Program-made: the position numbers and the translations under genes
Notes under the pieces: model-generated
The model's input: the letters and a program-made list of their open reading frames with translations, nothing else
Told to the model about the DNA's origin: nothing
The model's database searches: none
In this document: piece after piece, positions 1 to 64,000 of the stretch
How positions within the stretch are numbered: position 1 is the first letter of the stretch
Layout: each line of letters starts with the position of its first letter
DNA from: a virus
Virus record (IMG/VR): IMGVR_UViG_3300025703_000002
Span: 3,841-67,840 of that record
Reading direction: 5' to 3' (one strand)
Length of the DNA: 64,000 bases

Positions 1-76
1 AACATATTCGAAACAACTCTTGGTAGTCGTCGGGTGTTGCTATGCGTATATTCGTTTCGATATCAGCAGAAGTCAT
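1..76 (-). CDS. Partial CDS, probable GNAT acetyltransferase (runs off window)
   Basis: ATG at 76 overlaps the stop of the previous gene; translates MTSADIETNIRIATPDDYQEV, with the IRxATxxD start typical of GNATs. Confidence 0.5.
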   Translation of the reverse strand, partial: MTSADIETNIRIATPDDYQELFRIC

Positions 77-699
77 TTAGTTCCATCTTTGACAGGAGGA
101 GGGAGTTTCCTAAGATCTTTGATGTTTCTCTTACGGACTTCTTTAACGAAGTCGTCTAAAATAGCATGACCTCGTGAGAGATCCCCCATCCCGAGACGAC
201 GAACATGCTCCGGAGAAATAACGTGTTCGCCCCCGGCTGCCATGATCTCGATAGGTTCGCCGTGATCTTCGGGGGTACGTCCGCCCTTGTTCTTATCAAG
301 TGCCGCGCGTTCAAGATGGTGCATATTAGCAAGACCTGGAATCGTACTCGCACGGGGGAGTTTTGATGTCCCACTAGCACCATAAGGGGCCTCGTCTGGG
401 ACAAGAGGCAGTGCGTGCATTAACTTTTCTAGGGCTAAATGGCCGGCTAGTGAGTTCCCCTGTGCCCCAGGGAGACCTGAGACGACGTCAGCCGGGACGA
501 CGTATGACCCCGGAGGGACTGAAATCGGAAGAGTATCGGTTCTGCCAGGACCGGCATCAATCAAAGGGCCGACGACACCGCCCGAGGCGCGGCGAGGGAC
601 ACCCCCTGAAGAATAGTGTGGAACTTTCTTCTTCCCCATTTCCAGGGCAAAACGGATAGCCTCATTCTTTACTTTGTTTGATCCGGCGAGGACTGTCAT
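73..699 (-). CDS. Virion internal/ejection-associated protein
   Basis: GPGRTDTLPISVPPGSYVVPADVV and AAGGEHVI motifs, similar to those in phage injected proteins; xxGGV repeats. Confidence 0.55.
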   Translation of the reverse strand: MTVLAGSNKVKNEAIRFALEMGKKKVPHYSSGGVPRRASGGVVGPLIDAGPGRTDTLPISVPPGSYVVPADVVSGLPGAQGNSLAGHLALEKLMHALPLVPDEAPYGASGTSKLPRASTIPGLANMHHLERAALDKNKGGRTPEDHGEPIEIMAAGGEHVISPEHVRRLGMGDLSRGHAILDDFVKEVRKRNIKDLRKLPPPVKDGTK

Positions 700-1127
700 C
701 CGATTTTCCAGGTTGTATTATCAAAGTAGACAGGAACAAGATGAGTCCCACTTCCGACCACGGTGACACCGAAGTTAGTCGCTGCTGCTACAGTTGAATC
801 TGACACAAAGGCCCTAGCAGGAGAAGCTATGACAGGTAACGTCGATACGAGGTAGACATGAGAGGTCCCGAACTGTGTCGAAAGGGCTGTCGTCTGTGCC
901 ACGATAGCCGTTGTTATTGTATCGACAGCGGTCGCTAGTGTTCCTGTGTTCGTCCCAGAAGCTGTTGTTCCAGCCTCGATAGCAGTAACTACACCAGTAT
1001 TGTCTAGGGCGAGAGCAGCCGTCAACGCATTAACAGAAAGAACGAGATTCTGAAGGTTTGTGACTACGGCCTGAACATTCGCTGCTCCGGCTGCCGCGCT
1101 ATCCTGGAAGTTCTGCCCTTGCGTCAT
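696..1127 (-). CDS. Hypothetical virion protein
   Basis: 143-aa ORF, overlap-coupled within the tail operon. Confidence 0.6.
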   Translation of the reverse strand: MTQGQNFQDSAAAGAANVQAVVTNLQNLVLSVNALTAALALDNTGVVTAIEAGTTASGTNTGTLATAVDTITTAIVAQTTALSTQFGTSHVYLVSTLPVIASPARAFVSDSTVAAATNFGVTVVGSGTHLVPVYFDNTTWKIG

Positions 1128-3154
1128 AGTCGGCCGTCCGAAGCTGTTCTAATTCGAGGTCCACCCATACGGACAAATGATCCTTTGTCGTTACCCGAGA
1201 CAGACATACTCGCCAATCGACCTCGAAAACGAACGTTAATAAACGGCTGCCCCACGTTCGACATCACGTAGGTCGGAGTCGTATAGCTTGCCCCTACTGG
1301 GTAGTCTGCGTATGTAAACATTAGGTTGACTGAGGCCGTTTGGGGCTGATCGAACTGCCCCCATTTGAAGTCAGGCATCACAAGGTCACAAAAGATCTGG
1401 TCCTGGCCGTCAGACAACGCCCAATAACCTGTTTCCACAGACCAATCTAGGGCCTGCCCGTCAGCGTCGTTACTCGTCTCGTGCTGGTATATTAGGTTAG
1501 TCTCAGAATCAGATCCGATAGGAGAGCCCAGACCCGACTGGTCAATCCACGCAGACCTTCCAAGGAACCCGTAGTCCCACGCAGAGAATTGTGGAGTGAA
1601 CTTGACGTAGGCTGAATTCTTGCCGTCTCCACCGAGGACTGGGAAATACCAGGTTATCTCACCGAACTGTGAGTTCGGGGTGCATCGAATCTTCTTGACG
1701 GATGACGTATCAAGATTTTGAAAGATAAAGTCCCAGACGGTACACGGAACAGGGGTTACTGATCCTCCTGCCGGAAGAGCAAAGAATTGCTTCTGCGACA
1801 TCCAGAAAACCGTCGTTCCTAGGACGCCAGCAGCGAACTTTCCGATTAATCCACAACCAGTTGCAAGCTGAGTGAACGAGTAGACAAGGGGAGAGCCTAT
1901 GAAAGACATCGCCCGGACATCAAGATCAGTCCAGATAATGTCATACTGAGGTCCTTGGAGGCCACCGACGATACGTGACCCCGTAGACAACCGGAACGAA
2001 CCCGCAAGATTAGTAACCGCTGCTGTCCAGACTGTGTAGTCTCCGGCGTTACACCAATTAATCAACAGTGGGTCTTGTACGCCACGGACCGACGAACCGT
2101 AGGCGATAATAATCTGAGCCGAGCCCGAGACAAACATCCCGGTATTAATGAGAGGAGCCTCAGAGATTATCTGGGCGTTAGCTAGTCCAGACTCAGGTTG
2201 CCACGTAAAGATCGGGCCGTCGTTCGGGCTGGCAAGCAGGGTCCCACCGAAGTTGTCTAACGTATAATCAGTAACCGTTATAGGCGTCCCCGGATGAGGG
2301 CTCGGAGGAACACCGTCACCATACCCACCCTCTCCGTATCCACCGACACCGTATCCAGTCCCGACGGCTAAAGGCCCGTTAGTGACGTAATACAGTATCT
2401 GGGCATTACCCGAATTCTGTGACACCGTATCATTCGAACTTGCCTGGTTAGCGGCGATTATGACGAAGGTATTGGCGTCAGTAACAGTCGAGACAGTGTA
2501 GAAGCCGAAGAGAGTTATCCCCCCGACTACCGTCGCTAGGGTCACGGGGAAGGTTTGTCCGACTGAATACCCATGGTCGTCAAGAACAACAGTGACGTCA
2601 GGAGACCCTGATACTGTCGTAAACGTAGCAACCGCGCCACCGTTATTAACAGTCCCTGTGGCATTTGTAGAGGCCGTTATTGTATACGTATCTGCGTCAA
2701 TGCCTTCAGTCACCGGGTATGGACCTGAGATAACAATTCCCCCGATTGAAACCGGGGTGTTTATGACGACAACGTCATAGACCGTAGCGTTACTCCCGGT
2801 ATCAACTATTGTAACGATTTTTGTAGTCGCGACTGTCGAGAAGTTCACAGCCGGGTTTGTTACAGTTAATTCCGGGGTTATATCCTTTAGAGTCGTCCCA
2901 GTCAGAACGTCGAGTTCACCTACGGCACCGATAGCTAAATGAAGAACTCCCGAGAGATCTTCCCAGGCATGGAGGGCTGTGACCTCAGACGCGATCGGAA
3001 ACGGGTAGAACTTCGTCCATCCTCCGAGTTTCTGCGCCAGCCCTGAGCCGGGGTCCCAACGGATTAACTGAGTCGCTTGATAAGCAGCTTCGTTCAGACT
3101 CGGCGTTCTGTTGGTGTTTACTCCGGGGATTAATTGAACTTGATGGGTCGGCAT
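1124..3154 (-). CDS. Tail tubular/stabilisation protein (P22 gp10 / T7 gp12-like)
   Basis: Likely start MPTHQVQ at 3154 (TGATG overlap); beta-propeller-like motifs (QKLGGW, INWC..GDYTVW, GSFRL, VFWMS, EITWYFP); position after adaptors. Confidence 0.75.
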   Translation of the reverse strand: MPTHQVQLIPGVNTNRTPSLNEAAYQATQLIRWDPGSGLAQKLGGWTKFYPFPIASEVTALHAWEDLSGVLHLAIGAVGELDVLTGTTLKDITPELTVTNPAVNFSTVATTKIVTIVDTGSNATVYDVVVINTPVSIGGIVISGPYPVTEGIDADTYTITASTNATGTVNNGGAVATFTTVSGSPDVTVVLDDHGYSVGQTFPVTLATVVGGITLFGFYTVSTVTDANTFVIIAANQASSNDTVSQNSGNAQILYYVTNGPLAVGTGYGVGGYGEGGYGDGVPPSPHPGTPITVTDYTLDNFGGTLLASPNDGPIFTWQPESGLANAQIISEAPLINTGMFVSGSAQIIIAYGSSVRGVQDPLLINWCNAGDYTVWTAAVTNLAGSFRLSTGSRIVGGLQGPQYDIIWTDLDVRAMSFIGSPLVYSFTQLATGCGLIGKFAAGVLGTTVFWMSQKQFFALPAGGSVTPVPCTVWDFIFQNLDTSSVKKIRCTPNSQFGEITWYFPVLGGDGKNSAYVKFTPQFSAWDYGFLGRSAWIDQSGLGSPIGSDSETNLIYQHETSNDADGQALDWSVETGYWALSDGQDQIFCDLVMPDFKWGQFDQPQTASVNLMFTYADYPVGASYTTPTYVMSNVGQPFINVRFRGRLASMSVSGNDKGSFVRMGGPRIRTASDGRL

Positions 3155-3867
3155 CAGGTACGGGCCGGGGTAAATTGCGACGGCAACTGTGAGCTCCAGC
3201 CAGTGGCGTAGTAACGCCTCATTGCGTCCTCGACTGCCGCTGAGTCTCGAAGGGTCACGTATTGTTGTTCCCAGGACTGCGCCATCTTCGGATCGTCTGC
3301 CTGTTGGCCAAAGTTCTTCATAAACCCAGACATTTGAATCATCGATGCGGTGACAAGCAGGTCTGGGAGATACGTCGAGATCCAATTCGTCGCGATGGTT
3401 CCGGACAAAGGAGAAGGTCGGACAGTCCCGATGACTTCAATGTTATACGCATGGTCTGGGTATGGTGCGATCTCAATGATCTGATCGGTTACAGGACGCC
3501 AATACTGAGGAATTCCTGTTATCGTTGCAGATCCAAAGGTCCAATCCATAAAGGCTCTTGAAGAAATCACCATAGGATTTCTAGAACCTAGGTCTGGATT
3601 CGTCGTTCCAGACGGTGTTATAATGTAGACGTCACGGATGACGTTAAAGACAGGGTTCAGCGAGGAGAGATTAACGATCCTTGTCCCGACAGTCACCGTT
3701 GGGGTTGACGTGCTCGTATTCGTATTTAGAAGATCTAGCTCTCTCGTGATCCGGTCTGTAGCGTAGTCAGAACAACTCGGAAGGTTCGACAAGAAATTGG
3801 GGTCGTCGGCATTAAACTGCGACAACAGAGCAATCTCAGTCAGCCAAGTTGTATAGTTGAGACTCAT
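3154..3867 (-). CDS. Head-tail adaptor / tail tubular protein A-like
   Basis: GIPQYW..IAPYPD..Y..TNWIS..PDLL pattern; position. Confidence 0.65.
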   Translation of the reverse strand: MSLNYTTWLTEIALLSQFNADDPNFLSNLPSCSDYATDRITRELDLLNTNTSTSTPTVTVGTRIVNLSSLNPVFNVIRDVYIITPSGTTNPDLGSRNPMVISSRAFMDWTFGSATITGIPQYWRPVTDQIIEIAPYPDHAYNIEVIGTVRPSPLSGTIATNWISTYLPDLLVTASMIQMSGFMKNFGQQADDPKMAQSWEQQYVTLRDSAAVEDAMRRYYATGWSSQLPSQFTPART

Positions 3868-4262
3868 GTCGGGAATGTCTGAGCTAGAGCAAAGAGCGAG
3901 ACCATCTGAGAATTACTGTAGCCAAGAGCCGGTTGAAGGAAGTCCTGGATAAACGGATCGACGATGTTAATCACGAAGGCGTGGTTCCAGGCGATGTTAT
4001 ACGTATTCGTAACGTCTGCCGGGAGCAATTCAAAGGCCTGATACATAACTCCTTGAGACGCCATCGCGGCAAAGAGTTGTCTCATGGAACACGATCCGGG
4101 GCCTAATCCGTAGGCTAACTGGGCGATCTGCCCCGTAGTACACCGGTAAGTAATCCATGTCCCCGTCATCGAGTCGAACTGGTAGATAAAACACAGTTCT
4201 GTCCCGTTTAGTCCTAGAACAGGAGGAAGGGAATTTAAGGTCGTTCCAACGTAGTTAGTCAC
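3864..4262 (-). CDS. Hypothetical virion-module protein
   Basis: Coupled ORF in late operon. Confidence 0.55.
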   Translation of the reverse strand: MTNYVGTTLNSLPPVLGLNGTELCFIYQFDSMTGTWITYRCTTGQIAQLAYGLGPGSCSMRQLFAAMASQGVMYQAFELLPADVTNTYNIAWNHAFVINIVDPFIQDFLQPALGYSNSQMVSLFALAQTFPT

Positions 4263-4287
4263 TTCGTTCCTAACACTAGAAAATTTG

Positions 4288-4671
4288 TCAAGGAAGTGTC
4301 CCTATCGGATTGTTGGAACACAATAGGACTGTCGTGCCATCGGCGGCAAGAATAAACAAAGACCCGTCAGCGATTGTGACGATATTGCTCTCACCTTGGT
4401 AGTTAAATCCGGTTACTGTAAACGGCTCTGGACGTGCGTTATAGATCGGAAGGGGGTCGGGGGATAGAATTCTCGCACGAAGCTGCTCTTGCGGAGTGTC
4501 ATAGCAGGGCTGACAAACGAGGATTCTAAGATTAAAAAGTTGTTCCCCCCTCCAATCAAATTGGAAGGATAAATCTTTGTGGTTCCACATCCGACCGCAG
4601 CGATCACAGACACCAGCCGCTTGTGGAAATCGTGAATTTACTCGGGTATGGCCGTGCGAACGATAACTCAC
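4288..4671 (-). CDS. Zn-finger protein of the neck module
   Basis: CDRC..VCQPC..PQ..DP.PI..ARP motif. Confidence 0.65.
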   Translation of the reverse strand: MSYRSHGHTRVNSRFPQAAGVCDRCGRMWNHKDLSFQFDWRGEQLFNLRILVCQPCYDTPQEQLRARILSPDPLPIYNARPEPFTVTGFNYQGESNIVTIADGSLFILAADGTTVLLCSNNPIGTLP

Positions 4672-4674
4672 GAA

Positions 4675-5376
4675 TCACCTCCAATAGCTGGATGCTATGG
4701 GGCTGATAAAGAGAGGCACGAACTCGTTTATCTGGGAGAACATCACGTTCAGGGCCTTCGTGGCGTCGTCCGAACGGGTCTGCTCAAGATCAGTGGCGTA
4801 AATTCTTGCCAGACGATGGGCTAAACAGGCGACATAAGCATCTAATGACAGATAAGGAATCTGGGGATTCGTCGCGTTCTGGGTAACAGCATCTTGTATC
4901 TGAGTGAACCGATAATACGCCAGCGTAGGTATCGATCCGTCTGGGACGGGCCATAGCGTAAAAGACGAGGAGATCAAACGATCGTACCAGTAAACCGTTG
5001 GATCCCCTTGTTGAGACTTATCAGGTGTACTTGCGTACTCAGTCCTAGAATACGGAGTTATGATGCGGTCTGAGGTTGTTCCGTCTCCGTTAGGAATCTG
5101 GATGAAGACGTCAAGCATCATCACGGTGTCTTCAGGAACGGAGTACGTGGCCTGTCCTTGGACGAGGTTCACCGTCTGGAGATCTACCGTCCATAGGGTA
5201 GGTCCGAGGCACGCCCATTGAGCCTGAAGGAGATTAGCCTCAGTCTTCGCGTCAGCAAAGTGCTCGGTGACGAGTTCTGATCTGTGGAGTTTAATCCTCC
5301 GATAAGCGGCAACGACTAGCTCACCGACTGAGGGTAAGAAACTGTACGAATTACTAGTCTGACCAGAAGTTGTCAC
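4675..5376 (-). CDS. Head-tail adaptor/connector protein
   Basis: MTTSG start, SRTEY..PDK..G.P..YW..R..LWPVPD pattern; position. Confidence 0.65.
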   Translation of the reverse strand: MTTSGQTSNSYSFLPSVGELVVAAYRRIKLHRSELVTEHFADAKTEANLLQAQWACLGPTLWTVDLQTVNLVQGQATYSVPEDTVMMLDVFIQIPNGDGTTSDRIITPYSRTEYASTPDKSQQGDPTVYWYDRLISSSFTLWPVPDGSIPTLAYYRFTQIQDAVTQNATNPQIPYLSLDAYVACLAHRLARIYATDLEQTRSDDATKALNVMFSQINEFVPLFISPIASSYWR

Positions 5377-5867
5377 TCGAACCTCAACGGGAACGCGGGA
5401 TCAGGTGGGGATATCATCGTCAGGATGCCATCGGGGAGCGGCACGGTGATCGTGTATGTCGGTGTCGCAACCCCGTTGATGGTCTGCGAGCCTGTCACTA
5501 TGGCAATCCCAGGTGGCAACGGCATGGTCGCGAGATCACCCGCCCAGCGCAGCAACCCGTAATAGTTGCCATCCTTCGGGACCATGTTCGGCACGGTGTT
5601 GCCGAAAGCGTCGGTCTTGGTCCCAGATTGCACATACCAAGTTCCAACCGGCGACCACGCCCAACCTGTCGGATCAGCGCCGCCTGTGTCGATATGCGCG
5701 GGGATGTCGCCAGATGGGCCGGTAGAGTCGGGCGACCAGAGGCCAGGGATTTGCTGCGCGACCAATTCGATGTCGGCGAGGGTCGGAGCGGAGACGACGA
5801 AGTCAGCCGCTTGAGCAAACGATGCGGTGAAGATCAGTCCGAGAGCGATGATAGCCGATTTCAACAT
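5373..5867 (-). CDS. Signal-peptide-bearing protein next to fibre gene
   Basis: Likely start MLKSAIIALGLIFTASFAQA (Sec-type signal). Confidence 0.6.
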   Translation of the reverse strand: MLKSAIIALGLIFTASFAQAADFVVSAPTLADIELVAQQIPGLWSPDSTGPSGDIPAHIDTGGADPTGWAWSPVGTWYVQSGTKTDAFGNTVPNMVPKDGNYYGLLRWAGDLATMPLPPGIAIVTGSQTINGVATPTYTITVPLPDGILTMISPPDPAFPLRFE

Positions 5868-7327
5868 GGCAGCGCATTCACTTTTGCAAGCGTGACGCCG
5901 GGCGAATACACACTTACGTTTTGATACCAATAGCCTGTGTCAAAGGTCGAAGGCGATGCCCCGGCTGCATAGGCCTGGCACGCCGTCACCTTGGTAAACT
6001 CATTCGTGCGCTTCCAGCGGAGCACGCCAGCAGCGGCGGCGGATGCGAGAGCGCCAGCTTTTGTCACGCTATCAGCGGCACGGGTGACGGAGGTCGTTGT
6101 GGTCAGAATTGCGGATGTCGCGCCCGACGATCCAGTCTCGTTCTGTACTACGTCAACCGCGATTGCATCTCCGTTCGTCGTAATCTGAAAGCACGGTTCT
6201 GGATTTGCGAGGGTTTGTGTTGGGATGCTGACACGGCCAAATGCCACCGGAATTGTGATTGGCGTATAGGTTGCGCCGTTGTCCATGGAAAGGTTGACGA
6301 CGCCTGTCCCGGTAATTCGCTTCACATAGGCGGACTCGAAGCGCGCTGACGATCCGAGGGTTATCGCTTGGCAAGTGGTTCCGTTGCCCGCTGTTGCGGT
6401 GAGAGACGAAGCCGAATTTGCGACTCCATCGATGCCGGTTTGCGTATTCGCCGCTGTTACATTCGTCGAAACCCATGTCGTCGCTAAATGGCGATCTTGA
6501 AGCACCACGTTCGTTGCAGCCGCCTCAACCAGCAACCCCAACGGCGTCCCGACCGATGACGGGGAGTAATCGAAGCGCGGGCCGTAATAGGCGGCTGAGG
6601 TCGTGATGACTTGATCGCCTGGACGCGGAGTGGTTTCGTAGGTGACGGCACTTTGCCCTACCATCCACGCTAGAAGGTCAGCGCTGACCGCTGTACTAAG
6701 ACCTATTGAGGATCCGCTGCCGGATAGTCCGAATTGTATTTGTGACGAGATGACGGCAGCGCCCTTTGAAAATACCTGTTGCCACGCACCTGTGATGGTC
6801 TTTAGAACGGATATCCCGGATGAGCTAGTAAAGTATATATTTAACGATGATCCGTCGTTAGTTTTCAGCCATACATCGTTCATCCCACTATTAAGATTTG
6901 CACCAACTCCTTGAAACATCCGGCTCAATGACGTAGACGGGGTTGCCCCTAAATTAAGCTGTATCCTCGCGGCAGTTGACGTACCATCGGGCGCTATCGC
7001 AAAATTTGGAGTGACCACAGGAGTCACTCCGGTCCCCGTTTGTAGATACAACCATGGCGATGCAAACGTATTGCTCTGCAACAGCAGATTATTCGGCTTG
7101 TACGTCAACGCTCCCGTGGCATCCGTCATCGTCGATAGCGACACGCCGGAATAGGTCAGGTTCGATGTGAAATTCCCGGATGGTACAGAGGACTCGCCGA
7201 GGAAGTTCTCGGAGAAGACGGGCTTGATGCCGGAGAATAAACTGCCCCTCTGTCCTGCTGTTAGGGCAAATGCAGTTGTGATATAAAGAAGAACTGAGAA
7301 GATCAGAAAATATCGAAGTGCCTTCAT
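5861..7327 (-). CDS. Head spike/fibre-like protein with N-terminal signal peptide
   Basis: NLLLQSNTF..W, PRFDY..GLLVEAAATN, TRAAD motifs of phage fibre/spike domains; MKALRYFLIFSVLLYITTAFA leader. Confidence 0.65.
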   Translation of the reverse strand: MKALRYFLIFSVLLYITTAFALTAGQRGSLFSGIKPVFSENFLGESSVPSGNFTSNLTYSGVSLSTMTDATGALTYKPNNLLLQSNTFASPWLYLQTGTGVTPVVTPNFAIAPDGTSTAARIQLNLGATPSTSLSRMFQGVGANLNSGMNDVWLKTNDGSSLNIYFTSSSGISVLKTITGAWQQVFSKGAAVISSQIQFGLSGSGSSIGLSTAVSADLLAWMVGQSAVTYETTPRPGDQVITTSAAYYGPRFDYSPSSVGTPLGLLVEAAATNVVLQDRHLATTWVSTNVTAANTQTGIDGVANSASSLTATAGNGTTCQAITLGSSARFESAYVKRITGTGVVNLSMDNGATYTPITIPVAFGRVSIPTQTLANPEPCFQITTNGDAIAVDVVQNETGSSGATSAILTTTTSVTRAADSVTKAGALASAAAAGVLRWKRTNEFTKVTACQAYAAGASPSTFDTGYWYQNVSVYSPGVTLAKVNALPC

Positions 7328-8016
7328 TAGTTCTGGTATCCTGTCGCAGTGACATAAACAGGTTTATTTTCATCAGCCGTATCAGTCGCGACAGTTACGA
7401 CGCAGATATAAATATTCTTGCTAATGGAAGTATCCTGGTTAAGAAAACTCAACGGAGGAACAAATGAAGTCTGCGTATACGTGTTAGTATCGCCAGTCGT
7501 GACAGCAGGGGCAGACGGAGTGATTGTAAAGGGATCTGCGATTAAATGCTGATTATCCGTATTCGATCCAGCGAAGGCCGAGTTATCTGTACAGGTCGTC
7601 GCCGCAGGGTTCTTGTCCCACATCCGAACAACGTATGATCCTACCGATCCCCCAGACGACGTGAATAGGAGGTTTCCGACACCACCGGACCCACCATTTG
7701 TCCTGGCGATCGGGACAGAGAACAGACCCCCGACCGAGACACCCGCCGCATGAGACGAGTTTGCAGGGGTCGCAAATTGAACCGGAGACGACCCGGAATC
7801 AAAACCCCCGACATTACCTATAACAGTCGTGCTTCCACCTGAACCAGAGGTATTCGCACAATCGTTACCGTTCGTATCCATCGTCGCAGGCTGTGGAGTT
7901 CCTGGTGAGTACGTTGCGGGAGGAGACCCGCAAGTTTGGACCACAACCCTTTTCTCCTGGGCTACAGCAGGGATCATGAATGACATCAGGAGACTAAGAA
8001 CAAATAATTTTTTCAT
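7327..8016 (-). CDS. Signal-peptide-bearing beta-rich virion-module protein
   Basis: MKKLFVLSLLMSFMIPAVA leader; S/T/G-rich; 4 Cys. Confidence 0.6.
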   Translation of the reverse strand: MKKLFVLSLLMSFMIPAVAQEKRVVVQTCGSPPATYSPGTPQPATMDTNGNDCANTSGSGGSTTVIGNVGGFDSGSSPVQFATPANSSHAAGVSVGGLFSVPIARTNGGSGGVGNLLFTSSGGSVGSYVVRMWDKNPAATTCTDNSAFAGSNTDNQHLIADPFTITPSAPAVTTGDTNTYTQTSFVPPLSFLNQDTSISKNIYICVVTVATDTADENKPVYVTATGYQN

Positions 8017-8028
8017 GGACCTGCCTAA

Positions 8029-9027
8029 TTAGTAAGAAACGGAGCCACTCTGGGAAAGTGCCATACGGACAAATCCAGGATTCGTATTACTATTTAAAAG
8101 AATCCGTATCCACACCGGAGACACCGCGAGATTAAATTGACTCGAAGTGGTAGCCCCGATAAGATCCGCAAAGGTCGTGTCCCAAGTTACTGAAGATCTA
8201 GAAACTGGATTCGAGTAACTGTTTGGGTCGTCATTAGTCGTCTGTACGGTATAATTAACCGTTCCAGAAACAACACACTGTCCGGCCACCTGGGCAGAAG
8301 CCCACGAATCTAGGCTGATCCACTGAGACCCCGCGACACCATTCGTACCAATCTCGATCGTTTGTCCAGTCGCTCCTGAGATCACAGCGGACGTTACCGT
8401 TGCGTAATCGAGGACTGAATAAACAGCATCGCCTCCGGTATCGATAGAAATCGTTTCAGAGATTGGATATCCAGTGATATCCGTGCCAGACAATGCAATA
8501 GTTCTCGCCGTCCCGGTGGAACCAGGAGTGAAGAGAATTCTTCGAGGAGTGTCTAGGGTAGCAAAACCCATAGCTCCGACAGTCACCGTACTCGCCGTGT
8601 TTGCCGATGGGGTCACACTTAGAATAGCTTTATACGAATTAACCGTAGCGACGACTGAGGTATTCGTTCCAGTCACCGTCTCGGATACCGTAGCATTCTG
8701 GGAGTCCATCCCGACAACCGCGAAGGTTACTGTGTGGTCGTCACCGGCAGACGTGATATACACTGGACTTACAACCGGGAGCCATGCAATCGTAGCTCCA
8801 GAGACACCTGATGTCGGAGAGACGTACCTCGTTTGGGACAACGCGCCGTTAATCAGCAGAGGAGTCGCTGTCACTCCTGACTGGGACAAGCAGATACCAT
8901 TTGCAACGGCAGAACCATCAGCACCGTTAAGGACAAGTCCACCCTTTGCGGCAGGAGTCTGGGACAGTCCCAGTTTAGTCGCGGTAGCCGCAACGAGTGG
9001 GCCAACCTGGCATGTACGACTCTGCAT
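8029..9027 (-). CDS. Structural (decoration/fibre-base) protein
   Basis: Two internal repeats (F.V.G.D....VSET.T; I.LSGTD..G..ISETIS); position. Confidence 0.6.
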   Translation of the reverse strand: MQSRTCQVGPLVAATATKLGLSQTPAAKGGLVLNGADGSAVANGICLSQSGVTATPLLINGALSQTRYVSPTSGVSGATIAWLPVVSPVYITSAGDDHTVTFAVVGMDSQNATVSETVTGTNTSVVATVNSYKAILSVTPSANTASTVTVGAMGFATLDTPRRILFTPGSTGTARTIALSGTDITGYPISETISIDTGGDAVYSVLDYATVTSAVISGATGQTIEIGTNGVAGSQWISLDSWASAQVAGQCVVSGTVNYTVQTTNDDPNSYSNPVSRSSVTWDTTFADLIGATTSSQFNLAVSPVWIRILLNSNTNPGFVRMALSQSGSVSY

Positions 9028-9314
9028 TAGACGGTCTTTCCGTGACGGGAGTGAAGTTTGCTTAGAGTAACAGAACCCCTTGAGGTTAATACCGGACCAC
9101 CACGTTTCATCCCCCCGGTGAGAACATTCGGGAGGCCATGTTGCTCGGTCATAGCGTCACCAAAATTTGCCGCCTTCATTGTTCCTGTCGCAGTCGGGTC
9201 AGGTTCCCCAGTGGCCGCGTCATTAACGATGACAGGGAGATCATTAATCCCGTATTTCTTATTGGTCTTTTGCTGGTCTCTCAGAGACCACTCTTTATAG
9301 CCGTCCCCAGCCAT
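9027..9314 (-). CDS. Small virion-module protein with MKRGGPV motif
   Basis: Coupled ORF. Confidence 0.55.
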   Translation of the reverse strand: MAGDGYKEWSLRDQQKTNKKYGINDLPVIVNDAATGEPDPTATGTMKAANFGDAMTEQHGLPNVLTGGMKRGGPVLTSRGSVTLSKLHSRHGKTV

Positions 9315-9514
9315 TAGACGCTCCCGCCGTGTTTCTTATGAAGATGTTCTAGAGTCTTGGCTAAATTAGCAGCCTTAGCAAGGTGAGGACTCTCAGCGTG
9401 AGTCGCCTTGTCAATCCTACCCTGTGGAATTTTCTGTCCTTGGGGGACGTGTAGTGCTCTATGCAGATACCCTGGATTTTTACCCACGGCTCCGGCAATC
9501 CAGGTATCAGACAT
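9314..9514 (-). CDS. Small basic virion-module protein
   Basis: WI.GA..PG.LHRALHVP.G.KIP motif; ends KKHGGSV. Confidence 0.65.
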   Translation of the reverse strand: MSDTWIAGAVGKNPGYLHRALHVPQGQKIPQGRIDKATHAESPHLAKAANLAKTLEHLHKKHGGSV

Positions 9515-9621
9515 CTTAGTTTCCTTAAGAAAGAAGTATTTTGGGTGGATTAGGAGCGCACCCTAATCTAAAGCAACTTTGCGACCGTGCGAACGCCATT
9601 GCCACCCAAAATCCTTAATCA

Positions 9622-9930
9622 TCAGCTATCGGTTCTATGGTCTACGACAGCCGAGGCATTACGGGCAGAGCTGAACGGAGACTTGTCAGAACCGACTCGA
9701 CCACCATCCTTGCGACAAGCCCGGTCCATACGCATCTTAGGCTTCTCGCCCTCGACCTTACCACCACGCTTTCGCTCTTTAACCTTGCCCCCGCGCTTTC
9801 GCTCAGAAGCTTCCTTATCGACGTTAGAACCTTGGGCATCATAAGCCTTAGGCTCACCACCCTTGCTCTCGTCGTAGTCTTTGGCCTCGTCAGCGACCTT
9901 GCCGCCCGAAGCCCTCTTGTGTGCTTTCAT
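9622..9930 (-). CDS. Basic internal virion protein with (K/R)xxGGxV repeats
   Basis: RBS AGGAG; four GG motifs. Confidence 0.6.
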   Translation of the reverse strand: MKAHKRASGGKVADEAKDYDESKGGEPKAYDAQGSNVDKEASERKRGGKVKERKRGGKVEGEKPKMRMDRACRKDGGRVGSDKSPFSSARNASAVVDHRTDS

Positions 9931-9974
9931 TTTAATCTCCTATTAGGACTTAGGTTCCGTTAGTGATCTTTAGA

Positions 9975-10997
9975 TCACGTCACGCCAATACCGGTTGTAG
10001 CAAACGTCGGGACAGAACCCGTGACGTAGACATAACCAGAACCGCTGTCCCAAGCTGTGACACCGACCGAAGACGGATTAGCAACTAGGACAAGCCCTCC
10101 TGGAGTCGTGACACTAAACGCGTCAGACATCGCTACGCCAGTCCCAGACTTCACGGAATTAATAAATCGGCAGTCTTTGAACTCCACCCATCTATCAATT
10201 CCAGCACTAGCAATCGTAGAGATCGTAGCACCCGAGCCTGAGCCAGTCGGATAGGCAATAAACCGACAGTCTTGGAAACTGTTACGTGGGGTTCCACCAG
10301 AGAATAGAACAGTCGAGTTTGCGGCCGTCCTAGCTACCGTGTCGAGACCAAAGTTACAGTTAACAAAAGTGTTCTCACCGCCTCCAACGATCGAAAGACA
10401 AGCTGCCGTGGTAGATCCAGCCGAAGCCGCGTCGCCCATGCCACCAAAGTCTACAGCGTTGTAGAAGTTTCGGCCACCTGCTTCAATCCACGCGACCTGA
10501 TTAGACGAAGACCCGGTAGAGAATCCGTTAAACAGTGAGAAGTTACCGAAGTAACACCCCGTTGCCGTGACGTTAAAGAAATTCCCGGAGTTACCAAACG
10601 TCGCCGCGGTGTAAACACCGGTCGGAGGCGCAAAGCGAGCCCTGGCATTCATTCCGGTAGGTGCAGTCATGCCAATCAAATGAAGGGCATTCTTGGCCCA
10701 AGTCACCGTCCCAGTCGTTGCCGACGGGGTAATCGTTTGGGCAAGTGCGGTGGAAAGACGGGCCGTACCAGTCGTGTCTCCGGAGCCAACGAGAACGATG
10801 ACGTCGTTGCTGTCTGCCGCAGCTTTGTTATACGCCTGATAGATCGTGGCGAATGGAGAACCCGCATTGCCCTGATTTCCGTCAGAGCCATGCAGAGGAT
10901 CAACAAACCACCAGTTCCCCGTAAAGAACGGTGCCCCACCGACGCCGAAGGTGAGAACACCCCCGGCGCTATAGAAGTAATCAGAAACAGTTGTCAT
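9975..10997 (-). CDS. Minor capsid/decoration protein, beta-helix-like
   Basis: FVDP..GSDGN.G..SPFATI..A motif and N.F..C.F repeats; directly downstream of MCP. Confidence 0.6.
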   Translation of the reverse strand: MTTVSDYFYSAGGVLTFGVGGAPFFTGNWWFVDPLHGSDGNQGNAGSPFATIYQAYNKAAADSNDVIVLVGSGDTTGTARLSTALAQTITPSATTGTVTWAKNALHLIGMTAPTGMNARARFAPPTGVYTAATFGNSGNFFNVTATGCYFGNFSLFNGFSTGSSSNQVAWIEAGGRNFYNAVDFGGMGDAASAGSTTAACLSIVGGGENTFVNCNFGLDTVARTAANSTVLFSGGTPRNSFQDCRFIAYPTGSGSGATISTIASAGIDRWVEFKDCRFINSVKSGTGVAMSDAFSVTTPGGLVLVANPSSVGVTAWDSGSGYVYVTGSVPTFATTGIGVT

Positions 10998-11009
10998 GTA
11001 AACCTCCGA

Positions 11010-11924
11010 TTACGACGTGGGGAACGAACCGAAAACGGCACGCCAGTCTTGGTACGAGAACGAGAACCTCTCGTAACCCTTGACGAGGAGATTGTCCGTA
11101 TAGAAGTCTACGAACATATCCATCTCGAACGCGATACGTTGGAGATACGTCAACCCCTGGGTGTTCGTCAGAAGGAACCAGGCGAAGTTACTCGTGAGGT
11201 AGTCGTTAACCATATGCCCCTCAGGAAGGCCACCGGCCGTCGAGAGAATGGCGTTAACGTCGTTGTCAGCCGTACCGGGCCGGAGTTCCGTCTTGACGAG
11301 GCGGATAGCAACAGGCTCTAGAGTCGGATTAACAACGAGCTTCCGAGCACGGCCCTGAATCTTCAGTCCGGCGTTGTCACGCCAAGTCTGTCGAATCGTG
11401 GTCATTGCTGAAAGCAGCGAGGCTTCGTTAAGATCCTGCGGAACGGATGGGATGTTCGCAATCGTAGTCCCATCAATCGGATGGGCCGAAGAGAACAACG
11501 CTTGGCCGTCACCACCGACGTTAGCGTCATAGGTCGTGCCGAGGTTCAGGATCGAAGCGCCCTGAATCTCCTTGTACTGGACAAAGGAGAATTGCAGACC
11601 GAGGTTACTCGGCTGAAACTGTGCCTTGTACAGGTTGTCGTCGATCGCCTTACGAGTTATTGCGTAGCCGAGAGCGACTTCGATGTGCTCTTGGTTGTAC
11701 GTATAACGCTGTCCGGCGTTGTTATCAAAGTACGTTCCACCGCCCTCATTCTTCAGGCGAGGAAGACCCATGTAACGCATACTCGTGACGCGCTCAAGAG
11801 CCATATTAGATTTGCCGACGGCAAAGATCTTATCGTACTGGAGAGGAATCTCCTTGTACTTCCCTTCAACGGCACGAAGGCCGGGGAAGAGTTCGTCTTT
11901 GATCTGGGCTGTATTAATAGCCAT
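11010..11924 (-). CDS. Major capsid protein
   Basis: GGDGQALFSSAHP, KLVVNP.L, GTADND.N, YLT..AWFLLT, ERFSF..DWR..FGS pattern of Mu-gpT-like HK97-fold MCPs. Confidence 0.9.
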   Translation of the reverse strand: MAINTAQIKDELFPGLRAVEGKYKEIPLQYDKIFAVGKSNMALERVTSMRYMGLPRLKNEGGGTYFDNNAGQRYTYNQEHIEVALGYAITRKAIDDNLYKAQFQPSNLGLQFSFVQYKEIQGASILNLGTTYDANVGGDGQALFSSAHPIDGTTIANIPSVPQDLNEASLLSAMTTIRQTWRDNAGLKIQGRARKLVVNPTLEPVAIRLVKTELRPGTADNDVNAILSTAGGLPEGHMVNDYLTSNFAWFLLTNTQGLTYLQRIAFEMDMFVDFYTDNLLVKGYERFSFSYQDWRAVFGSFPTS

Positions 11925-11938
11925 TTTTTAATCTCCCC

Positions 11939-12571
11939 TTATGCGAAGGCTGCAACACCCGCCTTGAAGACTTCATTGTTCCAGCCGACAATAACGTAGT
12001 TATACGGAGTCGTAAGATCCGTACCGTTAGCGCTCGGAGGGTCAGTCACAAGACGAGTAATAATGAAGGGAAGAGCCAGTGTCGTAGTCGGAGTCGTAAT
12101 CCCCTGCGTAGACTGACCGGTTAGCGTATTCCCGAGAACACCTGAAACACTGGTGTACGAGAGATTAACGTTCTGGCCGACGGAGGCTTGGAGGATAGCC
12201 GTGGCTTGGGTAGACTGAACAAGGAATTCAGTATCCGGGCTATCAATAATATAAGCCTTAACCGTACCGTTAGCATCCGAACCGGGCCAGTATCGCGACC
12301 AAACGGTACGACCTTGTGACACAGAAAGATACTTACAGCCCCAGAAGACACCGCAGGGATTAGCCAGAGGCGTCCCAGAGTTATAGATCGTACTAGAATA
12401 CTGCTGGATAGTTCCATCGGCAGTCGAGTACGTCGGGGCAACAACGTCACCAGAAAAGATAGGCGTTGAGTCAGTCGAAGCAATCAATCGTTCAGTTAGA
12501 CGGAAATTCGGGCCGGCACCTGCGAAAGTGCCTTCGGGCGAAAATCCGAAGGGGGCGAGAACATTCGCCAT
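11939..12571 (-). CDS. Capsid decoration/cement-like protein
   Basis: MAN..APFGF.P, IFSGD.V, GVF.GC.Y, P...FLVQ pattern; directly upstream of MCP. Confidence 0.7.
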   Translation of the reverse strand: MANVLAPFGFSPEGTFAGAGPNFRLTERLIASTDSTPIFSGDVVAPTYSTADGTIQQYSSTIYNSGTPLANPCGVFWGCKYLSVSQGRTVWSRYWPGSDANGTVKAYIIDSPDTEFLVQSTQATAILQASVGQNVNLSYTSVSGVLGNTLTGQSTQGITTPTTTLALPFIITRLVTDPPSANGTDLTTPYNYVIVGWNNEVFKAGVAAFA

Positions 12572-12709
12572 TGTGAAACTCCATTTTTGAAGGAGGTTCA
12601 GTCCAGTCGCAAGCGTAGCGGTGAAACTGATTTAGGGGGATCTCTAAACAGCGTGTTTAAAGTATTTGAAATCTTTAATAAGCAGCGCGCGTATTAAAGG
12701 TTATTAAAA

Positions 12710-13465
12710 TTAGTCTTCCTGCGAACCCACGGGCCGCATGATCTCGTGTCGGACGACCTTCAACTGGTCGGGGTACTCGTCACGAGAAGCTGTATTCGCG
12801 GGGGTTTCGTGGAGGCGTTTCTCAGAATTAATGACCTGATCCAGAGCCTCTCGTTTGTCCGCTGCACGACGGGAATCGGCTAGAACCTTAGGAATCTCCA
12901 TCAAAATCTGACCGCCGGCCTCAATCGGACCTTCGTGTCCTGCCGGCATCAGCCAGGGATGTCGGGAGGCCGGAACGGCACGCCAGCCAGTCCGAAGGAG
13001 ATTAAGCATGTGGTATCTATTGTCCTTGCCAGTAACAGTCTGGGCACGCCACTGGTATTCCCAACCTTCAGGAGCAAGGGTGGAAGGAATGTTTAGCTCA
13101 GACGCTTGACCACCATCCCAACCGTTGAGATCGTCAAGAATCTCCTGGGCACGTAACTCGGCGTCACGCACAGAATCAGAACGGGTCTCCTGGCGGAGAT
13201 TCTCAGTATGTCCGATGGTTTCGTCATGGTCGGCATGTCGGGAGAGATGGCGGAACTCTTTACGACGTAGGTCGACTTTAGGATTATTGCCAGACTCTTC
13301 TCGGAGTCCCTCAATTGGCAGATTCATATTAAATCCTCGATTCTTGATAGTTCGAAAGGGTGCACCACAATCCCAACATTCATAACGACTCGGATCACTA
13401 CCTTCAGAAATGTTTGTACCGTGGCAATAGCGACATTTATCAGGAATAACCCACTCAGAATTCAA
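12710..13465 (-). CDS. Head-module protein (possible internal start at 13327)
   Basis: PEGWEYQW..GW..VP..HP..GGQILME pattern between scaffold and capsid genes. Confidence 0.6.
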   Translation of the reverse strand: MNSEWVIPDKCRYCHGTNISEGSDPSRYECWDCGAPFRTIKNRGFNMNLPIEGLREESGNNPKVDLRRKEFRHLSRHADHDETIGHTENLRQETRSDSVRDAELRAQEILDDLNGWDGGQASELNIPSTLAPEGWEYQWRAQTVTGKDNRYHMLNLLRTGWRAVPASRHPWLMPAGHEGPIEAGGQILMEIPKVLADSRRAADKREALDQVINSEKRLHETPANTASRDEYPDQLKVVRHEIMRPVGSQED

Positions 13466-14385
13466 CCTGCTCGACTCATCTTACCCTCAGAAATCAAATC
13501 CAGTTTATTCTGGGCGTAAATCTGAAGGAGTTCATTCTTTGTCTTATTTTCGTATCCGGGGACTGTAGACAACGTGTCAAGAGCCGTCTGGACCTCGGAG
13601 GCTGAAAGATTCACGGTTCCAGGACGTTGGGCACCAGGAGACTGAGTGATGTCACGTCCAACAGGAGCAGACGTAGGGCTTCTGGCGGACTCACGACGTT
13701 GTGTCTCGACCTGACGGCTTGAGGAAACGCCTAATTCTTGGTTAATAAACGAGAAGTACCCGTCAGAGTCTGGTCGGTAGCCCTCATCGACTGCGTCTTC
13801 ATGGGCACGAACCATTTTCTTCAGAAGTTTCGGGTCACGAACGAATTCAGGATGTGCCCGGACCCAAGAAGCTGATTCCGGAGACAATGTTTGTGCCATT
13901 TGCTCGACAGGATCGTTAAGAACCTGGATTGGCTGACGAAGAGGTGTTTTGACCTCTTCCTCAAGGGCCATTTTACCCCTTTCGGCCTCAACGATACGAG
14001 CATTCGCCTCAGAAATTCGATCCTGAGCATCACCGGCCTTCTCAAAATCACCAGATTCCATCGCGACACGGTAGTCGGTCTTAGCCGCGATCTTATCTTT
14101 TTGGAGGGAATCGATAATTGTAGAGACCTGGTCTTTCTTAACGACCGTAAGATCCCGTTGAGCCTCATGAGCCTGCTTTACAGCATCGGCGATCAACCGG
14201 TCTTTCTCGGCGAGTCGTCGGGCAGAGTCCTGTTTGGCCTTCTCGACCTGCTCCTTGAGTGTTTCAATGCCTTCATCGGCAGAAATCACAGGAGTCTCAG
14301 TCTTTACTTTCTCCGGGGAGAGTTCAACCTTGACTTCATTATCTTGAACCTTAACTTCCGGTAGAGTAACCGTAGTATCCGTCAT
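13462..14385 (-). CDS. Scaffolding protein
   Basis: Coiled-coil, A.ESGD..K motif, W...HP.F, C-terminal LS.SE helix; position. Confidence 0.7.
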   Translation of the reverse strand: MTDTTVTLPEVKVQDNEVKVELSPEKVKTETPVISADEGIETLKEQVEKAKQDSARRLAEKDRLIADAVKQAHEAQRDLTVVKKDQVSTIIDSLQKDKIAAKTDYRVAMESGDFEKAGDAQDRISEANARIVEAERGKMALEEEVKTPLRQPIQVLNDPVEQMAQTLSPESASWVRAHPEFVRDPKLLKKMVRAHEDAVDEGYRPDSDGYFSFINQELGVSSSRQVETQRRESARSPTSAPVGRDITQSPGAQRPGTVNLSASEVQTALDTLSTVPGYENKTKNELLQIYAQNKLDLISEGKMSRAG

Positions 14386-14663
14386 ACAATCCTCTCGAAC
14401 GTGTGCCCATTAATTCTATTGTGTAGGCGACCTATCGCCGCATAAAGTGCCCAACTGAACCCTGAGGCTGAAGAGAAGTCAGTCTCAAGTGATTCTGCTC
14501 CGACGGTTCCGTCCCCTAAGATGACGGCAATGCCGACACCCTGGATTTGACCCGCTTCTGCCTTTTCGAGGTATTCTTTTAGAATCTCGACGACAGATGT
14601 AATAGGTTCTCCTTTCGGAGTCGGAACAGAGTACCCAGGAAAGGCTACGACCTGTCCCATCAT
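14382..14663 (-). CDS. Hypothetical protein (paralogue of next)
   Basis: LEKAEAGQIQGVGIAVI motif. Confidence 0.55.
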   Translation of the reverse strand: MMGQVVAFPGYSVPTPKGEPITSVVEILKEYLEKAEAGQIQGVGIAVILGDGTVGAESLETDFSSASGFSWALYAAIGRLHNRINGHTFERIV

Positions 14664-14929
14664 AAAACCAAAAGAAGTGGCGGGTGAATCTTCTCGGAAA
14701 CCCGGCCATACAACGTCTGGATCGTCTCTTCGAGAGACTCTCGAATAGTTGTCTCATCGGTCCAGGCAGCATTCGTACCAGCAGACATTCCACTATCGTC
14801 GTCTACCGTAATAACTGCGTAACCTATGGCTGCAATCTTGCCTGCACGGGCCAGAGAGAGAAGATGCTTTGTTGCAGCAACCATATCCGATTGCTTCTGC
14901 ATAGGAAGTGTAAGTTTTGATTCAGACAT
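14660..14929 (-). CDS. Hypothetical protein
   Basis: LSLARAGKIAAIGYAVI motif. Confidence 0.55.
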   Translation of the reverse strand: MSESKLTLPMQKQSDMVAATKHLLSLARAGKIAAIGYAVITVDDDSGMSAGTNAAWTDETTIRESLEETIQTLYGRVSEKIHPPLLLVL

Positions 14930-15219
14930 TATTTTGATTTCTTTATCAAGTAGGAAACCTCAAAGCAAAGTTTACCTTCTTCATCGTATTTAGGGAAAAG
15001 TGCGATATCTCCAGGTTTTCCATCTTTACCAAGGACCGCATCAGGATATCTTTTACGTTCCATCGCTTTATCCATAGAGGTCTCTACCGAACGCGGCCAA
15101 CTATGTAGAGGAGAAAATCCTGAATCTTCCGAATAGTCGATCCATTCTTTCTGGAGGGCATCTGAAATTTGGACTGGGACGTATCGTACTTTTGTCCCTT
15201 CTCGCGCCCAAACTGACAT
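14929..15219 (-). CDS. Hypothetical protein
   Basis: Coupled ORF. Confidence 0.5.
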   Translation of the reverse strand: MSVWAREGTKVRYVPVQISDALQKEWIDYSEDSGFSPLHSWPRSVETSMDKAMERKRYPDAVLGKDGKPGDIALFPKYDEEGKLCFEVSYLIKKSK

Positions 15220-15617
15220 TAAAACACCAGATCCGGCGCAGGGATCACGAGTTCAACCTGGGTGTCAGACAACAGAATGCAGTGTCCTGTCTTTGATCGG
15301 ATATCAACCTTCAGACCATTTGACGGACGGAACATAACCCATTCACCCACGTCTGGGTTCAACCCGTGGAAGTGAACCCGATCGTCGTCAACAAAGGCAA
15401 TAGGACCCTTCTTGAGGATTAATCCAGCCTTACCTTGATATCTGTCTTCGTCTCGAATCTGGTCTGGGAGGATAATCCCACCAGTAGTTTTATCACCCCG
15501 CATATAGATACCAACGAGGATTTTATTCAACGGGACAATGAACTCGGAGAGATCGCCGATACGTTCGACAATCTCATCGACGGGGTCTACGTCATACACC
15601 ATAGTCATAAGCGGCAT
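15219..15617 (-). CDS. groES: GroES-like co-chaperonin
   Basis: PLNKILV..KTTGGIILPD..GLILKKGP..VGEWVMF motifs. Confidence 0.85.
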   Translation of the reverse strand: MPLMTMVYDVDPVDEIVERIGDLSEFIVPLNKILVGIYMRGDKTTGGIILPDQIRDEDRYQGKAGLILKKGPIAFVDDDRVHFHGLNPDVGEWVMFRPSNGLKVDIRSKTGHCILLSDTQVELVIPAPDLVF

Positions 15618-15859
15618 TAAGTCTCATATCCTTTTAGAAAACCTTTAGAAGAAACAGGTTTCTCTGGGTTAGAAAGGTCTGATTGGACTTCGTTCATTTC
15701 TTGAAGGGAGTGTCGGAGTCCTTTGATGAACCCGACACGTTCCATATAGGAAGGATAGTCAGAAGCAGGAGAAGACGAAAGGACTGTACACCGATCTATA
15801 ATTATCGCTTCGATTCGATTTCTAAGAGCCCGGTCAAATCGGACTTGATAACCGTCCAT
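15617..15859 (-). CDS. Hypothetical head-module protein
   Basis: DY..Y...VG.IKGL motif; position between portal and GroES. Confidence 0.6.
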   Translation of the reverse strand: MDGYQVRFDRALRNRIEAIIIDRCTVLSSSPASDYPSYMERVGFIKGLRHSLQEMNEVQSDLSNPEKPVSSKGFLKGYET

Positions 15860-16089
15860 TATTTCTCCAAGAACCTTTTCATTCGGGGTTTAAACTCAGA
15901 TTTAATGAGACTGAAATCATTCATTTCGGATCTCGTGAATAAAACAGCCGATTTTTCATAGGTCGGTGCTTCCTCGATTATCATACTTCCGGTAGACTTA
16001 TCAATCGAGAGGCCGCACCGCTTACTGGCGGCACCCGGTAAGAGCAAATCACGAAGATAGTCTGGTGTAATGTTAACAGGATGATCCAT
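15859..16089 (-). CDS. Hypothetical protein
   Basis: Coupled ORF; C-terminus resembles the next gene. Confidence 0.5.
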   Translation of the reverse strand: MDHPVNITPDYLRDLLLPGAASKRCGLSIDKSTGSMIIEEAPTYEKSAVLFTRSEMNDFSLIKSEFKPRMKRFLEK

Positions 16090-16359
16090 TTACTCGCCCA
16101 TAAACTTCTGAAGACGTTCTTTAAGATCCGGAAACTGACCTAAAGACTTCTGGATGTCTTGTCTTGTGTACAGCGTTCGATACCTAAGTGCTGACGGGAC
16201 TCTCATGTCACACATCGTAATGGCATCGTCAGCCCAAGAGAAATCGAGTTCGATACCTGCCCCGAAAAGAGAGTTAACCCGATACCGGAGTTCAGGTAGG
16301 ACTTCCGTAGGCTGTAGGTCCCGCTCGTCGGGGACCGGGAGTAAAGAGAGTTGAGTCAT
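16090..16359 (-). CDS. Hypothetical protein
   Basis: Coupled ORF. Confidence 0.5.
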   Translation of the reverse strand: MTQLSLLPVPDERDLQPTEVLPELRYRVNSLFGAGIELDFSWADDAITMCDMRVPSALRYRTLYTRQDIQKSLGQFPDLKERLQKFMGE

Positions 16360-16982
16360 TTCTCAGCAGGACCTGCCTTTTTGCCGTACTTTCGAATCTT
16401 GTCTAGGCGGCCTTCCCCCGACATAGCACCAGCATCCATATCAGGATACTTGTGAACAGAGCCACCATCCTTCCGCATCATGCCAGGAGGACCCCCCATA
16501 GGGGCTGGGGGCATCCCTTGAGGAGGCATCGGCGGAGGCATAGGGCGTGCCACCGGAGGCGGGACGACACCCGGAGGAGGCATCGGAGGCCCTGGGGGTA
16601 TCCCTTGCGGCATCCCAGGCTTATCACCGCCCGAGGGGGCTATGATAACGTTTACAGTCGTGCCCTTCTTAGACTTAACAGAACCGCCCTTGGCACGTTC
16701 TGGCTTAAGATCTTCAGGGCGGACCATCTTTTTGATAAGAGCTTTATCTTCCTTTTCATCTCCGTGGCGAGAAGGACGATCCAGCCGCATCCTCGGCTTC
16801 TTGCCTTCGACGGAACCCCCACGCTTTCGCTTCTTTCGAAGGGAAGCCATACCGTGATCGTCCTCGGCAGCTTCAGGGGACTCGGCGTTAGCCGTACCGA
16901 CGCGATCGTTCTCAGTCTCGATCGGACTGTACTTGGCAGACATCGTCGTATATGACTGGTGTGGCCTAGAGTTAGCTTTCAT
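16356..16982 (-). CDS. Basic, Pro-rich internal virion protein with GG motifs
   Basis: RKRGGSV, RAKGGSV, RKDGGSV; PPM-rich tract. Confidence 0.6.
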   Translation of the reverse strand: MKANSRPHQSYTTMSAKYSPIETENDRVGTANAESPEAAEDDHGMASLRKKRKRGGSVEGKKPRMRLDRPSRHGDEKEDKALIKKMVRPEDLKPERAKGGSVKSKKGTTVNVIIAPSGGDKPGMPQGIPPGPPMPPPGVVPPPVARPMPPPMPPQGMPPAPMGGPPGMMRKDGGSVHKYPDMDAGAMSGEGRLDKIRKYGKKAGPAEK

Positions 16983-16984
16983 CT

Positions 16985-17290
16985 TTAATCCTTAGATTTT
17001 CTATCGAGGCGCCTACGGGGTTTCTTCCCCTCAACAGATTGGCGGTTTACACGACCACCGCGTTTTTGACCAATATCGTCATTTCCACTATCCCCAACAG
17101 TATCCACAGGATCAATACCCTTCGTTGGAAGAGGAGCATTCGGACGAACACTCGTGATATACGATCCCCACTGATTATCGAGTTTGTCGCTTAGATTCCT
17201 AGCCCGAGTTCGATTCACATATGGGCCGTAAGTCTTACCAGTTCCCTTATGGAAGACACTCCAACTCGCCGGAGATCCATCATCAGCCAT
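16985..17290 (-). CDS. Small protein with C-terminal KRGGRV..VEGKKPRRRLDR tag
   Basis: Coupled to portal. Confidence 0.55.
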   Translation of the reverse strand: MADDGSPASWSVFHKGTGKTYGPYVNRTRARNLSDKLDNQWGSYITSVRPNAPLPTKGIDPVDTVGDSGNDDIGQKRGGRVNRQSVEGKKPRRRLDRKSKD

Positions 17291-19515
17291 TATTCTGTCT
17301 CCGAAGTAGCAGCTTGAGCATCTGCCTGGTGATCTTTAGATTGCAAAGAGTGGTCGTTTTGATGGTCTTTTGATTGCATTAACCGATCGTGCAACTGGGC
17401 AGAAGTCTGACTCGCAGCGGCGGCATGAAGGTCTTGTGAGTGCTTCAACCGAGTATCCGCAGATTCCATTTCCTGGATCTTAAGATCATTCTGACTCTCA
17501 ATCAGCCGTTGCTGGATCTCTTCTTGAGACGTCTTCGCCTTCGTCTGAGAATCGGTGATCTTGGCCTGGGCGGCCATCAACTGAGCCTGTGCGGACTGCT
17601 GCGCAGCCACTGCCTTAGGATCAGGTGGAGGAGGAACTGTAGACGGATCTTGTGTAAACGACGCTGGATTATTGATCCCGAGAGTCCTTAGGACGTAGTC
17701 AAGCACGACTGAGATCTGGAACAAACTCGGATTTGCCGAAGCCATCTGGTACAATGCCTGGGCACGAAAGATTCGTTGGATTTGTGAAGACGTATTAGGA
17801 TCGGCACGAGGGACAAGATTATAGTCTGTCAACGCCTTCGTGAGTTTCTCCGAATCCCAATTAGGATCACGGTCTTGGTTAAACTTCCAGAAATCTTCTG
17901 GATACTCACGGAAGAGGTCACGAAGGAGTTCGAACTCTTTTGACTGTGCGGTGTGAAGCCGCTTGTGGACGGCGTCAGTTATCTTAATGGCCTGCTCGAT
18001 CAGTGCGATCGTGGTTCCAACCGGTTGCTCTTGGCGACCTTCACCGACAGCCATGTCAGCAATACCTGCTAGACGGGAACCCGACTCGACGATGGTATCG
18101 TACAGAGCCTTGATACCTGGACCAGCTTCCTTATACGGCAGAGGCATGACGACCTTACGGATGTCACCGTCAGGAGCCATCGAAACGTCGATAGGAGCAA
18201 AGCCTCCAGGCGGGACAGAGATATCTGTGGTGTTCTGTTTGTCAGATCCCTTTGAGACCAGCCCACCGGGGAAGTTACCAAAGATTCCCGAGTCAATCAT
18301 GACACGGAGAAGAGCTGTCGCGGCCGTCGTAGGATTACCGGCTATCTGGATTAACCCGATGTCGTAGAAACCAAATCCAGGAACGAAAGGAAATTTGACG
18401 AAGACTTCGCGAGGGCGCTCCATCTTGTCTTCTTCACGCCAGTTTCTTCGAATCTCTAGGATAGTCCTAGACGACTTCTCTATCGTGACTTTGTAAGGAC
18501 GTGGGAGACCGGTCGGTTCACCCTTCTCCTTATGCTCATCACCGGGAAGGTCGATCTGGCAGTAGCACTCTAGGATCGTAAACGGGGCATCTTCGGGGCG
18601 TTGCCCCGTCGTCCGGACACCAGTGACCTCTTGGATCTCGGCATCGACGGACGTCAGGGGCTGATACGCGGGTTGACTGAGATCGACGTCCCGATAGACC
18701 TTAAGATACTGCATCCGTTTCATAACGGACTGCCGCATTCTTGACGTAAAGGTTACACGATCAGCATTTGCGAGGTCGGTGGCAGCGTTAGAAACACAGA
18801 TGTCAGCGGCATCAACGGATTCGGAGACAGGGCGGCGGCGAATAGGGCAGCGATAGACTTTCTTAAAACCACTTCCACCGGCAGCGGTCCAGAGAAGCAT
18901 TCGTTCTGTGTCTGGAACGTACTCGGAGGCTGTTCTAGTGAGGTAGTAATTGAAATCGTCTTCAAGGAGTCTTGCAAGATCGTCACCTTCGATAACGTCA
19001 CGGGACAATTTGTTCTCGACCTTAACCGGGCCTCCCGTAGGGAGAAGTTCTGCTCCGGCCGTGGCCTGAAAGCGAAGGCAGGCTTCGAGAAGCATCGTAC
19101 TCCGGGATCTACTCGTATTGTCTACCCCGGCAGAAGCACCGGACTGGGAGTTACTCGGCTTCTCAATCTTTAACGCGAGGAGTTTAATACCTTCTGCGCG
19201 CTCTTGAAGCCAGTCTTCACGAGACATCTCGTCTTCTTCGATACCTCGAAGGAGATCCTCGCAGAGAGTCCCTAACGACATATCGTCTAGAGTCTCAGCA
19301 AGATTTCCATCAAATCCGGTATCTTCTAGAGACTTCGTAGGTCCATGGGCATTTAACGAGATCTGTACAGAGCCGTCTGGAAGGACTACGACAAGATTTG
19401 GTTTCTCAGGTTCTGACTCCATCTTTGAGGAATCTAGGACAACGGTCTCAGCCGAAGATGACTGATCTTTAGGATCAGATTCTCGAAGGAGTCTTGTTGA
19501 GATCAATCCAGCCAT
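17290..19515 (-). CDS. Portal protein
   Basis: F..NLAE, GPVK, GSGFKKVY, FVPGFGFYDIGL, PLPYKE, PVGTTIAL, P.ADPN motifs; follows TerL. Confidence 0.9.
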   Translation of the reverse strand: MAGLISTRLLRESDPKDQSSSAETVVLDSSKMESEPEKPNLVVVLPDGSVQISLNAHGPTKSLEDTGFDGNLAETLDDMSLGTLCEDLLRGIEEDEMSREDWLQERAEGIKLLALKIEKPSNSQSGASAGVDNTSRSRSTMLLEACLRFQATAGAELLPTGGPVKVENKLSRDVIEGDDLARLLEDDFNYYLTRTASEYVPDTERMLLWTAAGGSGFKKVYRCPIRRRPVSESVDAADICVSNAATDLANADRVTFTSRMRQSVMKRMQYLKVYRDVDLSQPAYQPLTSVDAEIQEVTGVRTTGQRPEDAPFTILECYCQIDLPGDEHKEKGEPTGLPRPYKVTIEKSSRTILEIRRNWREEDKMERPREVFVKFPFVPGFGFYDIGLIQIAGNPTTAATALLRVMIDSGIFGNFPGGLVSKGSDKQNTTDISVPPGGFAPIDVSMAPDGDIRKVVMPLPYKEAGPGIKALYDTIVESGSRLAGIADMAVGEGRQEQPVGTTIALIEQAIKITDAVHKRLHTAQSKEFELLRDLFREYPEDFWKFNQDRDPNWDSEKLTKALTDYNLVPRADPNTSSQIQRIFRAQALYQMASANPSLFQISVVLDYVLRTLGINNPASFTQDPSTVPPPPDPKAVAAQQSAQAQLMAAQAKITDSQTKAKTSQEEIQQRLIESQNDLKIQEMESADTRLKHSQDLHAAAASQTSAQLHDRLMQSKDHQNDHSLQSKDHQADAQAATSETE

Positions 19516-19525
19516 TCAGATATAA

Positions 19526-22264
19526 TTACCCAAAATAATGAAGCCTTCGTGACTGTTGTTTCTCGGGGCCGTACAGGAGCCTCTCGATACTCTGATGGCT
19601 CTCGTCTTTACGCTTGGCTAGATCCATTCTGCGGAGATGGATAATCCCGTTTATCATCGCGTCGGCGAGATCGTCATGAGCCCCACGGGGAAGAGAAGCA
19701 AGTTCGTCTTCTACGGGTTGAGCCCAGTCAGTGTCAGGACGCCAGATCAAACCATCGGCAAAAAGATGTTGGACTGTGTACGCCCTCGCAACCTTGTCCA
19801 TCCGGCCTGGGTCGTGTAACGCGACTGTCCAGGGTTCTCGGGAGAACAGCCGCCTCATTTCCTGTTCGACAGATATACCAGAGGCTTTGTTCTCTATGAT
19901 TAGTTTATCGACCTTGAACTTTCGGCAGTCGGCAGCAAGATGCTCGACGACTCCCCAGTTCTGTCTTTTCCGCTCCTCGAACTCTTCCTTGGTCTCTCCG
20001 TGCATCTTGACGATGTCGGTCCTACCGTGGAGGGTTAACCTCTTGTGCCACGCATGGATTAACATCAGACGAGGAGTACCGAACTGTTCTGAGTACCTTT
20101 GCTCTTGAGAGGTTTCTACCCAGGCCCCGATGATAACTAAGGCTGAGTAGTCGTTCTCTTTCTTCTCAGTAAAAGCGGTATCGGCAGAGGCTAGAATAAA
20201 CTCGAAAGGTGGGAACAACCCAGGCTTGACATCGTTGGCAGCCATAGCCTCCCGGTCCCAGATCTTCCAGTAGTCCCTCTTGATAATGCCGCCACCACGA
20301 GGCTCGGGCCGTTGTTGGTACTGACCTGCCCAAAGGTAGGGGCGGGTCTTATACGGGCCTAGGACGGAATCAGGATACTTCTCCGGCCACGCTAGTTCGC
20401 CGTCGTAGGTCCTAGGGTCTTTCCACCCGATACTCGTTTCACACCTTGGTTCCTGGAATTCCATCGGAACGCAGTTACCGCTTACTGAAACAATACCATT
20501 TCGGCGAACTACGAGAGCGGTAGAAGGAACACTAACACAGTATACAGTATCGTCGTAGGCAACGGACTTTATATTCTCCTTCCGAATCTTTGTATACCAC
20601 TTCCTCGGAAGACCCTCCATTTTACTCGTATGAATATAAAGGGTATAAATAAACCCCCCTGGAAGAATGTATCCATTGAAGGGCCTCTCCGGAATCTCCC
20701 GTCTTTTTTTACTCGCCGCCCAACCGGATTTGATACAACATTCTTGGATACCGTCTATCAACCTCTCTGAACGAGAAGACATTGTCAATCCGTTTCCATT
20801 TCGTCCCGCTGCACAACCATCACCTTTGACGAACGTAATGATAAAGAGTTTCAATAGGTCGGGGGAGAGACTCCGAATTATCGAGGGTACATATTTAGTA
20901 TGAGAATTCCCTAATGGTTCTAATGCCTCTGCGAGACTCTTACTACCTATTGCAAACTCAAGACAGCCTCCAGATTTACGGAGGGACTTTCGGAAATCGA
21001 ATGGAGAATTAATCAGAATTTGTTCGATCTCGTCTGCTAAGACCCCTGGCTTTTGAATGATACGGGTACAGCAAGACTTGACACTAGAGCATCCCTCACT
21101 CAGATACCATCCCATAAACTCGGCGAGAACTGATGATTTCCATATTTGACCCCCGAACATAATTTCTTCGGTGTCTGACCCCTTCCAGTTGACTGCTTGA
21201 GGGATATAGAAATCTTTCGGAAGATCTCTTGCAGGGGCAACACGCCAATCTGTTTTTTTATTAATCTTCCAATCATTCGGGATTTTATAAAGCATACGGT
21301 GGTCTGGGGTGACGAGAAGATCAGATGAGTTTGAAGAGTAATGAATCATTTCGCCAGTATACTTGTACGAAATGTACTTTGTGGGGAATTCCCACTGAGC
21401 TTGAAGAGTCTTGGGATTAACCGCTAAAATCTCGGAACAGACGACATTGTCTGGATTTAGATCTGAAAACTTTACCCATCCACAGCGAGTTAGAACTTCA
21501 GTCTCTTTGTCATAACAAAGATGTTCGTAATTGGGGTATTCCTCGATGATTACCCCAGAGACGTCTGACTCGTTGACCCTCTGGCCGAGGACGATAATAG
21601 CTCCGTCAGCGAGATCGTTCAGACGGTTCTGCATACTCTCTCGGAACCAGGTTACGGTGTCTCCCCGGACAAGTTCAGACTCTGCCTCAGATACTTTGTG
21701 GAGATCGTCAGCCAGAATTCTGTCGCCGCGCTCACCAGTTCCAACGCCCCCGACACTAGAAGCAAACTTCCAGCCTCGTGCTGTGTTAGATATTCGTCCA
21801 ACGCCTTCTTTTGTGACACGAACGAGTCTTCCATACAGCTCCTGGTATTCTTGAGATTGGACGAGATAGCAGAATTTCTCGTTGTCGCGCTCTGTAAGGG
21901 TTGAAGAGTACGAGAAGGAAACATACCGTAGATCGGGTCTCTCTCGGGGTCCCCATTCCCATGCCGGGAAGAAGACGTTAAGCATCATGGATTTCATGAA
22001 GCCGGGGGGGACGTTAATTAGGAGTCTCTTAAGGTCTCCGTCTGAGATCGCTTCTAGATGCTCTGCTATCGCAGCGATACACCAGCCTTCGACAAAAGGA
22101 ATAACTGGCTCTAGGACGTGCCAGAAGTACCGGATGAACTCAATTAAGCTGTCGCGGTGCAAGGCCCGCAACGATCTGAGTTCTGTCTCCCTCGTCGCTC
22201 GGGCTAATTCGAGCAACTCTCTCCTCGATAAAGGCTTTGAGTTCAATGTCAGATAACCTATCAA
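19526..22264 (-). CDS. terL: Terminase large subunit containing an intein
   Basis: RLLINVPPGFMKS, TGERGD.I.ADD, QYQQRP, DTAF..DYSA, IENKASG, HDDLADA. Confidence 0.95.
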   Translation of the reverse strand: MIGYLTLNSKPLSRRELLELARATRETELRSLRALHRDSLIEFIRYFWHVLEPVIPFVEGWCIAAIAEHLEAISDGDLKRLLINVPPGFMKSMMLNVFFPAWEWGPRERPDLRYVSFSYSSTLTERDNEKFCYLVQSQEYQELYGRLVRVTKEGVGRISNTARGWKFASSVGGVGTGERGDRILADDLHKVSEAESELVRGDTVTWFRESMQNRLNDLADGAIIVLGQRVNESDVSGVIIEEYPNYEHLCYDKETEVLTRCGWVKFSDLNPDNVVCSEILAVNPKTLQAQWEFPTKYISYKYTGEMIHYSSNSSDLLVTPDHRMLYKIPNDWKINKKTDWRVAPARDLPKDFYIPQAVNWKGSDTEEIMFGGQIWKSSVLAEFMGWYLSEGCSSVKSCCTRIIQKPGVLADEIEQILINSPFDFRKSLRKSGGCLEFAIGSKSLAEALEPLGNSHTKYVPSIIRSLSPDLLKLFIITFVKGDGCAAGRNGNGLTMSSRSERLIDGIQECCIKSGWAASKKRREIPERPFNGYILPGGFIYTLYIHTSKMEGLPRKWYTKIRKENIKSVAYDDTVYCVSVPSTALVVRRNGIVSVSGNCVPMEFQEPRCETSIGWKDPRTYDGELAWPEKYPDSVLGPYKTRPYLWAGQYQQRPEPRGGGIIKRDYWKIWDREAMAANDVKPGLFPPFEFILASADTAFTEKKENDYSALVIIGAWVETSQEQRYSEQFGTPRLMLIHAWHKRLTLHGRTDIVKMHGETKEEFEERKRQNWGVVEHLAADCRKFKVDKLIIENKASGISVEQEMRRLFSREPWTVALHDPGRMDKVARAYTVQHLFADGLIWRPDTDWAQPVEDELASLPRGAHDDLADAMINGIIHLRRMDLAKRKDESHQSIERLLYGPEKQQSRRLHYFG
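20474..21517 (-). mobile_element. Intein (348 aa) with LAGLIDADG homing endonuclease in TerL
   Basis: EHL|CYDKETEVLT..GW start, LLVTPDHRM block B, GWYLSEG and FVKGDG LAGLIDADG blocks, VYCVSVP..VRRNG..SGN|C end. Confidence 0.93.
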
Positions 22265-22709
22265 AATCTCCGGGTCCGCCTACTTCGACTTCCTTACGGT
22301 CACGCCAGGAGTCTCTACGACGGTTCTTGAGCCATATAAAGGCAGCGGCAGTGTCAGGTGGGCAGAACTCTCGGTATTCAACCTTAGTGCCATCGGCGAG
22401 GATCTTAACGGTGTCGTAGGAATACCCTATGGCTCGGTGATACAACGCCTGCTCGACACGCTCGTCTAGAGCCTCCTTACCTGTCTTACAGGCGTCAGAG
22501 AACTCAGGATACTGAATACGCCACCTCTCGACCTGACGGGTAGAGACAGAAAAGAAGTCGGCAAGCTCTACGTCAGTGGCCCCAAGGAGACACAACTTCT
22601 CTGCTTGGGGACAGAACTCAGGACGGAACTTAGACGGTGCTCCAGGCCCTCTGTCAGGTGTGCCGGCAGGGAGCTGCCTCTTCTCTGGGTCTTTAGCGTA
22701 CTTAGCCAT
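22140..22709 (-). CDS. terS: Terminase small subunit
   Basis: GAPSKF, GATD.ELADFF.VS....W...PEF, PPDTAAAFIWLKNR..WRD. Confidence 0.88.
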   Translation of the reverse strand: MAKYAKDPEKRQLPAGTPDRGPGAPSKFRPEFCPQAEKLCLLGATDVELADFFSVSTRQVERWRIQYPEFSDACKTGKEALDERVEQALYHRAIGYSYDTVKILADGTKVEYREFCPPDTAAAFIWLKNRRRDSWRDRKEVEVGGPGDFDRLSDIELKAFIEERVARISPSDEGDRTQIVAGLAPRQLN

Positions 22710-22717
22710 GTCTCTCC

Positions 22718-22933
22718 CTACTTTACGATGGACAACTTAGGCTTTGACGAAATGCTGGAGATCAAAGCTCGCCCCATCTCACACCCCAGGATATAAAGCG
22801 GAGACACAGGGTCTAGGTCGGAGATCCTTAGGATTAGAATTCCTAGAGCATCGGCTCTCTGGGATACCTCGTCAAAGTAGGGACAAGCAGTAGGAAAGGT
22901 GTCTTCAGCGGAGAGGACGAGGTCTTCACTCAA
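22718..22933 (-). CDS. Hypothetical protein
   Basis: RBS AAGGAG upstream. Confidence 0.55.
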   Translation of the reverse strand: MSEDLVLSAEDTFPTACPYFDEVSQRADALGILILRISDLDPVSPLYILGCEMGRALISSISSKPKLSIVK

Positions 22934-22944
22934 AGAGGTCTCCT

Positions 22945-23094
22945 TTATGAGAGAACTAAAATCTTTAGAGTTCCGATGTGTCGAATCCTGGCTGCGAGAA
23001 CTCTTCCCGACTCTTCTCGAACGACATCTTCATAATAGACATTAGTAGAATCTGGGAGATCTTTAAGAACTTTCTTGAGTTCGGAAACAGTCAT
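22945..23094 (-). CDS. Small hypothetical protein (49 aa, MTVSELKKVLKDLPDS...)
   Basis: Manually translated; MTV.EL...L..LP start common in phage small proteins. Confidence 0.55.
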   Translation of the reverse strand: MTVSELKKVLKDLPDSTNVYYEDVVREESGRVLAARIRHIGTLKILVLS

Positions 23095-23164
23095 CAACGA
23101 GTACCGTCTGCTTTGTAGTAGTGGGAGAAACAGAAAGGATTGTCGGTATCACAATTTCTATTGT

Positions 23165-23227
23165 TTAGAACAGGTAGGAACATCCACCTAGGCTAAGAAC
23201 AAAGACAAGGAGTAGGATTCGTCTCAT
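23165..23227 (-). CDS. Mini-lipoprotein ORF MRRILLLVFVLSLGGCSYLF (possibly frameshifted)
   Basis: Lipobox-like LGG-C after a basic and hydrophobic stretch. Confidence 0.4.
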   Translation of the reverse strand: MRRILLLVFVLSLGGCSYLF

Positions 23228-23297
23228 ATCACGTCCCTAAGTAAAGAACTCCGGGCCGGAACCTGGGCTACTCGGCGTACCTTACAGTGTGGAAAGA

Positions 23298-23400
23298 ATT
23301 GGGGAGGGCGCTACCTTCCAGAACGTAGCACCTAGGCGTCAGGTCTTACTGGTCTATCCCTGACAGAACGGACACTATTACTAGGCCGCGGCTCCCCAAA
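23298..23400 (-). ncRNA. Candidate structured RNA (multi-stem)
   Basis: TTGGGGAG/CTCCCCAA closing stem; CCTAG/CTAGG, GTCAGG/CCTGAC, GCTAC/GTAGC inner stems; no ORF. Confidence 0.45.
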
Positions 23401-23521
23401 CTAATTAATACTGGCTGCTATGATCTTAGCAAGGATATAAAATACTGCTCCAGAGACAATTGCTCCGAAGAGAACTCCTTCAAAGAAATGGATCATGGCT
23501 TCTCTTGGGTCTTAGAGAATG

Positions 23522-23640
23522 TGGTGGGCCTGTCACTGAGTCGTCCGGATATGGTGTGGTTAGGCCCATAATCCGGGGAGAGTATTGCTCCCTAGGGATA
23601 TAACCGAACCCCCTTAGAACGATCTAGTGACAGGCCCACA
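23522..23640 (-). ncRNA. Candidate structured four-way RNA ending in ACCA
   Basis: Perfect 14-bp closing stem 23524-23537/23626-23639 plus three inner hairpins. Confidence 0.55.
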
Positions 23641-23740
23641 TCTCGTAAAGGAGATGTTAGTCCATTGTTGCCACAAGAATCCCTAAGTGGGGTATGAAGG
23701 TTATCTTCCGAAGAGTTACAATCAATTAACTCTATAGATA

Positions 23741-23769
23741 ATTATATCATATTTTGGAGACAAAGTCAA
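23741..23769 (-). promoter_or_regulatory. Sigma70-type promoter of the late/virion operon
   Basis: TTGACT-N17-TATAAT on minus strand. Confidence 0.8.
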
Positions 23770-23992
23770 CCCCTAAATCGACGAAATCGTAAGAAAAGTA
23801 CAAAATAATACAAAAAAGATATAAATTTTATATCGGAGGATATATTTCTGGTGTGTTTCTACGGAAAGGTCGAATATTTTCCCAAAGTATATAAAAATTT
23901 TTACACAGAGCTGAATTGGAGTACCCGGCCCTAATAGAGGGGGGTACGGGGGGTCATCCCAAATCCCCTCCTGTGACATTCTTGCCACTAGA

Positions 23993-24073
23993 GAACATTC
24001 AGGGAACAATGCCCTAGCTTCCGGTCAGGACGAAGAGAAGACGAGTAGAACATAAAGAGAACATGAGGCGAAC
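23993..24073. promoter_or_regulatory. Alphaproteobacterial LexA-type boxes (GAAC-N7-GAAC)
   Basis: GAAC-attcagg-GAAC at 23993-24007; GAAC-ataaaga-GAAC-atgaggc-GAAC at 24048-24073. Confidence 0.6.
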
Positions 24074-24450
24074 CACAGTGACTCTTCAATGCTTTGACCT
24101 ACACGACGACGCTAAGACCTAGCCCTAGTCATGTGCTAGACGCTGGCACGAGGAATTACCGTCGTGTCCTGGCAAGTACCCTATAGAGCTTGCCGCGTCC
24201 TATGGCTCCCCTGATGACCTGTGACAGTCCGGTTGAGTCTTAGTGAAGCCCTCAACCTTAGGAGTATCTTGTTGTCCCGCCTAGTGAACCCTAGGCTCGG
24301 CTCCGGTCAAACCGGACGGATTGCATCCCCGGGACAACGCTATGACAGTCTCACACCTTCCCCCTTGTGTCAACACCGAATGTCCTTTTAAGATACGACA
24401 TAATGGAATACCTGGTATGTAATAAGATCATAGCTATCCGAAAGATTCCG

Positions 24451-24479
24451 CTTGACATTCCCTAGGAGCCTGCTATTCT
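24451..24479 (+). promoter_or_regulatory. Early sigma70-type promoter
   Basis: cTTGACA-N16-TATTCT with TGn extension, upstream of the first plus-strand gene. Confidence 0.65.
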
Positions 24480-24557
24480 CCTGATATTGCTTCACCTTGG
24501 AGCAATCCGGTTATTCCGGCTCTTCCGGTCTTAGCCCGAATTGTGCAGGAGGCCCTA

Positions 24558-24695
24558 ATGAACTACCGAGGCTTTATCATCCGATGTGATGCTCAAATGC
24601 CGGGCACCTTCTTACTCACGTATAAGGGCCGCCCTTGCGGACGCCAATGGTCCCTACAGGCCGCCAAAGGGCTCGTCGATCACATGCTCAGCTAG
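24558..24695 (+). CDS. Small early protein (45 aa, MNYRGFIIR...)
   Basis: RBS AGGAGG; manually translated. Confidence 0.6.
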   Translation: MNYRGFIIRCDAQMPGTFLLTYKGRPCGRQWSLQAAKGLVDHMLS

Positions 24696-24707
24696 TAGGG
24701 GATTGAA

Positions 24708-25019
24708 GTGGCACAAAGAATCACGAAAGCCTACCTCGAGGCTCAACTGGGAATCCTCTCGAAGCTCCTAGGCTGGGACTGCACGTCCGATATATGGACA
24801 GACGGTAAAGCCTGTGTCGGTCGGGTGTTTATAGAGTCCGGATCGAGGATCAACGGTCGATGGTGGCACATTACTATGATAAACAACGATACCGGAGGAG
24901 AGGCTAGGATCGCCTCCGAAGAAACTGCGAGGCACATGTCAATCCTTATCGACGGCATGATTAAAAGTGCCGCTGAAATGAACGCGAACATAAAAGGGGA
25001 ATCACATGCGGGAGTCTGA
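24708..25019 (+). CDS. Early hypothetical protein
   Basis: RITKAYLE start; RBS AGGGG. Confidence 0.6.
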   Translation: MAQRITKAYLEAQLGILSKLLGWDCTSDIWTDGKACVGRVFIESGSRINGRWWHITMINNDTGGEARIASEETARHMSILIDGMIKSAAEMNANIKGESHAGV

Positions 25020-25156
25020 GAATCCTTTCCACGGGCCGAAACTAACCATGGCTGATTATGCCGGCGATCTTGTCGCTGTAGGTGTCGTCTTTGTTACGAT
25101 CGCAGTCCTGGCCTTTGTCGCCCCGCACTATATGTTTTGGAGATAGGAGGATCAAA

Positions 25157-25273
25157 GTGATAACGGTCTATTTTAACCACGACATGCATATTGACTGCCC
25201 TACGGTCGTCGTGGCCCGTATCGTATGGGACTTGTTAGTCCAAAAATTTGAAATGCAATCCGAGAGGCCATAA
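25157..25273 (+). CDS. Small early protein
   Basis: GTG start after AGGAGG. Confidence 0.45.
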   Translation: MITVYFNHDMHIDCPTVVVARIVWDLLVQKFEMQSERP

Positions 25274-25422
25274 CGCTTTCGCTTTGCCGATTCGAAAGGA
25301 CCGGCTTTGCCAAGGTGTTAGGCCATACTTTCGTGGTCGCTTGACCTTGCTTAGGAGGATAAAATGCTACACTGTAGCCTAGCCGGATGGTTTATTTTCT
25401 ATCTCCTATTTATGAGGTAGAG

Positions 25423-25644
25423 ATGGATCACTGCGAAGACCTCAGGGGATTCTGCCGCGCGATGGTAGAAGCCGGATATATGCCTTTAGACGAGTACCTA
25501 CGGCGATATGGTGAAGACGTTCTGTCGCCTGCGCCTCTCACATTTGAGCGCCGTCACGGCATTAAGAGGCGCCTCGTCCAACTCCGTCTAGTTCCTCGGT
25601 TCGTCCCGCCTAAACATACGATAGGTGGCACCTATGACATTTAA
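25423..25644 (+). CDS. Early hypothetical protein
   Basis: GAGG RBS before MDHCEDL. Confidence 0.5.
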   Translation: MDHCEDLRGFCRAMVEAGYMPLDEYLRRYGEDVLSPAPLTFERRHGIKRRLVQLRLVPRFVPPKHTIGGTYDI

Positions 25645-26101
25645 CCTTCGTCGAGATCGCCGACTCCGCCAAGACTCCATCCCCGTCAGAGAGCTTGATA
25701 GGGTTGACGCCCTCGACCGCGAATCTTCGGTCCCGATGGCGTCTTGCTCTAACTGGCTAGTCAAAGGCTTCAAAGGAGGCGAGCGAGGAGGGACTAAGGG
25801 CTCGGGTAAAAAGGTCGGCGACGGGGTCGAAGCTAGGAACGCCTCTAGGAGTGGCTACCGTGACCGTGAGGAGCAATTCGCGGTCCTTAAGGCCAATGTC
25901 CTAGACCTTCGGCGGAAGCTCGCCAGAGATCCCCAGAACGCCGTTTTGATCCAGTTAAACAAGCGGCAGACGGCTACGCTCCAATGGCTTGCCGAATTGA
26001 TCGCCTCGAAAGACAATCTCATACGGGCCACGGTATCCCGCGACAAAACGGAAACACGTTCCGACCAGTTACAGCCTATCAAACGCCTCGAAAGGATTTA
26101 A
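25634..26101 (+). CDS. Early hypothetical protein
   Basis: AGGTGG RBS before MTFNLRR. Confidence 0.55.
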   Translation: MTFNLRRDRRLRQDSIPVRELDRVDALDRESSVPMASCSNWLVKGFKGGERGGTKGSGKKVGDGVEARNASRSGYRDREEQFAVLKANVLDLRRKLARDPQNAVLIQLNKRQTATLQWLAELIASKDNLIRATVSRDKTETRSDQLQPIKRLERI

Positions 26102-26102
26102 G

Positions 26103-26312
26103 ATGGCAGACCTTAAATATCCACCTTGCGCTTGCACGTTTGTTTCGATCGGCAAGCCTCTAAAGACAAATGGGTGTAAAATCCACGGCGATCTCCCCTT
26201 TCTTTGTTCGGAGTGTTCCTGTTCCGAGTATCGGCCTTCGAGGGCACCATTCGACCGCTCGCCCTGGCCTTTGTGTTCATGCGGCCATACCGCCCAGGAT
26301 CACACGGCATAA
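26103..26312 (+). CDS. Small Cys/His-rich (Zn-binding) protein
   Basis: CAC..CKIH..CSECSC..CSCGH...H. Confidence 0.55.
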   Translation: MADLKYPPCACTFVSIGKPLKTNGCKIHGDLPFLCSECSCSEYRPSRAPFDRSPWPLCSCGHTAQDHTA

Positions 26313-26990
26313 CCAAACCTTTTAGACCCTGCCTTAATTATGCCATATTAGGGTGATTTAAGGCAGTCCTAAGCGGTCACGGTGTAAACCGGAAGATGCT
26401 TTTAAGACTGGGCCTAGGCAGATACCTAGGGAATGTGATCTAGGCTACGTGCCAGTGTTCTGTTTGTCTATGTGTGGTAAGGATATAGTCCTAGGAATAT
26501 AGTCCTAATAGGATTTACCTAGAACGTACCCCGGAAACCAGGGCGTGCCCGAAAGGTCCGCTTAGTAACTTCCGCCACATGAGTCCGATAGCTTTCTGGA
26601 TAGCTCGGTCTCGCAAGAGGCCACCGCGCAAGTTGACACCTTGTGCAGCCACGCCCCTAGATCAATCGGGTTATTCCCGCCTGCCAGTAGGATTCGTCCC
26701 GCTGGCGGACAGAGTAAGTTAGGCTCTGTCAGCGCAATCTTTGTCCTTTGCGTGTTTCACGGCGTCTAAGTCGCAAGATGATAGTCGCTTGTTTAACGTG
26801 CATTTAATTGGGGGGATAGGGTGAGGGCAATAATCCTACATGCTACATTTGACCTTTCGGGGTCGCTGGCGTAGCATTAAACCGTTAGCGTCCCAAGACC
26901 CAGGGGCGGACTTGTCAGGAGTAGGTCCGGGTTCAGCGTCCTAGTCTTCTAACGGTTTAATCCTATGCCAGATAAAAATAGTTTGGTTTA
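26306..26990 (+). ncRNA. Candidate large (~680 nt) structured non-coding RNA
   Basis: No ORF of 60 aa or more in the track; many stems with GNRA/UUCG loops and long-range pairings (see findings). Confidence 0.7.
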
Positions 26991-27002
26991 GGGAAAATAG
27001 GG

Positions 27003-27031
27003 CTTGACACATCCGGTTAAGTCCTTATATT
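27003..27031 (+). promoter_or_regulatory. Sigma70-type promoter
   Basis: cTTGACA-N16-TATATT followed by a leader hairpin GGCATAG..CTATGCC. Confidence 0.65.
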
Positions 27032-27148
27032 CGTATCACCTTCAAGTGGCATAGCGTTTAGGGCATTTTTAGTGTCTTAGACCCTATGCCAAGGCTTAGG
27101 GGCGGTTCAATCCTGATCCGTCGTTTCGCTAAAAGTAAGGTTACGCAA

Positions 27149-27859
27149 ATGTCTGTTTTCAAAGATATCAAGATTCTCGACAGGTCACTCGTGACTTTCG
27201 GGCGTACCTACAAAGAAAATCGGGAGCTTGCTCACGATCTTGCCGTTTCGGTGATGTATCACACTGCGGCGCACCGTCAGCTCTCCCCTAAGGATCGGTC
27301 AGACAAGCTTCACCGCTTTTACGACATTCTGAAAAAGGCCGATCAAGACGCTTTCCGCCAATGGGCTTCGGCGCTTGTCACTTGGAAGATCCAAGAGAAC
27401 GGCAAGGAAGTGACGAAGCGTTGGCTCTCAGGCTCGCGTGACGAAGCCGGACTCTTTGCCTTCAAGATCATCGAAGGGACAAAGGTTCAATCGGATCAAT
27501 TCGCGGCAGATATCGACCGTATTGATTCTCTGCCGAGTTTCTTCGATCATGAACCCTCAAGCCGGCCTCCGGGATTTTTTGGAGATACAGAGCTTCTAAA
27601 GGCTCTGAAAAATCTTTTAAAGAAAGCCTCGGACGGGCGGAAAGAAAATCGAATCTCTGACACGGTTTTCAACATCGTCGAGATCGCCGAGCTGCAAATC
27701 GAGAAGAGCCTGCAATCGACCGGAAGGCCTCTAGGCGAGAGTCAACCGGCTTCAATCGTTCCTCCGGCGGACCTTTCGAAAGCTCAAGAATCTCAAGCCA
27801 AGACTGCCCGTCACGGTGGCAAGGCTCTTGAGGCGAAAGAGGAAAAGGTTGCGGCTTAG
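27149..27859 (+). CDS. Early hypothetical protein
   Basis: Likely start MSVFKD; own promoter. Confidence 0.7.
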   Translation: MSVFKDIKILDRSLVTFGRTYKENRELAHDLAVSVMYHTAAHRQLSPKDRSDKLHRFYDILKKADQDAFRQWASALVTWKIQENGKEVTKRWLSGSRDEAGLFAFKIIEGTKVQSDQFAADIDRIDSLPSFFDHEPSSRPPGFFGDTELLKALKNLLKKASDGRKENRISDTVFNIVEIAELQIEKSLQSTGRPLGESQPASIVPPADLSKAQESQAKTARHGGKALEAKEEKVAA

Positions 27860-28032
27860 TTTCATGAATTAGGTGCTACACGAGCAAGCTCTTGTGAAGA
27901 TCGCCGCCTAATTAACTCCCCCCGGTTTTCTCTAGGGTTCCTGAGTCGGAGCTTTAGAGGAAACCGGGGCTTTTCTGCGTCCAGATTTCGAGACTTTGAA
28001 AGGGGCCTCTTGGCCCTTTGTCTTTTCCGACT

Positions 28033-28355
28033 GGTGGCCACATAGGTGGCCCATAAATCCAATCTTCGAAGGTATGAGAGGGTCCTGTGGTCATAACGGT
28101 TTACGTCACTGAAACAGATATCGAGAGCGGCCGGAAGTATACTCTCACGTCTTGTCCTATTGCGTTCGCCCTGTCTCGAATCACTAGAAAAAGGATTAGT
28201 GTCGGGGCGCGACGTTTTCGTGAAGTGGGGATGAGTACCGACTATCCCCTACCTGCCTCGGCAGTTAGTTTTATTGCTGCGTTTGATCTTGGGAAAGAGA
28301 TTCATCCGTTTTCCTTTAAGGTTAATATCTAGGTGGCCCCATAGGTGGCCCCATG
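28033..28355 (+). repeat. Two tandem pairs of GGTGGCC(a/c)CAT repeats flanking one ORF
   Basis: Copies at 28033, 28045, 28332, 28344. Confidence 0.75.
28087..28332 (+). CDS. Hypothetical protein
   Basis: VT..DI..G....CPIA.AL..FI..FD.G..P.SF small phage protein pattern. Confidence 0.65.
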   Translation: MVITVYVTETDIESGRKYTLTSCPIAFALSRITRKRISVGARRFREVGMSTDYPLPASAVSFIAAFDLGKEIHPFSFKVNI

Positions 28356-28538
28356 GCTTGGTAACGAAGATTTTCATGCCGCACATAGAAGCAATCTTCT
28401 CCGTAAAGACCCCGGATGGTACTCTAAGTTCTCGTGGTCTGAATCCACGGATCTGCCTTATCTTTGGCCGGTTTAATCGGGGGATCACGATAAGACTCTA
28501 TTAGCTAAGTTCCACCTAGGATTTAACAGGAGGGGAAG

Positions 28539-28769
28539 ATGGCACTATCCGTTGCGTCGACGGCCAACGACTACATGCAGGAATTATTCAAGACTCCGGC
28601 GAGGGCTATGGTCTTGTTTTTAGACGTGTCCAAAGATCTCCCGTGGAAAGACCGATTGCGTCTTCAAGTTCAGGTCAACACGGTGTCTAAGTGTCTCTCG
28701 TGTATCCCTGCCGACGATCTTGTTCCGGCCATAAAATGGCTTCGGGCAATGTCCGGCCAGAATGCCTAA
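28539..28769 (+). CDS. Hypothetical protein
   Basis: RBS AGGAGG. Confidence 0.6.
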   Translation: MALSVASTANDYMQELFKTPARAMVLFLDVSKDLPWKDRLRLQVQVNTVSKCLSCIPADDLVPAIKWLRAMSGQNA

Positions 28770-28904
28770 GGAGGTTTGAATGTTGTCGGATAATGATTTG
28801 GTTTGCGCCGTCTTCGCTGTTCTAGTCATCCCTTTGTGCATTCTAATTGGATACGTAGCCTACCTAGATCACCGCCATTTAAGGTGAACCTAAAGGAGAA
28901 TCTA

Positions 28905-29222
28905 ATGCAAGTCTCGGATCTTAAAGTCGGCGACAAGTTCACTTTTGAGTATACCGTGAAGTGCTGCCACGACGCCGGAGTCCGTTGCGAGGCCTCGAAT
29001 GGGGATATCCTCCGATTTAGCAAATATGAAAGAATCCATTCCCGGACGTATCGGGCCTCGATTCCGATAAAAGTCGGGGATATCGTAAGAAGCGCTCATC
29101 TTTGTCAGAGTCAGCGGTACGAGGTTCTCGGAATTAACGGGACACTTGTCTGGATACGCGATCTTAACACCTCCCAGTATCATACGGACCATCTAGTGGA
29201 CTTTACGCTTGACAACTCTTGA
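28905..29222 (+). CDS. Tandem SH3/KOW-like protein (paralogue family member 1)
   Basis: VSDLKVGDKF..IKVGDIV..YEVLGI.G..VWIR. Confidence 0.6.
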   Translation: MQVSDLKVGDKFTFEYTVKCCHDAGVRCEASNGDILRFSKYERIHSRTYRASIPIKVGDIVRSAHLCQSQRYEVLGINGTLVWIRDLNTSQYHTDHLVDFTLDNS

Positions 29223-29262
29223 AAAGTATGATACCCTATTTATACCTTCCAAGGGGTATACC
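29209..29262 (+). promoter_or_regulatory. Promoter module copy 1
   Basis: TTGACA-N17-TACCCT (TGn) plus TATACC..GGTATA hairpin; similar to the module at 39423. Confidence 0.65.
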
Positions 29263-29403
29263 TAGGTTCCCATACCTTGGATTCTAACAGGGGGTAATTG
29301 CAAATGTATAAAGATGCTATCGTAGCTGTTTGTCTAGGACTATTTGCAGGCTTGATGACTTACGCCATAATCTCTATTCTCGTGCATTAAATAGGGGATT
29401 GAA

Positions 29404-29676
29404 ATGCTACACAAGTTTTACGTGGGGTCCCGCGAGACGGGCATTGCATGTATGCAGATCTACGGGGATTCGAAGAAAGAGGCTATCCAACGTCTAATCA
29501 AAATGACAGGCGGGGAGATCCCCTTTGTCTACTTCAATTCAGTTAATGGGGTTGACGTGGTTTCCGATGTACTCCACGAGGAATCTTCGGTAACAGCCCT
29601 AGAGCCGACTCCTCACGCCTATATCTGTCAACAAGCGATGAGGCAGGAACGGAACTCTCTAAAAGAGATTCTTTAG
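29404..29676 (+). CDS. Hypothetical protein
   Basis: RBS AGGGG. Confidence 0.55.
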   Translation: MLHKFYVGSRETGIACMQIYGDSKKEAIQRLIKMTGGEIPFVYFNSVNGVDVVSDVLHEESSVTALEPTPHAYICQQAMRQERNSLKEIL

Positions 29677-29837
29677 GAGCCTCAAATGAACCTTCAGGAA
29701 TACCTTAAGGCAGACCGGCAATGGCCTAGATATCTGAGGATATCCCACGCCCGGCATAAGCTTAAGATCTCTGAGACCGTCGAGGACAAGATTTTCTGGA
29801 ATGCCGTCCTTTTGGCAAATTACAGACATTAACAGTT

Positions 29838-29956
29838 TGGTGCGGCCTCGTCGGGAGGGGCGTGGTTCGAGTCCACGGGAAGCTTGGAGGGTTGGCGGTT
29901 CGATTCCGTCACTGTAGGGATGGTCCCATAGAGGTTCGATTCCTCTCCCGCACCAA
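29838..29956 (+). ncRNA. tRNA-like RNA with three T-arms and no anticodon arm
   Basis: TGGTGCGG/CCGCACCA closing stem; three 5-bp stems with TTCGA(G/T)T 7-nt loops. Confidence 0.75.
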
Positions 29957-29966
29957 TTTATTATAG

Positions 29967-29992
29967 GAGCCCTTGTGGGCTCTTTTCTTTTT
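29967..29992 (+). terminator. Rho-independent terminator
   Basis: GAGCCC-ttgt-GGGCTC followed by TTTTCTTTTT. Confidence 0.8.
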
Positions 29993-30004
29993 ATAGGAAA
30001 ATAA

Positions 30005-30916
30005 ATGGAAGCAGACGTTACCGGGGAGGCAGTCTCGTCTGCCTTAAAGTTCCTCGAACAGGATTCAAAGAAAAGTGGAGCACTAAACCGGTGGTCTTTT
30101 GTTCATCCCAGTGGAAAAAGATTTGATCGTTCCGGGCCGTGTTTTTGGGAACTTAGACCTGAAGCAAACAATCGTGAGGTGTCGCCCCCTACCGGATGTC
30201 TCACTGTGACCTATTCGGGGGGACACGGCGCGTATTCAAACGGAGTTAAGTACGAATATGGCGACGACTCCAAAGATTTTGTTGAGTTTCTTGTCGGTCC
30301 TGAGAGTCCGTGGAGATCTTCATTAGTTCCGTTTCTGGTTTTTAAAGATCCTAAGAAGATCTTTGACGATCGCGGGTTTATCTTCGGAAATCTCTCCGAG
30401 ATTAACTTCCTCGTCTTAAAGAACTTCTTGATTGCGACACGGATGTGCATGGAGTTCCCGAATAAGTTCCAGGTGATGAAGACTTTGATCTCTAAAGGAG
30501 TCTCAAGATTTGACTCTTATATTACGGCTCAGAGCTTCTCGACAGTAGGCGGGACATTTAACGTGTCATATCAATCTGGACACGAACCCTTCTCGTCCCA
30601 CGAGATGGCACTCCTTATCGATCGACTTCGATCAGGAGAGGTTAACGGGACACACAAATCTTTTTATGGTGGCAAGGAGATTAAGACTGTTTCGTGTTTT
30701 CTGTCATTTTCGTCGCCGTTTTATTCCGAGATCCCTCGGCAGATAAAATCGATCTATGACGTGTCCTCGCCTTCTCTAGAGGTTCTTCTTAAATACGCCA
30801 AGTCCCTTAGTGATAATGTCCCGGAAGTTTCCGGAACACCAGAGCCACGAAAGAAGCGAATGCCTGTCTGTATCAATCGAGGGCCCTTCGAGGCTAAAGA
30901 GGAGATTGACTTTTGA
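30005..30916 (+). CDS. Hypothetical protein heading the amidoligase cluster
   Basis: 303 aa, coupled to the amidotransferase gene. Confidence 0.65.
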   Translation: MEADVTGEAVSSALKFLEQDSKKSGALNRWSFVHPSGKRFDRSGPCFWELRPEANNREVSPPTGCLTVTYSGGHGAYSNGVKYEYGDDSKDFVEFLVGPESPWRSSLVPFLVFKDPKKIFDDRGFIFGNLSEINFLVLKNFLIATRMCMEFPNKFQVMKTLISKGVSRFDSYITAQSFSTVGGTFNVSYQSGHEPFSSHEMALLIDRLRSGEVNGTHKSFYGGKEIKTVSCFLSFSSPFYSEIPRQIKSIYDVSSPSLEVLLKYAKSLSDNVPEVSGTPEPRKKRMPVCINRGPFEAKEEIDF

Positions 30917-31560
30917 AGAACAGTGTTTACGTCGTCGATGGAGATTATCTTATCGAGAAGATGTTTCGGAAACGTGGGTACTTCCTTACAGACACCCCTG
31001 ACGGGGCGGAAATCCTAGTTTTTACTGGAGGTCATGACGTGACTCCTAGTTATTACGGAATGGGCCGTCATCCGACTACGTCTAACTCTGAGGCCAGAGA
31101 TTCAAGGGAGAAGACGTTCTTTCTCGAATCAGAGGGAAAACTTCGTGTCGGAATCTGCCGGGGATCTCAGTTCCTTTGTGTAATGAACGGCGGAACGCTG
31201 TATCAAGACGTTGATGGCCACTGTAACGGCCCACATAATCTGATTTATACAGACGACACCGGGAAAGACTCCGTCATCACGGTCACGAGTACACATCACC
31301 AGATGATGCGACCAAGCTATGCTGCCGATCCTAACGGTGGCTACAACTACCGTCTTTGGGGTTTTGCTGCTGAAAGTTCGTATCGCAATTTTGAACCCCG
31401 AGACCACCAAAAACCGACTCAATCCGAGGAAGGTCCTGACTCGGAGATCGTATTTTTCCCCGAGACTCGTTCGTTATGCTTTCAGGGCCATCCTGAGTAT
31501 GACCTTAAATCCTGTGAAGACCTTTTCTTCTCCTGTCTTAATCGCGCCCTTTCGTATTAA
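30913..31560 (+). CDS. Class I glutamine amidotransferase (peptidase C26-like)
   Basis: FTGGHDV.P..Y, GICRGSQ, STHHQMM, FQGHPE triad. Confidence 0.9.
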   Translation: MKNSVYVVDGDYLIEKMFRKRGYFLTDTPDGAEILVFTGGHDVTPSYYGMGRHPTTSNSEARDSREKTFFLESEGKLRVGICRGSQFLCVMNGGTLYQDVDGHCNGPHNLIYTDDTGKDSVITVTSTHHQMMRPSYAADPNGGYNYRLWGFAAESSYRNFEPRDHQKPTQSEEGPDSEIVFFPETRSLCFQGHPEYDLKSCEDLFFSCLNRALSY

Positions 31561-31575
31561 TCAAAGGATTTCTGA

Positions 31576-32880
31576 ATGTGTGGACTTACAGCAGCATACG
31601 CGTCTGATCTTCGTTTGAATGAGCTTGGAGTTCTTAGGACTCTTCTCCAATTGTCTGATTTCCGGGGCGGCTACGGGGCAGGTGAAGTTTCGGTTAACAA
31701 GAAAGGCGAGATTCATTTCATTAAAGATCATTTCTCTGCCTATGATCTTGTGAATACAAAGTCATTCAACGACCGAATGAAAGAAGATATCTCCCTCGTC
31801 ATAGGTCATTCTAGATACCCTACAAAAGGCAAGGAGAATCGGACTAACGCCCATCCCCACAGTACCGCAAAAGTCATCGGGGTCCATAACGGGACGATGC
31901 AGGCCGTGATGGAGAAGCCTGTGACGTCTACCGAGAGCGATTCAAAGACTCTCTTCGAGGCTGTATCTAATTTTGGCATCGAGGAGGTTATCTCAAAATC
32001 TCCTGGGGCCTATGCGTTAATGTGGGTCGATAAAGAAGCCAAAGAATTCAGGATTCTCAGAAACCACGAGAGACCACTTTTCTTCGCCAAGATTAAACCG
32101 TTTGTGAGTTCAAAAGACAATGAATTCCGAAGTCTCTTTCTCTCGTCTGAGAAACGTATGCTTCAATTCGCTCTTGACCGACACGGCCTTCTCAACGAAG
32201 CGGTTCTAGGAGAGGTTATCACGAACAAGATGATTTGCTTTCCTCTGTGTCCCGAACCAGGGTTTCTACCCGAACCTACGGCAGTAATTATCCCAGAGTG
32301 TAGAAGGCACTACTATTCGAAGTCGTCAGAATGGTATAAAGATCGTGAATGGGATTCAACGACGCATTCGTTTATAGAACACAACGAAAATCGAATGACG
32401 TGGCGAGACGGTCAATTCTATGACGTAACTCCGGCCGGTGTCGAGATTCCTTGGTCGAAGCAGAAGACTGCTGCTAGTCCAGTTACTGGCGCGGGGAAGA
32501 ACGTCGTCCTATTCGGTTCTAAGGCGGATACGGCAATTCCGACCCCTCTTGAGAAGGAGATTCTTAGAAAGCAAAAGCTTCAATTTCCCGACGATGCAAA
32601 AGTCTCTCTTCCAGACATTGGAGTCGAGACAGATTTCTCAGACGAGTCGATTCTCCTTAAAGAGACTTCTAAGGGAAATTGGGTGGCGTTGAGGGTATAC
32701 CAAGAATACCTCGAATCAGGATGCTCGTGGTGTTCTAAACCGTTGTCTCTCCACGAGGCGAGGAATAAGAAAACAGCTCCGCACTTCTTCAGTAAGGCTG
32801 AATTTTTGTGCTCAGACTGCCAGAAATCCGAGGATGCTTCGTACCTAGTCGGACTTGATTATACAAAGGCCCTTCAATGA
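31576..32880 (+). CDS. Class II (Ntn) glutamine amidotransferase with C-terminal Zn finger
   Basis: MCGL start, IGHSRYPT.G..NAHP, GVHNGT, DS, GAYAL, RN.ERPL; CSWC..CSDC. Confidence 0.9.
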   Translation: MCGLTAAYASDLRLNELGVLRTLLQLSDFRGGYGAGEVSVNKKGEIHFIKDHFSAYDLVNTKSFNDRMKEDISLVIGHSRYPTKGKENRTNAHPHSTAKVIGVHNGTMQAVMEKPVTSTESDSKTLFEAVSNFGIEEVISKSPGAYALMWVDKEAKEFRILRNHERPLFFAKIKPFVSSKDNEFRSLFLSSEKRMLQFALDRHGLLNEAVLGEVITNKMICFPLCPEPGFLPEPTAVIIPECRRHYYSKSSEWYKDREWDSTTHSFIEHNENRMTWRDGQFYDVTPAGVEIPWSKQKTAASPVTGAGKNVVLFGSKADTAIPTPLEKEILRKQKLQFPDDAKVSLPDIGVETDFSDESILLKETSKGNWVALRVYQEYLESGCSWCSKPLSLHEARNKKTAPHFFSKAEFLCSDCQKSEDASYLVGLDYTKALQ

Positions 32881-33683
32881 TTCTAACGATCGGTGCAGAC
32901 CCTGAGGTTTTTGTTCGTCTCGAGGATAAATTCATATCCGGGCATACATTTCCGTGCGGCTCAAAAGAATTTCCAAGGAAATTGGATTCAGGATCGGTTC
33001 AAGTCGATGGCCTTGCTTTAGAGTTCAACGTTCTTCCCTCAGAGACTCGTGGAGAATTCGTAGACAATACGATTAAAATCTATCGAGACTTAAACAGTCT
33101 CGTGAAGTCTATTAATCCCCGAGCATCGCTAGAGGCAATTCCTACGGTTGTCTTTGGTGAAGAGTACCTGAAATCTCTCCCTAAGGAGGTTTCTCGCCTC
33201 GGGTGTAATCCAGATTTTAATGCGTATACGATGTCAGAGAATCCAGTTCCTGACTCTGAGCAACCGTTTCGGACAGGAGCTGGGCATGTCCATATCGGAT
33301 TTACAAAAGATGCCGATCCGAGTTCGATGGAGCATTTACAGGTATGCTCTGAATTAACGAAAGAACTCGATTACTTTCTAGGTCTTCCGTCTCTTGCATG
33401 GGATTCTGATGAAAAACGAAGATCCTTGTATGGAAAGCCAGGAGCTTTCAGACCAAAATCTTACGGAATGGAATACCGCGTCTTGTCTAACGCGTGGCTT
33501 CGGTCCAGATCTACAATGGAAATTGTTTACGATCAAACGGTCAGATGTGTCGCTAGAAAGTTTTCTTCGAAGAAGAAGCCTCTTTATGAGAAGTACGGAG
33601 ACCTAGCGAAGACTCTGATAAATGAAAATCAGGTCTCGTGGATGAAGGGATACCAAAAAGTTTCTAACGATGTTTTTAATTAA
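32877..33683 (+). CDS. phiEco32-like COOH-NH2 ligase type 2
   Basis: IGADPEVF, DG.ALEFN, GC.PDFNAY, RT..GHVHIG, RR.LYGKPG.FRPK.YG.EYR.LSN. Confidence 0.9.
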   Translation: MILTIGADPEVFVRLEDKFISGHTFPCGSKEFPRKLDSGSVQVDGLALEFNVLPSETRGEFVDNTIKIYRDLNSLVKSINPRASLEAIPTVVFGEEYLKSLPKEVSRLGCNPDFNAYTMSENPVPDSEQPFRTGAGHVHIGFTKDADPSSMEHLQVCSELTKELDYFLGLPSLAWDSDEKRRSLYGKPGAFRPKSYGMEYRVLSNAWLRSRSTMEIVYDQTVRCVARKFSSKKKPLYEKYGDLAKTLINENQVSWMKGYQKVSNDVFN

Positions 33684-33696
33684 TTAAGGTCTCAAA

Positions 33697-34896
33697 ATGG
33701 CGATAAAGAAACTTCGGCCCCGAGTAGATTGGGACCCTTTTAGACCGGCCCCACAGCCGGCCGGAAATCCAAACTTTCAAGCTCCCATAGGCGGTTGGAT
33801 TCAGCAGGTTCCTGTTCCTCTTGACGATCCTAACCCGTTCGGGATAGAAGATGTCCAACGGCAACTAAATGCTTATGTGGATAGAGTTTTTGAATACCCG
33901 GCAATTCATCCCCAGGCTCATTTTCAGATCCACGAAGACGAAGATCTAGAAAATCCAGGTGATCCTGGTCCATGCCCTGAATTTCTTATCCGTCCTGAGG
34001 GGTTGTCTCTAGACGAGACGATGGTTCTTAGTGCGTGGAAGAAGGACAGACAGAGGTATCTAGTTGATCTCTCGAAACAACCTGAGCCCCTTCGTGACGA
34101 CTACCACCGAGAAGAGAACTGGAAACGGGTCTATAACGACTGGCTTCTAGCGGGGGGTCAAGTCCGTCCGCCTCAAAGGATCTCTGATCCGGGTATGATT
34201 AAGAGACTAAAAGCCCGTGGGGAAGCAACTCCAAGATTCTCTTTACCGTATACCCCCGAGGAAATGAGACTTCGTCTCCGTGGGACTATCGTAACGATTG
34301 ACGACCGACCGTGTTATGTCTCAGAGGCTGGAGGGAACGTTCGCGACTCTGAACATAATGTTGTCGCTCCGGGATTGTATGTTATGTACTCGGATACAAC
34401 AGTCTCTTGTCTCGTTCCTCGTCTCCACGTCCTAGACTTTCGGCCGTTTGAGCCAGGGTATATTCAGAGGCATCCAGAGTTTGCTGAATTCTATCTGCGA
34501 CATCCCGCAAGAATCTATCGTCAAGGAATCCATCCAGAGAACTCTCAGATGCTTGATGCCGTAACAGGGTATTCTAAACCAATACCGTCTCGTTCCGGAG
34601 AGATCTGCAAGCTCTTAAAGGCGTTCGAGGATCGAAATGAAACATCGAATCTAACGAAAGAGACTATAGCGAGACTAACGGAGATCTATAAACAGACCTC
34701 TGGGACACTCTGCCCGTCTGCCCGATTGTCTAATAAAGTCGCGGCGACGATTAAGGATAAAACCCAGAAGATTCATGTCCTATTTAAAGGGGTATCTTGT
34801 TGTGTCTTTGATTCTGAGAGAAATCCTCGATTTGATGAGAACTTCTGCTCGTTGCCGTCGGTTCGAGAAGAACTCTGGTCCGTCGGGATTAAATAA
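33697..34896 (+). CDS. Hypothetical protein within amidoligase cluster
   Basis: Pro/acidic N-terminus, globular C-terminus (RL.GT.V..D.PCYV, PGY, RQG). Confidence 0.65.
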   Translation: MAIKKLRPRVDWDPFRPAPQPAGNPNFQAPIGGWIQQVPVPLDDPNPFGIEDVQRQLNAYVDRVFEYPAIHPQAHFQIHEDEDLENPGDPGPCPEFLIRPEGLSLDETMVLSAWKKDRQRYLVDLSKQPEPLRDDYHREENWKRVYNDWLLAGGQVRPPQRISDPGMIKRLKARGEATPRFSLPYTPEEMRLRLRGTIVTIDDRPCYVSEAGGNVRDSEHNVVAPGLYVMYSDTTVSCLVPRLHVLDFRPFEPGYIQRHPEFAEFYLRHPARIYRQGIHPENSQMLDAVTGYSKPIPSRSGEICKLLKAFEDRNETSNLTKETIARLTEIYKQTSGTLCPSARLSNKVAATIKDKTQKIHVLFKGVSCCVFDSERNPRFDENFCSLPSVREELWSVGIK

Positions 34897-34915
34897 TTCC
34901 TAATAGGAGGTTCGG

Positions 34916-35788
34916 GTGTTTTCTGACGAGATCAAACTCCAGATGTTTAAACAGCCATGGATTGAAACGGTACAACGTGGGGCTCAAGAGGGAGAACTCA
35001 GACCCCTCCACGAGTATGACAAGGATCGTCTCTTCGGTATCGAGATTGAACTAGAAGGATTGGAATTCCCTCAAAGAGTCCCCGGATGGATGGCGCATAA
35101 CGAGGGGAGTCTCCGGGGCGGTGGAATCGAGTACGTCACAGACGGTCCCGTGACATTCGAAGGAGTCCATAAATACCTGAAGTCTTTGAACTCAAAACTT
35201 GTCGCAAACGGGTCGAAAATCCGAGAGACATACAGGGCGAGTACCCATATCCACTATAACGTTCAGAATAGAACGTTAGACCACATTCTGAAATCGATAA
35301 TCGTCTTTATGTGTTACGAGCCGTTGATCTGCGAACTCTGTGGTCCGGAAAGAAATGGTAATCTTTTCTGCCTTCCGACGTATGACTGTGGAGACATGAC
35401 GTTATGGCTTCAGGAGTTTTTAAAGAAACTTTCGGGCCCCGCAAAGACTCTTGTACCATTTAGATATCTTCAGAGAGGGAAGTATTCGGCACTTAATACC
35501 GACCCGTTGACTAAATTTGGGACGCTTGAATGTCGAGTCTTCCCGAGTACAATTAATGTCGATGCGATCTATTCCTGGTGTTCGTGGCTTCATGAGATTC
35601 TGGGGCAGCCTATTGATAGTGTCTCAGACTACGTGAGGTCTCTAGAGGGCTCTGCGTTTAATCCCAGAGGAGAGATCTCTAGGATCTTCAAGGACGCTGA
35701 ACTCCCCGGACACGCAAGGTCTTTGATCGGATTCGGAACAGAGCAGGCGTGGCCTCTAGCCATGGTATACGAAAGGGCTTTGAAATGA
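34916..35788 (+). CDS. Putative amidoligase (Amidoligase_2-type)
   Basis: FGIEIELEG, GSLR..G.EYV, R.STHIH.NV, KYSALN, FGTLE.R. Confidence 0.88.
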   Translation: MFSDEIKLQMFKQPWIETVQRGAQEGELRPLHEYDKDRLFGIEIELEGLEFPQRVPGWMAHNEGSLRGGGIEYVTDGPVTFEGVHKYLKSLNSKLVANGSKIRETYRASTHIHYNVQNRTLDHILKSIIVFMCYEPLICELCGPERNGNLFCLPTYDCGDMTLWLQEFLKKLSGPAKTLVPFRYLQRGKYSALNTDPLTKFGTLECRVFPSTINVDAIYSWCSWLHEILGQPIDSVSDYVRSLEGSAFNPRGEISRIFKDAELPGHARSLIGFGTEQAWPLAMVYERALK

Positions 35789-36555
35789 TCCTTCATTCAT
35801 ACAATCGGGGGGAGGGTATAAAAGATCTCAGAGCTGCCTTAGAGGCCCGTGGAGAGCACACGGTAGTCCTAGACCGTAAACCGATGCGGAAGCGGCCTAT
35901 GGTCGTCTGCTGGGGCTCTAAACTTATTGCCTACAACCGGGAAGGATGTTTGTTTCTCAATCCCCCAGAAGTTACGAAGGTTTTCAGCAACAAGTTGTCT
36001 TTCTTTCGCCACGTCGAGAAGAAGTTCGAGAACGATCCGTATCCTTGTCCGGAGTGGACAACTGATCCCGAGGTCGCTAAGAACTGGCCGGTGACTGTTG
36101 CTCGTCACGTCATAGACGGATCAGGAGGCGAGGGGATCGAGCTTGTTGAAGTCGGTCAGGAGATTCCTAAAGCCCCGTTGTATACGAAGTATCAGAAGAA
36201 GACTTCTGAATATCGTGTCCATGTCTTTAAGGTTCAAGGGGCCTTCGAGATTCGACACATTCAGAAAAAGGTCGCCAAGGACAATGGAGAAGAACACAAT
36301 TTTAAGATTCGAAACCTAGAGAACGGGTTTGTTTTCCAACAGAATAACTTCGAGACCCCAGAGGCCGTGACAAAGTTGTCAACAGAATTTATGAAAGACT
36401 ACTTTCCGGAGATTGACTTCGTGGCTCTAGACGTGATATACTCTAAGAAAGAGAATCGTGCCTTTGTCCTTGAAGGGAATACTGCACCGGGGCTTCAAGG
36501 GAAAACTGTCGAAATCTATGTAGACTATCTCCTAGAGAGAAAGAGGATGCGATGA
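35785..36555 (+). CDS. ATP-grasp ligase
   Basis: NKL, GSGGEGI, LYTKY..EYRVHV, IRN..NG, DF.ALDVI, LEGNTAPGL. Confidence 0.88.
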   Translation: MILHSYNRGEGIKDLRAALEARGEHTVVLDRKPMRKRPMVVCWGSKLIAYNREGCLFLNPPEVTKVFSNKLSFFRHVEKKFENDPYPCPEWTTDPEVAKNWPVTVARHVIDGSGGEGIELVEVGQEIPKAPLYTKYQKKTSEYRVHVFKVQGAFEIRHIQKKVAKDNGEEHNFKIRNLENGFVFQQNNFETPEAVTKLSTEFMKDYFPEIDFVALDVIYSKKENRAFVLEGNTAPGLQGKTVEIYVDYLLERKRMR

Positions 36556-36737
36556 CTCCAGAGGAAGAATCGTCTAAATGGAAAGGCCCCTTTCCGGCCT
36601 ATTATGCCCAGGATGACCCAGACGAGATGGAACGCTTCTTCTGGATTGGCCCATTTGACCCAGATCTCCAGGAGGATGCAATAATTTATACATTTTCGGA
36701 CAGGAAGTCTGAATTGATTGAGGCCTTAAAAGACTAG
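36552..36737 (+). CDS. Small acidic hypothetical protein
   Basis: Coupled to the ATP-grasp gene. Confidence 0.45.
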   Translation: MTPEEESSKWKGPFPAYYAQDDPDEMERFFWIGPFDPDLQEDAIIYTFSDRKSELIEALKD

Positions 36738-36768
36738 AAATTTTGTTATCAAACAAGAAAGAAGAAAA

Positions 36769-36999
36769 ATGTCTCGCTGCTACATCTGCGATGTGAGTCC
36801 TGGAAATCCTAGCATTTATCGAATTTCGAAATCACGTCCTTCGTTGTCTTTTGATTCAAAACGTCTCGCCTGGGTATGCTCTGAGTGCGCAGAACCTGAC
36901 ACTTCTATAAATCTTGCTGATCTTATCCTGTCTGACGAAGACTTCCTAGAGCCTAAAGAACCTCCTAAGGAGCCTGATAATGGAAATACGGGTAGGTGA
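36769..36999 (+). CDS. Small Zn-ribbon protein
   Basis: RCYICD..CSEC. Confidence 0.55.
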   Translation: MSRCYICDVSPGNPSIYRISKSRPSLSFDSKRLAWVCSECAEPDTSINLADLILSDEDFLEPKEPPKEPDNGNTGR

Positions 37000-37168
37000 C
37001 CACGTCTCCGATTCTAGATCCTCTTTTCATGGCAAGGTTATTCGGAATGGCCGAAAATTTACGACCTTTCTTGCCGGGGGTTATGGGATTGTCCGGATTA
37101 AGACAAGAGACTTAGATCGAAATGCTCCTAAAGGCTCGGCAACCGTGCCCATGCGGCCAGTCAAGTGA
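36980..37168 (+). CDS. Small SH3/KOW-like protein
   Basis: IRVGDHV...GKV; RBS AAGGAG. Confidence 0.45.
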   Translation: MEIRVGDHVSDSRSSFHGKVIRNGRKFTTFLAGGYGIVRIKTRDLDRNAPKGSATVPMRPVK

Positions 37169-38717
37169 TGCCTGGCATTTATATGACGACGGTGGGTACT
37201 GCTTTTCATGTTCAAATATAAATCTACCTAAGAATTTTAAGTCTTCACAAGAAAGATCTGTTTTGGAACAAGAGTTCGTTGAGGCTACATACGACTTTCT
37301 AGGTTTCCGGGGCATTACTGAAGAAACCTTTAGGAAATATAACGTACTGACTAAGATCATCGAAGGTCGGGCACAGTCTCTGTTCTTCCAATACGAGAAA
37401 AACCGAGGCAAGGTCCGGTCTGTTCAACGTAAAGACTTTCATTGGATAGGAGACAAAAGTGACAAACTCTTCGGCCAAGACGTCTTCCCTCCCGCTAGTT
37501 CGAACGAAATCACCATCACCGAAGGTGAACTTGACGCTGCGACAATATTCCAAGTTATCGGACGCCCAGCGGTCTCTATCCACGGCGCTGCTACAGCTCT
37601 CCGAGATTGCCGCCAACAGCGAGAGTACCTGGCATCTTTTAAGAAAATTATCCTCGCTTTCGACGGAGATAAAGCGGGTAAAGCAGCAGCTCAGGCGGTT
37701 GTAAGCTCCGGGCTTTTCGATTTCGATCGACTGTACTGGATCAATTTCCAGGAAGTCCTAAAGGATGCTAATGCCTTCTTAGAGACCGGGAAATCTGATG
37801 AACTCAAGAGGATGTGGTGGAACGCCACGAAGTTCATGCCTGACGGCGTGATTTCTAGCTTCCATCAGTTTGATACAGCTATTGATGACAATCTTTTCCA
37901 GGAACCTATCGGGACTTGGCCCTGGCCTAAACTTCAGGAGATGACTCACGGTCTTCGTCCCGGAGAGATCACCCTTATAACGGCACTTGAAGGTTGTGGA
38001 AAATCTGAAATTGTTCGTGCCTGCGAATACCATCTTTTGAAGAATCACGATGTCAACCTCGGAGTAATTCACCTAGAAGAGCAGAAAGCGAGATCTCTTA
38101 AAGGTCTCGCTGGTCTCCAGCTACAAGTCCCCGCGCATTTTCCTGGGAGGGTCTCAAACGAGGAGATTAAGAAGGCTCTACATGACCTCGTTAAACGTGA
38201 TGATCGGCTCCATGTCTACTCTCAATTTGGATCAGACGACCCTGATGTTATTCTAGATACCATGAGGTTCCTCGTAGCGGCTTGTGGATGTCAGGTTCTT
38301 GCTCTAGACCACATAACGATGCTAGTCACCGGCAAGGACGAGACAGACGAACGGAGGTATCTAGACTACCTTTCAACGAAGATGGGGCGGATGGTTAACG
38401 ACCTAAAGTTCCATCTGATTCTTGTATCCCACGTTAATGACGAAGGAAAGACCAGGGGCTCTCGAAATATCTCTAAGGTGTGCTCTACAAGGGTAGACCT
38501 TATGAGGGATATCGTGGCTGAAGACGAGGTTACTCGAAATACTACCTCGCTGGTAGTTTCCAAGAATCGCTTTGGATCGGTTACGGGGCCTGCTGGACGG
38601 CTTCTCTTCGATCGTGAGACCTTCACCCTCTCAGAACTGCCATTCCTTTCAGAGGAGCCTCTAAAGGGCTCTGGGGGGCATTCTAAGATTATCGATGCAA
38701 AGGAGTTACCGGTATGA
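37122..38717 (+). CDS. DNA primase-helicase (T7 gp4-like)
   Basis: PCP.CG.SSDA..YCFSC Zn finger; TOPRIM ITEGELDA, FDGD.AG, KDAN; helicase G.GKS, LDH, VSH, RGS, KNRF. Confidence 0.95.
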   Translation: MLLKARQPCPCGQSSDAWHLYDDGGYCFSCSNINLPKNFKSSQERSVLEQEFVEATYDFLGFRGITEETFRKYNVLTKIIEGRAQSLFFQYEKNRGKVRSVQRKDFHWIGDKSDKLFGQDVFPPASSNEITITEGELDAATIFQVIGRPAVSIHGAATALRDCRQQREYLASFKKIILAFDGDKAGKAAAQAVVSSGLFDFDRLYWINFQEVLKDANAFLETGKSDELKRMWWNATKFMPDGVISSFHQFDTAIDDNLFQEPIGTWPWPKLQEMTHGLRPGEITLITALEGCGKSEIVRACEYHLLKNHDVNLGVIHLEEQKARSLKGLAGLQLQVPAHFPGRVSNEEIKKALHDLVKRDDRLHVYSQFGSDDPDVILDTMRFLVAACGCQVLALDHITMLVTGKDETDERRYLDYLSTKMGRMVNDLKFHLILVSHVNDEGKTRGSRNISKVCSTRVDLMRDIVAEDEVTRNTTSLVVSKNRFGSVTGPAGRLLFDRETFTLSELPFLSEEPLKGSGGHSKIIDAKELPV

Positions 38718-38865
38718 AATACATGATCGTTCAGACGGTGAGTCTCAAAGGTCTTGAATTCCAGGTTAACCAATACATCAAATTAGGTTGGATTCCCGAG
38801 GGGGGCATCCTCCATATCCCGAGTAGAATAGACAGTACGACATACTGCCAAGTCATGGTGAAGAA

Positions 38866-39129
38866 ATGAAAACAGCCTACCTATGGATATTTTCAGATTT
38901 TATGACCCATCGACGACCTCCTCGATTTGAGATCGTAGCGGATCTTGTCTTCTCTTCTGTGGAGAAGTTTCAAGAACTCGCTAAAGATAGTTCTCTCCCC
39001 GAGAGTGTTGTTAATCTGGTATTAACAGAAGAATTTGATCCTTCGTTTGTAGGGGTGTGCTCTCAGCTTGTCCCCATCCAGGTTCCAGACAGTTTTGATC
39101 GGTGGGATTTTATTCCCGATAAATACTAG
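38866..39129 (+). CDS. Hypothetical protein
   Basis: ORF in replication operon. Confidence 0.45.
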   Translation: MKTAYLWIFSDFMTHRRPPRFEIVADLVFSSVEKFQELAKDSSLPESVVNLVLTEEFDPSFVGVCSQLVPIQVPDSFDRWDFIPDKY

Positions 39130-39139
39130 GAGACTCATT

Positions 39140-39445
39140 ATGACACTGAAAGTAAAAGACCTTAGCGAAGGTGATACCTGTTCCATTAAGCTAACAGTTC
39201 AATCTATCGTCGCAGCAGGGGTATACTGTACAAACTCCGTGTTTCTCTACGGGGATGTCGAAATCGAGAAAATCTATCCCCGACCTCTGAAGGTGGGTGA
39301 CATCGTTAACAATGGTGGAATTGTCAAATACATCCTCCTATGTATTGACGGGGACCAGGCCTTTATTCGAAGGCTCAGTGCCTATCCGAATCATTATATG
39401 GTCGAGGTACGAAACTTAACGCTTGACAATCCTTCGAATTCATGA
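39140..39445 (+). CDS. Tandem SH3/KOW-like protein (member 2)
   Basis: VKDLSEGD..PRPLKVGDIV..Y.LLCIDGD.AFIR. Confidence 0.6.
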   Translation: MTLKVKDLSEGDTCSIKLTVQSIVAAGVYCTNSVFLYGDVEIEKIYPRPLKVGDIVNNGGIVKYILLCIDGDQAFIRRLSAYPNHYMVEVRNLTLDNPSNS

Positions 39446-39478
39446 TACCCTATCTTTACCTTCCCAAGGGTTCACCTA
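39423..39478 (+). promoter_or_regulatory. Promoter module copy 2
   Basis: TTGACA-N17-TACCCT (TGn), then TACCTTCC..AAGGG as at 29209. Confidence 0.65.
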
Positions 39479-39495
39479 TAATCTAGGAGCAAATA

Positions 39496-39816
39496 ATGCC
39501 TAAGGTTTCGGATCTCCGTCCGGGAGACAAGTTTCTAGTCGAATTCATATGCTCTTCTTATCTTGAGGCTCCTAAGATGGGCTGCGTAGCCTTGCTAAGT
39601 ACAGGTCACGGGGGAAGCTACACCTTCCACGAGGTGAGTTGTGAGGTCCACAGTATTCTTCCCAAACCAATATCTGTCGGAGATACTGTGTTGGCAGGTC
39701 GTACGACTGAACCGTATAAGGTTCTTGCTATAGATGGCGCAAATTCGTGGCTAAAGCACTGTGCTAGTGGGGTGAATTATGCGTCTCCGGTATCGATTCT
39801 CAAGAGGATTTTATAA
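39496..39816 (+). CDS. Tandem SH3/KOW-like protein (member 3)
   Basis: VSDLRPGDKF..PKPISVGDTV..YKVLAIDG..SWLK. Confidence 0.6.
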   Translation: MPKVSDLRPGDKFLVEFICSSYLEAPKMGCVALLSTGHGGSYTFHEVSCEVHSILPKPISVGDTVLAGRTTEPYKVLAIDGANSWLKHCASGVNYASPVSILKRIL

Positions 39817-40133
39817 TGGATTTGTTTGATACGATTAAGAAGGGCGACAAGATCGTCTTTGAGCTTACGGCGGAAGAAGATTCAAGCCTCGGGTGGGTCA
39901 CGGTATCCTCTCCGAAGAGTGCCACCAGCCTTTACAAGGATGGGTGGATAGGGAACAGTATCGTAAAGGTTATCCCGAGGTCGATAGCTGTAGGAGATAT
40001 TGTTACTTCTAGCTGGCCGTATACTGAGGAGTATGAGGTTCTTATGATTGACGCCGATCTAGCGTGGGTTAAGGTACGTCAAGGTAGAGATCACTATACG
40101 ATTGATACCTTTTATCTTACGAGGGTTCCATGA
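39816..40133 (+). CDS. Tandem SH3/KOW-like protein (member 4)
   Basis: IKKGDKI..PRSIAVGDIV..YEVLMIDAD.AWVK. Confidence 0.6.
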   Translation: MDLFDTIKKGDKIVFELTAEEDSSLGWVTVSSPKSATSLYKDGWIGNSIVKVIPRSIAVGDIVTSSWPYTEEYEVLMIDADLAWVKVRQGRDHYTIDTFYLTRVP

Positions 40134-40462
40134 AAGTCCTTGTCACAGGTTCTTCTAAGGCGTTCAAGAGCGAGACAATCTACAAGGCTCTTAACACTCT
40201 CCACAAAGACCAAGGAATCCACCTAGTCTTTATCACGAATGACAACGGGTATGCCTATCTGGCTTCTGTCTGGGCGTCGGACAACAAGGTTCCTACGAGG
40301 CTGTTCCTTCCTGTCCGCTCAGAGGATTGTCGAAAGGTTAACCAAAGGATGATCGATGCAAAGCCGGACCTTGTCCTAGCCTTTCCGGGAGAGATTCCGA
40401 CGATTGATCTCGTCACCCGTGCGACGAAGACAAAGATTCCTGTTATCGAGATCGAGGGTTAG
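40130..40462 (+). CDS. YspA/SLOG-like (DUF2493-type) protein
   Basis: MKVLVTGS..LA..WA..N.V..NQRMID.KPDLVLAFPG. Confidence 0.7.
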   Translation: MKVLVTGSSKAFKSETIYKALNTLHKDQGIHLVFITNDNGYAYLASVWASDNKVPTRLFLPVRSEDCRKVNQRMIDAKPDLVLAFPGEIPTIDLVTRATKTKIPVIEIEG

Positions 40463-40599
40463 ATGGCAAATTGGGTCGGAGACATCTTCGCAGGAGTTTT
40501 AGGATTCTCTCTCGTAGCTCTTGTTGTAACTTTGGTCGGAGTTTTGATTTACTCGGTGATTCTTGAGGCCAAGTCTTGGTAAGATAACAAAAGAAGAAA

Positions 40600-42438
40600 A
40601 TGCGAATAATTCTCGATTGTGAGGCGAACGGATTAAACCCTGACCGTATCTGGTGTGTCGTCGCTAAGGATTACGACACCAAAGAAGTCTTTCACTTTGA
40701 TCGATGCTGGGAAGATTATGAACCTCTTAGACAGTTTATTCTTAGGAACCGCGATTCTACTTTTATTGGCCATTATTTTCTTGGGTATGATCGCCGCGTA
40801 CTCAATTCTCTCATATCTCATGGGGTAGAAGTTGTTAAACCTAGTCAAGTCATTGATACTCTGGTTCTTAGCCGTATGTTTGATTTTTCCATTGCTGGTG
40901 GGCATGGTCTTGCTGCTTGGGGTGAGAGGTTTGGTATTGCTAAGCCAGAGATTGCACAGTGGGATCGATACGATCCTGGAATGCTTCATCGATGCGATCG
41001 AGACGTTGCTATCAATGAGAAGCTCTTTGAGAAATACGAGAAATATGTAGACTCGGAGCGATGGAAACTGCCGCTTAAGATAGAGATGTCTGCGGCCAAC
41101 TTCTGCAACGACCTACATCAGAATGGATTTCCTTTCGATAAACCTGCGGCGGAGACTCTAGTCTCCAGGTGGGAGGAAGAACGTGACGAGATCAATCGAG
41201 GATTCGCCGAAGACTTCAAAACGAGATTTCGGGCCATTAAAGTTATCCGTCCGGTACTTACCAAAGCTGGAACGATACATCGTGGTGATTTCAGGTGGTA
41301 TGACGGAGATCTCGGGATATTTTCCGTTGGATGCCCGTTTACCCTTATTGAGTCTGTTGAATTCAATCCTGGGTCGAAGCAGCAAGTTATTGACAGGCTC
41401 TGGGATGCAGGATGGCATCCTTATAACAGAACAGCAGGTCATGCCGATTATCTGCGGACTCGGAAGAATCTCAGGACTGTAGAGAGGACCGAGTATTTTA
41501 ATCGTTACGGGTGGAAGATAGACGAGCAGAATCTAGCGACTCTCCCTCCTGAAGCCCCGAAGTCAGCCAAGAAACTCGTTCGATGGCTCGGATTGACCGG
41601 TCTGATCTCTCAGCTTAAGAACCACCTTTCGCTGTATAACCAGGAGACTGGGAGTGTCCGTGGGGAGTTTAATTCGATTGGGGCGTGGAGTCAACGTGTT
41701 GCTCACTCTGGGCCTAATATGGCCAACCTTTCTAAGTTACGTGAAGTCAGATCTCTTTGGAAGGCCCACAAAGACCATGTTCTTGTTGGTTGTGACGCCG
41801 CTGGTATTCAGTTTCGTGTCCTGGCTCACCTTGTAAATGACCCCGATTTCATTCAGGCGACATGTTATGGAGTAAAAGAGGATGGAACAGATATTCATAG
41901 CGTCGTTTGGAAGAAAACGTCCCCTGCATGTCCTAGTCGCGATGACGCAAAGAACTTCAATTATGCCTACGTTCTTGGTGTTAGACCCCCCAAAGTATCT
42001 CAAATGTGGAAATGCACAGTTCCGGAGGCGATTGAAGCGATCGGGATGTTCCAGAACTCTTATCCTGGGCTGGCTGAACTTCAGAATGTACGTATTCCTT
42101 CTGAAGCCGAACGGGGATATTTTGAGGGCCTTGACGGCCGTTTTGTAAAACAGTCAGAAGCAAGACTCGTCCTTGCAGGGCACCTCCAGAACGGGGAGAA
42201 GGTCATAATGTCGTTGGCCAGGATGCTCGCCGAGGACAAGATGAAACAAAAGGGTCTAGAATACGTCTACGTCAACTGGGTCCACGACGAGTTCCAGATC
42301 TCGTGCCCTCTTGAGCAGGCAGAAGAGATCGGAATGATTCACAAGATAGCAATTCAAGACGCGGGAAAGATTCTTCGTTTGAACGCCCCGATGGACGGAG
42401 AGTTTAAAGTAGGTAGAAGTTGGGACGAAACTCATTAG
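40600..42438 (+). CDS. polA: DNA polymerase family A (T7-like, with 3'-5' exonuclease)
   Basis: ExoI DCEANG, DTLVLSR; motif A VGCDAAGIQFRVLAH, motif B RDDAKNFNYA, motif C VHDE. Confidence 0.95.
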   Translation: MRIILDCEANGLNPDRIWCVVAKDYDTKEVFHFDRCWEDYEPLRQFILRNRDSTFIGHYFLGYDRRVLNSLISHGVEVVKPSQVIDTLVLSRMFDFSIAGGHGLAAWGERFGIAKPEIAQWDRYDPGMLHRCDRDVAINEKLFEKYEKYVDSERWKLPLKIEMSAANFCNDLHQNGFPFDKPAAETLVSRWEEERDEINRGFAEDFKTRFRAIKVIRPVLTKAGTIHRGDFRWYDGDLGIFSVGCPFTLIESVEFNPGSKQQVIDRLWDAGWHPYNRTAGHADYLRTRKNLRTVERTEYFNRYGWKIDEQNLATLPPEAPKSAKKLVRWLGLTGLISQLKNHLSLYNQETGSVRGEFNSIGAWSQRVAHSGPNMANLSKLREVRSLWKAHKDHVLVGCDAAGIQFRVLAHLVNDPDFIQATCYGVKEDGTDIHSVVWKKTSPACPSRDDAKNFNYAYVLGVRPPKVSQMWKCTVPEAIEAIGMFQNSYPGLAELQNVRIPSEAERGYFEGLDGRFVKQSEARLVLAGHLQNGEKVIMSLARMLAEDKMKQKGLEYVYVNWVHDEFQISCPLEQAEEIGMIHKIAIQDAGKILRLNAPMDGEFKVGRSWDETH

Positions 42439-42445
42439 AGGGATA

Positions 42446-43504
42446 GTGATGTTTACCTCCCACAATTCCTATAAAGATTATAGATTCAGTGACTTTATTT
42501 GCCATTCGTTCCTCTTCGAGAATCGAGAAAGAGCCCTTCATAGAAATGAATCTACTGTGTCAGGAACCTTTTCGGTCTCTCAGATAGAGGCCCTCATTAG
42601 GGAATTCTGTAATCGAGAGGAAATTTCCTATTCGCTTCAGGCTGTGAACGGATTGGATTATGTTGTTAAGTTCACATCTGGTGGGGACACAACAGCTTTC
42701 CTCCAAATGGGTTTCGACCCTACTGGGAGAGCTAAGAGTTTTTTAGGGGCAGTCAAGACTAAGATAACATTTGTCATCTACGGAAAAGAGAGTTTCATTA
42801 CGGATTTCTGTTCTTGGGTAGAGAAAAATCTTGAGCAGGAGTCGTTCTCCTCGGTAAAATGGTTCTATACAGACAACTTCGGGAAGATTAATTCCACATA
42901 CCTCTCGGTGGATTCTCCCGGAAAGATCTATGATGAATTTTATCCCTTTCTTGAAGGCGGCGTTTCTCATTTTCTAGAGAAGTTTCTTGCTTCGAATGAG
43001 TCGATTCTTATTCTGCTCGGACCACCAGGAACTGGTAAGACATCCCTGATTAGGAAGATGATCTCCGATTATAAGAAAGAGTCTGCTATAACCTACGAGG
43101 ACTCGACCCTAGAAAAAGATTGTCTATTCATAGAATTTATGACATCGGACACATTAGAACTCTTAATTCTAGAGGACAGCGATATCCTCCTACAGAAACG
43201 AAAAGAGGGTAATAGGACGATGAATAAACTTCTGAATGTTTCAGAAGGTTTGATTAAAAATCGACGGAAGAAGTTAATCTTTACCTCGAATGAAACCGAT
43301 ATCGATCGAATAGACGAAGCTTTGATTCGACCCGGGCGATGCTTCGGAACAGTCTTGTTCCGTGAACTCTCTTACCCGGAGATTTGCCTAGCTGCTAAGG
43401 CAGCCGGCGTTGATCCCCCCTCCGAAGATCGATCGTATCCTCTCGGAGAACTCTTTAATCGGACCACGTCACCGAAGTTTAGTTCTAGAGTTGGATTTCT
43501 TTGA
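42446..43504 (+). CDS. AAA+ ATPase
   Basis: GPPGTGKTS, LILED.D, LLN..EG, D.ALIRPGR. Confidence 0.85.
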   Translation: MMFTSHNSYKDYRFSDFICHSFLFENRERALHRNESTVSGTFSVSQIEALIREFCNREEISYSLQAVNGLDYVVKFTSGGDTTAFLQMGFDPTGRAKSFLGAVKTKITFVIYGKESFITDFCSWVEKNLEQESFSSVKWFYTDNFGKINSTYLSVDSPGKIYDEFYPFLEGGVSHFLEKFLASNESILILLGPPGTGKTSLIRKMISDYKKESAITYEDSTLEKDCLFIEFMTSDTLELLILEDSDILLQKRKEGNRTMNKLLNVSEGLIKNRRKKLIFTSNETDIDRIDEALIRPGRCFGTVLFRELSYPEICLAAKAAGVDPPSEDRSYPLGELFNRTTSPKFSSRVGFL

Positions 43505-43893
43505 TGCTACCCCTGTTTCTTCTACTCCTTGTATCCCATTTTGTCGCGGACTTCGTATGCCAGACTCATTGGCAGGCAACAAATAAGAGTAAAAATAATG
43601 CGGCATTGCTAGAACATGTCGCAACCTATACTGTCGTGATGGCACTTACGAGTTGGTTCATTTCCCCCCTTTTCCCCCGTCTAGGAGAGAGCCGGGACCT
43701 TCTTGCGACGTGCCTCCTATTCTCTTTCGGAAATGGTGCCCTTCACTTCGGGACAGACTACGTGACCTCAAGGATCAGCTCAAAGCTTTACGCCAAGAAA
43801 GACTTCCATAACTTCTTTGTAGTAATCGGATTCGACCAGTTAATCCATCAGGTTACTTTGGCGGGTACTATGTACCTTGCATTTTATAGATAG
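43501..43893 (+). CDS. DUF3307-type membrane protein
   Basis: HF.ADF..Q..A.NKS, H, HF.TDY, GFDQ..H. Confidence 0.8.
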   Translation: MMLPLFLLLLVSHFVADFVCQTHWQATNKSKNNAALLEHVATYTVVMALTSWFISPLFPRLGESRDLLATCLLFSFGNGALHFGTDYVTSRISSKLYAKKDFHNFFVVIGFDQLIHQVTLAGTMYLAFYR

Positions 43894-43917
43894 GAGATCA
43901 CCCTGAAAGCCCCTCCC

Positions 43918-44406
43918 ATGACCCCTCCCGATCTCGACCCCGTGCAGTTGGAATCGCTGGCGAAGGTGGCCGAGCGCCTTGAAGCCCATAATCAACTGCC
44001 CGTTCCAATGACCTACGCATTCGATCAATCCTATTTCAGCGCGCATATGTCGCCAGCGCTATTTATCGCCCTCCTAGCCAGATGCAAAGCGGTGGAGGTT
44101 GAAGTCGAGCGCTATCGCGATGAAATTGAGAATCACACTTCCGATCTCGCCCTTGCGATCTGCATCGCAAATTATTACGATCTTGCGCGCGAGGTTGGTG
44201 CTGATCCGAAGATGGCACCGTTTGATGGCATCTTAGAGAAGTTTCGCCAGCTAATCGCCGAACGCGACGCAGCTACTGCCCTGGTCATCGACGCCGTGCT
44301 TGTGGAGGTCAGGAAGAAAGAGCCACTAGAGGATTGGGCGGTAAAGCGCCCTCGCACCGCCGCAGAAATCGAAGCCGCGATAGAGAAGCTTAGGAGGAGC
44401 GAGTGA
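43918..44406 (+). CDS. Hypothetical (Ead/Ea22-like) protein
   Basis: SP...ALL coiled-coil pattern. Confidence 0.5.
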   Translation: MTPPDLDPVQLESLAKVAERLEAHNQLPVPMTYAFDQSYFSAHMSPALFIALLARCKAVEVEVERYRDEIENHTSDLALAICIANYYDLAREVGADPKMAPFDGILEKFRQLIAERDAATALVIDAVLVEVRKKEPLEDWAVKRPRTAAEIEAAIEKLRRSE

Positions 44407-44672
44407 CACGCAAAGCCGAAACGATCGAGTCTATGACGCGCGCCCATTGTTGCCCTGACGGCTGCATGTACCCTGGCTGTAACCATGCGCGCACCGCGCT
44501 GGGCAAAGCGCGCATGTCAGCCGCCCTCTCCGTCGTCCGAGCGATCGTGTTCGAGGAAGTAGATCAAGTCGCGGCGCATTACTGCACACAAGAGGCGATC
44601 GAGTTCGCCAACCAGTTCAAAGCCGCGCTGATCGAGCGTTTGGGAAAAGGAGAACCACATGAAAAGCGTTGA
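44403..44672 (+). CDS. Hypothetical protein
   Basis: Coupled ORF. Confidence 0.5.
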   Translation: MTRKAETIESMTRAHCCPDGCMYPGCNHARTALGKARMSAALSVVRAIVFEEVDQVAAHYCTQEAIEFANQFKAALIERLGKGEPHEKR

Positions 44673-44885
44673 ATTTTGCTATTGGCTGCAAGGCATGTTC
44701 GAACTCGCGAACCCTAAAACGCTGGATGAAAATCAAACAGAACTAATTCGCCGACATCTTGCGATGGCGTTTCAGCATGACATCGATAAAAAAGTATCGC
44801 CGGAGGATAGCCAAATATTGAACAACTTGCACCACGGCAACCCGCCGAATATGCCGGTTATGCGGTGCTGATCGAGCGTTTGGGA
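44627..44885 (+). repeat. 19-bp direct repeat GCTGATCGAGCGTTTGGGA flanking one gene
   Basis: Copies at 44627-44645 and 44867-44885. Confidence 0.85.
44659..44871 (+). CDS. Hypothetical protein
   Basis: FCYWLQG.FEL..I..HL..F motif; RBS AAGGAG. Confidence 0.7.
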   Translation: MKSVEFCYWLQGMFELANPKTLDENQTELIRRHLAMAFQHDIDKKVSPEDSQILNNLHHGNPPNMPVMRC

Positions 44886-44893
44886 GGTGGGAA

Positions 44894-45097
44894 GTGATGT
44901 TTGATCCAGACATAGGAATGGGCTGCTGTATCGGATGCGTCGGGTGTGGTTTGGGTATTTCTCTTATTGCAGATTGGAGTGCGGTATTCGTATGTGCTTT
45001 TATGTTTTGCGTTTATGGCATTGCAACTTTTATTAGCGTGTTGGTGCGGCGATATCGAATCGTCCGCCGCACCCCCGAACCCGAGGAACGATCATGA
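44894..45097 (+). CDS. Small membrane protein
   Basis: Two hydrophobic segments; RBS GGAGG. Confidence 0.5.
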   Translation: MMFDPDIGMGCCIGCVGCGLGISLIADWSAVFVCAFMFCVYGIATFISVLVRRYRIVRRTPEPEERS

Positions 45098-45393
45098 GCT
45101 TTGACACAATCGCAATTCTTAAGGACAACGAATTGCTTCGCGCCGAAATCACCCGCCTCACCGAAGCGCTTGAGAAGGCAATGAAGAAGATAGAGAAGAT
45201 GCGGGAGACCAGCTTTGTTGCTCAGGTGACAATCGAACAGATGCGTCCTTACTTCACACACTGGGACAGTCAAGTGCGAGGGCACGGTCCCCAGTCGTCG
45301 ATATGGCATACCAGCGACACGCCAGTAACCTACAAACATCATGAAGCCGTGCTCGCCGCCCTCGTGTCTCCCGCCGAGAAGGATTCACAATGA
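45094..45393 (+). CDS. Hypothetical coiled-coil protein
   Basis: Coupled ORF. Confidence 0.5.
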   Translation: MSFDTIAILKDNELLRAEITRLTEALEKAMKKIEKMRETSFVAQVTIEQMRPYFTHWDSQVRGHGPQSSIWHTSDTPVTYKHHEAVLAALVSPAEKDSQ

Positions 45394-45887
45394 CAAGAGC
45401 AGTTATCTTCGACATTGACGGGACACTTAGTAATCCCGAACATCGGCTTCATTTCGTCAGAGGTCCTAAGAAGGACTGGGACTCATTCTTCGCGGGGCTT
45501 TCCGACGATCCTCCGGCAAAGAATATTCTGGATCTTTGTCAGGAACTTTCCTTTGGAAGCAAGATCCTAGTGGCCACAGGACGACCTGAGAAGTATCGAT
45601 GTGCTACTAAGCGATGGTTAGATTCCTTTGGAGTCTACCTCGATCAACTTTATATACGGCCTGACGATGATACCCGTCCGGACCACATCGTAAAGTCCCA
45701 GATCCTCGATGGTATTTATGCGGATGGCTATGAGCCTTGGCTTGTTATCGATGATCGTCAGTCTGTTGTCGAGATGTGGAGGGATCGTGGACTGACGTGT
45801 CTACAATGCCGTTCTGACGTTCCAGGAAAGGTTCGTCCTGGGTATACTCCATCATACGCAATGAATAGAATCGAGGAAGAGGTATGA
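45390..45887 (+). CDS. HAD-family 3'-phosphatase (PseT phosphatase-like)
   Basis: FDIDGTL, TGRPE, R.D..VK, DDR..VV.MWR. Confidence 0.88.
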   Translation: MTRAVIFDIDGTLSNPEHRLHFVRGPKKDWDSFFAGLSDDPPAKNILDLCQELSFGSKILVATGRPEKYRCATKRWLDSFGVYLDQLYIRPDDDTRPDHIVKSQILDGIYADGYEPWLVIDDRQSVVEMWRDRGLTCLQCRSDVPGKVRPGYTPSYAMNRIEEEV

Positions 45888-46096
45888 GTTACAAGAGAGT
45901 TAAAATCAAAGTCTGTGACTGGGTTCGCCCGCAGTCTAAACAATATAATGCCGAAGAGTTCATGCAGAAGATTAAAGAGGCTTATTCCTACATCCAAGAA
46001 GCAGACGATTCCGGGAGTGTCGATCATTGCGCCTCCCAATTTCAGGACTACTTCATTGAGACAGAGTACATTTCTACAGAAGATGGGGGTATTTAG
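45884..46096 (+). CDS. Hypothetical protein
   Basis: Coupled ORF. Confidence 0.5.
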   Translation: MSYKRVKIKVCDWVRPQSKQYNAEEFMQKIKEAYSYIQEADDSGSVDHCASQFQDYFIETEYISTEDGGI

Positions 46097-46644
46097 TGGC
46101 AGAGATCTACTTTGTGTCTGATACTCATTTTTGCCACGGAAATCTGATTCATTTCGAAGGGGGCCGTCCAGAGTTCTCCTGTGCCGACGAGATGAATGAG
46201 ACGATGATCTCTAGGTGGAACTCAGTCATCCGGGAGCAGGACAAAGTTTACCATCTCGGAGACGTCACGTTCCGTTATGACGGTAAGTTTAAGGAGATCA
46301 TGTCTCGATTGAAAGGCCATAAGAGACTTATCGTAGGCAACCACGACCACATAAAGAATCCTGCCCTACAGATTCATTTTGAGAAGATCGATCTCTGGAC
46401 GGGAGGAAAATTTAAACACCTCGGCTTTATTGGGAGTCATGTACCGATCCACCCCGGTCACTTTGGTAAATGGCCTCTAAACGTCCATGGGCATACCCAC
46501 AGAAGGTTTGTTATGGAAACTCTAGGTGAACTGGATAATTATGGAGAGATTCCCGATCCTCGATACATGAATATCTGCGTCGAGCAGACCGATTATACCC
46601 CGATTCACGTCGATGTGATTATTGAAAGGGTTAAAGAACTCTGA
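46096..46644 (+). CDS. Calcineurin-like metallophosphoesterase
   Basis: SDTHF.H, HLGD, GNHD, SH.P, HGHTH. Confidence 0.9.
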   Translation: MAEIYFVSDTHFCHGNLIHFEGGRPEFSCADEMNETMISRWNSVIREQDKVYHLGDVTFRYDGKFKEIMSRLKGHKRLIVGNHDHIKNPALQIHFEKIDLWTGGKFKHLGFIGSHVPIHPGHFGKWPLNVHGHTHRRFVMETLGELDNYGEIPDPRYMNICVEQTDYTPIHVDVIIERVKEL

Positions 46645-46652
46645 TAAAAGGC

Positions 46653-46707
46653 TTGACATTCTTTCTAGATATGGTATTATATATTTAAGGTAGTGATTCC
46701 TACCTTC
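46653..46707 (+). promoter_or_regulatory. Sigma70-type promoter with leader hairpin before SSB gene
   Basis: TTGACA-N16-TATTAT (TGn); AAGGTAG..CTACCTT hairpin. Confidence 0.7.
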
Positions 46708-46732
46708 GATTTCAATAAGGAAGAAAATTAGT

Positions 46733-47218
46733 ATGGCCGGAACAATTCGCTACGTGTTTTACGGTAAGGCTAAGTGGCTCAAGTATGACAAGCCCGATCC
46801 GAAGTATAACAAGTACGGTCTAGACCTTTACCTTGACGACCAGAGTCTCCGACTCTTTAAGAAATCAGGTCTTCAACTCCAACTTCGAGACTCCGAAGAC
46901 GGAATTTATGTGAAGTTCTCGCGGGCAGCCCAGAAGATCATCAAGCAGGGGCTCGTTGAGCAGGGGTCTCCGGAGGTTGTGTTTACTGGTGGAGAGAAGC
47001 CTGGGACGTTGATCGGCAACGGTTCAGAAGTCGCCGTGACCGTCTCTGTCTACGACACCGTGAAAGGCAAGGGACATACCTGGGAGTCTGTAGAGGTTCT
47101 GAACCTTGTCCCGTATGAAGGTGGAACGATTGACGCCCACGAAGAGATTCCTGACGAGCCTGTGAAGGACGCTAAGGGTTCTTCTAAGGCGGCGCTGTCC
47201 GATACTCTACCATTTTAA
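46733..47218 (+). CDS. Single-stranded DNA-binding protein (T7 gp2.5-like)
   Basis: GKAKW..PD..Y, LIGNGS.V.V, acidic tail ending LPF. Confidence 0.8.
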   Translation: MAGTIRYVFYGKAKWLKYDKPDPKYNKYGLDLYLDDQSLRLFKKSGLQLQLRDSEDGIYVKFSRAAQKIIKQGLVEQGSPEVVFTGGEKPGTLIGNGSEVAVTVSVYDTVKGKGHTWESVEVLNLVPYEGGTIDAHEEIPDEPVKDAKGSSKAALSDTLPF

Positions 47219-47739
47219 TGGCACGACACGAACAGAGTGTCGGTCGATCCGACGAATGGTTCACTCCAGAGTATGTGTTTGACGCCTTGGAGAGTTGGTT
47301 CGATCTTGATGTAGCGAGCCCAGGGAAGGCAATAACGCCGTGGATTCCTGCTGCTCGGTGTTTAACTAAAGAGGATAATGGACTAACAGCCGAATGGGGG
47401 GATAACTTCGTTTGGATGAATCCTCCGTTTGGGGAAAGAAACGGGTTAATCCCGTGGCTCGAAAAGTTCTTTAACCATCAAAACGGGATTGCTCTTGTTC
47501 CAGACCGAACATCGACACCGTGGTGGCAAGAGTATGTTTCTAAGGCTGATCTAGTCCTCTTCGTTTCTCCGAAAATAAAGTTCATTGATGTCTTTGGAAG
47601 AATCGGGAGATCTCCGGCACAGGGGACATGCCTGTTATCCTTAGGACGGACAGGTAGTAATGCCCTTCAGCGGGCGTATCAAAAGGGTCTCGGAGTTCTC
47701 TTTTCTCCAGAGAAGGTTTGGGGATATTATGATAATTGA
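47218..47739 (+). CDS. DNA N6-adenine methyltransferase (phage Dam-type)
   Basis: DEW.TP, FDLDVAS, DNGL..W, WMNPPF, LVP.RT...W. Confidence 0.88.
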   Translation: MARHEQSVGRSDEWFTPEYVFDALESWFDLDVASPGKAITPWIPAARCLTKEDNGLTAEWGDNFVWMNPPFGERNGLIPWLEKFFNHQNGIALVPDRTSTPWWQEYVSKADLVLFVSPKIKFIDVFGRIGRSPAQGTCLLSLGRTGSNALQRAYQKGLGVLFSPEKVWGYYDN

Positions 47740-48574
47740 CACCCTTGTCCAAGACATCTATAACCTCTTCAAGGAGCCCCAGGATGTTTCAGATGCTGGC
47801 GCGGCCGATCTCGGTTCTAGGCTTGCTAGTTGTGTCTCTGCTAGACTGTCTGAGCATCGTGGCTCTGATCGTCTTCGGCTTAGTAACTTTGGAGTTCCTT
47901 GTGACAGGCAACTTTGGCTGAAGATTAATGAGCCTTCCTGCGTTGAGCCCCTGAAGCCAGAGACTCTGATAATGTTTCTCATCGGAGACGTCATCGAACT
48001 GATAACGCTCTTCCTTGCGAAACAGGCAGGACATACAGTCGAGGGTCAACAAGACGAGCTTGATCTAGAAGGGATTCTCGGACATCGAGACGCCGTGATT
48101 GACGGGAGACTCACTGACGTTAAGTCAGCCTCCCCGTTCTCGTTTGAGAAGTTTGAAAAGCACGGACTTCTAGGTAATGATCCGTTTGGGTACACGGCCC
48201 AGTTAGGGGGGTATCTTGCAGCGTCTCAGGACGATCCGCTGGTTCAGGACAAGACCGAAGGGTCTTTCCTCGTGGTTAACAAGGTTACAGGTGAGCTCTG
48301 TCTAGACACGTATACATACCATCCGGATTTCTCACCTAACCGAGAGTTGGCTAGAGACGCCCAGGAGATGCTCAAAGGTCCTATGCCTGAGAGAGCATTC
48401 TCTGACAAAGACTTCGGGAAGAGTGGTAACAGATGTCTCGGGACTGAGTGCAAATATTGCTCAGTAAAGTTTAGGTGTTTCTCCGGTCTCCGGGAGTTCG
48501 AGTACTCGAATGGTTCCGTTTATTTAACGAAAGTTGTGGATCTCCCTAAGGTTCCTGAAGTAGTCCAAGAATGA
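47729..48574 (+). CDS. PD-(D/E)XK exonuclease (Cas4-like)
   Basis: RLSN.G.PC.RQLW, GH.D..IDG..DVKSAS, Y..QL..Y, C.YC....C. Confidence 0.85.
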   Translation: MIIDTLVQDIYNLFKEPQDVSDAGAADLGSRLASCVSARLSEHRGSDRLRLSNFGVPCDRQLWLKINEPSCVEPLKPETLIMFLIGDVIELITLFLAKQAGHTVEGQQDELDLEGILGHRDAVIDGRLTDVKSASPFSFEKFEKHGLLGNDPFGYTAQLGGYLAASQDDPLVQDKTEGSFLVVNKVTGELCLDTYTYHPDFSPNRELARDAQEMLKGPMPERAFSDKDFGKSGNRCLGTECKYCSVKFRCFSGLREFEYSNGSVYLTKVVDLPKVPEVVQE

Positions 48575-48915
48575 CACCACAAGAGAAACGGCGTGATTCT
48601 TATCTTAAGAGAATGTATGGAATCACGCTAAAGGACTTCAACCGGATCTTAAAGGATCAGAAAGGTTGCTGCCCGGTATGCCTCAGGAAGTTCAGAGACC
48701 TCCCAGGGACCCCCCATGTCGATCATAATCACCTGACGGGGGAGATTCGCGGCCTACTCTGCGCATATGACAACCATAGAGTCGTTGGTAGACACAGAGA
48801 TCCTGAACTCCTCCGGCGTGTGGCAGATTATGTAGAAGGTCCTCATACGGGGTTCTTTGCCCCTAAGAAGAAGAGAAATGGGAAAACGAAGCGACTTCCA
48901 AAGAAAACCTCGTGA
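48571..48915 (+). CDS. Endonuclease VII-like protein
   Basis: YGIT..F...Q.G.C.VC, HVDHNH.TG.IRGLLC. Confidence 0.85.
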   Translation: MTPQEKRRDSYLKRMYGITLKDFNRILKDQKGCCPVCLRKFRDLPGTPHVDHNHLTGEIRGLLCAYDNHRVVGRHRDPELLRRVADYVEGPHTGFFAPKKKRNGKTKRLPKKTS

Positions 48916-49423
48916 TTTCTATCCGACTCCATTTGAAGCAGTTCTTCCACTCCGGCCACACCTACCAAGACATTCTTTATTTATTGAACCTTGTGCGGGT
49001 GACGGACGACTCGTAGATCACCTGCAAATACTAGATCAGATCTGCTGTGACGCCTATGATATTGAACCTCAGTCAGAAGCTGTTAGAAAGGCAGATGTCT
49101 TAGTAGAGTCTGTACGTCGTCGGATGACGTATATAACTAATCCTCCGTGGGATCGAAAGATTCTCCACCCCTTGATCGAGCGTCTTTTGGACGGAGGGGC
49201 TCACTCTTGGCTTCTGTTCGATGCCGATTGGATGCACACGAAGCAGGCGTCTAGGTACATGCCATGGTGCTCTAAGATCGTCTCAGTCGGCAGGGTTAAA
49301 TGGATACCTGATTCTAAGATGACAGGAAAAGACAACTGCTGTTGGTACGAGTTTTCACCCCAACTGTACGAATCAGAAAAATTTGATAAGGGGCCGTCTA
49401 CTGTCTTTTATCCAAGAGCATAA
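48878..49423 (+). CDS. DNA methyltransferase (N6A/N4C type)
   Basis: DFYPTP, EPCAGDG, ITNPPW. Confidence 0.85.
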   Translation: MGKRSDFQRKPRDFYPTPFEAVLPLRPHLPRHSLFIEPCAGDGRLVDHLQILDQICCDAYDIEPQSEAVRKADVLVESVRRRMTYITNPPWDRKILHPLIERLLDGGAHSWLLFDADWMHTKQASRYMPWCSKIVSVGRVKWIPDSKMTGKDNCCWYEFSPQLYESEKFDKGPSTVFYPRA

Positions 49424-49588
49424 TTAAGAAAGAAAACTGATGCTATTCCTATTCCTATTTTTCCTGAATTTAGGCTGCTCTATTTTGAATGTTGTGGCGC
49501 CCGGTGCAGATGCCCTTAATTATTGGGCTTCTGGGTTCGGTGCGATGTCTGCGATAAATCTTCTGGTTAATTACCTCGGTAATCTTGA

Positions 49589-50353
49589 ATGAGCCAGACT
49601 CATCTAGTGATTCCTGATATTCACGCCCACCCCTCGTATAGTAACGAGAGGGCTGACTGGCTATCTAAACTGATTATAGATGTATCCCCCGATGTTGTAA
49701 TCCAGATTGGGGACGCCGCCGATATGGAATCGTTATGCTCCTACGACAAGGGCAAGAGGGCCTTCCATGGCAGGAGCTACAAGAAGGACATCGATGCCCA
49801 CCTAGAGTTTCAGGAGAGGTTGTGGGGACCTGTTCGAAGACGGAAGAAGAAACTCCCGAGGACGGTCTTTCTAGAAGGGAACCACGAACATCGTATCGAG
49901 AAGGCGTTGGATCTCTCTCCTGAACTCCAGGGGACAATCGGGCTAAAGGACCTTGATCTCGACAGGTACTACGACGAAGTTATCAGATACAAGGGCCAAA
50001 CACCGGGACAGGTCTGTATCGACGGAGTCACGTATGCACACTACTTCGTTTCAGGTATTATGGGTCGAGCCCTTTCAGGGAAGCACCCGGCATACAGCCT
50101 AGTATCTGTCGGCGGAACTTCATGCACCGCAGGACACTCCCACTTAGCGGATTTTCATATCCATTCCGGTGTGAACGGAAAGAAGACTATGGGATTGGTC
50201 TGTGGCGTCTATCAGGATTATGACTCCGAGTGGGCAGGTGTCGTGAATAACCTGTGGTGGCGTGGAGTCGTCATCAAGAGGAATGTCGAAAACGGGGTGT
50301 ACGACGTTCAATTCGTAAGTCTTGATTCATTGAATCGTGAATATGGAAATTAA
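49589..50353 (+). CDS. Metallophosphoesterase
   Basis: IPD.H, IGD.AD, GNHE.R, GHSH. Confidence 0.88.
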   Translation: MSQTHLVIPDIHAHPSYSNERADWLSKLIIDVSPDVVIQIGDAADMESLCSYDKGKRAFHGRSYKKDIDAHLEFQERLWGPVRRRKKKLPRTVFLEGNHEHRIEKALDLSPELQGTIGLKDLDLDRYYDEVIRYKGQTPGQVCIDGVTYAHYFVSGIMGRALSGKHPAYSLVSVGGTSCTAGHSHLADFHIHSGVNGKKTMGLVCGVYQDYDSEWAGVVNNLWWRGVVIKRNVENGVYDVQFVSLDSLNREYGN

Positions 50354-50810
50354 AAAATGTTCCCATTGCAAGATTTTTCACCCTATCGATGAATTTAAAT
50401 TTCGACCTAAACGTACTCACCGATTTACTCAATGCTACTCTTGTCAGAAGAAACTTAATGCAGAGAGATACCGTAAATTCAAACAGAGTGACCCCTTCCA
50501 TCATCGGTGTGTTTACATAGCATCTGCGGCAAGAAGAGAAAAACTTCCATTTGATTTAACCCGAGAGTATTTAAAAAGTATTTGGACAGGAGAATGTGCC
50601 ATCTCGGGGGTATCAATAGCTTTACATGGATGTCGAAACACAGATAATCACTCAGAATTAGATCGAATTATCCCTGGACTTGGGTATGTAAAGGGAAATG
50701 TTGTGTGGTTAAGTCGTCGTTTCAATAGAATAAAGGGCGGAGCTTCTCTCGAAGAACTCGAACAGGTTGTTTCTTTCTTAAAAGAGAGATTGAAAAAGGA
50801 ATATGCTTAA
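50337..50810 (+). CDS. HNH-like endonuclease (possible homing endonuclease)
   Basis: KKCS.C..C..C Zn finger; LDRI.P..GYVKGNV..S...N..K. Confidence 0.75.
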   Translation: MNMEIKKCSHCKIFHPIDEFKFRPKRTHRFTQCYSCQKKLNAERYRKFKQSDPFHHRCVYIASAARREKLPFDLTREYLKSIWTGECAISGVSIALHGCRNTDNHSELDRIIPGLGYVKGNVVWLSRRFNRIKGGASLEELEQVVSFLKERLKKEYA

Positions 50811-51063
50811 AGTGGAAGAAGAACAAGAAAATACCGTTGAAAAAGAGCCAGACTTTCTTATCGAGATGCACGTCCAAAATCTAACAGAAGCCTTAGAGGA
50901 TTACTTCGTCAAGCACGATTTCTTCTTTCAGGGGGATCATTTTGAAAGGATCTTCCTACCGTTTGACATGACTATGGTCTCTCCCGAGATGACGTTTCTC
51001 GTCACCGGTAATGTAATCCCCTCAGAGGATCGCCCGAAGATTGATCCAAAGAAATTGAATTGA
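50803..51063 (+). CDS. Hypothetical protein
   Basis: Coupled ORF. Confidence 0.5.
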   Translation: MLKVEEEQENTVEKEPDFLIEMHVQNLTEALEDYFVKHDFFFQGDHFERIFLPFDMTMVSPEMTFLVTGNVIPSEDRPKIDPKKLN

Positions 51064-51272
51064 CCAGGCAAATGATGATGTATTCCGACAGAGACCGAGT
51101 TACTAAGATCGAGGAGTTTCTAGAAGACGTTTCTTTTGAAGACTTTTTGTTTGACAACGATCTGACGATCGCCGAAGCTGTCTTCTTACTGTGGCAGCGT
51201 GGACACGTAGAATTCCCAGATTGGAGTTCCCTAAATGAAGCAGGAGGGCCAGAAGAGGAATCCAATTGCTAA
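51060..51272 (+). CDS. Small acidic hypothetical protein
   Basis: Coupled ORF. Confidence 0.5.
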   Translation: MTRQMMMYSDRDRVTKIEEFLEDVSFEDFLFDNDLTIAEAVFLLWQRGHVEFPDWSSLNEAGGPEEESNC

Positions 51273-51429
51273 GGCTTTAAGGGACCCAAAGTTTAGACCT
51301 AAAGTGATTCCTAACAAAAGGAAAGTTCCTTATGTACGTAAAGATCGCGATCTTAGCGACTGCTCTGATTGTAACGATGAGTCTAATTTCCTGTGCCGTC
51401 CTTCCTACCTCAAACCAACTCGGATTTAA
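51235..51429 (+). CDS. Small basic hypothetical protein
   Basis: KRNPIAKAL..PKFRP.VIP.K motif. Confidence 0.55.
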   Translation: MKQEGQKRNPIAKALRDPKFRPKVIPNKRKVPYVRKDRDLSDCSDCNDESNFLCRPSYLKPTRI

Positions 51430-51447
51430 TTAATCTAAGGAGATACT

Positions 51448-51912
51448 ATGAACGCTCTAAATAAGACTATCGTTGCTCTTTCCATGATTGTGACTCCGGC
51501 TTTTGCAGCCGACAAGGTTACTCTTAATCTCAGCCCTAACGAAATCCTTCAGATCCAAAACGGTTTGACGGCTCTCGACGGATATCATAAGGTCATCAAG
51601 AACAATCTAGGACAAGACACAGACGTCCTGGTTCCTTACGATCTTGCTCCTAGTGCCCGTCTCACGATTGCCCACGATGAAGTAGTAATCCAGGAATCAT
51701 TTTCAGAACTGAGGAAGGCGGCCCAGGGACTGTCTCCAGAGGAAGCTGCGAAGCTCGCGAATACCCCACAACCGATTGACCTTGTCACGATCCAGGTCTC
51801 AGACCTAAAGATTGATACGAATCCTTTGGCCCCGACGACACTCGCCATCCTTGCCCCTGTGTGCCCGTCATGTGCTGGAGTGACTGAATCCGCTCCGGTG
51901 AAAGGAAAGTAA
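51448..51912 (+). CDS. Secreted hypothetical protein
   Basis: Signal peptide ending AFA-AD; RBS AAGGAG. Confidence 0.65.
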   Translation: MNALNKTIVALSMIVTPAFAADKVTLNLSPNEILQIQNGLTALDGYHKVIKNNLGQDTDVLVPYDLAPSARLTIAHDEVVIQESFSELRKAAQGLSPEEAAKLANTPQPIDLVTIQVSDLKIDTNPLAPTTLAILAPVCPSCAGVTESAPVKGK

Positions 51913-52361
51913 TGTTTAAGATTCTTAAGATCTGCACAGTTCTAGCCTTCGTAACTCCTGCATTGGCTAGTGGACGCTCAGTCCCGAGGCTTACGATCTC
52001 ATTTGATCGAGGGGGGAGTGTCTTTGAGTACATCCAGAAGTACAACGGATATCGTGAAGGAGGGGTTTATATTCGGGTGACTGATATCTGTCTCTCTGCG
52101 TGTACGCCGATAACAGGGCTAGTCCAGAACGATCACGTCTGTGTCTCAGACCAGGCTTTGTTTGGGTTTCACTCGGCCTTTACGGATTCTGGTCTAGGAG
52201 ACGAGACGTTCTCGAAGGTCGGCACAGATCTCGCCTGGCATATCTTTCCTAAGAAAATCCAGGACCTAATCCGCCTCCAAGGATGGGATGGAGTGTCTGA
52301 GCATCCTGATCTTGTCTACTTCAAGGGTACGGATATCTACGATCGGTGTCCTGAGAACTGA
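51912..52361 (+). CDS. Secreted ClpP/crotonase-like protein
   Basis: Signal peptide; D.GG.V, C.SACT, FGFH motifs. Confidence 0.6.
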   Translation: MFKILKICTVLAFVTPALASGRSVPRLTISFDRGGSVFEYIQKYNGYREGGVYIRVTDICLSACTPITGLVQNDHVCVSDQALFGFHSAFTDSGLGDETFSKVGTDLAWHIFPKKIQDLIRLQGWDGVSEHPDLVYFKGTDIYDRCPEN

Positions 52362-52371
52362 GGGGATTTTA

Positions 52372-52809
52372 ATGGAAATTGACGTCGAAACGTTAAACCG
52401 TCTGGGATTTACGACGTATCATACTGGGTCGCGGGAGATTTGTAATCCCCCTTCACTCGACACTGATGACGATTATCTAGTCTTTGCAAGTGGAGATTAT
52501 TTTGCAATTCTTCCGAGGCTTCTAGAACTCTCTGGATGGGACCGAGGTGGAATAGAGTATAATAGAATCCCGGAGTTCTGGTCGTGGCGGAAAGGCCCTG
52601 TAAACCTTATCGTGACGGGAAACTCTGGGTTCTACGATAAATTCGTTCTAGCCACCCGTGTCGCCAAGGAAATGAACCTTCTCATGAAGGTCGATCGGAT
52701 TCATCTGTTCGAGGCCATTCTTTACCAGACAGGTCCGTTGTATTCTCCTGATGTAGACTATAGGACCTACGTGAAAGAACCTGATTTCGGATTTGGAATT
52801 GCCCTATGA
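52372..52809 (+). CDS. Nucleotidyltransferase-like protein
   Basis: TGSR.IC.PP..DTD.D (GS..DxD) motif. Confidence 0.7.
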   Translation: MEIDVETLNRLGFTTYHTGSREICNPPSLDTDDDYLVFASGDYFAILPRLLELSGWDRGGIEYNRIPEFWSWRKGPVNLIVTGNSGFYDKFVLATRVAKEMNLLMKVDRIHLFEAILYQTGPLYSPDVDYRTYVKEPDFGFGIAL

Positions 52810-52896
52810 AATGTCCTGAATGTGGAAGTAGTAATATACGGAACGCTACCTGTATGGATTGTGGGTTCTGGGTTGGATGGGGAAAGATACTTCAGT

Positions 52897-53358
52897 ATGC
52901 AATCAATCTATGTAATAGGGTCTCTTCGTAATCCAGAGATCCCCAAGATCGGAAATCTCCTTCGTTCGATTGGGCTCGACGTATTCGACGACTGGTACTC
53001 AGCGGGCGAGAGGGCAGACGATCACTGGAAGGAATATGAACAATCAAGGGGAAGAACCTTTAAGGAAGCCCTAGATGGTTACGCATGTTGTCACGTTTTT
53101 GCTTTTGACGAGTTTCATCTCAACAGGGTTGATGCTGCTCTCCTGGTTCTTCCCGCAGGTAAATCAGGGCATCTTGAACTTGGCTACGCCATTGGTCGTG
53201 GCAAACGTGGCTTTATTTACACTGAGCCAAATAGTGATCCTAATGGGAATGTAAATCCCGATTCCCTCCGTTGGGATTGTATGTATAGATTCGCTGAACA
53301 GGTCTTCTTTTCGAAGGAAGAAACACTGGAGTTCTTTAAGAATGATTCGAGAGTTTGA
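52897..53358 (+). CDS. Nucleoside 2-deoxyribosyltransferase-like protein
   Basis: IY..GS.RN, FD..HL...D, P.GKS.HLELGYA.G.GK. Confidence 0.75.
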   Translation: MQSIYVIGSLRNPEIPKIGNLLRSIGLDVFDDWYSAGERADDHWKEYEQSRGRTFKEALDGYACCHVFAFDEFHLNRVDAALLVLPAGKSGHLELGYAIGRGKRGFIYTEPNSDPNGNVNPDSLRWDCMYRFAEQVFFSKEETLEFFKNDSRV

Positions 53359-53674
53359 CACAGGGGCCACCAGAGACGGTGAGGTCGGAAAGATCGACTA
53401 CGAAGGCCATTTGTCCCCGCTCGTCCTGAAGGCTTACGGGGAGTATATGAACAGATGCCGAACGATGAAGGACGGGTCTCTTCGTGATTCTGACAACTGG
53501 CAGAAAGGAATGCCTCTCTCCGTTTACATGAAGTCGTTGTTTAGGCATTTCCTGGATCTTTGGCACCAGCATAGGTCTGTCCTCCCGAACAAACAGAAAC
53601 AGATTGAAGACTGTTGCGGTATTCTGTTTAACACTCAAGGGTATCTGTTTGAGCTCCTAAGGGATTCAGCATGA
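53342..53674 (+). CDS. dATP/dGTP diphosphohydrolase (DUF5664-like)
   Basis: F.TGA.RD...K.DY..SP, NWQKG.P..Y..SL.RH. Confidence 0.75.
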   Translation: MIREFDTGATRDGEVGKIDYEGHLSPLVLKAYGEYMNRCRTMKDGSLRDSDNWQKGMPLSVYMKSLFRHFLDLWHQHRSVLPNKQKQIEDCCGILFNTQGYLFELLRDSA

Positions 53675-53877
53675 GTACCGGACATTTAATATTCCTCTAC
53701 ATAGTTTTTTGTATTACGTGGTTTTCTCTGTGGGAGTTTTTATTTTGGCACAATCTCAAAAAGGAGAATTTTAGGACTAACTGGCTGTGTTCTAACGATA
53801 CACTCTGTATCGGATTCGCACCAATCGTTCTAGGAGTTCTTGTAGTTTTTTGGTTTGTACTGGGATTAATACCGTGA
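53671..53877 (+). CDS. Small membrane protein
   Basis: Two hydrophobic segments. Confidence 0.5.
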   Translation: MSTGHLIFLYIVFCITWFSLWEFLFWHNLKKENFRTNWLCSNDTLCIGFAPIVLGVLVVFWFVLGLIP

Positions 53878-54053
53878 TCTTTCTAATCGGTGACTACGTT
53901 GTCGTAACCGCCAAAGACTATAAGTACAAAGGTTGGCTTGTTGCGAAGTTCCAGAAACGATCTGGAGTCGATCGGGTCGTTGTCGAGGACTCAGAGGGTC
54001 GGTTGTTTATCCACAACAAAGATCAGTTATCGTATCCTAATAAGGCTTCTTAG
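53874..54053 (+). CDS. Small SH3-fold protein
   Basis: F.IGDYV....Y.Y.G..V..F......VVE....LFIH...L. Confidence 0.5.
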   Translation: MIFLIGDYVVVTAKDYKYKGWLVAKFQKRSGVDRVVVEDSEGRLFIHNKDQLSYPNKAS

Positions 54054-54062
54054 GAGGTTTAA

Positions 54063-54455
54063 ATGACTCGTAATGTATACTGGATCTCAACTGAAGCGGA
54101 CATCCGAGATCTTAAGGGATTAGTCCTTACGGGTGTCCGACAGGAAGAAGGTGAAGACGGGGATAGAATTGTTTTTGAAACTCCGGATTCAAAGTTCGGT
54201 ATGTCGCACTGGCAGGATTGCTGTGAAAATGTCGATATCGAAGACATCATAGGAGACTTAAACGATTTGGTTGGGAATCCTATCTTAGAAGCTGAAGAAG
54301 TCTCATCGGGGGATGATCCCCCAAGGGGAAATCCTGACAGTTATACTTGGACATTCTATAAGATCGGAACAATTCATGGGTCCGTAACAATTCGTTGGTA
54401 CGGAGAGTCTAATGGGTGGTACTCGGAGCGTGTTTCTTTTTACAAGTATAAATAA
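54063..54455 (+). CDS. Conserved phage hypothetical protein
   Basis: H.QDCCE.V.IEDI.GDL, SYTWTFY, IRW.GESNG.YSE. Confidence 0.75.
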   Translation: MTRNVYWISTEADIRDLKGLVLTGVRQEEGEDGDRIVFETPDSKFGMSHWQDCCENVDIEDIIGDLNDLVGNPILEAEEVSSGDDPPRGNPDSYTWTFYKIGTIHGSVTIRWYGESNGWYSERVSFYKYK

Positions 54456-54468
54456 TCAGAGGGTTTAA

Positions 54469-54834
54469 ATGAAAATCCATTGGCTTTCAGAACCAGAAGA
54501 TCACGATCTCCCTGCTGCCGAGGACTACCTTTCTTTGGTCCTCTACCCAGAGGATGTTGCTACGGTAGTCTCCGAGTTCGAGGACTTTACCGCTGAGCCC
54601 CGTGAGTTCAAAGCACGAGACATCCTGAGGGCCTCTGGGTTGCCTTTCTTAGGTCGGGGGGATCGACACGTCACCAAAGACTTTGATAAGATCTCTCGTG
54701 GGATTGAGTTATCGCCCCTGCTTCTCGTCCTCGCCCACGATCGGTTGCATATCGCTGACGGGTATCATCGGTTGTGTGCCGTTTACTCTGTCGACGAAGA
54801 CGCAGAGATTCCTTGTAAGATCGTTTATTTGTGA
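54469..54834 (+). CDS. ParB-N-like protein
   Basis: LSP.LLV..IADGYHR. Confidence 0.65.
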   Translation: MKIHWLSEPEDHDLPAAEDYLSLVLYPEDVATVVSEFEDFTAEPREFKARDILRASGLPFLGRGDRHVTKDFDKISRGIELSPLLLVLAHDRLHIADGYHRLCAVYSVDEDAEIPCKIVYL

Positions 54835-54840
54835 GTCTAG

Positions 54841-55062
54841 ATGATTAAAGACGTCTTTATGCTTATCGAGGAGTCTCCGGGTCTGGAAGAACTCCTAGAG
54901 ATCTTTGTGAATCGTGAACTCGCTGTCTCCTGGGCAAAGGCATTGACCAAACAATACCCGGACAAGAACTTCTCGTTACGTCAACGCGGGGTTCAGATGC
55001 TTCTTCCACCGATCTGCGTTGAAGACAAAGAAAAAGGCTCCGAGGAAAATCCTGGAGCCTGA
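54841..55062 (+). CDS. Hypothetical protein
   Basis: Last plus-strand ORF. Confidence 0.45.
   Translation: MIKDVFMLIEESPGLEELLEIFVNRELAVSWAKALTKQYPDKNFSLRQRGVQMLLPPICVEDKEKGSEENPGA
55028..55060 (-). terminator. Terminator at the convergence of the two transcription units
   Basis: AGGCTCC..GGAGCCT hairpin followed by a U-tract on the minus strand. Confidence 0.6.
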
Positions 55063-55086
55063 TTCAGTTAATCCTATGAGTGACTA

Positions 55087-55314
55087 TTAAATCTTTGGGT
55101 CTTTAGGTCTACGCCAGCTCCCGAGGAATTCTCGGACATCCTTCCGGTCCTTCCAGAGACGAGTCACGTACCAGAAGATCAGAACAGACGTTAAAATTAT
55201 CGACAGCGCCGTCGAAAGGATACTCGCGAACGACCCTATGACGGTCCCTGCTGATACGACAGCCACTATATGGTCTCCTATTTGGTCTCCAAGATGGACG
55301 GGGCTGTCGCTCAT
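55087..55314 (-). CDS. Small membrane protein (holin-like)
   Basis: Hydrophobic helices and basic C-terminus in lysis region. Confidence 0.5.
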   Translation of the reverse strand: MSDSPVHLGDQIGDHIVAVVSAGTVIGSFASILSTALSIILTSVLIFWYVTRLWKDRKDVREFLGSWRRPKDPKI

Positions 55315-55326
55315 CTCCGCCTCCGG

Positions 55327-55722
55327 TTACTTCGACGGTGTGGAGGAAGCCGCAGCCGCAGCCGCGGAAGCAGCAGAAGCCTGAGCCTGTTTGACTGCGA
55401 CGTATCCCTGGACGACTGCCTGGGCATCGGTTTTTCCGGAGTTACTCGCGGCAGCAAAGGCGTTTAAGGCGGTTACAGCGACATTAGCAGCCGTTATTGC
55501 TAGGGCAACGTCAGGATTACTCGCGACACCGACGGCTTCGACAATGGCGACTGCACCTTGGAGGTTTGAGACAATTGCCGGGGTCTCCGAAGCGACCCAC
55601 TTCAAGGCCTTGTCGATATCCGAGGCAACGAGTTCCTCACCTTTCTTGACGGCAACGACGAGGGCGATAACTTCGGTTTCAGTTTCCGAGAAGAAGTTCT
55701 CAATAGCAGACAAAAAGCTCAT
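55327..55722 (-). CDS. Ala-rich lysis-region protein
   Basis: Likely start MSFLSAIE. Confidence 0.55.
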   Translation of the reverse strand: MSFLSAIENFFSETETEVIALVVAVKKGEELVASDIDKALKWVASETPAIVSNLQGAVAIVEAVGVASNPDVALAITAANVAVTALNAFAAASNSGKTDAQAVVQGYVAVKQAQASAASAAAAAASSTPSK

Positions 55723-55732
55723 TTTAGTTCCT

Positions 55733-55996
55733 TTACTGGATTGACGCAAGAAGATTTTCTAGCGTTGATAGATTTCCGGGGTTAGTTACAAGGACGTTCG
55801 CGACATTTAGAATTCGTGAAGCAGCCTCAATCGTCGCTTTAAGATCTGCTGAAGGCATCTTTTTAATATCTAGAGTTCCAGTTTTTGACTTCTGATACAT
55901 CCCGTAGAGTCTTTTTGCGTCGTCAAAGAGTTGCCCAGAGTTCTCAGTTTTAGATGCGGCGATAGCAAGATCAAGTGCTGCGAAGACATCAATCAT
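55733..55996 (-). CDS. Hypothetical protein
   Basis: Coupled ORF. Confidence 0.5.
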   Translation of the reverse strand: MIDVFAALDLAIAASKTENSGQLFDDAKRLYGMYQKSKTGTLDIKKMPSADLKATIEAASRILNVANVLVTNPGNLSTLENLLASIQ

Positions 55997-56286
55997 TTGG
56001 ACTCCAACGGTCCCGAGATAGCAGGTGTCGGAGAACTCTCCGGGACAACCTTGACGCCATTCTTAGCTTTGTTAACAGCCTCGATTTGCTTTGAAGGTGA
56101 GTGCTCCCTTGCTTTATACCAGGTCAAGATTGCAGCTCCTCCCCCCAAGACAAAAGTTACAAGATCATTAGCAATTACTGATTGGTCCTCTGAAGGAATT
56201 AATCCCCGATTAGCCGCCCAGACAGCAGCAGAGGTAAATGATGCGAGAAGAACTGAGGTTAGAAGACTTTTTAGTTGAGGGTCCAT
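55993..56286 (-). CDS. Putative holin
   Basis: Two TM segments; near endolysin. Confidence 0.55.
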   Translation of the reverse strand: MDPQLKSLLTSVLLASFTSAAVWAANRGLIPSEDQSVIANDLVTFVLGGGAAILTWYKAREHSPSKQIEAVNKAKNGVKVVPESSPTPAISGPLESK

Positions 56287-56302
56287 TTGATTTCCTTTCA
56301 GT

Positions 56303-56713
56303 TTAAGTTCCCCACGGGCCAGATAGACAGTAGACATTCACCCCTGCGTAGGAGACCCATGCTATTGCGTTTCCGTCTGGATCGAGGTTAACCGGTACGA
56401 TTGATTCAGGGTTTGCGTGGAGCACTTGTCCGACAGAGAGTTCTGTTCTCCCCCGAGGATTTGTAACCTTCAGGGCAATTCCAGACCCGTCCTCTCCGAG
56501 GATATCGACGTTAATTGCGTCTCCGAGACCGCAACACGACATCCCACCTCTTGAGTGCTGTGTCCCAAGCCAGTCTCGTTCGTATTGTGGGGCGTCTGAC
56601 CAGGCTCCAGACTTAACCTCCTGGGCGTGTGCAGGTTCCCATCTCAGGGCCCATACGAGACAACAGAAGAGGATTATGAGTCCAGACATCCATGTAAAAT
56701 ACTTTAGAGTCAT
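56303..56713 (-). CDS. Secreted/membrane-anchored Cys-containing protein
   Basis: N-terminal signal; W...Q..G.SCCG..D and YC motifs. Confidence 0.6.
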   Translation of the reverse strand: MTLKYFTWMSGLIILFCCLVWALRWEPAHAQEVKSGAWSDAPQYERDWLGTQHSRGGMSCCGLGDAINVDILGEDGSGIALKVTNPRGRTELSVGQVLHANPESIVPVNLDPDGNAIAWVSYAGVNVYCLSGPWGT

Positions 56714-57177
56714 TGCGAAGCCATTTTAAGTGAAACCTGTAGAATTGAGTTCTCTCGATTAAACCATCCCTTCCCAAAGATTCGGAAGATCTTTAGAGAC
56801 CTCCAGAAGCCTCTGCGAAGAGCGTCAAGAGCTTTGATCCTCGGAATCGGTTCTAGACCGGCTGTCCTTAGAGCCCAGAGGTGTTCTCGACCATCCCCGG
56901 AATTAACCGCGATATCGAATAGGATCATATCGACACCTTTTGGAAGAGAGTCCCCACCGATTGGATTCCAATACAACTTCCGGTAGATCTCGAGAAGTTG
57001 GACCCTAGAGATATTTCGAAGTTCAGCTTGACTCGCGGGACGCCCCAGGAATTGGCCGAAGACTTGAAGAGTCACCCCTGACATCGTCGCTCCTCCGGGG
57101 TCTCTCGGATTATTGGACCAACCTCCTTCGAACTTTAGCGTTTCCGAGAGGCAGTTTGTAAAGTTATCAACGGCCAT
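56710..57177 (-). CDS. Endolysin, glycoside hydrolase family 108
   Basis: EGGWSNNPRDPGGAT..GVT, IY...YW, FD.AVNSG, FGKGW..R. Confidence 0.92.
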   Translation of the reverse strand: MAVDNFTNCLSETLKFEGGWSNNPRDPGGATMSGVTLQVFGQFLGRPASQAELRNISRVQLLEIYRKLYWNPIGGDSLPKGVDMILFDIAVNSGDGREHLWALRTAGLEPIPRIKALDALRRGFWRSLKIFRIFGKGWFNRENSILQVSLKMASQ

Positions 57178-57190
57178 CTTCTACTCCTCA

Positions 57191-59767
57191 TTAACACGAC
57201 GTGACTACACCGTTGGTAACGACAATCGTTACACCACATGTCTTGCTCACCGACGACGCGACAAAGGCCGGGTTCCCGAGCACCCCGCCAGGACCGCTCG
57301 ACGTTATCGCGGACCCCGCCCCGATCGAAGTTCCCGATGCCGTTATGTCAGCCATGCTAACGTTAGCGATGCTAAAGCGAAGGTTTGTCTGAGCGTTAAC
57401 AAACGTGTTTCCGCCGTCGCCGTATACCGCGAAGTTGGTGCCGGTCAGCGCAGCAAATGCGAGAGTCGAACCAGTTCCCAGGTTTAGATTGCCGGTATCG
57501 AACCACGTCGTTCCGTCACCATATAGTGACACGCGCAAAGAGCCCGCATCATTGAACGCATCGATCGCGTAATCGTGCGGGAGCATTATCGCATCGTAAA
57601 GATTCGTCGTTGAGTTTAGACGAAGCCCCCCAACAGCGAAGTTCAATCCCGCCTTCCACTGCGATCCATGAACAGTGACTGTCTGCGTTCCCGATTGCGT
57701 TCCAGTCGTCACGATCGGCGGCGAGTCCCATTTCGCACTCTGCACTCCGAATTGCGATCCTGAGAGTGAGATGGCTGAACCACCGGATGTTGCTGAGACT
57801 TTGAACGTCGAGCCGCTGGAACTAACGACGAAATAACCCGTCCCCGCGGTTACACCTGTCGGCAAAAAACCATGCGTCGAAAGGACGACGCTGTCACCAT
57901 TGGCCGGCGCGCTGCCGCCTGAGACGAGCGTGAAAACGCCGGTCCCGATGTTGATGGTAACATTGTCGCCGTTTTGCGTGGTGGCCAACTCGAACGTCTG
58001 ACCACTCGGATACGCAGAGCCGACGACGTAATATTTTGTAGCCGCTGAAAGGCCAGTCGGCAACGCGCCACTCGTCGATAAAATGACCGACTGCCCGTTG
58101 ACCGGCGCAACGGTAGCGGCGGTCGTGAGAACTCCAGGTGACGCGACGGTGATCGTCACCGTGTTGGCGATGTCGGGTTGCCCGAGAACGGTGAGCGCTG
58201 TCGTCGAGTCCGCCGATTGAATTGGCGTTTTCGTCCCGCCTGGAAACGCCCAGACACCCATGCAGACAGTCCCCGATCCCGCTCCAAAATAGTTGACGGG
58301 GTCAGGTATGCGGGAATCCGTCAGAGACGGCGTCGTGCTCTGGCAGTCGGTTTCCAGGGCTGTCGTAAAAACGTCGTTCCACGCCGCGCGACCTTCAAGA
58401 TATCCCCCATATGCTGAGGGAAGGATTGCCCCGCCAGCAGTCCAATCGTTTTCGCCGAGACCATAAAACCCTGCGGTTTGCTCGGCCGCTCCGGCCGCAA
58501 GCAACGAGGGCGGAATTGCCGCGCTATCGGTGTATGCAAGGTATCCCTGGAAGCCCGAGATATTGGCCGAGGCATTCGAGCAAAATCCGCACCCTCCAAT
58601 CGCGTCAGTTAGAGCGAGCACATTAGAAATTGTTTGTTGCTGCGTGTTCGTATTGCCGGAATTTGGCTGGAATGTGTCTACCGTTACGCCGCTCGATGTG
58701 CCGGAGCTAACGAGCAGAGGGTCTGCCGTCGCGACCACACCGCTGCCAAGATTTGCATAAATTTGATTTGTCGATAGGCCACCAAGGCCCGCGACCCCAA
58801 GCGATCCATTGGCGACATGGGAAAGGTTGCTAACGGTGGGGCTTAGAAGCGTACCGCCGAGATCGCCGCTGACCGTTGCGCCGACGCCGACAAGCCCACC
58901 ACTACCGTTCAGTGTATTGCCGAGGGCGGTTTCGACGTTAGTACCGAGGCCGGTGATGCCAGAGAGCGGTGCGGCGATCGTATTTGTCCCAGCCGCCGTC
59001 ACGAGCCCTTTCGCGTTGACCGTGAAGTTCGGAATCGCCGAAGTCGATCCAAAAGAACCGACGTTAGAATTGACGGTAGCGAATGTCAGAGCAACTGACC
59101 CTGGACCCGAAGCCGTCGCATCACCAGTCAGAGCCGTAATATAACTTCCAGCAGCCTGCTTTCCGTTAAAAGTGTTCCAGTCAGTCGAGGAGAGATACCC
59201 AGACTGTGACGTCCCCGACTGTTTGACTTGAAGGGACGTTCCAGTTCCGATGACGGCTCCAGTTCCCCCAGTGATCGTCAAAATAGAAGACGTTGCTTCG
59301 GTCAGATCTCCGACTACAGGGGGAGACGCGGTGATCGTGTATGGGCCACCACCCAGAACCATCGGGACAGTATTTAATGTCCATCCTGTATGCACAAGGT
59401 CGGCATTAGTGACAAGACCCGTCGCGGTAAACGATCCGGTAACAATCGCCCCAGGGTAAGTTAATCCACTCGAAAAAGTCGTGCCAGATCCGATATTAAA
59501 ACCAGTCGTTGTCGAACCCACCGAAAGCGCTGAGACACCCGTCAAGCCTAGGGCTGTCGTGACATTAGGAGACAACGTCATAGCGCCCCCGGTAGGGGCT
59601 ACTGTAAAGACTGTCTGAAAGATATTAGCGTTATCGAAGACTCCGACATTCCACGGAGAGACAGTCTTCACCGAGCCCCACTGGATTGCCGTAGGAACCT
59701 GGGCAGAGACCAATGAAGGTGCCGCCAGGAAGAGGAATCCAACGAGACTCTTCAGGAAATTCTTCAT
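57191..59767 (-). CDS. Tail fibre-like protein with N-terminal signal peptide
   Basis: GYLSSTDWNTFNGKQ, LTGD.T, TVNAKGLVTAA fibre motifs; two ST.G.LPTG....YYVV repeats; leader MKNFLKSLVGFLFLAAPSLVSA. Confidence 0.7.
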   Translation of the reverse strand: MKNFLKSLVGFLFLAAPSLVSAQVPTAIQWGSVKTVSPWNVGVFDNANIFQTVFTVAPTGGAMTLSPNVTTALGLTGVSALSVGSTTTGFNIGSGTTFSSGLTYPGAIVTGSFTATGLVTNADLVHTGWTLNTVPMVLGGGPYTITASPPVVGDLTEATSSILTITGGTGAVIGTGTSLQVKQSGTSQSGYLSSTDWNTFNGKQAAGSYITALTGDATASGPGSVALTFATVNSNVGSFGSTSAIPNFTVNAKGLVTAAGTNTIAAPLSGITGLGTNVETALGNTLNGSGGLVGVGATVSGDLGGTLLSPTVSNLSHVANGSLGVAGLGGLSTNQIYANLGSGVVATADPLLVSSGTSSGVTVDTFQPNSGNTNTQQQTISNVLALTDAIGGCGFCSNASANISGFQGYLAYTDSAAIPPSLLAAGAAEQTAGFYGLGENDWTAGGAILPSAYGGYLEGRAAWNDVFTTALETDCQSTTPSLTDSRIPDPVNYFGAGSGTVCMGVWAFPGGTKTPIQSADSTTALTVLGQPDIANTVTITVASPGVLTTAATVAPVNGQSVILSTSGALPTGLSAATKYYVVGSAYPSGQTFELATTQNGDNVTINIGTGVFTLVSGGSAPANGDSVVLSTHGFLPTGVTAGTGYFVVSSSGSTFKVSATSGGSAISLSGSQFGVQSAKWDSPPIVTTGTQSGTQTVTVHGSQWKAGLNFAVGGLRLNSTTNLYDAIMLPHDYAIDAFNDAGSLRVSLYGDGTTWFDTGNLNLGTGSTLAFAALTGTNFAVYGDGGNTFVNAQTNLRFSIANVSMADITASGTSIGAGSAITSSGPGGVLGNPAFVASSVSKTCGVTIVVTNGVVTSC

Positions 59768-59774
59768 TCGATCC

Positions 59775-60737
59775 TCAAAACTTTATGATGTAATTAACAG
59801 CAGCAGTTGGCTGGACATTCGAGTGAGACCCCCCACCAGCGTTATCTGTTATCGCCGCGTGCCCTGTCCCGATGGAAATACTGGCGTATCCAGTAGCCGT
59901 TGAAATTGAAGTAGCAATTCCGACGTCGAATCCTCCAGCGAGTACGACAGAACTCCCGGTTGTAAGAAAAGCGGTGGCTCCGCCACCTGCTCCGTGGTTA
60001 TGGCCAGAATCTGATGCAGTGTGGGTATGCCCAGAGTCCGTATATGCCAGCGTAGGAACTTCTGCGGCCGTTAACGTTACTGCCTGGATTCCTCCGGTAG
60101 TTCCTAAAGAATACCCGGTTAGAACTCCAGCAGGAGTTCCCCCCATATCGTCGGCACCAGCGAGGACTCGACCCCGAAGATCGGGAAGAGTGAAGTTACC
60201 GCCTGAGGCAGGTCCCCACGTCGTTCCGATGGCGGAGTATAAGGCTGCATACGTCGTGGTTGAGACACTCTGACCGTAACACAGAAGGTATCCTGTAGGA
60301 ACAGTGGCGCCACCAAAGGGTTCAAGAGTCCCAGCGGGGGAAGAGCCAAACTCGTCATAGTAAGCCGTAGAGGCGGTCAAAAGGACCGGAACCTGTTGAG
60401 ACCTAAATGCAAGAACTCCAGTATCCCCAGAACCATTCTTGATTGTGACAGTGAACGCGCCAGTCGTTTGATTCCATATAATCCTTCGTCCACCAATTGT
60501 CCCCGGAAAGATCAGATTGACGTTCCCTGTCAGTGTTCCGGTCAGAATAAACATAAAGAAGGCAGATTGGGCGACTGTTAGAGTCACGTCGGTATTCGTC
60601 AGAGACACCGTAGATGTCGTTCCGGATGCCTGGTCTATCAAGGCCCAGTCGGCGTTAACAGGTACGTTCCAGTCTCCGGCATAGTCACCAAGTCCAGGCT
60701 GTTCGATATGGAGATTCGTTGTAAAAAGGCTAGACAT
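59775..60737 (-). CDS. Tail fibre protein with tail-collar domain
   Basis: G...PFGG..P.GYLLC.GQ.VS..Y..LY.AIGTTW..F.LPDLRGR; H.NVQP..NYIIK. Confidence 0.88.
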   Translation of the reverse strand: MSSLFTTNLHIEQPGLGDYAGDWNVPVNADWALIDQASGTTSTVSLTNTDVTLTVAQSAFFMFILTGTLTGNVNLIFPGTIGGRRIIWNQTTGAFTVTIKNGSGDTGVLAFRSQQVPVLLTASTAYYDEFGSSPAGTLEPFGGATVPTGYLLCYGQSVSTTTYAALYSAIGTTWGPASGGNFTLPDLRGRVLAGADDMGGTPAGVLTGYSLGTTGGIQAVTLTAAEVPTLAYTDSGHTHTASDSGHNHGAGGGATAFLTTGSSVVLAGGFDVGIATSISTATGYASISIGTGHAAITDNAGGGSHSNVQPTAAVNYIIKF

Positions 60738-63652
60738 CAGGTCGCTTTCTTCTTCAGAGGCTCTTTAGTCTTCCCGGATTCAAGCCATTCCTTGAATTTA
60801 TCAGGGGTCATTTCAGTCACACCTTGGATTCTCTTCTGGCCTTTGTCGTCAGAGAATCCATTGATGTATCCACCGATTGCAGCCTCACGGTTCTTAAACC
60901 CGAGCATACACTTGTGCTCATCGAATTTATTCGTCTTAAGATCTCTCTGGTCGATCACGAAGACCTTGTTAGACTCGTCATCTGGTCCAAGGTAGCAATC
61001 AACATGATCTGAGTCTGCACCAGTTGTTCCCCGAATATACCCGTAATGGTGCGGAATTTTAACCTGCCACTTCTTCCCGTTGTTTCCTACACCAGATCGA
61101 TAAGAACCCTTTAGGTTCTCGATAGAGACATCTAATCCATGTATTCTGGTGTGGTATTTCTTGTAGTTTCCAACAGCTTTCTGGGCTTCGGTGGGATTTA
61201 AGTCTACTTGAACTCTACCGCCCTTCGCAAAGCCATTCTGAGAGCCTGGATTGCCGGGATTTTTCTGCTGGCCTTCTGGCCCTGGAACCTGATTCTGGTT
61301 CTGGGAACCTGGAGGATTCGCGTAGCCTACGCCCGGTCCCTGGAGCCCCAAGAGGACACTCTTGAGCGACACCCCTAGAGGTGCCAGAGCATTTGCTAGT
61401 CGTCCCGACGTGTGGATCAGTGCGCGTCTTGTCTGGGGGAGGTAAGAATTACTCGCCTTAGCAGCCGCTGTTTCCCACTGTTGGATAGCCCTAGTCGTCG
61501 TCGGCATCATCCTCTTGATCTTATTGGCCTGGAGAATTTCATTCATCTTTCCAGCACCCTTTACCGATGCCGCCCCGGCAGCTTCGCGGATAACCTCAGG
61601 GAGAAATGTAAAGAAGTGCTGGCCTAAAGCCGCACCGACAAATGAAGCAACATTACCTGTTATTGCGTGAATAACCCGGTTAACGAATGGCGACGTTACC
61701 GAAGAGTTGCGTGTTCCTTCCTTAGGAATTAAACTCTTCCTCATATCCCCGTAAGATTGAATCAGACTCTTCTGGGCAGGAGAGTACAGCGTGTTTGACA
61801 TCTCCTTACCGTCACGGTTCAAGAACTTATCAATATTGTCGTAGACTTTCTTATGGCCCCAAGGAGTTCCGCCGGATTCTCCAGTGAGTCTTGAGAACTG
61901 TCCCTGACGGATGGCCGACATCTCAGGAGAATCTGCCCCAAAGATTCCTTGAAGATGCTGGGTAAGATCAACATTATTTGATGCCGGATTAGTTCCCGAA
62001 GCTCCGAACATTTTATCTGCGACGTCATTGCCAGTTAAAGGCATTCGATTCTCTGTCCCGAGAATCTGTTGGATAGTCCGGCCTACTGGGTCATTCGTAC
62101 CCACACCGAAGGTTTGCTGATGGGCCGCATTTGCGGCTCTTGCCGTATTCCAGGCTTGAAGAGATTCGTCTGGACCAGTAAATCCACCGTTGTCTGCAAG
62201 ATTCGCAAAATGGTTATCAAAGGCATCAACAACAGCAGAAGCAGCCGTGCCATCTGTCGGGGAATTCCTCCAAGCGGTGTTACGGTAAAGACCAAGATTC
62301 CTACGAATTTGGTCGAGGGTTGCGAGTGGGACATCTTTGTGGGTAACAGTAGATTCTGTACCTTCAGGAGACCCTTCTGGTGGTGGGGTTATCTCTGGTT
62401 GTAGCTCAGGGACCTCCCGAAGATACCCTAAAGCTGCATTAGTTCCTGGGGTAAGGCCACCTGGAGCCGGATCGTAGACTACACCGGGTTGATTTTTGAT
62501 TACAGATCGGACTGAACTGGCAACCGTCGGGTTGTTCTTACCGTCAAAGTCTTCTGTATTGAATGCGCCAGGAGCAGCCCTTGCAGCGGTATACTTCGCA
62601 TCGATATTATCTTCTGATGCTTTATTAAGAACTTGGAGTCTCTGGGAGGCTAGATTACCCGCCTCATGGGCGAAGTCTATCGTGGGTTCTCCGGTCGGAT
62701 CAAGAGATCCTTGAACCTGATTTGTAGCAGCAGATACCTGTGCAGCCTTTTGCTCATCAGACGCTAGGGCAGCCTTTCGAGCACCTTCCCCCATATCCCC
62801 CTGTCGCGCAGCCTGCTCAGTCTGAAGATCCCCCGTATCTCCTGTAATATCTCCTTTTGTGCGAACGACCCCAAAGTCCCCGACAGGAGACGCTGGGACA
62901 CCGGGAACCGGGGGGGACTGCGGAACAGGTCCTCTAGGGGGATTACTCGGAGAATACGGACTTCCTGAGGGGGTGTTAAAAGCCCCCTCTGCAACTGCTT
63001 TCCGCCCTGGAGCAATCGCTGACATCAGGATGTCCGCCTCGTCTTTACCTTGCTGATAATTCTGGGCGAGTCCTGTGGCGGCGAGAGTATGCCCAGTGAC
63101 AGATCGATTTATGCCAGTAATAGGTGAGGTAATTGCTCCCGGAATCGACAGGAGACCTTCTCCAGTTCCGAGAGTCTGCTCAGCCTCCTGACCCATACCC
63201 CCAAAGAATGAGGGATTACCCGGACCTTTGGCTAATGCGGCATTCGCGGCCTGTCGTTCAGGAGAAATAGGGTTAAGAGATTTAATCCCCTGCCATGCTC
63301 CCGAGGCTGCTGAGCCGATCTCCGACGGGATATCCGCAACAGCGGCCCAGGCAGGATTTCTAGTATCTTCTGGAGGAACCGTAGGGGCCGAAGCAGAGAC
63401 AACGTTCTGGGGCTTCTGGCCCTGGATGTCGCCCCAAAGATCCCCTAGAGCACTAAAGTTAGGGCCAGGACGATACGTCTCTCCAGAGGAGAGTCCAGGT
63501 CCTGCTCCGGTTCCAGACGTAGTTGAACCCCCCGTGGCAGGAGACGCAGAGATCCCAAGATCACTGTCTGACATCAACGAGGCATCAGAGGACTGGGCGG
63601 GAGCGGGAGAACCGAGTCCAACATCGTCGTCTGAAAGAAGTGTGTCTGCCAT
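60737..63652 (-). CDS. DNA ejection/internal virion protein with C-terminal inorganic-pyrophosphatase-like domain
   Basis: Likely start MADTLL; C-terminus PTEAQK..GNYKK..IEN..GS.RSG..HYGYI.GT.GAD.DH.D..FDEHK.MLGF. Confidence 0.8.
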   Translation of the reverse strand: MADTLLSDDDVGLGSPAPAQSSDASLMSDSDLGISASPATGGSTTSGTGAGPGLSSGETYRPGPNFSALGDLWGDIQGQKPQNVVSASAPTVPPEDTRNPAWAAVADIPSEIGSAASGAWQGIKSLNPISPERQAANAALAKGPGNPSFFGGMGQEAEQTLGTGEGLLSIPGAITSPITGINRSVTGHTLAATGLAQNYQQGKDEADILMSAIAPGRKAVAEGAFNTPSGSPYSPSNPPRGPVPQSPPVPGVPASPVGDFGVVRTKGDITGDTGDLQTEQAARQGDMGEGARKAALASDEQKAAQVSAATNQVQGSLDPTGEPTIDFAHEAGNLASQRLQVLNKASEDNIDAKYTAARAAPGAFNTEDFDGKNNPTVASSVRSVIKNQPGVVYDPAPGGLTPGTNAALGYLREVPELQPEITPPPEGSPEGTESTVTHKDVPLATLDQIRRNLGLYRNTAWRNSPTDGTAASAVVDAFDNHFANLADNGGFTGPDESLQAWNTARAANAAHQQTFGVGTNDPVGRTIQQILGTENRMPLTGNDVADKMFGASGTNPASNNVDLTQHLQGIFGADSPEMSAIRQGQFSRLTGESGGTPWGHKKVYDNIDKFLNRDGKEMSNTLYSPAQKSLIQSYGDMRKSLIPKEGTRNSSVTSPFVNRVIHAITGNVASFVGAALGQHFFTFLPEVIREAAGAASVKGAGKMNEILQANKIKRMMPTTTRAIQQWETAAAKASNSYLPQTRRALIHTSGRLANALAPLGVSLKSVLLGLQGPGVGYANPPGSQNQNQVPGPEGQQKNPGNPGSQNGFAKGGRVQVDLNPTEAQKAVGNYKKYHTRIHGLDVSIENLKGSYRSGVGNNGKKWQVKIPHHYGYIRGTTGADSDHVDCYLGPDDESNKVFVIDQRDLKTNKFDEHKCMLGFKNREAAIGGYINGFSDDKGQKRIQGVTEMTPDKFKEWLESGKTKEPLKKKAT

Positions 63653-64000
63653 TATTGGGGACTTGGAGTTAATTGCCAGCCGGTTCCACGCCACACAGCA
63701 GGACCTTTAGGCGTCATATAGGATTGTCCGGTGACGCGTTCAGACGCTGCCGGGACATTCTGACCAGCGTAGGTTGAATTCTTATTCTCCTGTCGAACAA
63801 ATTGTGACACGGGGTGTTCTTTCATCCAGGGGATTTCAAACGAAGACGTATCATAGGCGTTAGGATTTTGCTTTTTCCAGTCAAAGTAGTCCTGGGTGTG
63901 CTTGTCTTCGTAGTCAAGAATTCCAAGACCTTGTGAAAGAATCGCAGCAACGGCGTCAGGTTGGAGATCGGGAGCGGCATTAGCCTTAGAAAGTCCCTGA
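63652..64000 (-). CDS. Partial CDS (C-terminus), probable ejection protein
   Basis: Open frame to the window edge ending ..YMTPKGPAVWRGTGWQLTPSPQ; TAATG overlap with next gene. Confidence 0.6.
   Translation of the reverse strand, partial: QGLSKANAAPDLQPDAVAAILSQGLGILDYEDKHTQDYFDWKKQNPNAYDTSSFEIPWMKEHPVSQFVRQENKNSTYAGQNVPAASERVTGQSYMTPKGPAVWRGTGWQLTPSPQ

What the first reader, a model, noticed from the sequence alone, without database searches (positions are those of the whole stretch)
26306..26990. ~680-nt densely structured non-coding RNA in the early region
Seen in sequence: an ORF-free stretch in an otherwise gene-dense genome, almost fully foldable. Long-range pairs: AACCAAAC (26311)/GTTTGGTT (26981) and CTAAGCGG (26369)/CCGCTTAG (26558). 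Local stems: CTGCCTTAA (26329)/TTAAGGCAG (26358), GACAGAGT/GCTCTGTC, ATGCTAC/GTAGCAT, and a perfect 12-bp TTAAACCGTTAG (26877)/CTAACGGTTTAA (26949). Stable tetraloops on the + strand: CGGT-GTAA-ACCG, CC-GAAA-GG, GGTCTC-GCAA-GAGGCC, GGA-TTCG-TCC, GACCT-TTCG-GGGTC. GNRA/UUCG loops and G-U pairs point to a + strand RNA. Established: phages carry large ornate RNAs (GOLLD, ROOL) of mostly unknown function. Inference: a new or divergent large phage RNA, possibly a ribozyme or scaffold. The duplicated GGA(A)TATAGTCCTA resembles the group I intron S element, but a full intron core was not found.
Basis: partly seen in the sequence, partly recalled or inferred. Interest (0 to 1): 0.85.

Follow-up and report, generated by a model that had tools for sequence, protein, structure and literature searches.

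The report
Orphan hairpin-rich spacer in phage early region
A gene-free stretch of about 0.7 kb between two early transcription units of an uncultured peat phage is predicted to fold into a chain of unusually stable RNA hairpins, but no relative of it could be found, so whether it is a new functional RNA or a structured spacer remains open.

Summary
The stretch 26313-27085 holds no ORF above 47 aa. It folds better than shuffles (z -5.9 on +, -9.5 on -). After GC correction it is the most stable of 184 same-size windows on the + strand, but only by 2.8 SD.

About two thirds of the excess stability is shared by both strands. The strongest signal is one 106-nt Y-shaped hairpin (26866-26971, 22 bp plus one mismatch). 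The 8-bp long-range pairs are at chance level and change with the fold boundaries.

A strong sigma-70-type promoter (27004-27031) lies just after the element. No terminator lies inside it, and the only promoter-like match is a weak 9/12 one.

Rfam 15 gives nothing: no group I intron, GOLLD, ROOL, RNase P or tmRNA. No homologue turned up in GenBank phages, in 163 loci of portal relatives, or in ten of their records searched in full. Covariation is therefore untestable.

Best reading (about 0.4): an untranslated, hairpin-rich trailer or spacer of the early transcript, with RNase III-type stems flanking the next gene. A new stand-alone large RNA stays possible (about 0.2).

The parts
24452..24479 (+). 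Promoter P1 (TTGACA-16-TATTCT, TG-extended), start of the first rightward block of small ORFs (24543-26312)
   Evidence: 10 of 12; context. One of 5 CTTGACA promoters on the + strand.
26103..26312 (+). Last gene of the P1 block: a 69-aa Cys-rich protein with AAGGA upstream of its ATG. Its TAA stop ends at 26312.
   Evidence: no Pfam or PHROG family.
26313..27003 (+). ORF-free, hairpin-rich untranslated stretch. This is the finding, with bounds reset to stop codon through promoter.
   Evidence: no ORF above 47 aa; z -5.9 and -2.7; rank 1 of 184 on +.
26329..26366 (+). Hairpin of 9 + 4 bp (CUGCCUUAA / UUAAGGCAG)
   Evidence: mean pair probability 0.91 for the 9-bp helix and 0.63 for the 4-bp helix; I14.
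26380..26391 (+). CGGU-GUAA-ACCG hairpin with a GNRA loop
   Evidence: (p 0.94).
26413..26444 (.). Cluster CCTAGG-N6-CCTAGG-N8-TCTAGG. A further CCTAGG lies at 26490. Three of the window's 16 CCTAGG sites are in the element.
26478..26507 (+). Tandem 14-nt unit (TAAGGATATAGTCC / TAGGAATATAGTCC), the 'S-element-like' motif. The second copy folds with 26510-26522.
   Evidence: D4; (helices 26491-95/26518-22 and 26501-06/26510-15).
26607..26646 (+). Two adjacent hairpins: GGUCUC-GCAA-GAGGCC, and GCGCAAG / CUUGUGC
   Evidence: (p 0.74 and 0.97).
26682..26730 (+). Two adjacent hairpins: 7 + 3 bp capped by UUCG, and GACAGAGU / GCUCUGUC
   Evidence: p 0.92, 0.90, 0.78.
26749..26802 (+). Extended hairpin of 8 + 4 + 3 + 3 bp with a GCAA apex
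   Evidence: p 0.86-0.98.
26866..26971 (+). Hairpin A, a Y-shaped 106-nt element. The basal stem is 9 + 13 bp around one mismatch. Two apical arms carry loops holding ACCC and GGGU.
   Evidence: I1; z -5.0 on both strands, 0 of 200 shuffles; p 0.88 and 0.98. It is the most complementary (91%) of the 9 local inverted repeats with arms of 17 nt or more that were reported for the 64-kb window.
27004..27031 (+). Promoter P2 (TTGACA-16-TATATT), 33 nt after hairpin A
   Evidence: 11 of 12, the best + strand match in 22000-30500.
27047..27091 (+). Hairpin B in the P2 leader: 8 + 12 bp with a 3-nt loop. Its base, TGGCATAG / CTATGCCA, resembles that of hairpin A.
   Evidence: I3; p 0.97 and 0.96; leader 27038-27160 has z -4.5, 0 of 200.
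27149..27859 (+). Gene p236 (236 aa, function unknown). The start is set by the SD-like AAGG and by the conserved N-terminus of its only homologue, P0002.
   Evidence: Pfam gives only a sub-threshold DUF1175 match; the AF2 model is poor, pLDDT 40.7.
27921..28019 (+). Two terminator-like hairpins ending the P2 unit: a 20-bp stem plus GCTTTTCT, and an 8-bp stem plus GTCTTTTCC
   Evidence: I4.

Best explanation
The stretch is the untranslated, hairpin-rich 3' trailer or inter-unit spacer of the first early transcript, and it acts in cis.

Proposed course of events. Host RNA polymerase starts at P1 (24452) and reads the small early genes. It meets no canonical terminator after the stop at 26312 and so transcribes the 0.7-kb stretch. 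The resulting chain of stable, partly GNRA- or UUCG-capped hairpins does two things. It protects the early mRNA from 3' exonucleases, and it leaves Rho no unstructured C-rich loading site.

Hairpin A has a 22-bp stem. Hairpin B, in the P2 leader, has a 20-bp stem. Both are long enough to be RNase III-type processing sites. Cutting there would separate the P1 message from the p236 message and give each a defined, hairpin-protected end. P2 then supplies p236 independently.

Shown here: the anatomy, the predicted stability, the partial strand bias and the promoter and terminator map. Inferred: that the stretch is transcribed, that RNase III cuts it, and that it stabilises or insulates.
For: 1. 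Position. The stretch starts at the stop codon of the last P1 gene and ends 33 nt before the best + strand promoter match of the region (27004, 11 of 12). The scan lists no terminator-like site between 26313 and 27003 on either strand, and only a 9/12 promoter-like match at 26849 inside hairpin A. Canonical terminators do exist in this phage right after p236 (27921-27968 and 28000-28019).

2. Architecture. The confident helices (pair probability above 0.7) are about a dozen local hairpins. The long-range helices change with the fold boundaries.

3. Long stems. Three of the 9 long local inverted repeats reported for the 64-kb window lie in 26866-27969: hairpin A, hairpin B and the terminator stem. 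They flank p236. Hairpins A and B share the base TGGCRTAG / CTATGCCA, and 4 of the window's 9 TATGCCA copies lie in 26339-27091.

4. Strand. From 26601 to 27300 the + strand is far more stable than the - strand (for example -114.4 against -82.8 kcal/mol for 26801-27100), and that window is the top + strand outlier of all 300-nt windows (z -3.97). The minimum-energy folds hold more G-U pairs on + than on -: 27 against 21 overall, 10 against 4 in 26673-26860, and 7 against 2 in the P2 leader.

5. Composition. G exceeds C over most of the stretch, so it does not resemble a Rho loading site.

6. No known RNA family matches.
Against: - No transcript data exist. No RNA run was listed, and the only holder is one DNA run that may be the source sample.
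- 690 nt is about ten times what processing sites need. This is recalled: T7 RNase III sites are about 60 nt.
- About two thirds of the excess stability is the same on both strands. The residuals against the GC regression are about -39 kcal/mol on + and -27 on - (my arithmetic). The 5' half shows no strand preference. DNA-level inverted repeats would therefore explain much of the signal.
- Four complete relatives (portal 45-51% identical) have no ORF-free gap above 302 nt, including one with the same GC content (50.7%). The spacer is thus not a requirement of this phage group.
- The enrichment of GNRA and UUCG loops fits a selected RNA fold at least as well as it fits a passive spacer.
- RNase III specificity cannot be predicted from stem length alone.
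Confidence: 0.4

Rival explanations
1. A new, lineage-specific stand-alone large structured RNA of about 0.55-0.7 kb. It would be released from the early transcript, for example by cuts at hairpin A, and would act in trans during host takeover as a decoy, scaffold or ribozyme.
For: - It is the best GC-corrected + strand fold of 184 windows.
- No shuffle folds as well: 0 of 20 and 0 of 100.
- 4 of 14 + strand tetraloop hairpins are GNRA or UNCG, against a 4.4% background. Both + strand hairpins with a stem of 6 bp or more in the element are of this kind, out of only 6 such in the whole window.
- The two apical loops of hairpin A hold complementary ACCC and GGGU (by reading), a possible loop-loop contact.
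- No known family matches, so it would be new.
Against: - It has no terminator of its own, and the only promoter-like site inside is a 9/12 match.
- Long-range helices are unstable in prediction.
- z is only -2.8 against real sequence.
- The - strand folds nearly as well over the 5' 550 nt.
- No homologue was found, so there is no covariation.
- There is no expression data.
Confidence: 0.22
2. Non-functional or weakly functional DNA: the decayed remnant of one or more early genes, or a recent insertion that brought promoter P2. Its structure would be incidental.
For: - The stretch is an orphan. No DNA match was found in 50,697 GenBank phage records, in 163 loci of portal relatives, or in ten of their records searched in full.
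- The whole early region 22700-30000 shares no tblastx hit with those loci, so this part of the genome turns over fast.
- A 9-nt direct repeat TTAGACCCT, each copy followed by TATGCCA, brackets 26322-27091 (D8, D9). That resembles a target duplication.
Against: - Phage genomes are compact, and four complete relatives carry no comparable gap.
- By my arithmetic about 3 exact 9-mer repeats are expected by chance in 1.3 kb, and no terminal inverted repeats beyond chance were seen (I2, 15 of 19).
- Decay does not predict the best + strand fold of the genome, nor the tetraloop enrichment.
- No translated similarity to any protein was seen in the relatives' loci.
Confidence: 0.2
3. A DNA-level element: an array of operators for a phage or host DNA-binding protein that recognises CCTAGG-type palindromes, or a replication origin. 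The hairpins would then be by-products of inverted repeats in the DNA.
For: - Most of the excess stability is the same on both strands.
- CCTAG occurs 6 times in the element against 0.63 expected from the rest of the window.
- 3 of the window's 16 CCTAGG sites lie in the element, and three CTAGG sites there are spaced 12 and 14 bp apart.
- 11 of the 16 CCTAGG sites lie in 23187-29261, and one sits in the spacer of promoter P1.
Against: - The CTAG count was made post hoc. CTAG contains a stop codon, so it is expected to be commoner in ORF-free DNA.
- No CCTAGG lies near P2.
- The 3' third is clearly + strand specific.
- No iterons or AT-rich unwinding block typical of origins were found. The only tandem repeat has two copies.
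- No candidate binding protein was identified.
Confidence: 0.13
4. A divergent member of a known RNA family: a group I intron, GOLLD, ROOL, RNase P, tmRNA or a similar family.
For: Only the resemblance of AAGGATATAGTCC to the group I S element. The consensus is recalled, not taken from a tool.
Against: - Rfam 15 gave 0 hits at gathering. Three permissive scans listed only 5 matches (4 distinct, since the DENV_SLA match appears), to unrelated families, with E 2.4-7.8.
- ARAGORN finds no tRNA or tmRNA there.
- The flanks are two complete genes.
Confidence: 0.02

Closest known systems
RNase III processing hairpins between the early genes of coliphage T7 (R0.3 to R1.3). Recalled knowledge, not from a call.
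   Same: Both are long, nearly continuous stems in untranslated positions of a host-polymerase early transcript, and both bracket individual messages. Hairpins A (22 bp) and B (20 bp) have the length RNase III needs.
   Different: T7 sites are single hairpins of about 60 nt. Here they sit at the end of a further 550 nt of hairpin-rich RNA. There is no sequence similarity, and cleavage has not been tested.
Lambda sib retroregulation. Recalled knowledge.
   Same: In lambda, a hairpin is complete only in read-through transcripts from an upstream promoter, so transcripts from two promoters meet different fates. Here hairpin A is present only in P1 read-through RNA and not in P2 RNA.
   Different: sib lies downstream of the regulated gene and is a single RNase III site. 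Nothing here shows that p236 or the P1 genes are regulated in this way.
GOLLD and ROOL, large ornate RNAs often found in phages. Rfam families; PMC12286853 and PMC5737381 were seen only as search listings and abstract starts.
   Same: The size class (0.5-0.8 kb), a phage setting and a tRNA-like gene within 3 kb.
   Different: No covariance-model match. No conserved multi-helix junctions can be shown. The predicted fold is beads on a string. No homologues are available.
Group I intron, S element (J8/7-P7'). The consensus is recalled.
   Same: A 12-13-nt sequence resemblance (AAGGATATAGTCC), present twice in tandem.
   Different: There is no core, no R partner, no exons and no model hit.
Stabilising 3'-UTR hairpins and REP-like intercistronic stem-loops of bacterial operons. 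Recalled knowledge.
   Same: Stable stem-loops in untranslated RNA after a stop codon, without a U tract.
   Different: Those are short, repeated families. This is a unique 0.7-kb array (1 copy in its genome).

Membership tests
Group I intron | Conserved catalytic core (P3-P9) detectable with the family covariance model | tested here: not met
   Rfam 15: 0 hits at gathering. No intron family appeared at E up to 10 in 26000-27300 or 26300-26700.
Group I intron | Interrupts a gene, with flanking exons that join into one product | tested here: not met
   The left flank is a complete 69-aa ORF with its own stop. The right flank has its own SD and ATG, and its N-terminus MSV... is conserved in P0002.
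Group I intron | An upstream P7 5' strand (R element) complementary to the S-like TAGTCC | tested here: not met
   By reading, no GGACTA occurs in 26313-26478. The consensus used is recalled.
GOLLD / ROOL / OLE / HEARO / raiA large RNAs | Match to the family covariance model | tested here: not met
   none listed at E up to 10.
GOLLD / ROOL-like ornate RNA (as a kind) | Conserved multi-junction architecture supported by covariation | not testable with these tools
RNase III processing site (T7 early type) | About 20 bp or more of near-continuous double-stranded stem in an untranslated intercistronic position | tested here: met
   Hairpin A has 9 + 13 bp around one mismatch. Hairpin B has 8 + 12 bp. 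Pair probabilities are 0.88-0.98. z is -5.0 for hairpin A and -4.5 for the 123-nt P2 leader that contains hairpin B.
RNase III processing site (T7 early type) | Actual cleavage by RNase III | not testable with these tools
   This needs an in vitro assay or an rnc+ / rnc- comparison.
Rho-independent terminator | G+C-rich stem followed directly by a U tract | tested here: not met
   No terminator-like site lies in 26313-27003 on either strand. Hairpin A is followed by AUAAAAAUAG.
tRNA / tmRNA | Cloverleaf or tmRNA structure recognised by ARAGORN | tested here: not met
   the only call in the window is at 29829-29919.
Stand-alone ncRNA gene | Own promoter and own terminator | tested here: not met
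   Only a 9/12 promoter-like match at 26849-26877, inside the 5' arm of hairpin A, and no terminator. Promoter types other than sigma-70 are not covered by the scan.

The most novel reading that the evidence does not exclude
A previously unseen, lineage-restricted large structured RNA of about 0.55-0.7 kb on the + strand. It would be made early by host polymerase and released from the P1 transcript at the 22-bp stem of hairpin A. It would fold around GNRA- and UUCG-capped helices and a Y-shaped 3' domain with a loop-loop contact. It would act in trans during host takeover, for instance as a decoy for a host RNA-binding or defence protein. It would be a new RNA class with no relation to GOLLD, ROOL or introns.
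Probability: 0.2. Interest if true: 0.7.

Novelty: new member of a known kind. Interest (0 to 1): 0.3.

Why it matters
If the stretch is only a structured trailer with processing hairpins, it is an ordinary, if unusually long, example of how phages shape early messages. It would mainly help in annotating this uncultured phage.

If it is a discrete RNA, it would add a large phage RNA class from a soil or peat lineage in which none is known. It would also be a candidate for RNA-based host takeover or counter-defence.

The case also shows the limit of single-sequence evidence. The fold ranks first in its genome, yet only by 2.8 SD. Without homologues the question cannot be settled by computation.

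Tried and rejected
KNOWN FAMILIES. Rfam at gathering on the whole window and at E up to 10 on three sub-ranges gave only chance hits: TB11Cs4H1, DENV_SLA, MIR4378 and DLG2-AS1_2, with E 2.4-7.8. ARAGORN found nothing there.

HOMOLOGUES OF THE DNA.
- blastn 'distant' against 50,697 phage records: no match.
- blastn (word size 7), nhmmer and tblastx against first 80 and then 163 loci of portal relatives: nothing at E up to 1; only short hits with E 0.66-8.
- Whole-record DNA search in ten relatives' records: only 14-34-nt matches with E 0.28-0.52 in 2 of 10.
- Exact-pattern scans of viral contigs and genome contigs: 0 matches.
- This scan's own index: 0 look-alikes.

HOMOLOGUES VIA NEIGHBOURING GENES.
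- p236 has one homologue, P0002 (64% identity, on a 5,668-bp contig).
- p236 alone or alignment A1 found no locus in viral contigs, metagenome contigs or genome contigs.
- p236 was absent from 5 of 5 relatives' records.
- p158 found none, and the DNA polymerase found none.

NATURAL VARIANTS. One run holds the stretch, as one identical contig with 0 differences. No RNA holder was listed.

OTHER CHECKS.
- Internal duplication: local self-alignments were no better than shuffles (score 19, against 15.6 with sd 2.0 and maximum 22).
- Recoding: with TAG=Q a 142-aa frame opens with 4 TAG codons, but its translation is Arg/Cys/Ser-rich junk. TGA=W gives nothing.
- A mobile element with target duplication and terminal inverted repeats: the repeats are at chance level (my arithmetic).
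- Positional analogues: four complete relatives have no comparable ORF-free gap.
- Function of the neighbour p236: only a sub-threshold DUF1175 match in Pfam, no PHROG, feature neighbours in the Atlas that are unnamed viral clusters, and an AF2 model with pLDDT 40.7, too poor for a fold search.
- Literature: two searches, read as listings and abstract starts only. No paper was opened and no supplements were requested. I make no claim that the element is or is not in print.
Full report
SETTING.
The window is bases 3841-67840 of a 67,840-bp IMG/VR virus record with direct terminal repeats, rated 100% complete. Only one public run holds the element, a peat metagenome that may be the source sample.

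Gene content points to a podophage distantly related to phiEco32/SU10-type and roseophage-type viruses:
- an SU10-type portal, a large terminase, a T7-like primase-helicase and a family A DNA polymerase;
- a phiEco32-like amidoligase and glutamine-amidotransferase cluster;
- a best cultured DNA polymerase relative at only 36% identity, from Lentibacter and Roseobacter phages.

Structural genes run leftward from about 22.7 kb. Rightward genes start near 24.5 kb. Five host-type promoters sharing CTTGACA sit on the + strand at 24451, 27003, 29208, 39422 and 46652.

THE OBSERVATION.
Between the stop of a 69-aa gene (26312) and the start of the next gene (27149, fixed by an AAGG Shine-Dalgarno and by the conserved N-terminus of its one homologue), no ORF exceeds 47 aa and none looks real. 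Reading TAG or TGA as sense does not rescue a gene.

The last 145 nt of the gap belong to the next unit. These are promoter P2 at 27004-27031 (TTGACA-16-TATATT, 11 of 12) and a structured leader (z -4.5). The element proper is therefore 26313-27003.

IS THE FOLDING MORE THAN CHANCE?
Against dinucleotide shuffles, yes, and on both strands:
- 26306-26990: z -5.9 on + and -9.5 on -, with 0 of 20 shuffles as good.
- 26313-26865: z -2.7 on + and -3.0 on -, with 0 of 100.

Against real sequence of the same genome the answer is more sober. Among 184 windows of 685 nt, with MFE regressed on GC, the element ranks first on + (z -2.83) and third on - (z -2.28).

With 300-nt windows, the top + strand outlier of the whole window is 26801-27100 (z -3.97). 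From 26601 to 27300 the + strand is much more stable than the - strand. The 5' half (26301-26700) is only z -1.0 to -1.7 on either strand.

By sub-domain:
- hairpin 26860-26978: z -5.0 on both strands;
- 26325-26672: z -2.4 on + and -3.3 on -;
- 26673-26860: z -2.3 on + and -0.8 on -.

The minimum-energy folds contain 27 G-U pairs on + and 21 on -.

Stable tetraloops are enriched on +. Four of 14 hairpins with a stem of 4 bp or more and a 4-nt loop are GNRA or UNCG, against 63 of 1429 (4.4%) in the window. On - the count is 2 of 12. Both + strand hairpins in the element with a stem of 6 bp or more are of this kind, out of six such in the whole window.

ARCHITECTURE.
A partition-function fold of 26290-27150 gives about a dozen confident local hairpins, listed under parts. 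The long-range closures differ from those of the 685-nt fold: 26310-26325 pairs with 27129-27143, and 26368-26374 pairs with 27094-27100.

By my arithmetic, about 3.6 perfect 8-bp complements are expected by chance in 685 nt. The 12-bp perfect stem of hairpin A (about 0.01 expected) does.

Hairpin A (26866-26971) is Y-shaped, with a basal stem of 9 + 13 bp. It has the highest arm complementarity (91%) of the nine local inverted repeats with arms of 17 nt or more that were reported for the window. Three of those nine lie in 26866-27969: hairpin A, hairpin B (27047-27091) and the 20-bp terminator stem at 27921-27968.

Hairpins A and B share the base TGGCRTAG / CTATGCCA. Four of the nine TATGCCA copies in the window lie in 26339-27091. 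No significant internal duplication exists.

SIGNALS.
Inside 26313-27003 the scan finds no terminator-like site on either strand. It finds only a 9/12 promoter-like match (26849-26877), which lies in the 5' arm of hairpin A. Canonical terminators occur right after the next gene.

The simplest transcript model is therefore that P1 transcripts run through the element, and probably on into p236 until 27968. P2 transcripts start after the element.

KNOWN FAMILIES.
Rfam 15 gives no hit at gathering in the window. Permissive scans give only chance hits. ARAGORN finds nothing there.

The group I hint fails three features that define the family: no core hit, no partner for the S-like motif, and complete genes rather than exons on both flanks (see Membership tests).

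RELATIVES.
The search for homologous DNA was the main effort, and it failed.
- The neighbour gene p236 has a single homologue, P0002 (64% identity, on a 5,668-bp contig).
- Searches with p236, with alignment A1, with p158 and with the polymerase found no locus in the viral, metagenome or genome collections.
- The portal has many relatives, the best non-self at 83% and several at 74%.
- An alignment of 40 portals retrieved 80 viral and 80 metagenome loci, with the best at 74% and 69% identity.
- None of the 163 loci (about 1.73 Mb) shows any tblastx hit to window 22700-30000, or any blastn or nhmmer hit to 26250-27150.
- Whole-record searches of ten relatives' records gave only chance matches.
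- The two closest contigs are not syntenic. Genes upstream of their terminase lie on the same strand.
- Four complete relatives (45-51% portal identity; GC 50.7-64.6%) have no ORF-free gap above 302 nt. This window has three: 839, 576 and 769 nt.
- The one run that holds the element shows a single identical contig.

Covariation, the test that would decide the matter, therefore cannot be done with what was reachable.

READING.
I put about 0.4 on a cis-acting untranslated trailer or spacer of the early transcript. Its hairpins would stabilise and insulate messages. Its two stems of 20 bp or more would be RNase III-type processing sites bracketing p236. This is analogous to the T7 early region and, in its promoter-dependent logic, to lambda sib. 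Both comparisons are recalled, not tested.

The rivals are:
- a discrete new large RNA (0.22), which the tetraloop enrichment and the genome-top fold keep alive;
- a functionless remnant or recent insertion (0.2), in line with the fast turnover of this region;
- a DNA-level operator array or origin (0.13), suggested by the strand-symmetric part of the stability and by the clustering of CCTAG and CCTAGG;
- a divergent known family (0.02).

VERDICT.
The claim of a single ornate 680-nt RNA or ribozyme is not supported by anything beyond single-sequence folding, and the group I link is rejected.

Interest is moderate to low (0.3) until homologues or transcripts are seen.

Noticed in passing
window 19526-22264 (- strand): The large terminase is 911 aa. 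Relatives align to residues about 36-304 and 597-909 only, and their ORFs are 563-578 aa. This gene therefore carries an insert of roughly 300-350 aa, probably an intein. PHROG hits to intein-bearing families (thymidylate synthase, PhoH-like) fall inside it.
   Followed up: partly
window 22934-23772 and 24010-24585: Two further large ORF-free gaps (839 and 576 nt) lie in the divergent control region. 23401-23900 is the strongest - strand folding outlier of the window (z -4.2) and is also strong on +. A 39-nt-arm inverted repeat lies at 23524-23639, downstream of the leftward promoter at 23769-23741.
   Followed up: partly
window 23187-29261: 11 of the window's 16 CCTAGG sites lie in this 6-kb early region, mostly in non-coding DNA. 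One sits in the spacer of promoter P1 (24461) and one just downstream of the promoter at 29208 (29261). This may be an operator motif, or restriction-site avoidance elsewhere in the genome.
   Followed up: partly
window 29829-29919: ARAGORN calls a 91-nt tRNA-Ser (anticodon cga). Rfam at gathering reported no family at all in the window, not even tRNA. The gene is therefore atypical.
   Followed up: no
window 45390-45887, 47218-47739, 48571-48915: A stand-alone PNKP-type phosphatase domain protein (E 2e-28), a Dam-type adenine methyltransferase and an endonuclease VII. The PNKP domain hints at RNA or tRNA end repair. No ligase was recognised among the proteins scanned.
   Followed up: no
window 30913-36555: A phiEco32-like cluster: Peptidase_C26 and GATase_6 amidotransferases, COOH-NH2 ligase type 2 and Amidoligase_2.
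   Followed up: partly
window 27038-27160: In the predicted fold of the P2 leader, the first bases of the transcript (ACCUU) pair with the Shine-Dalgarno region of p236 (AAGGU, 27137-27141) around hairpin B. In a fold that includes upstream RNA, the same region pairs instead with 26310-26325. This may be translational control, but it rests on a single-sequence prediction.
   Followed up: no
records G003, G007, G008, G009 (loci L165-L177): Complete relatives of this phage (portal 45-51% identical) have no ORF-free gap above 302 nt, including one with the same GC content (50.7%). The 2.2 kb of non-coding DNA at 22.9-27.1 kb is therefore peculiar to this lineage.
   Followed up: partly
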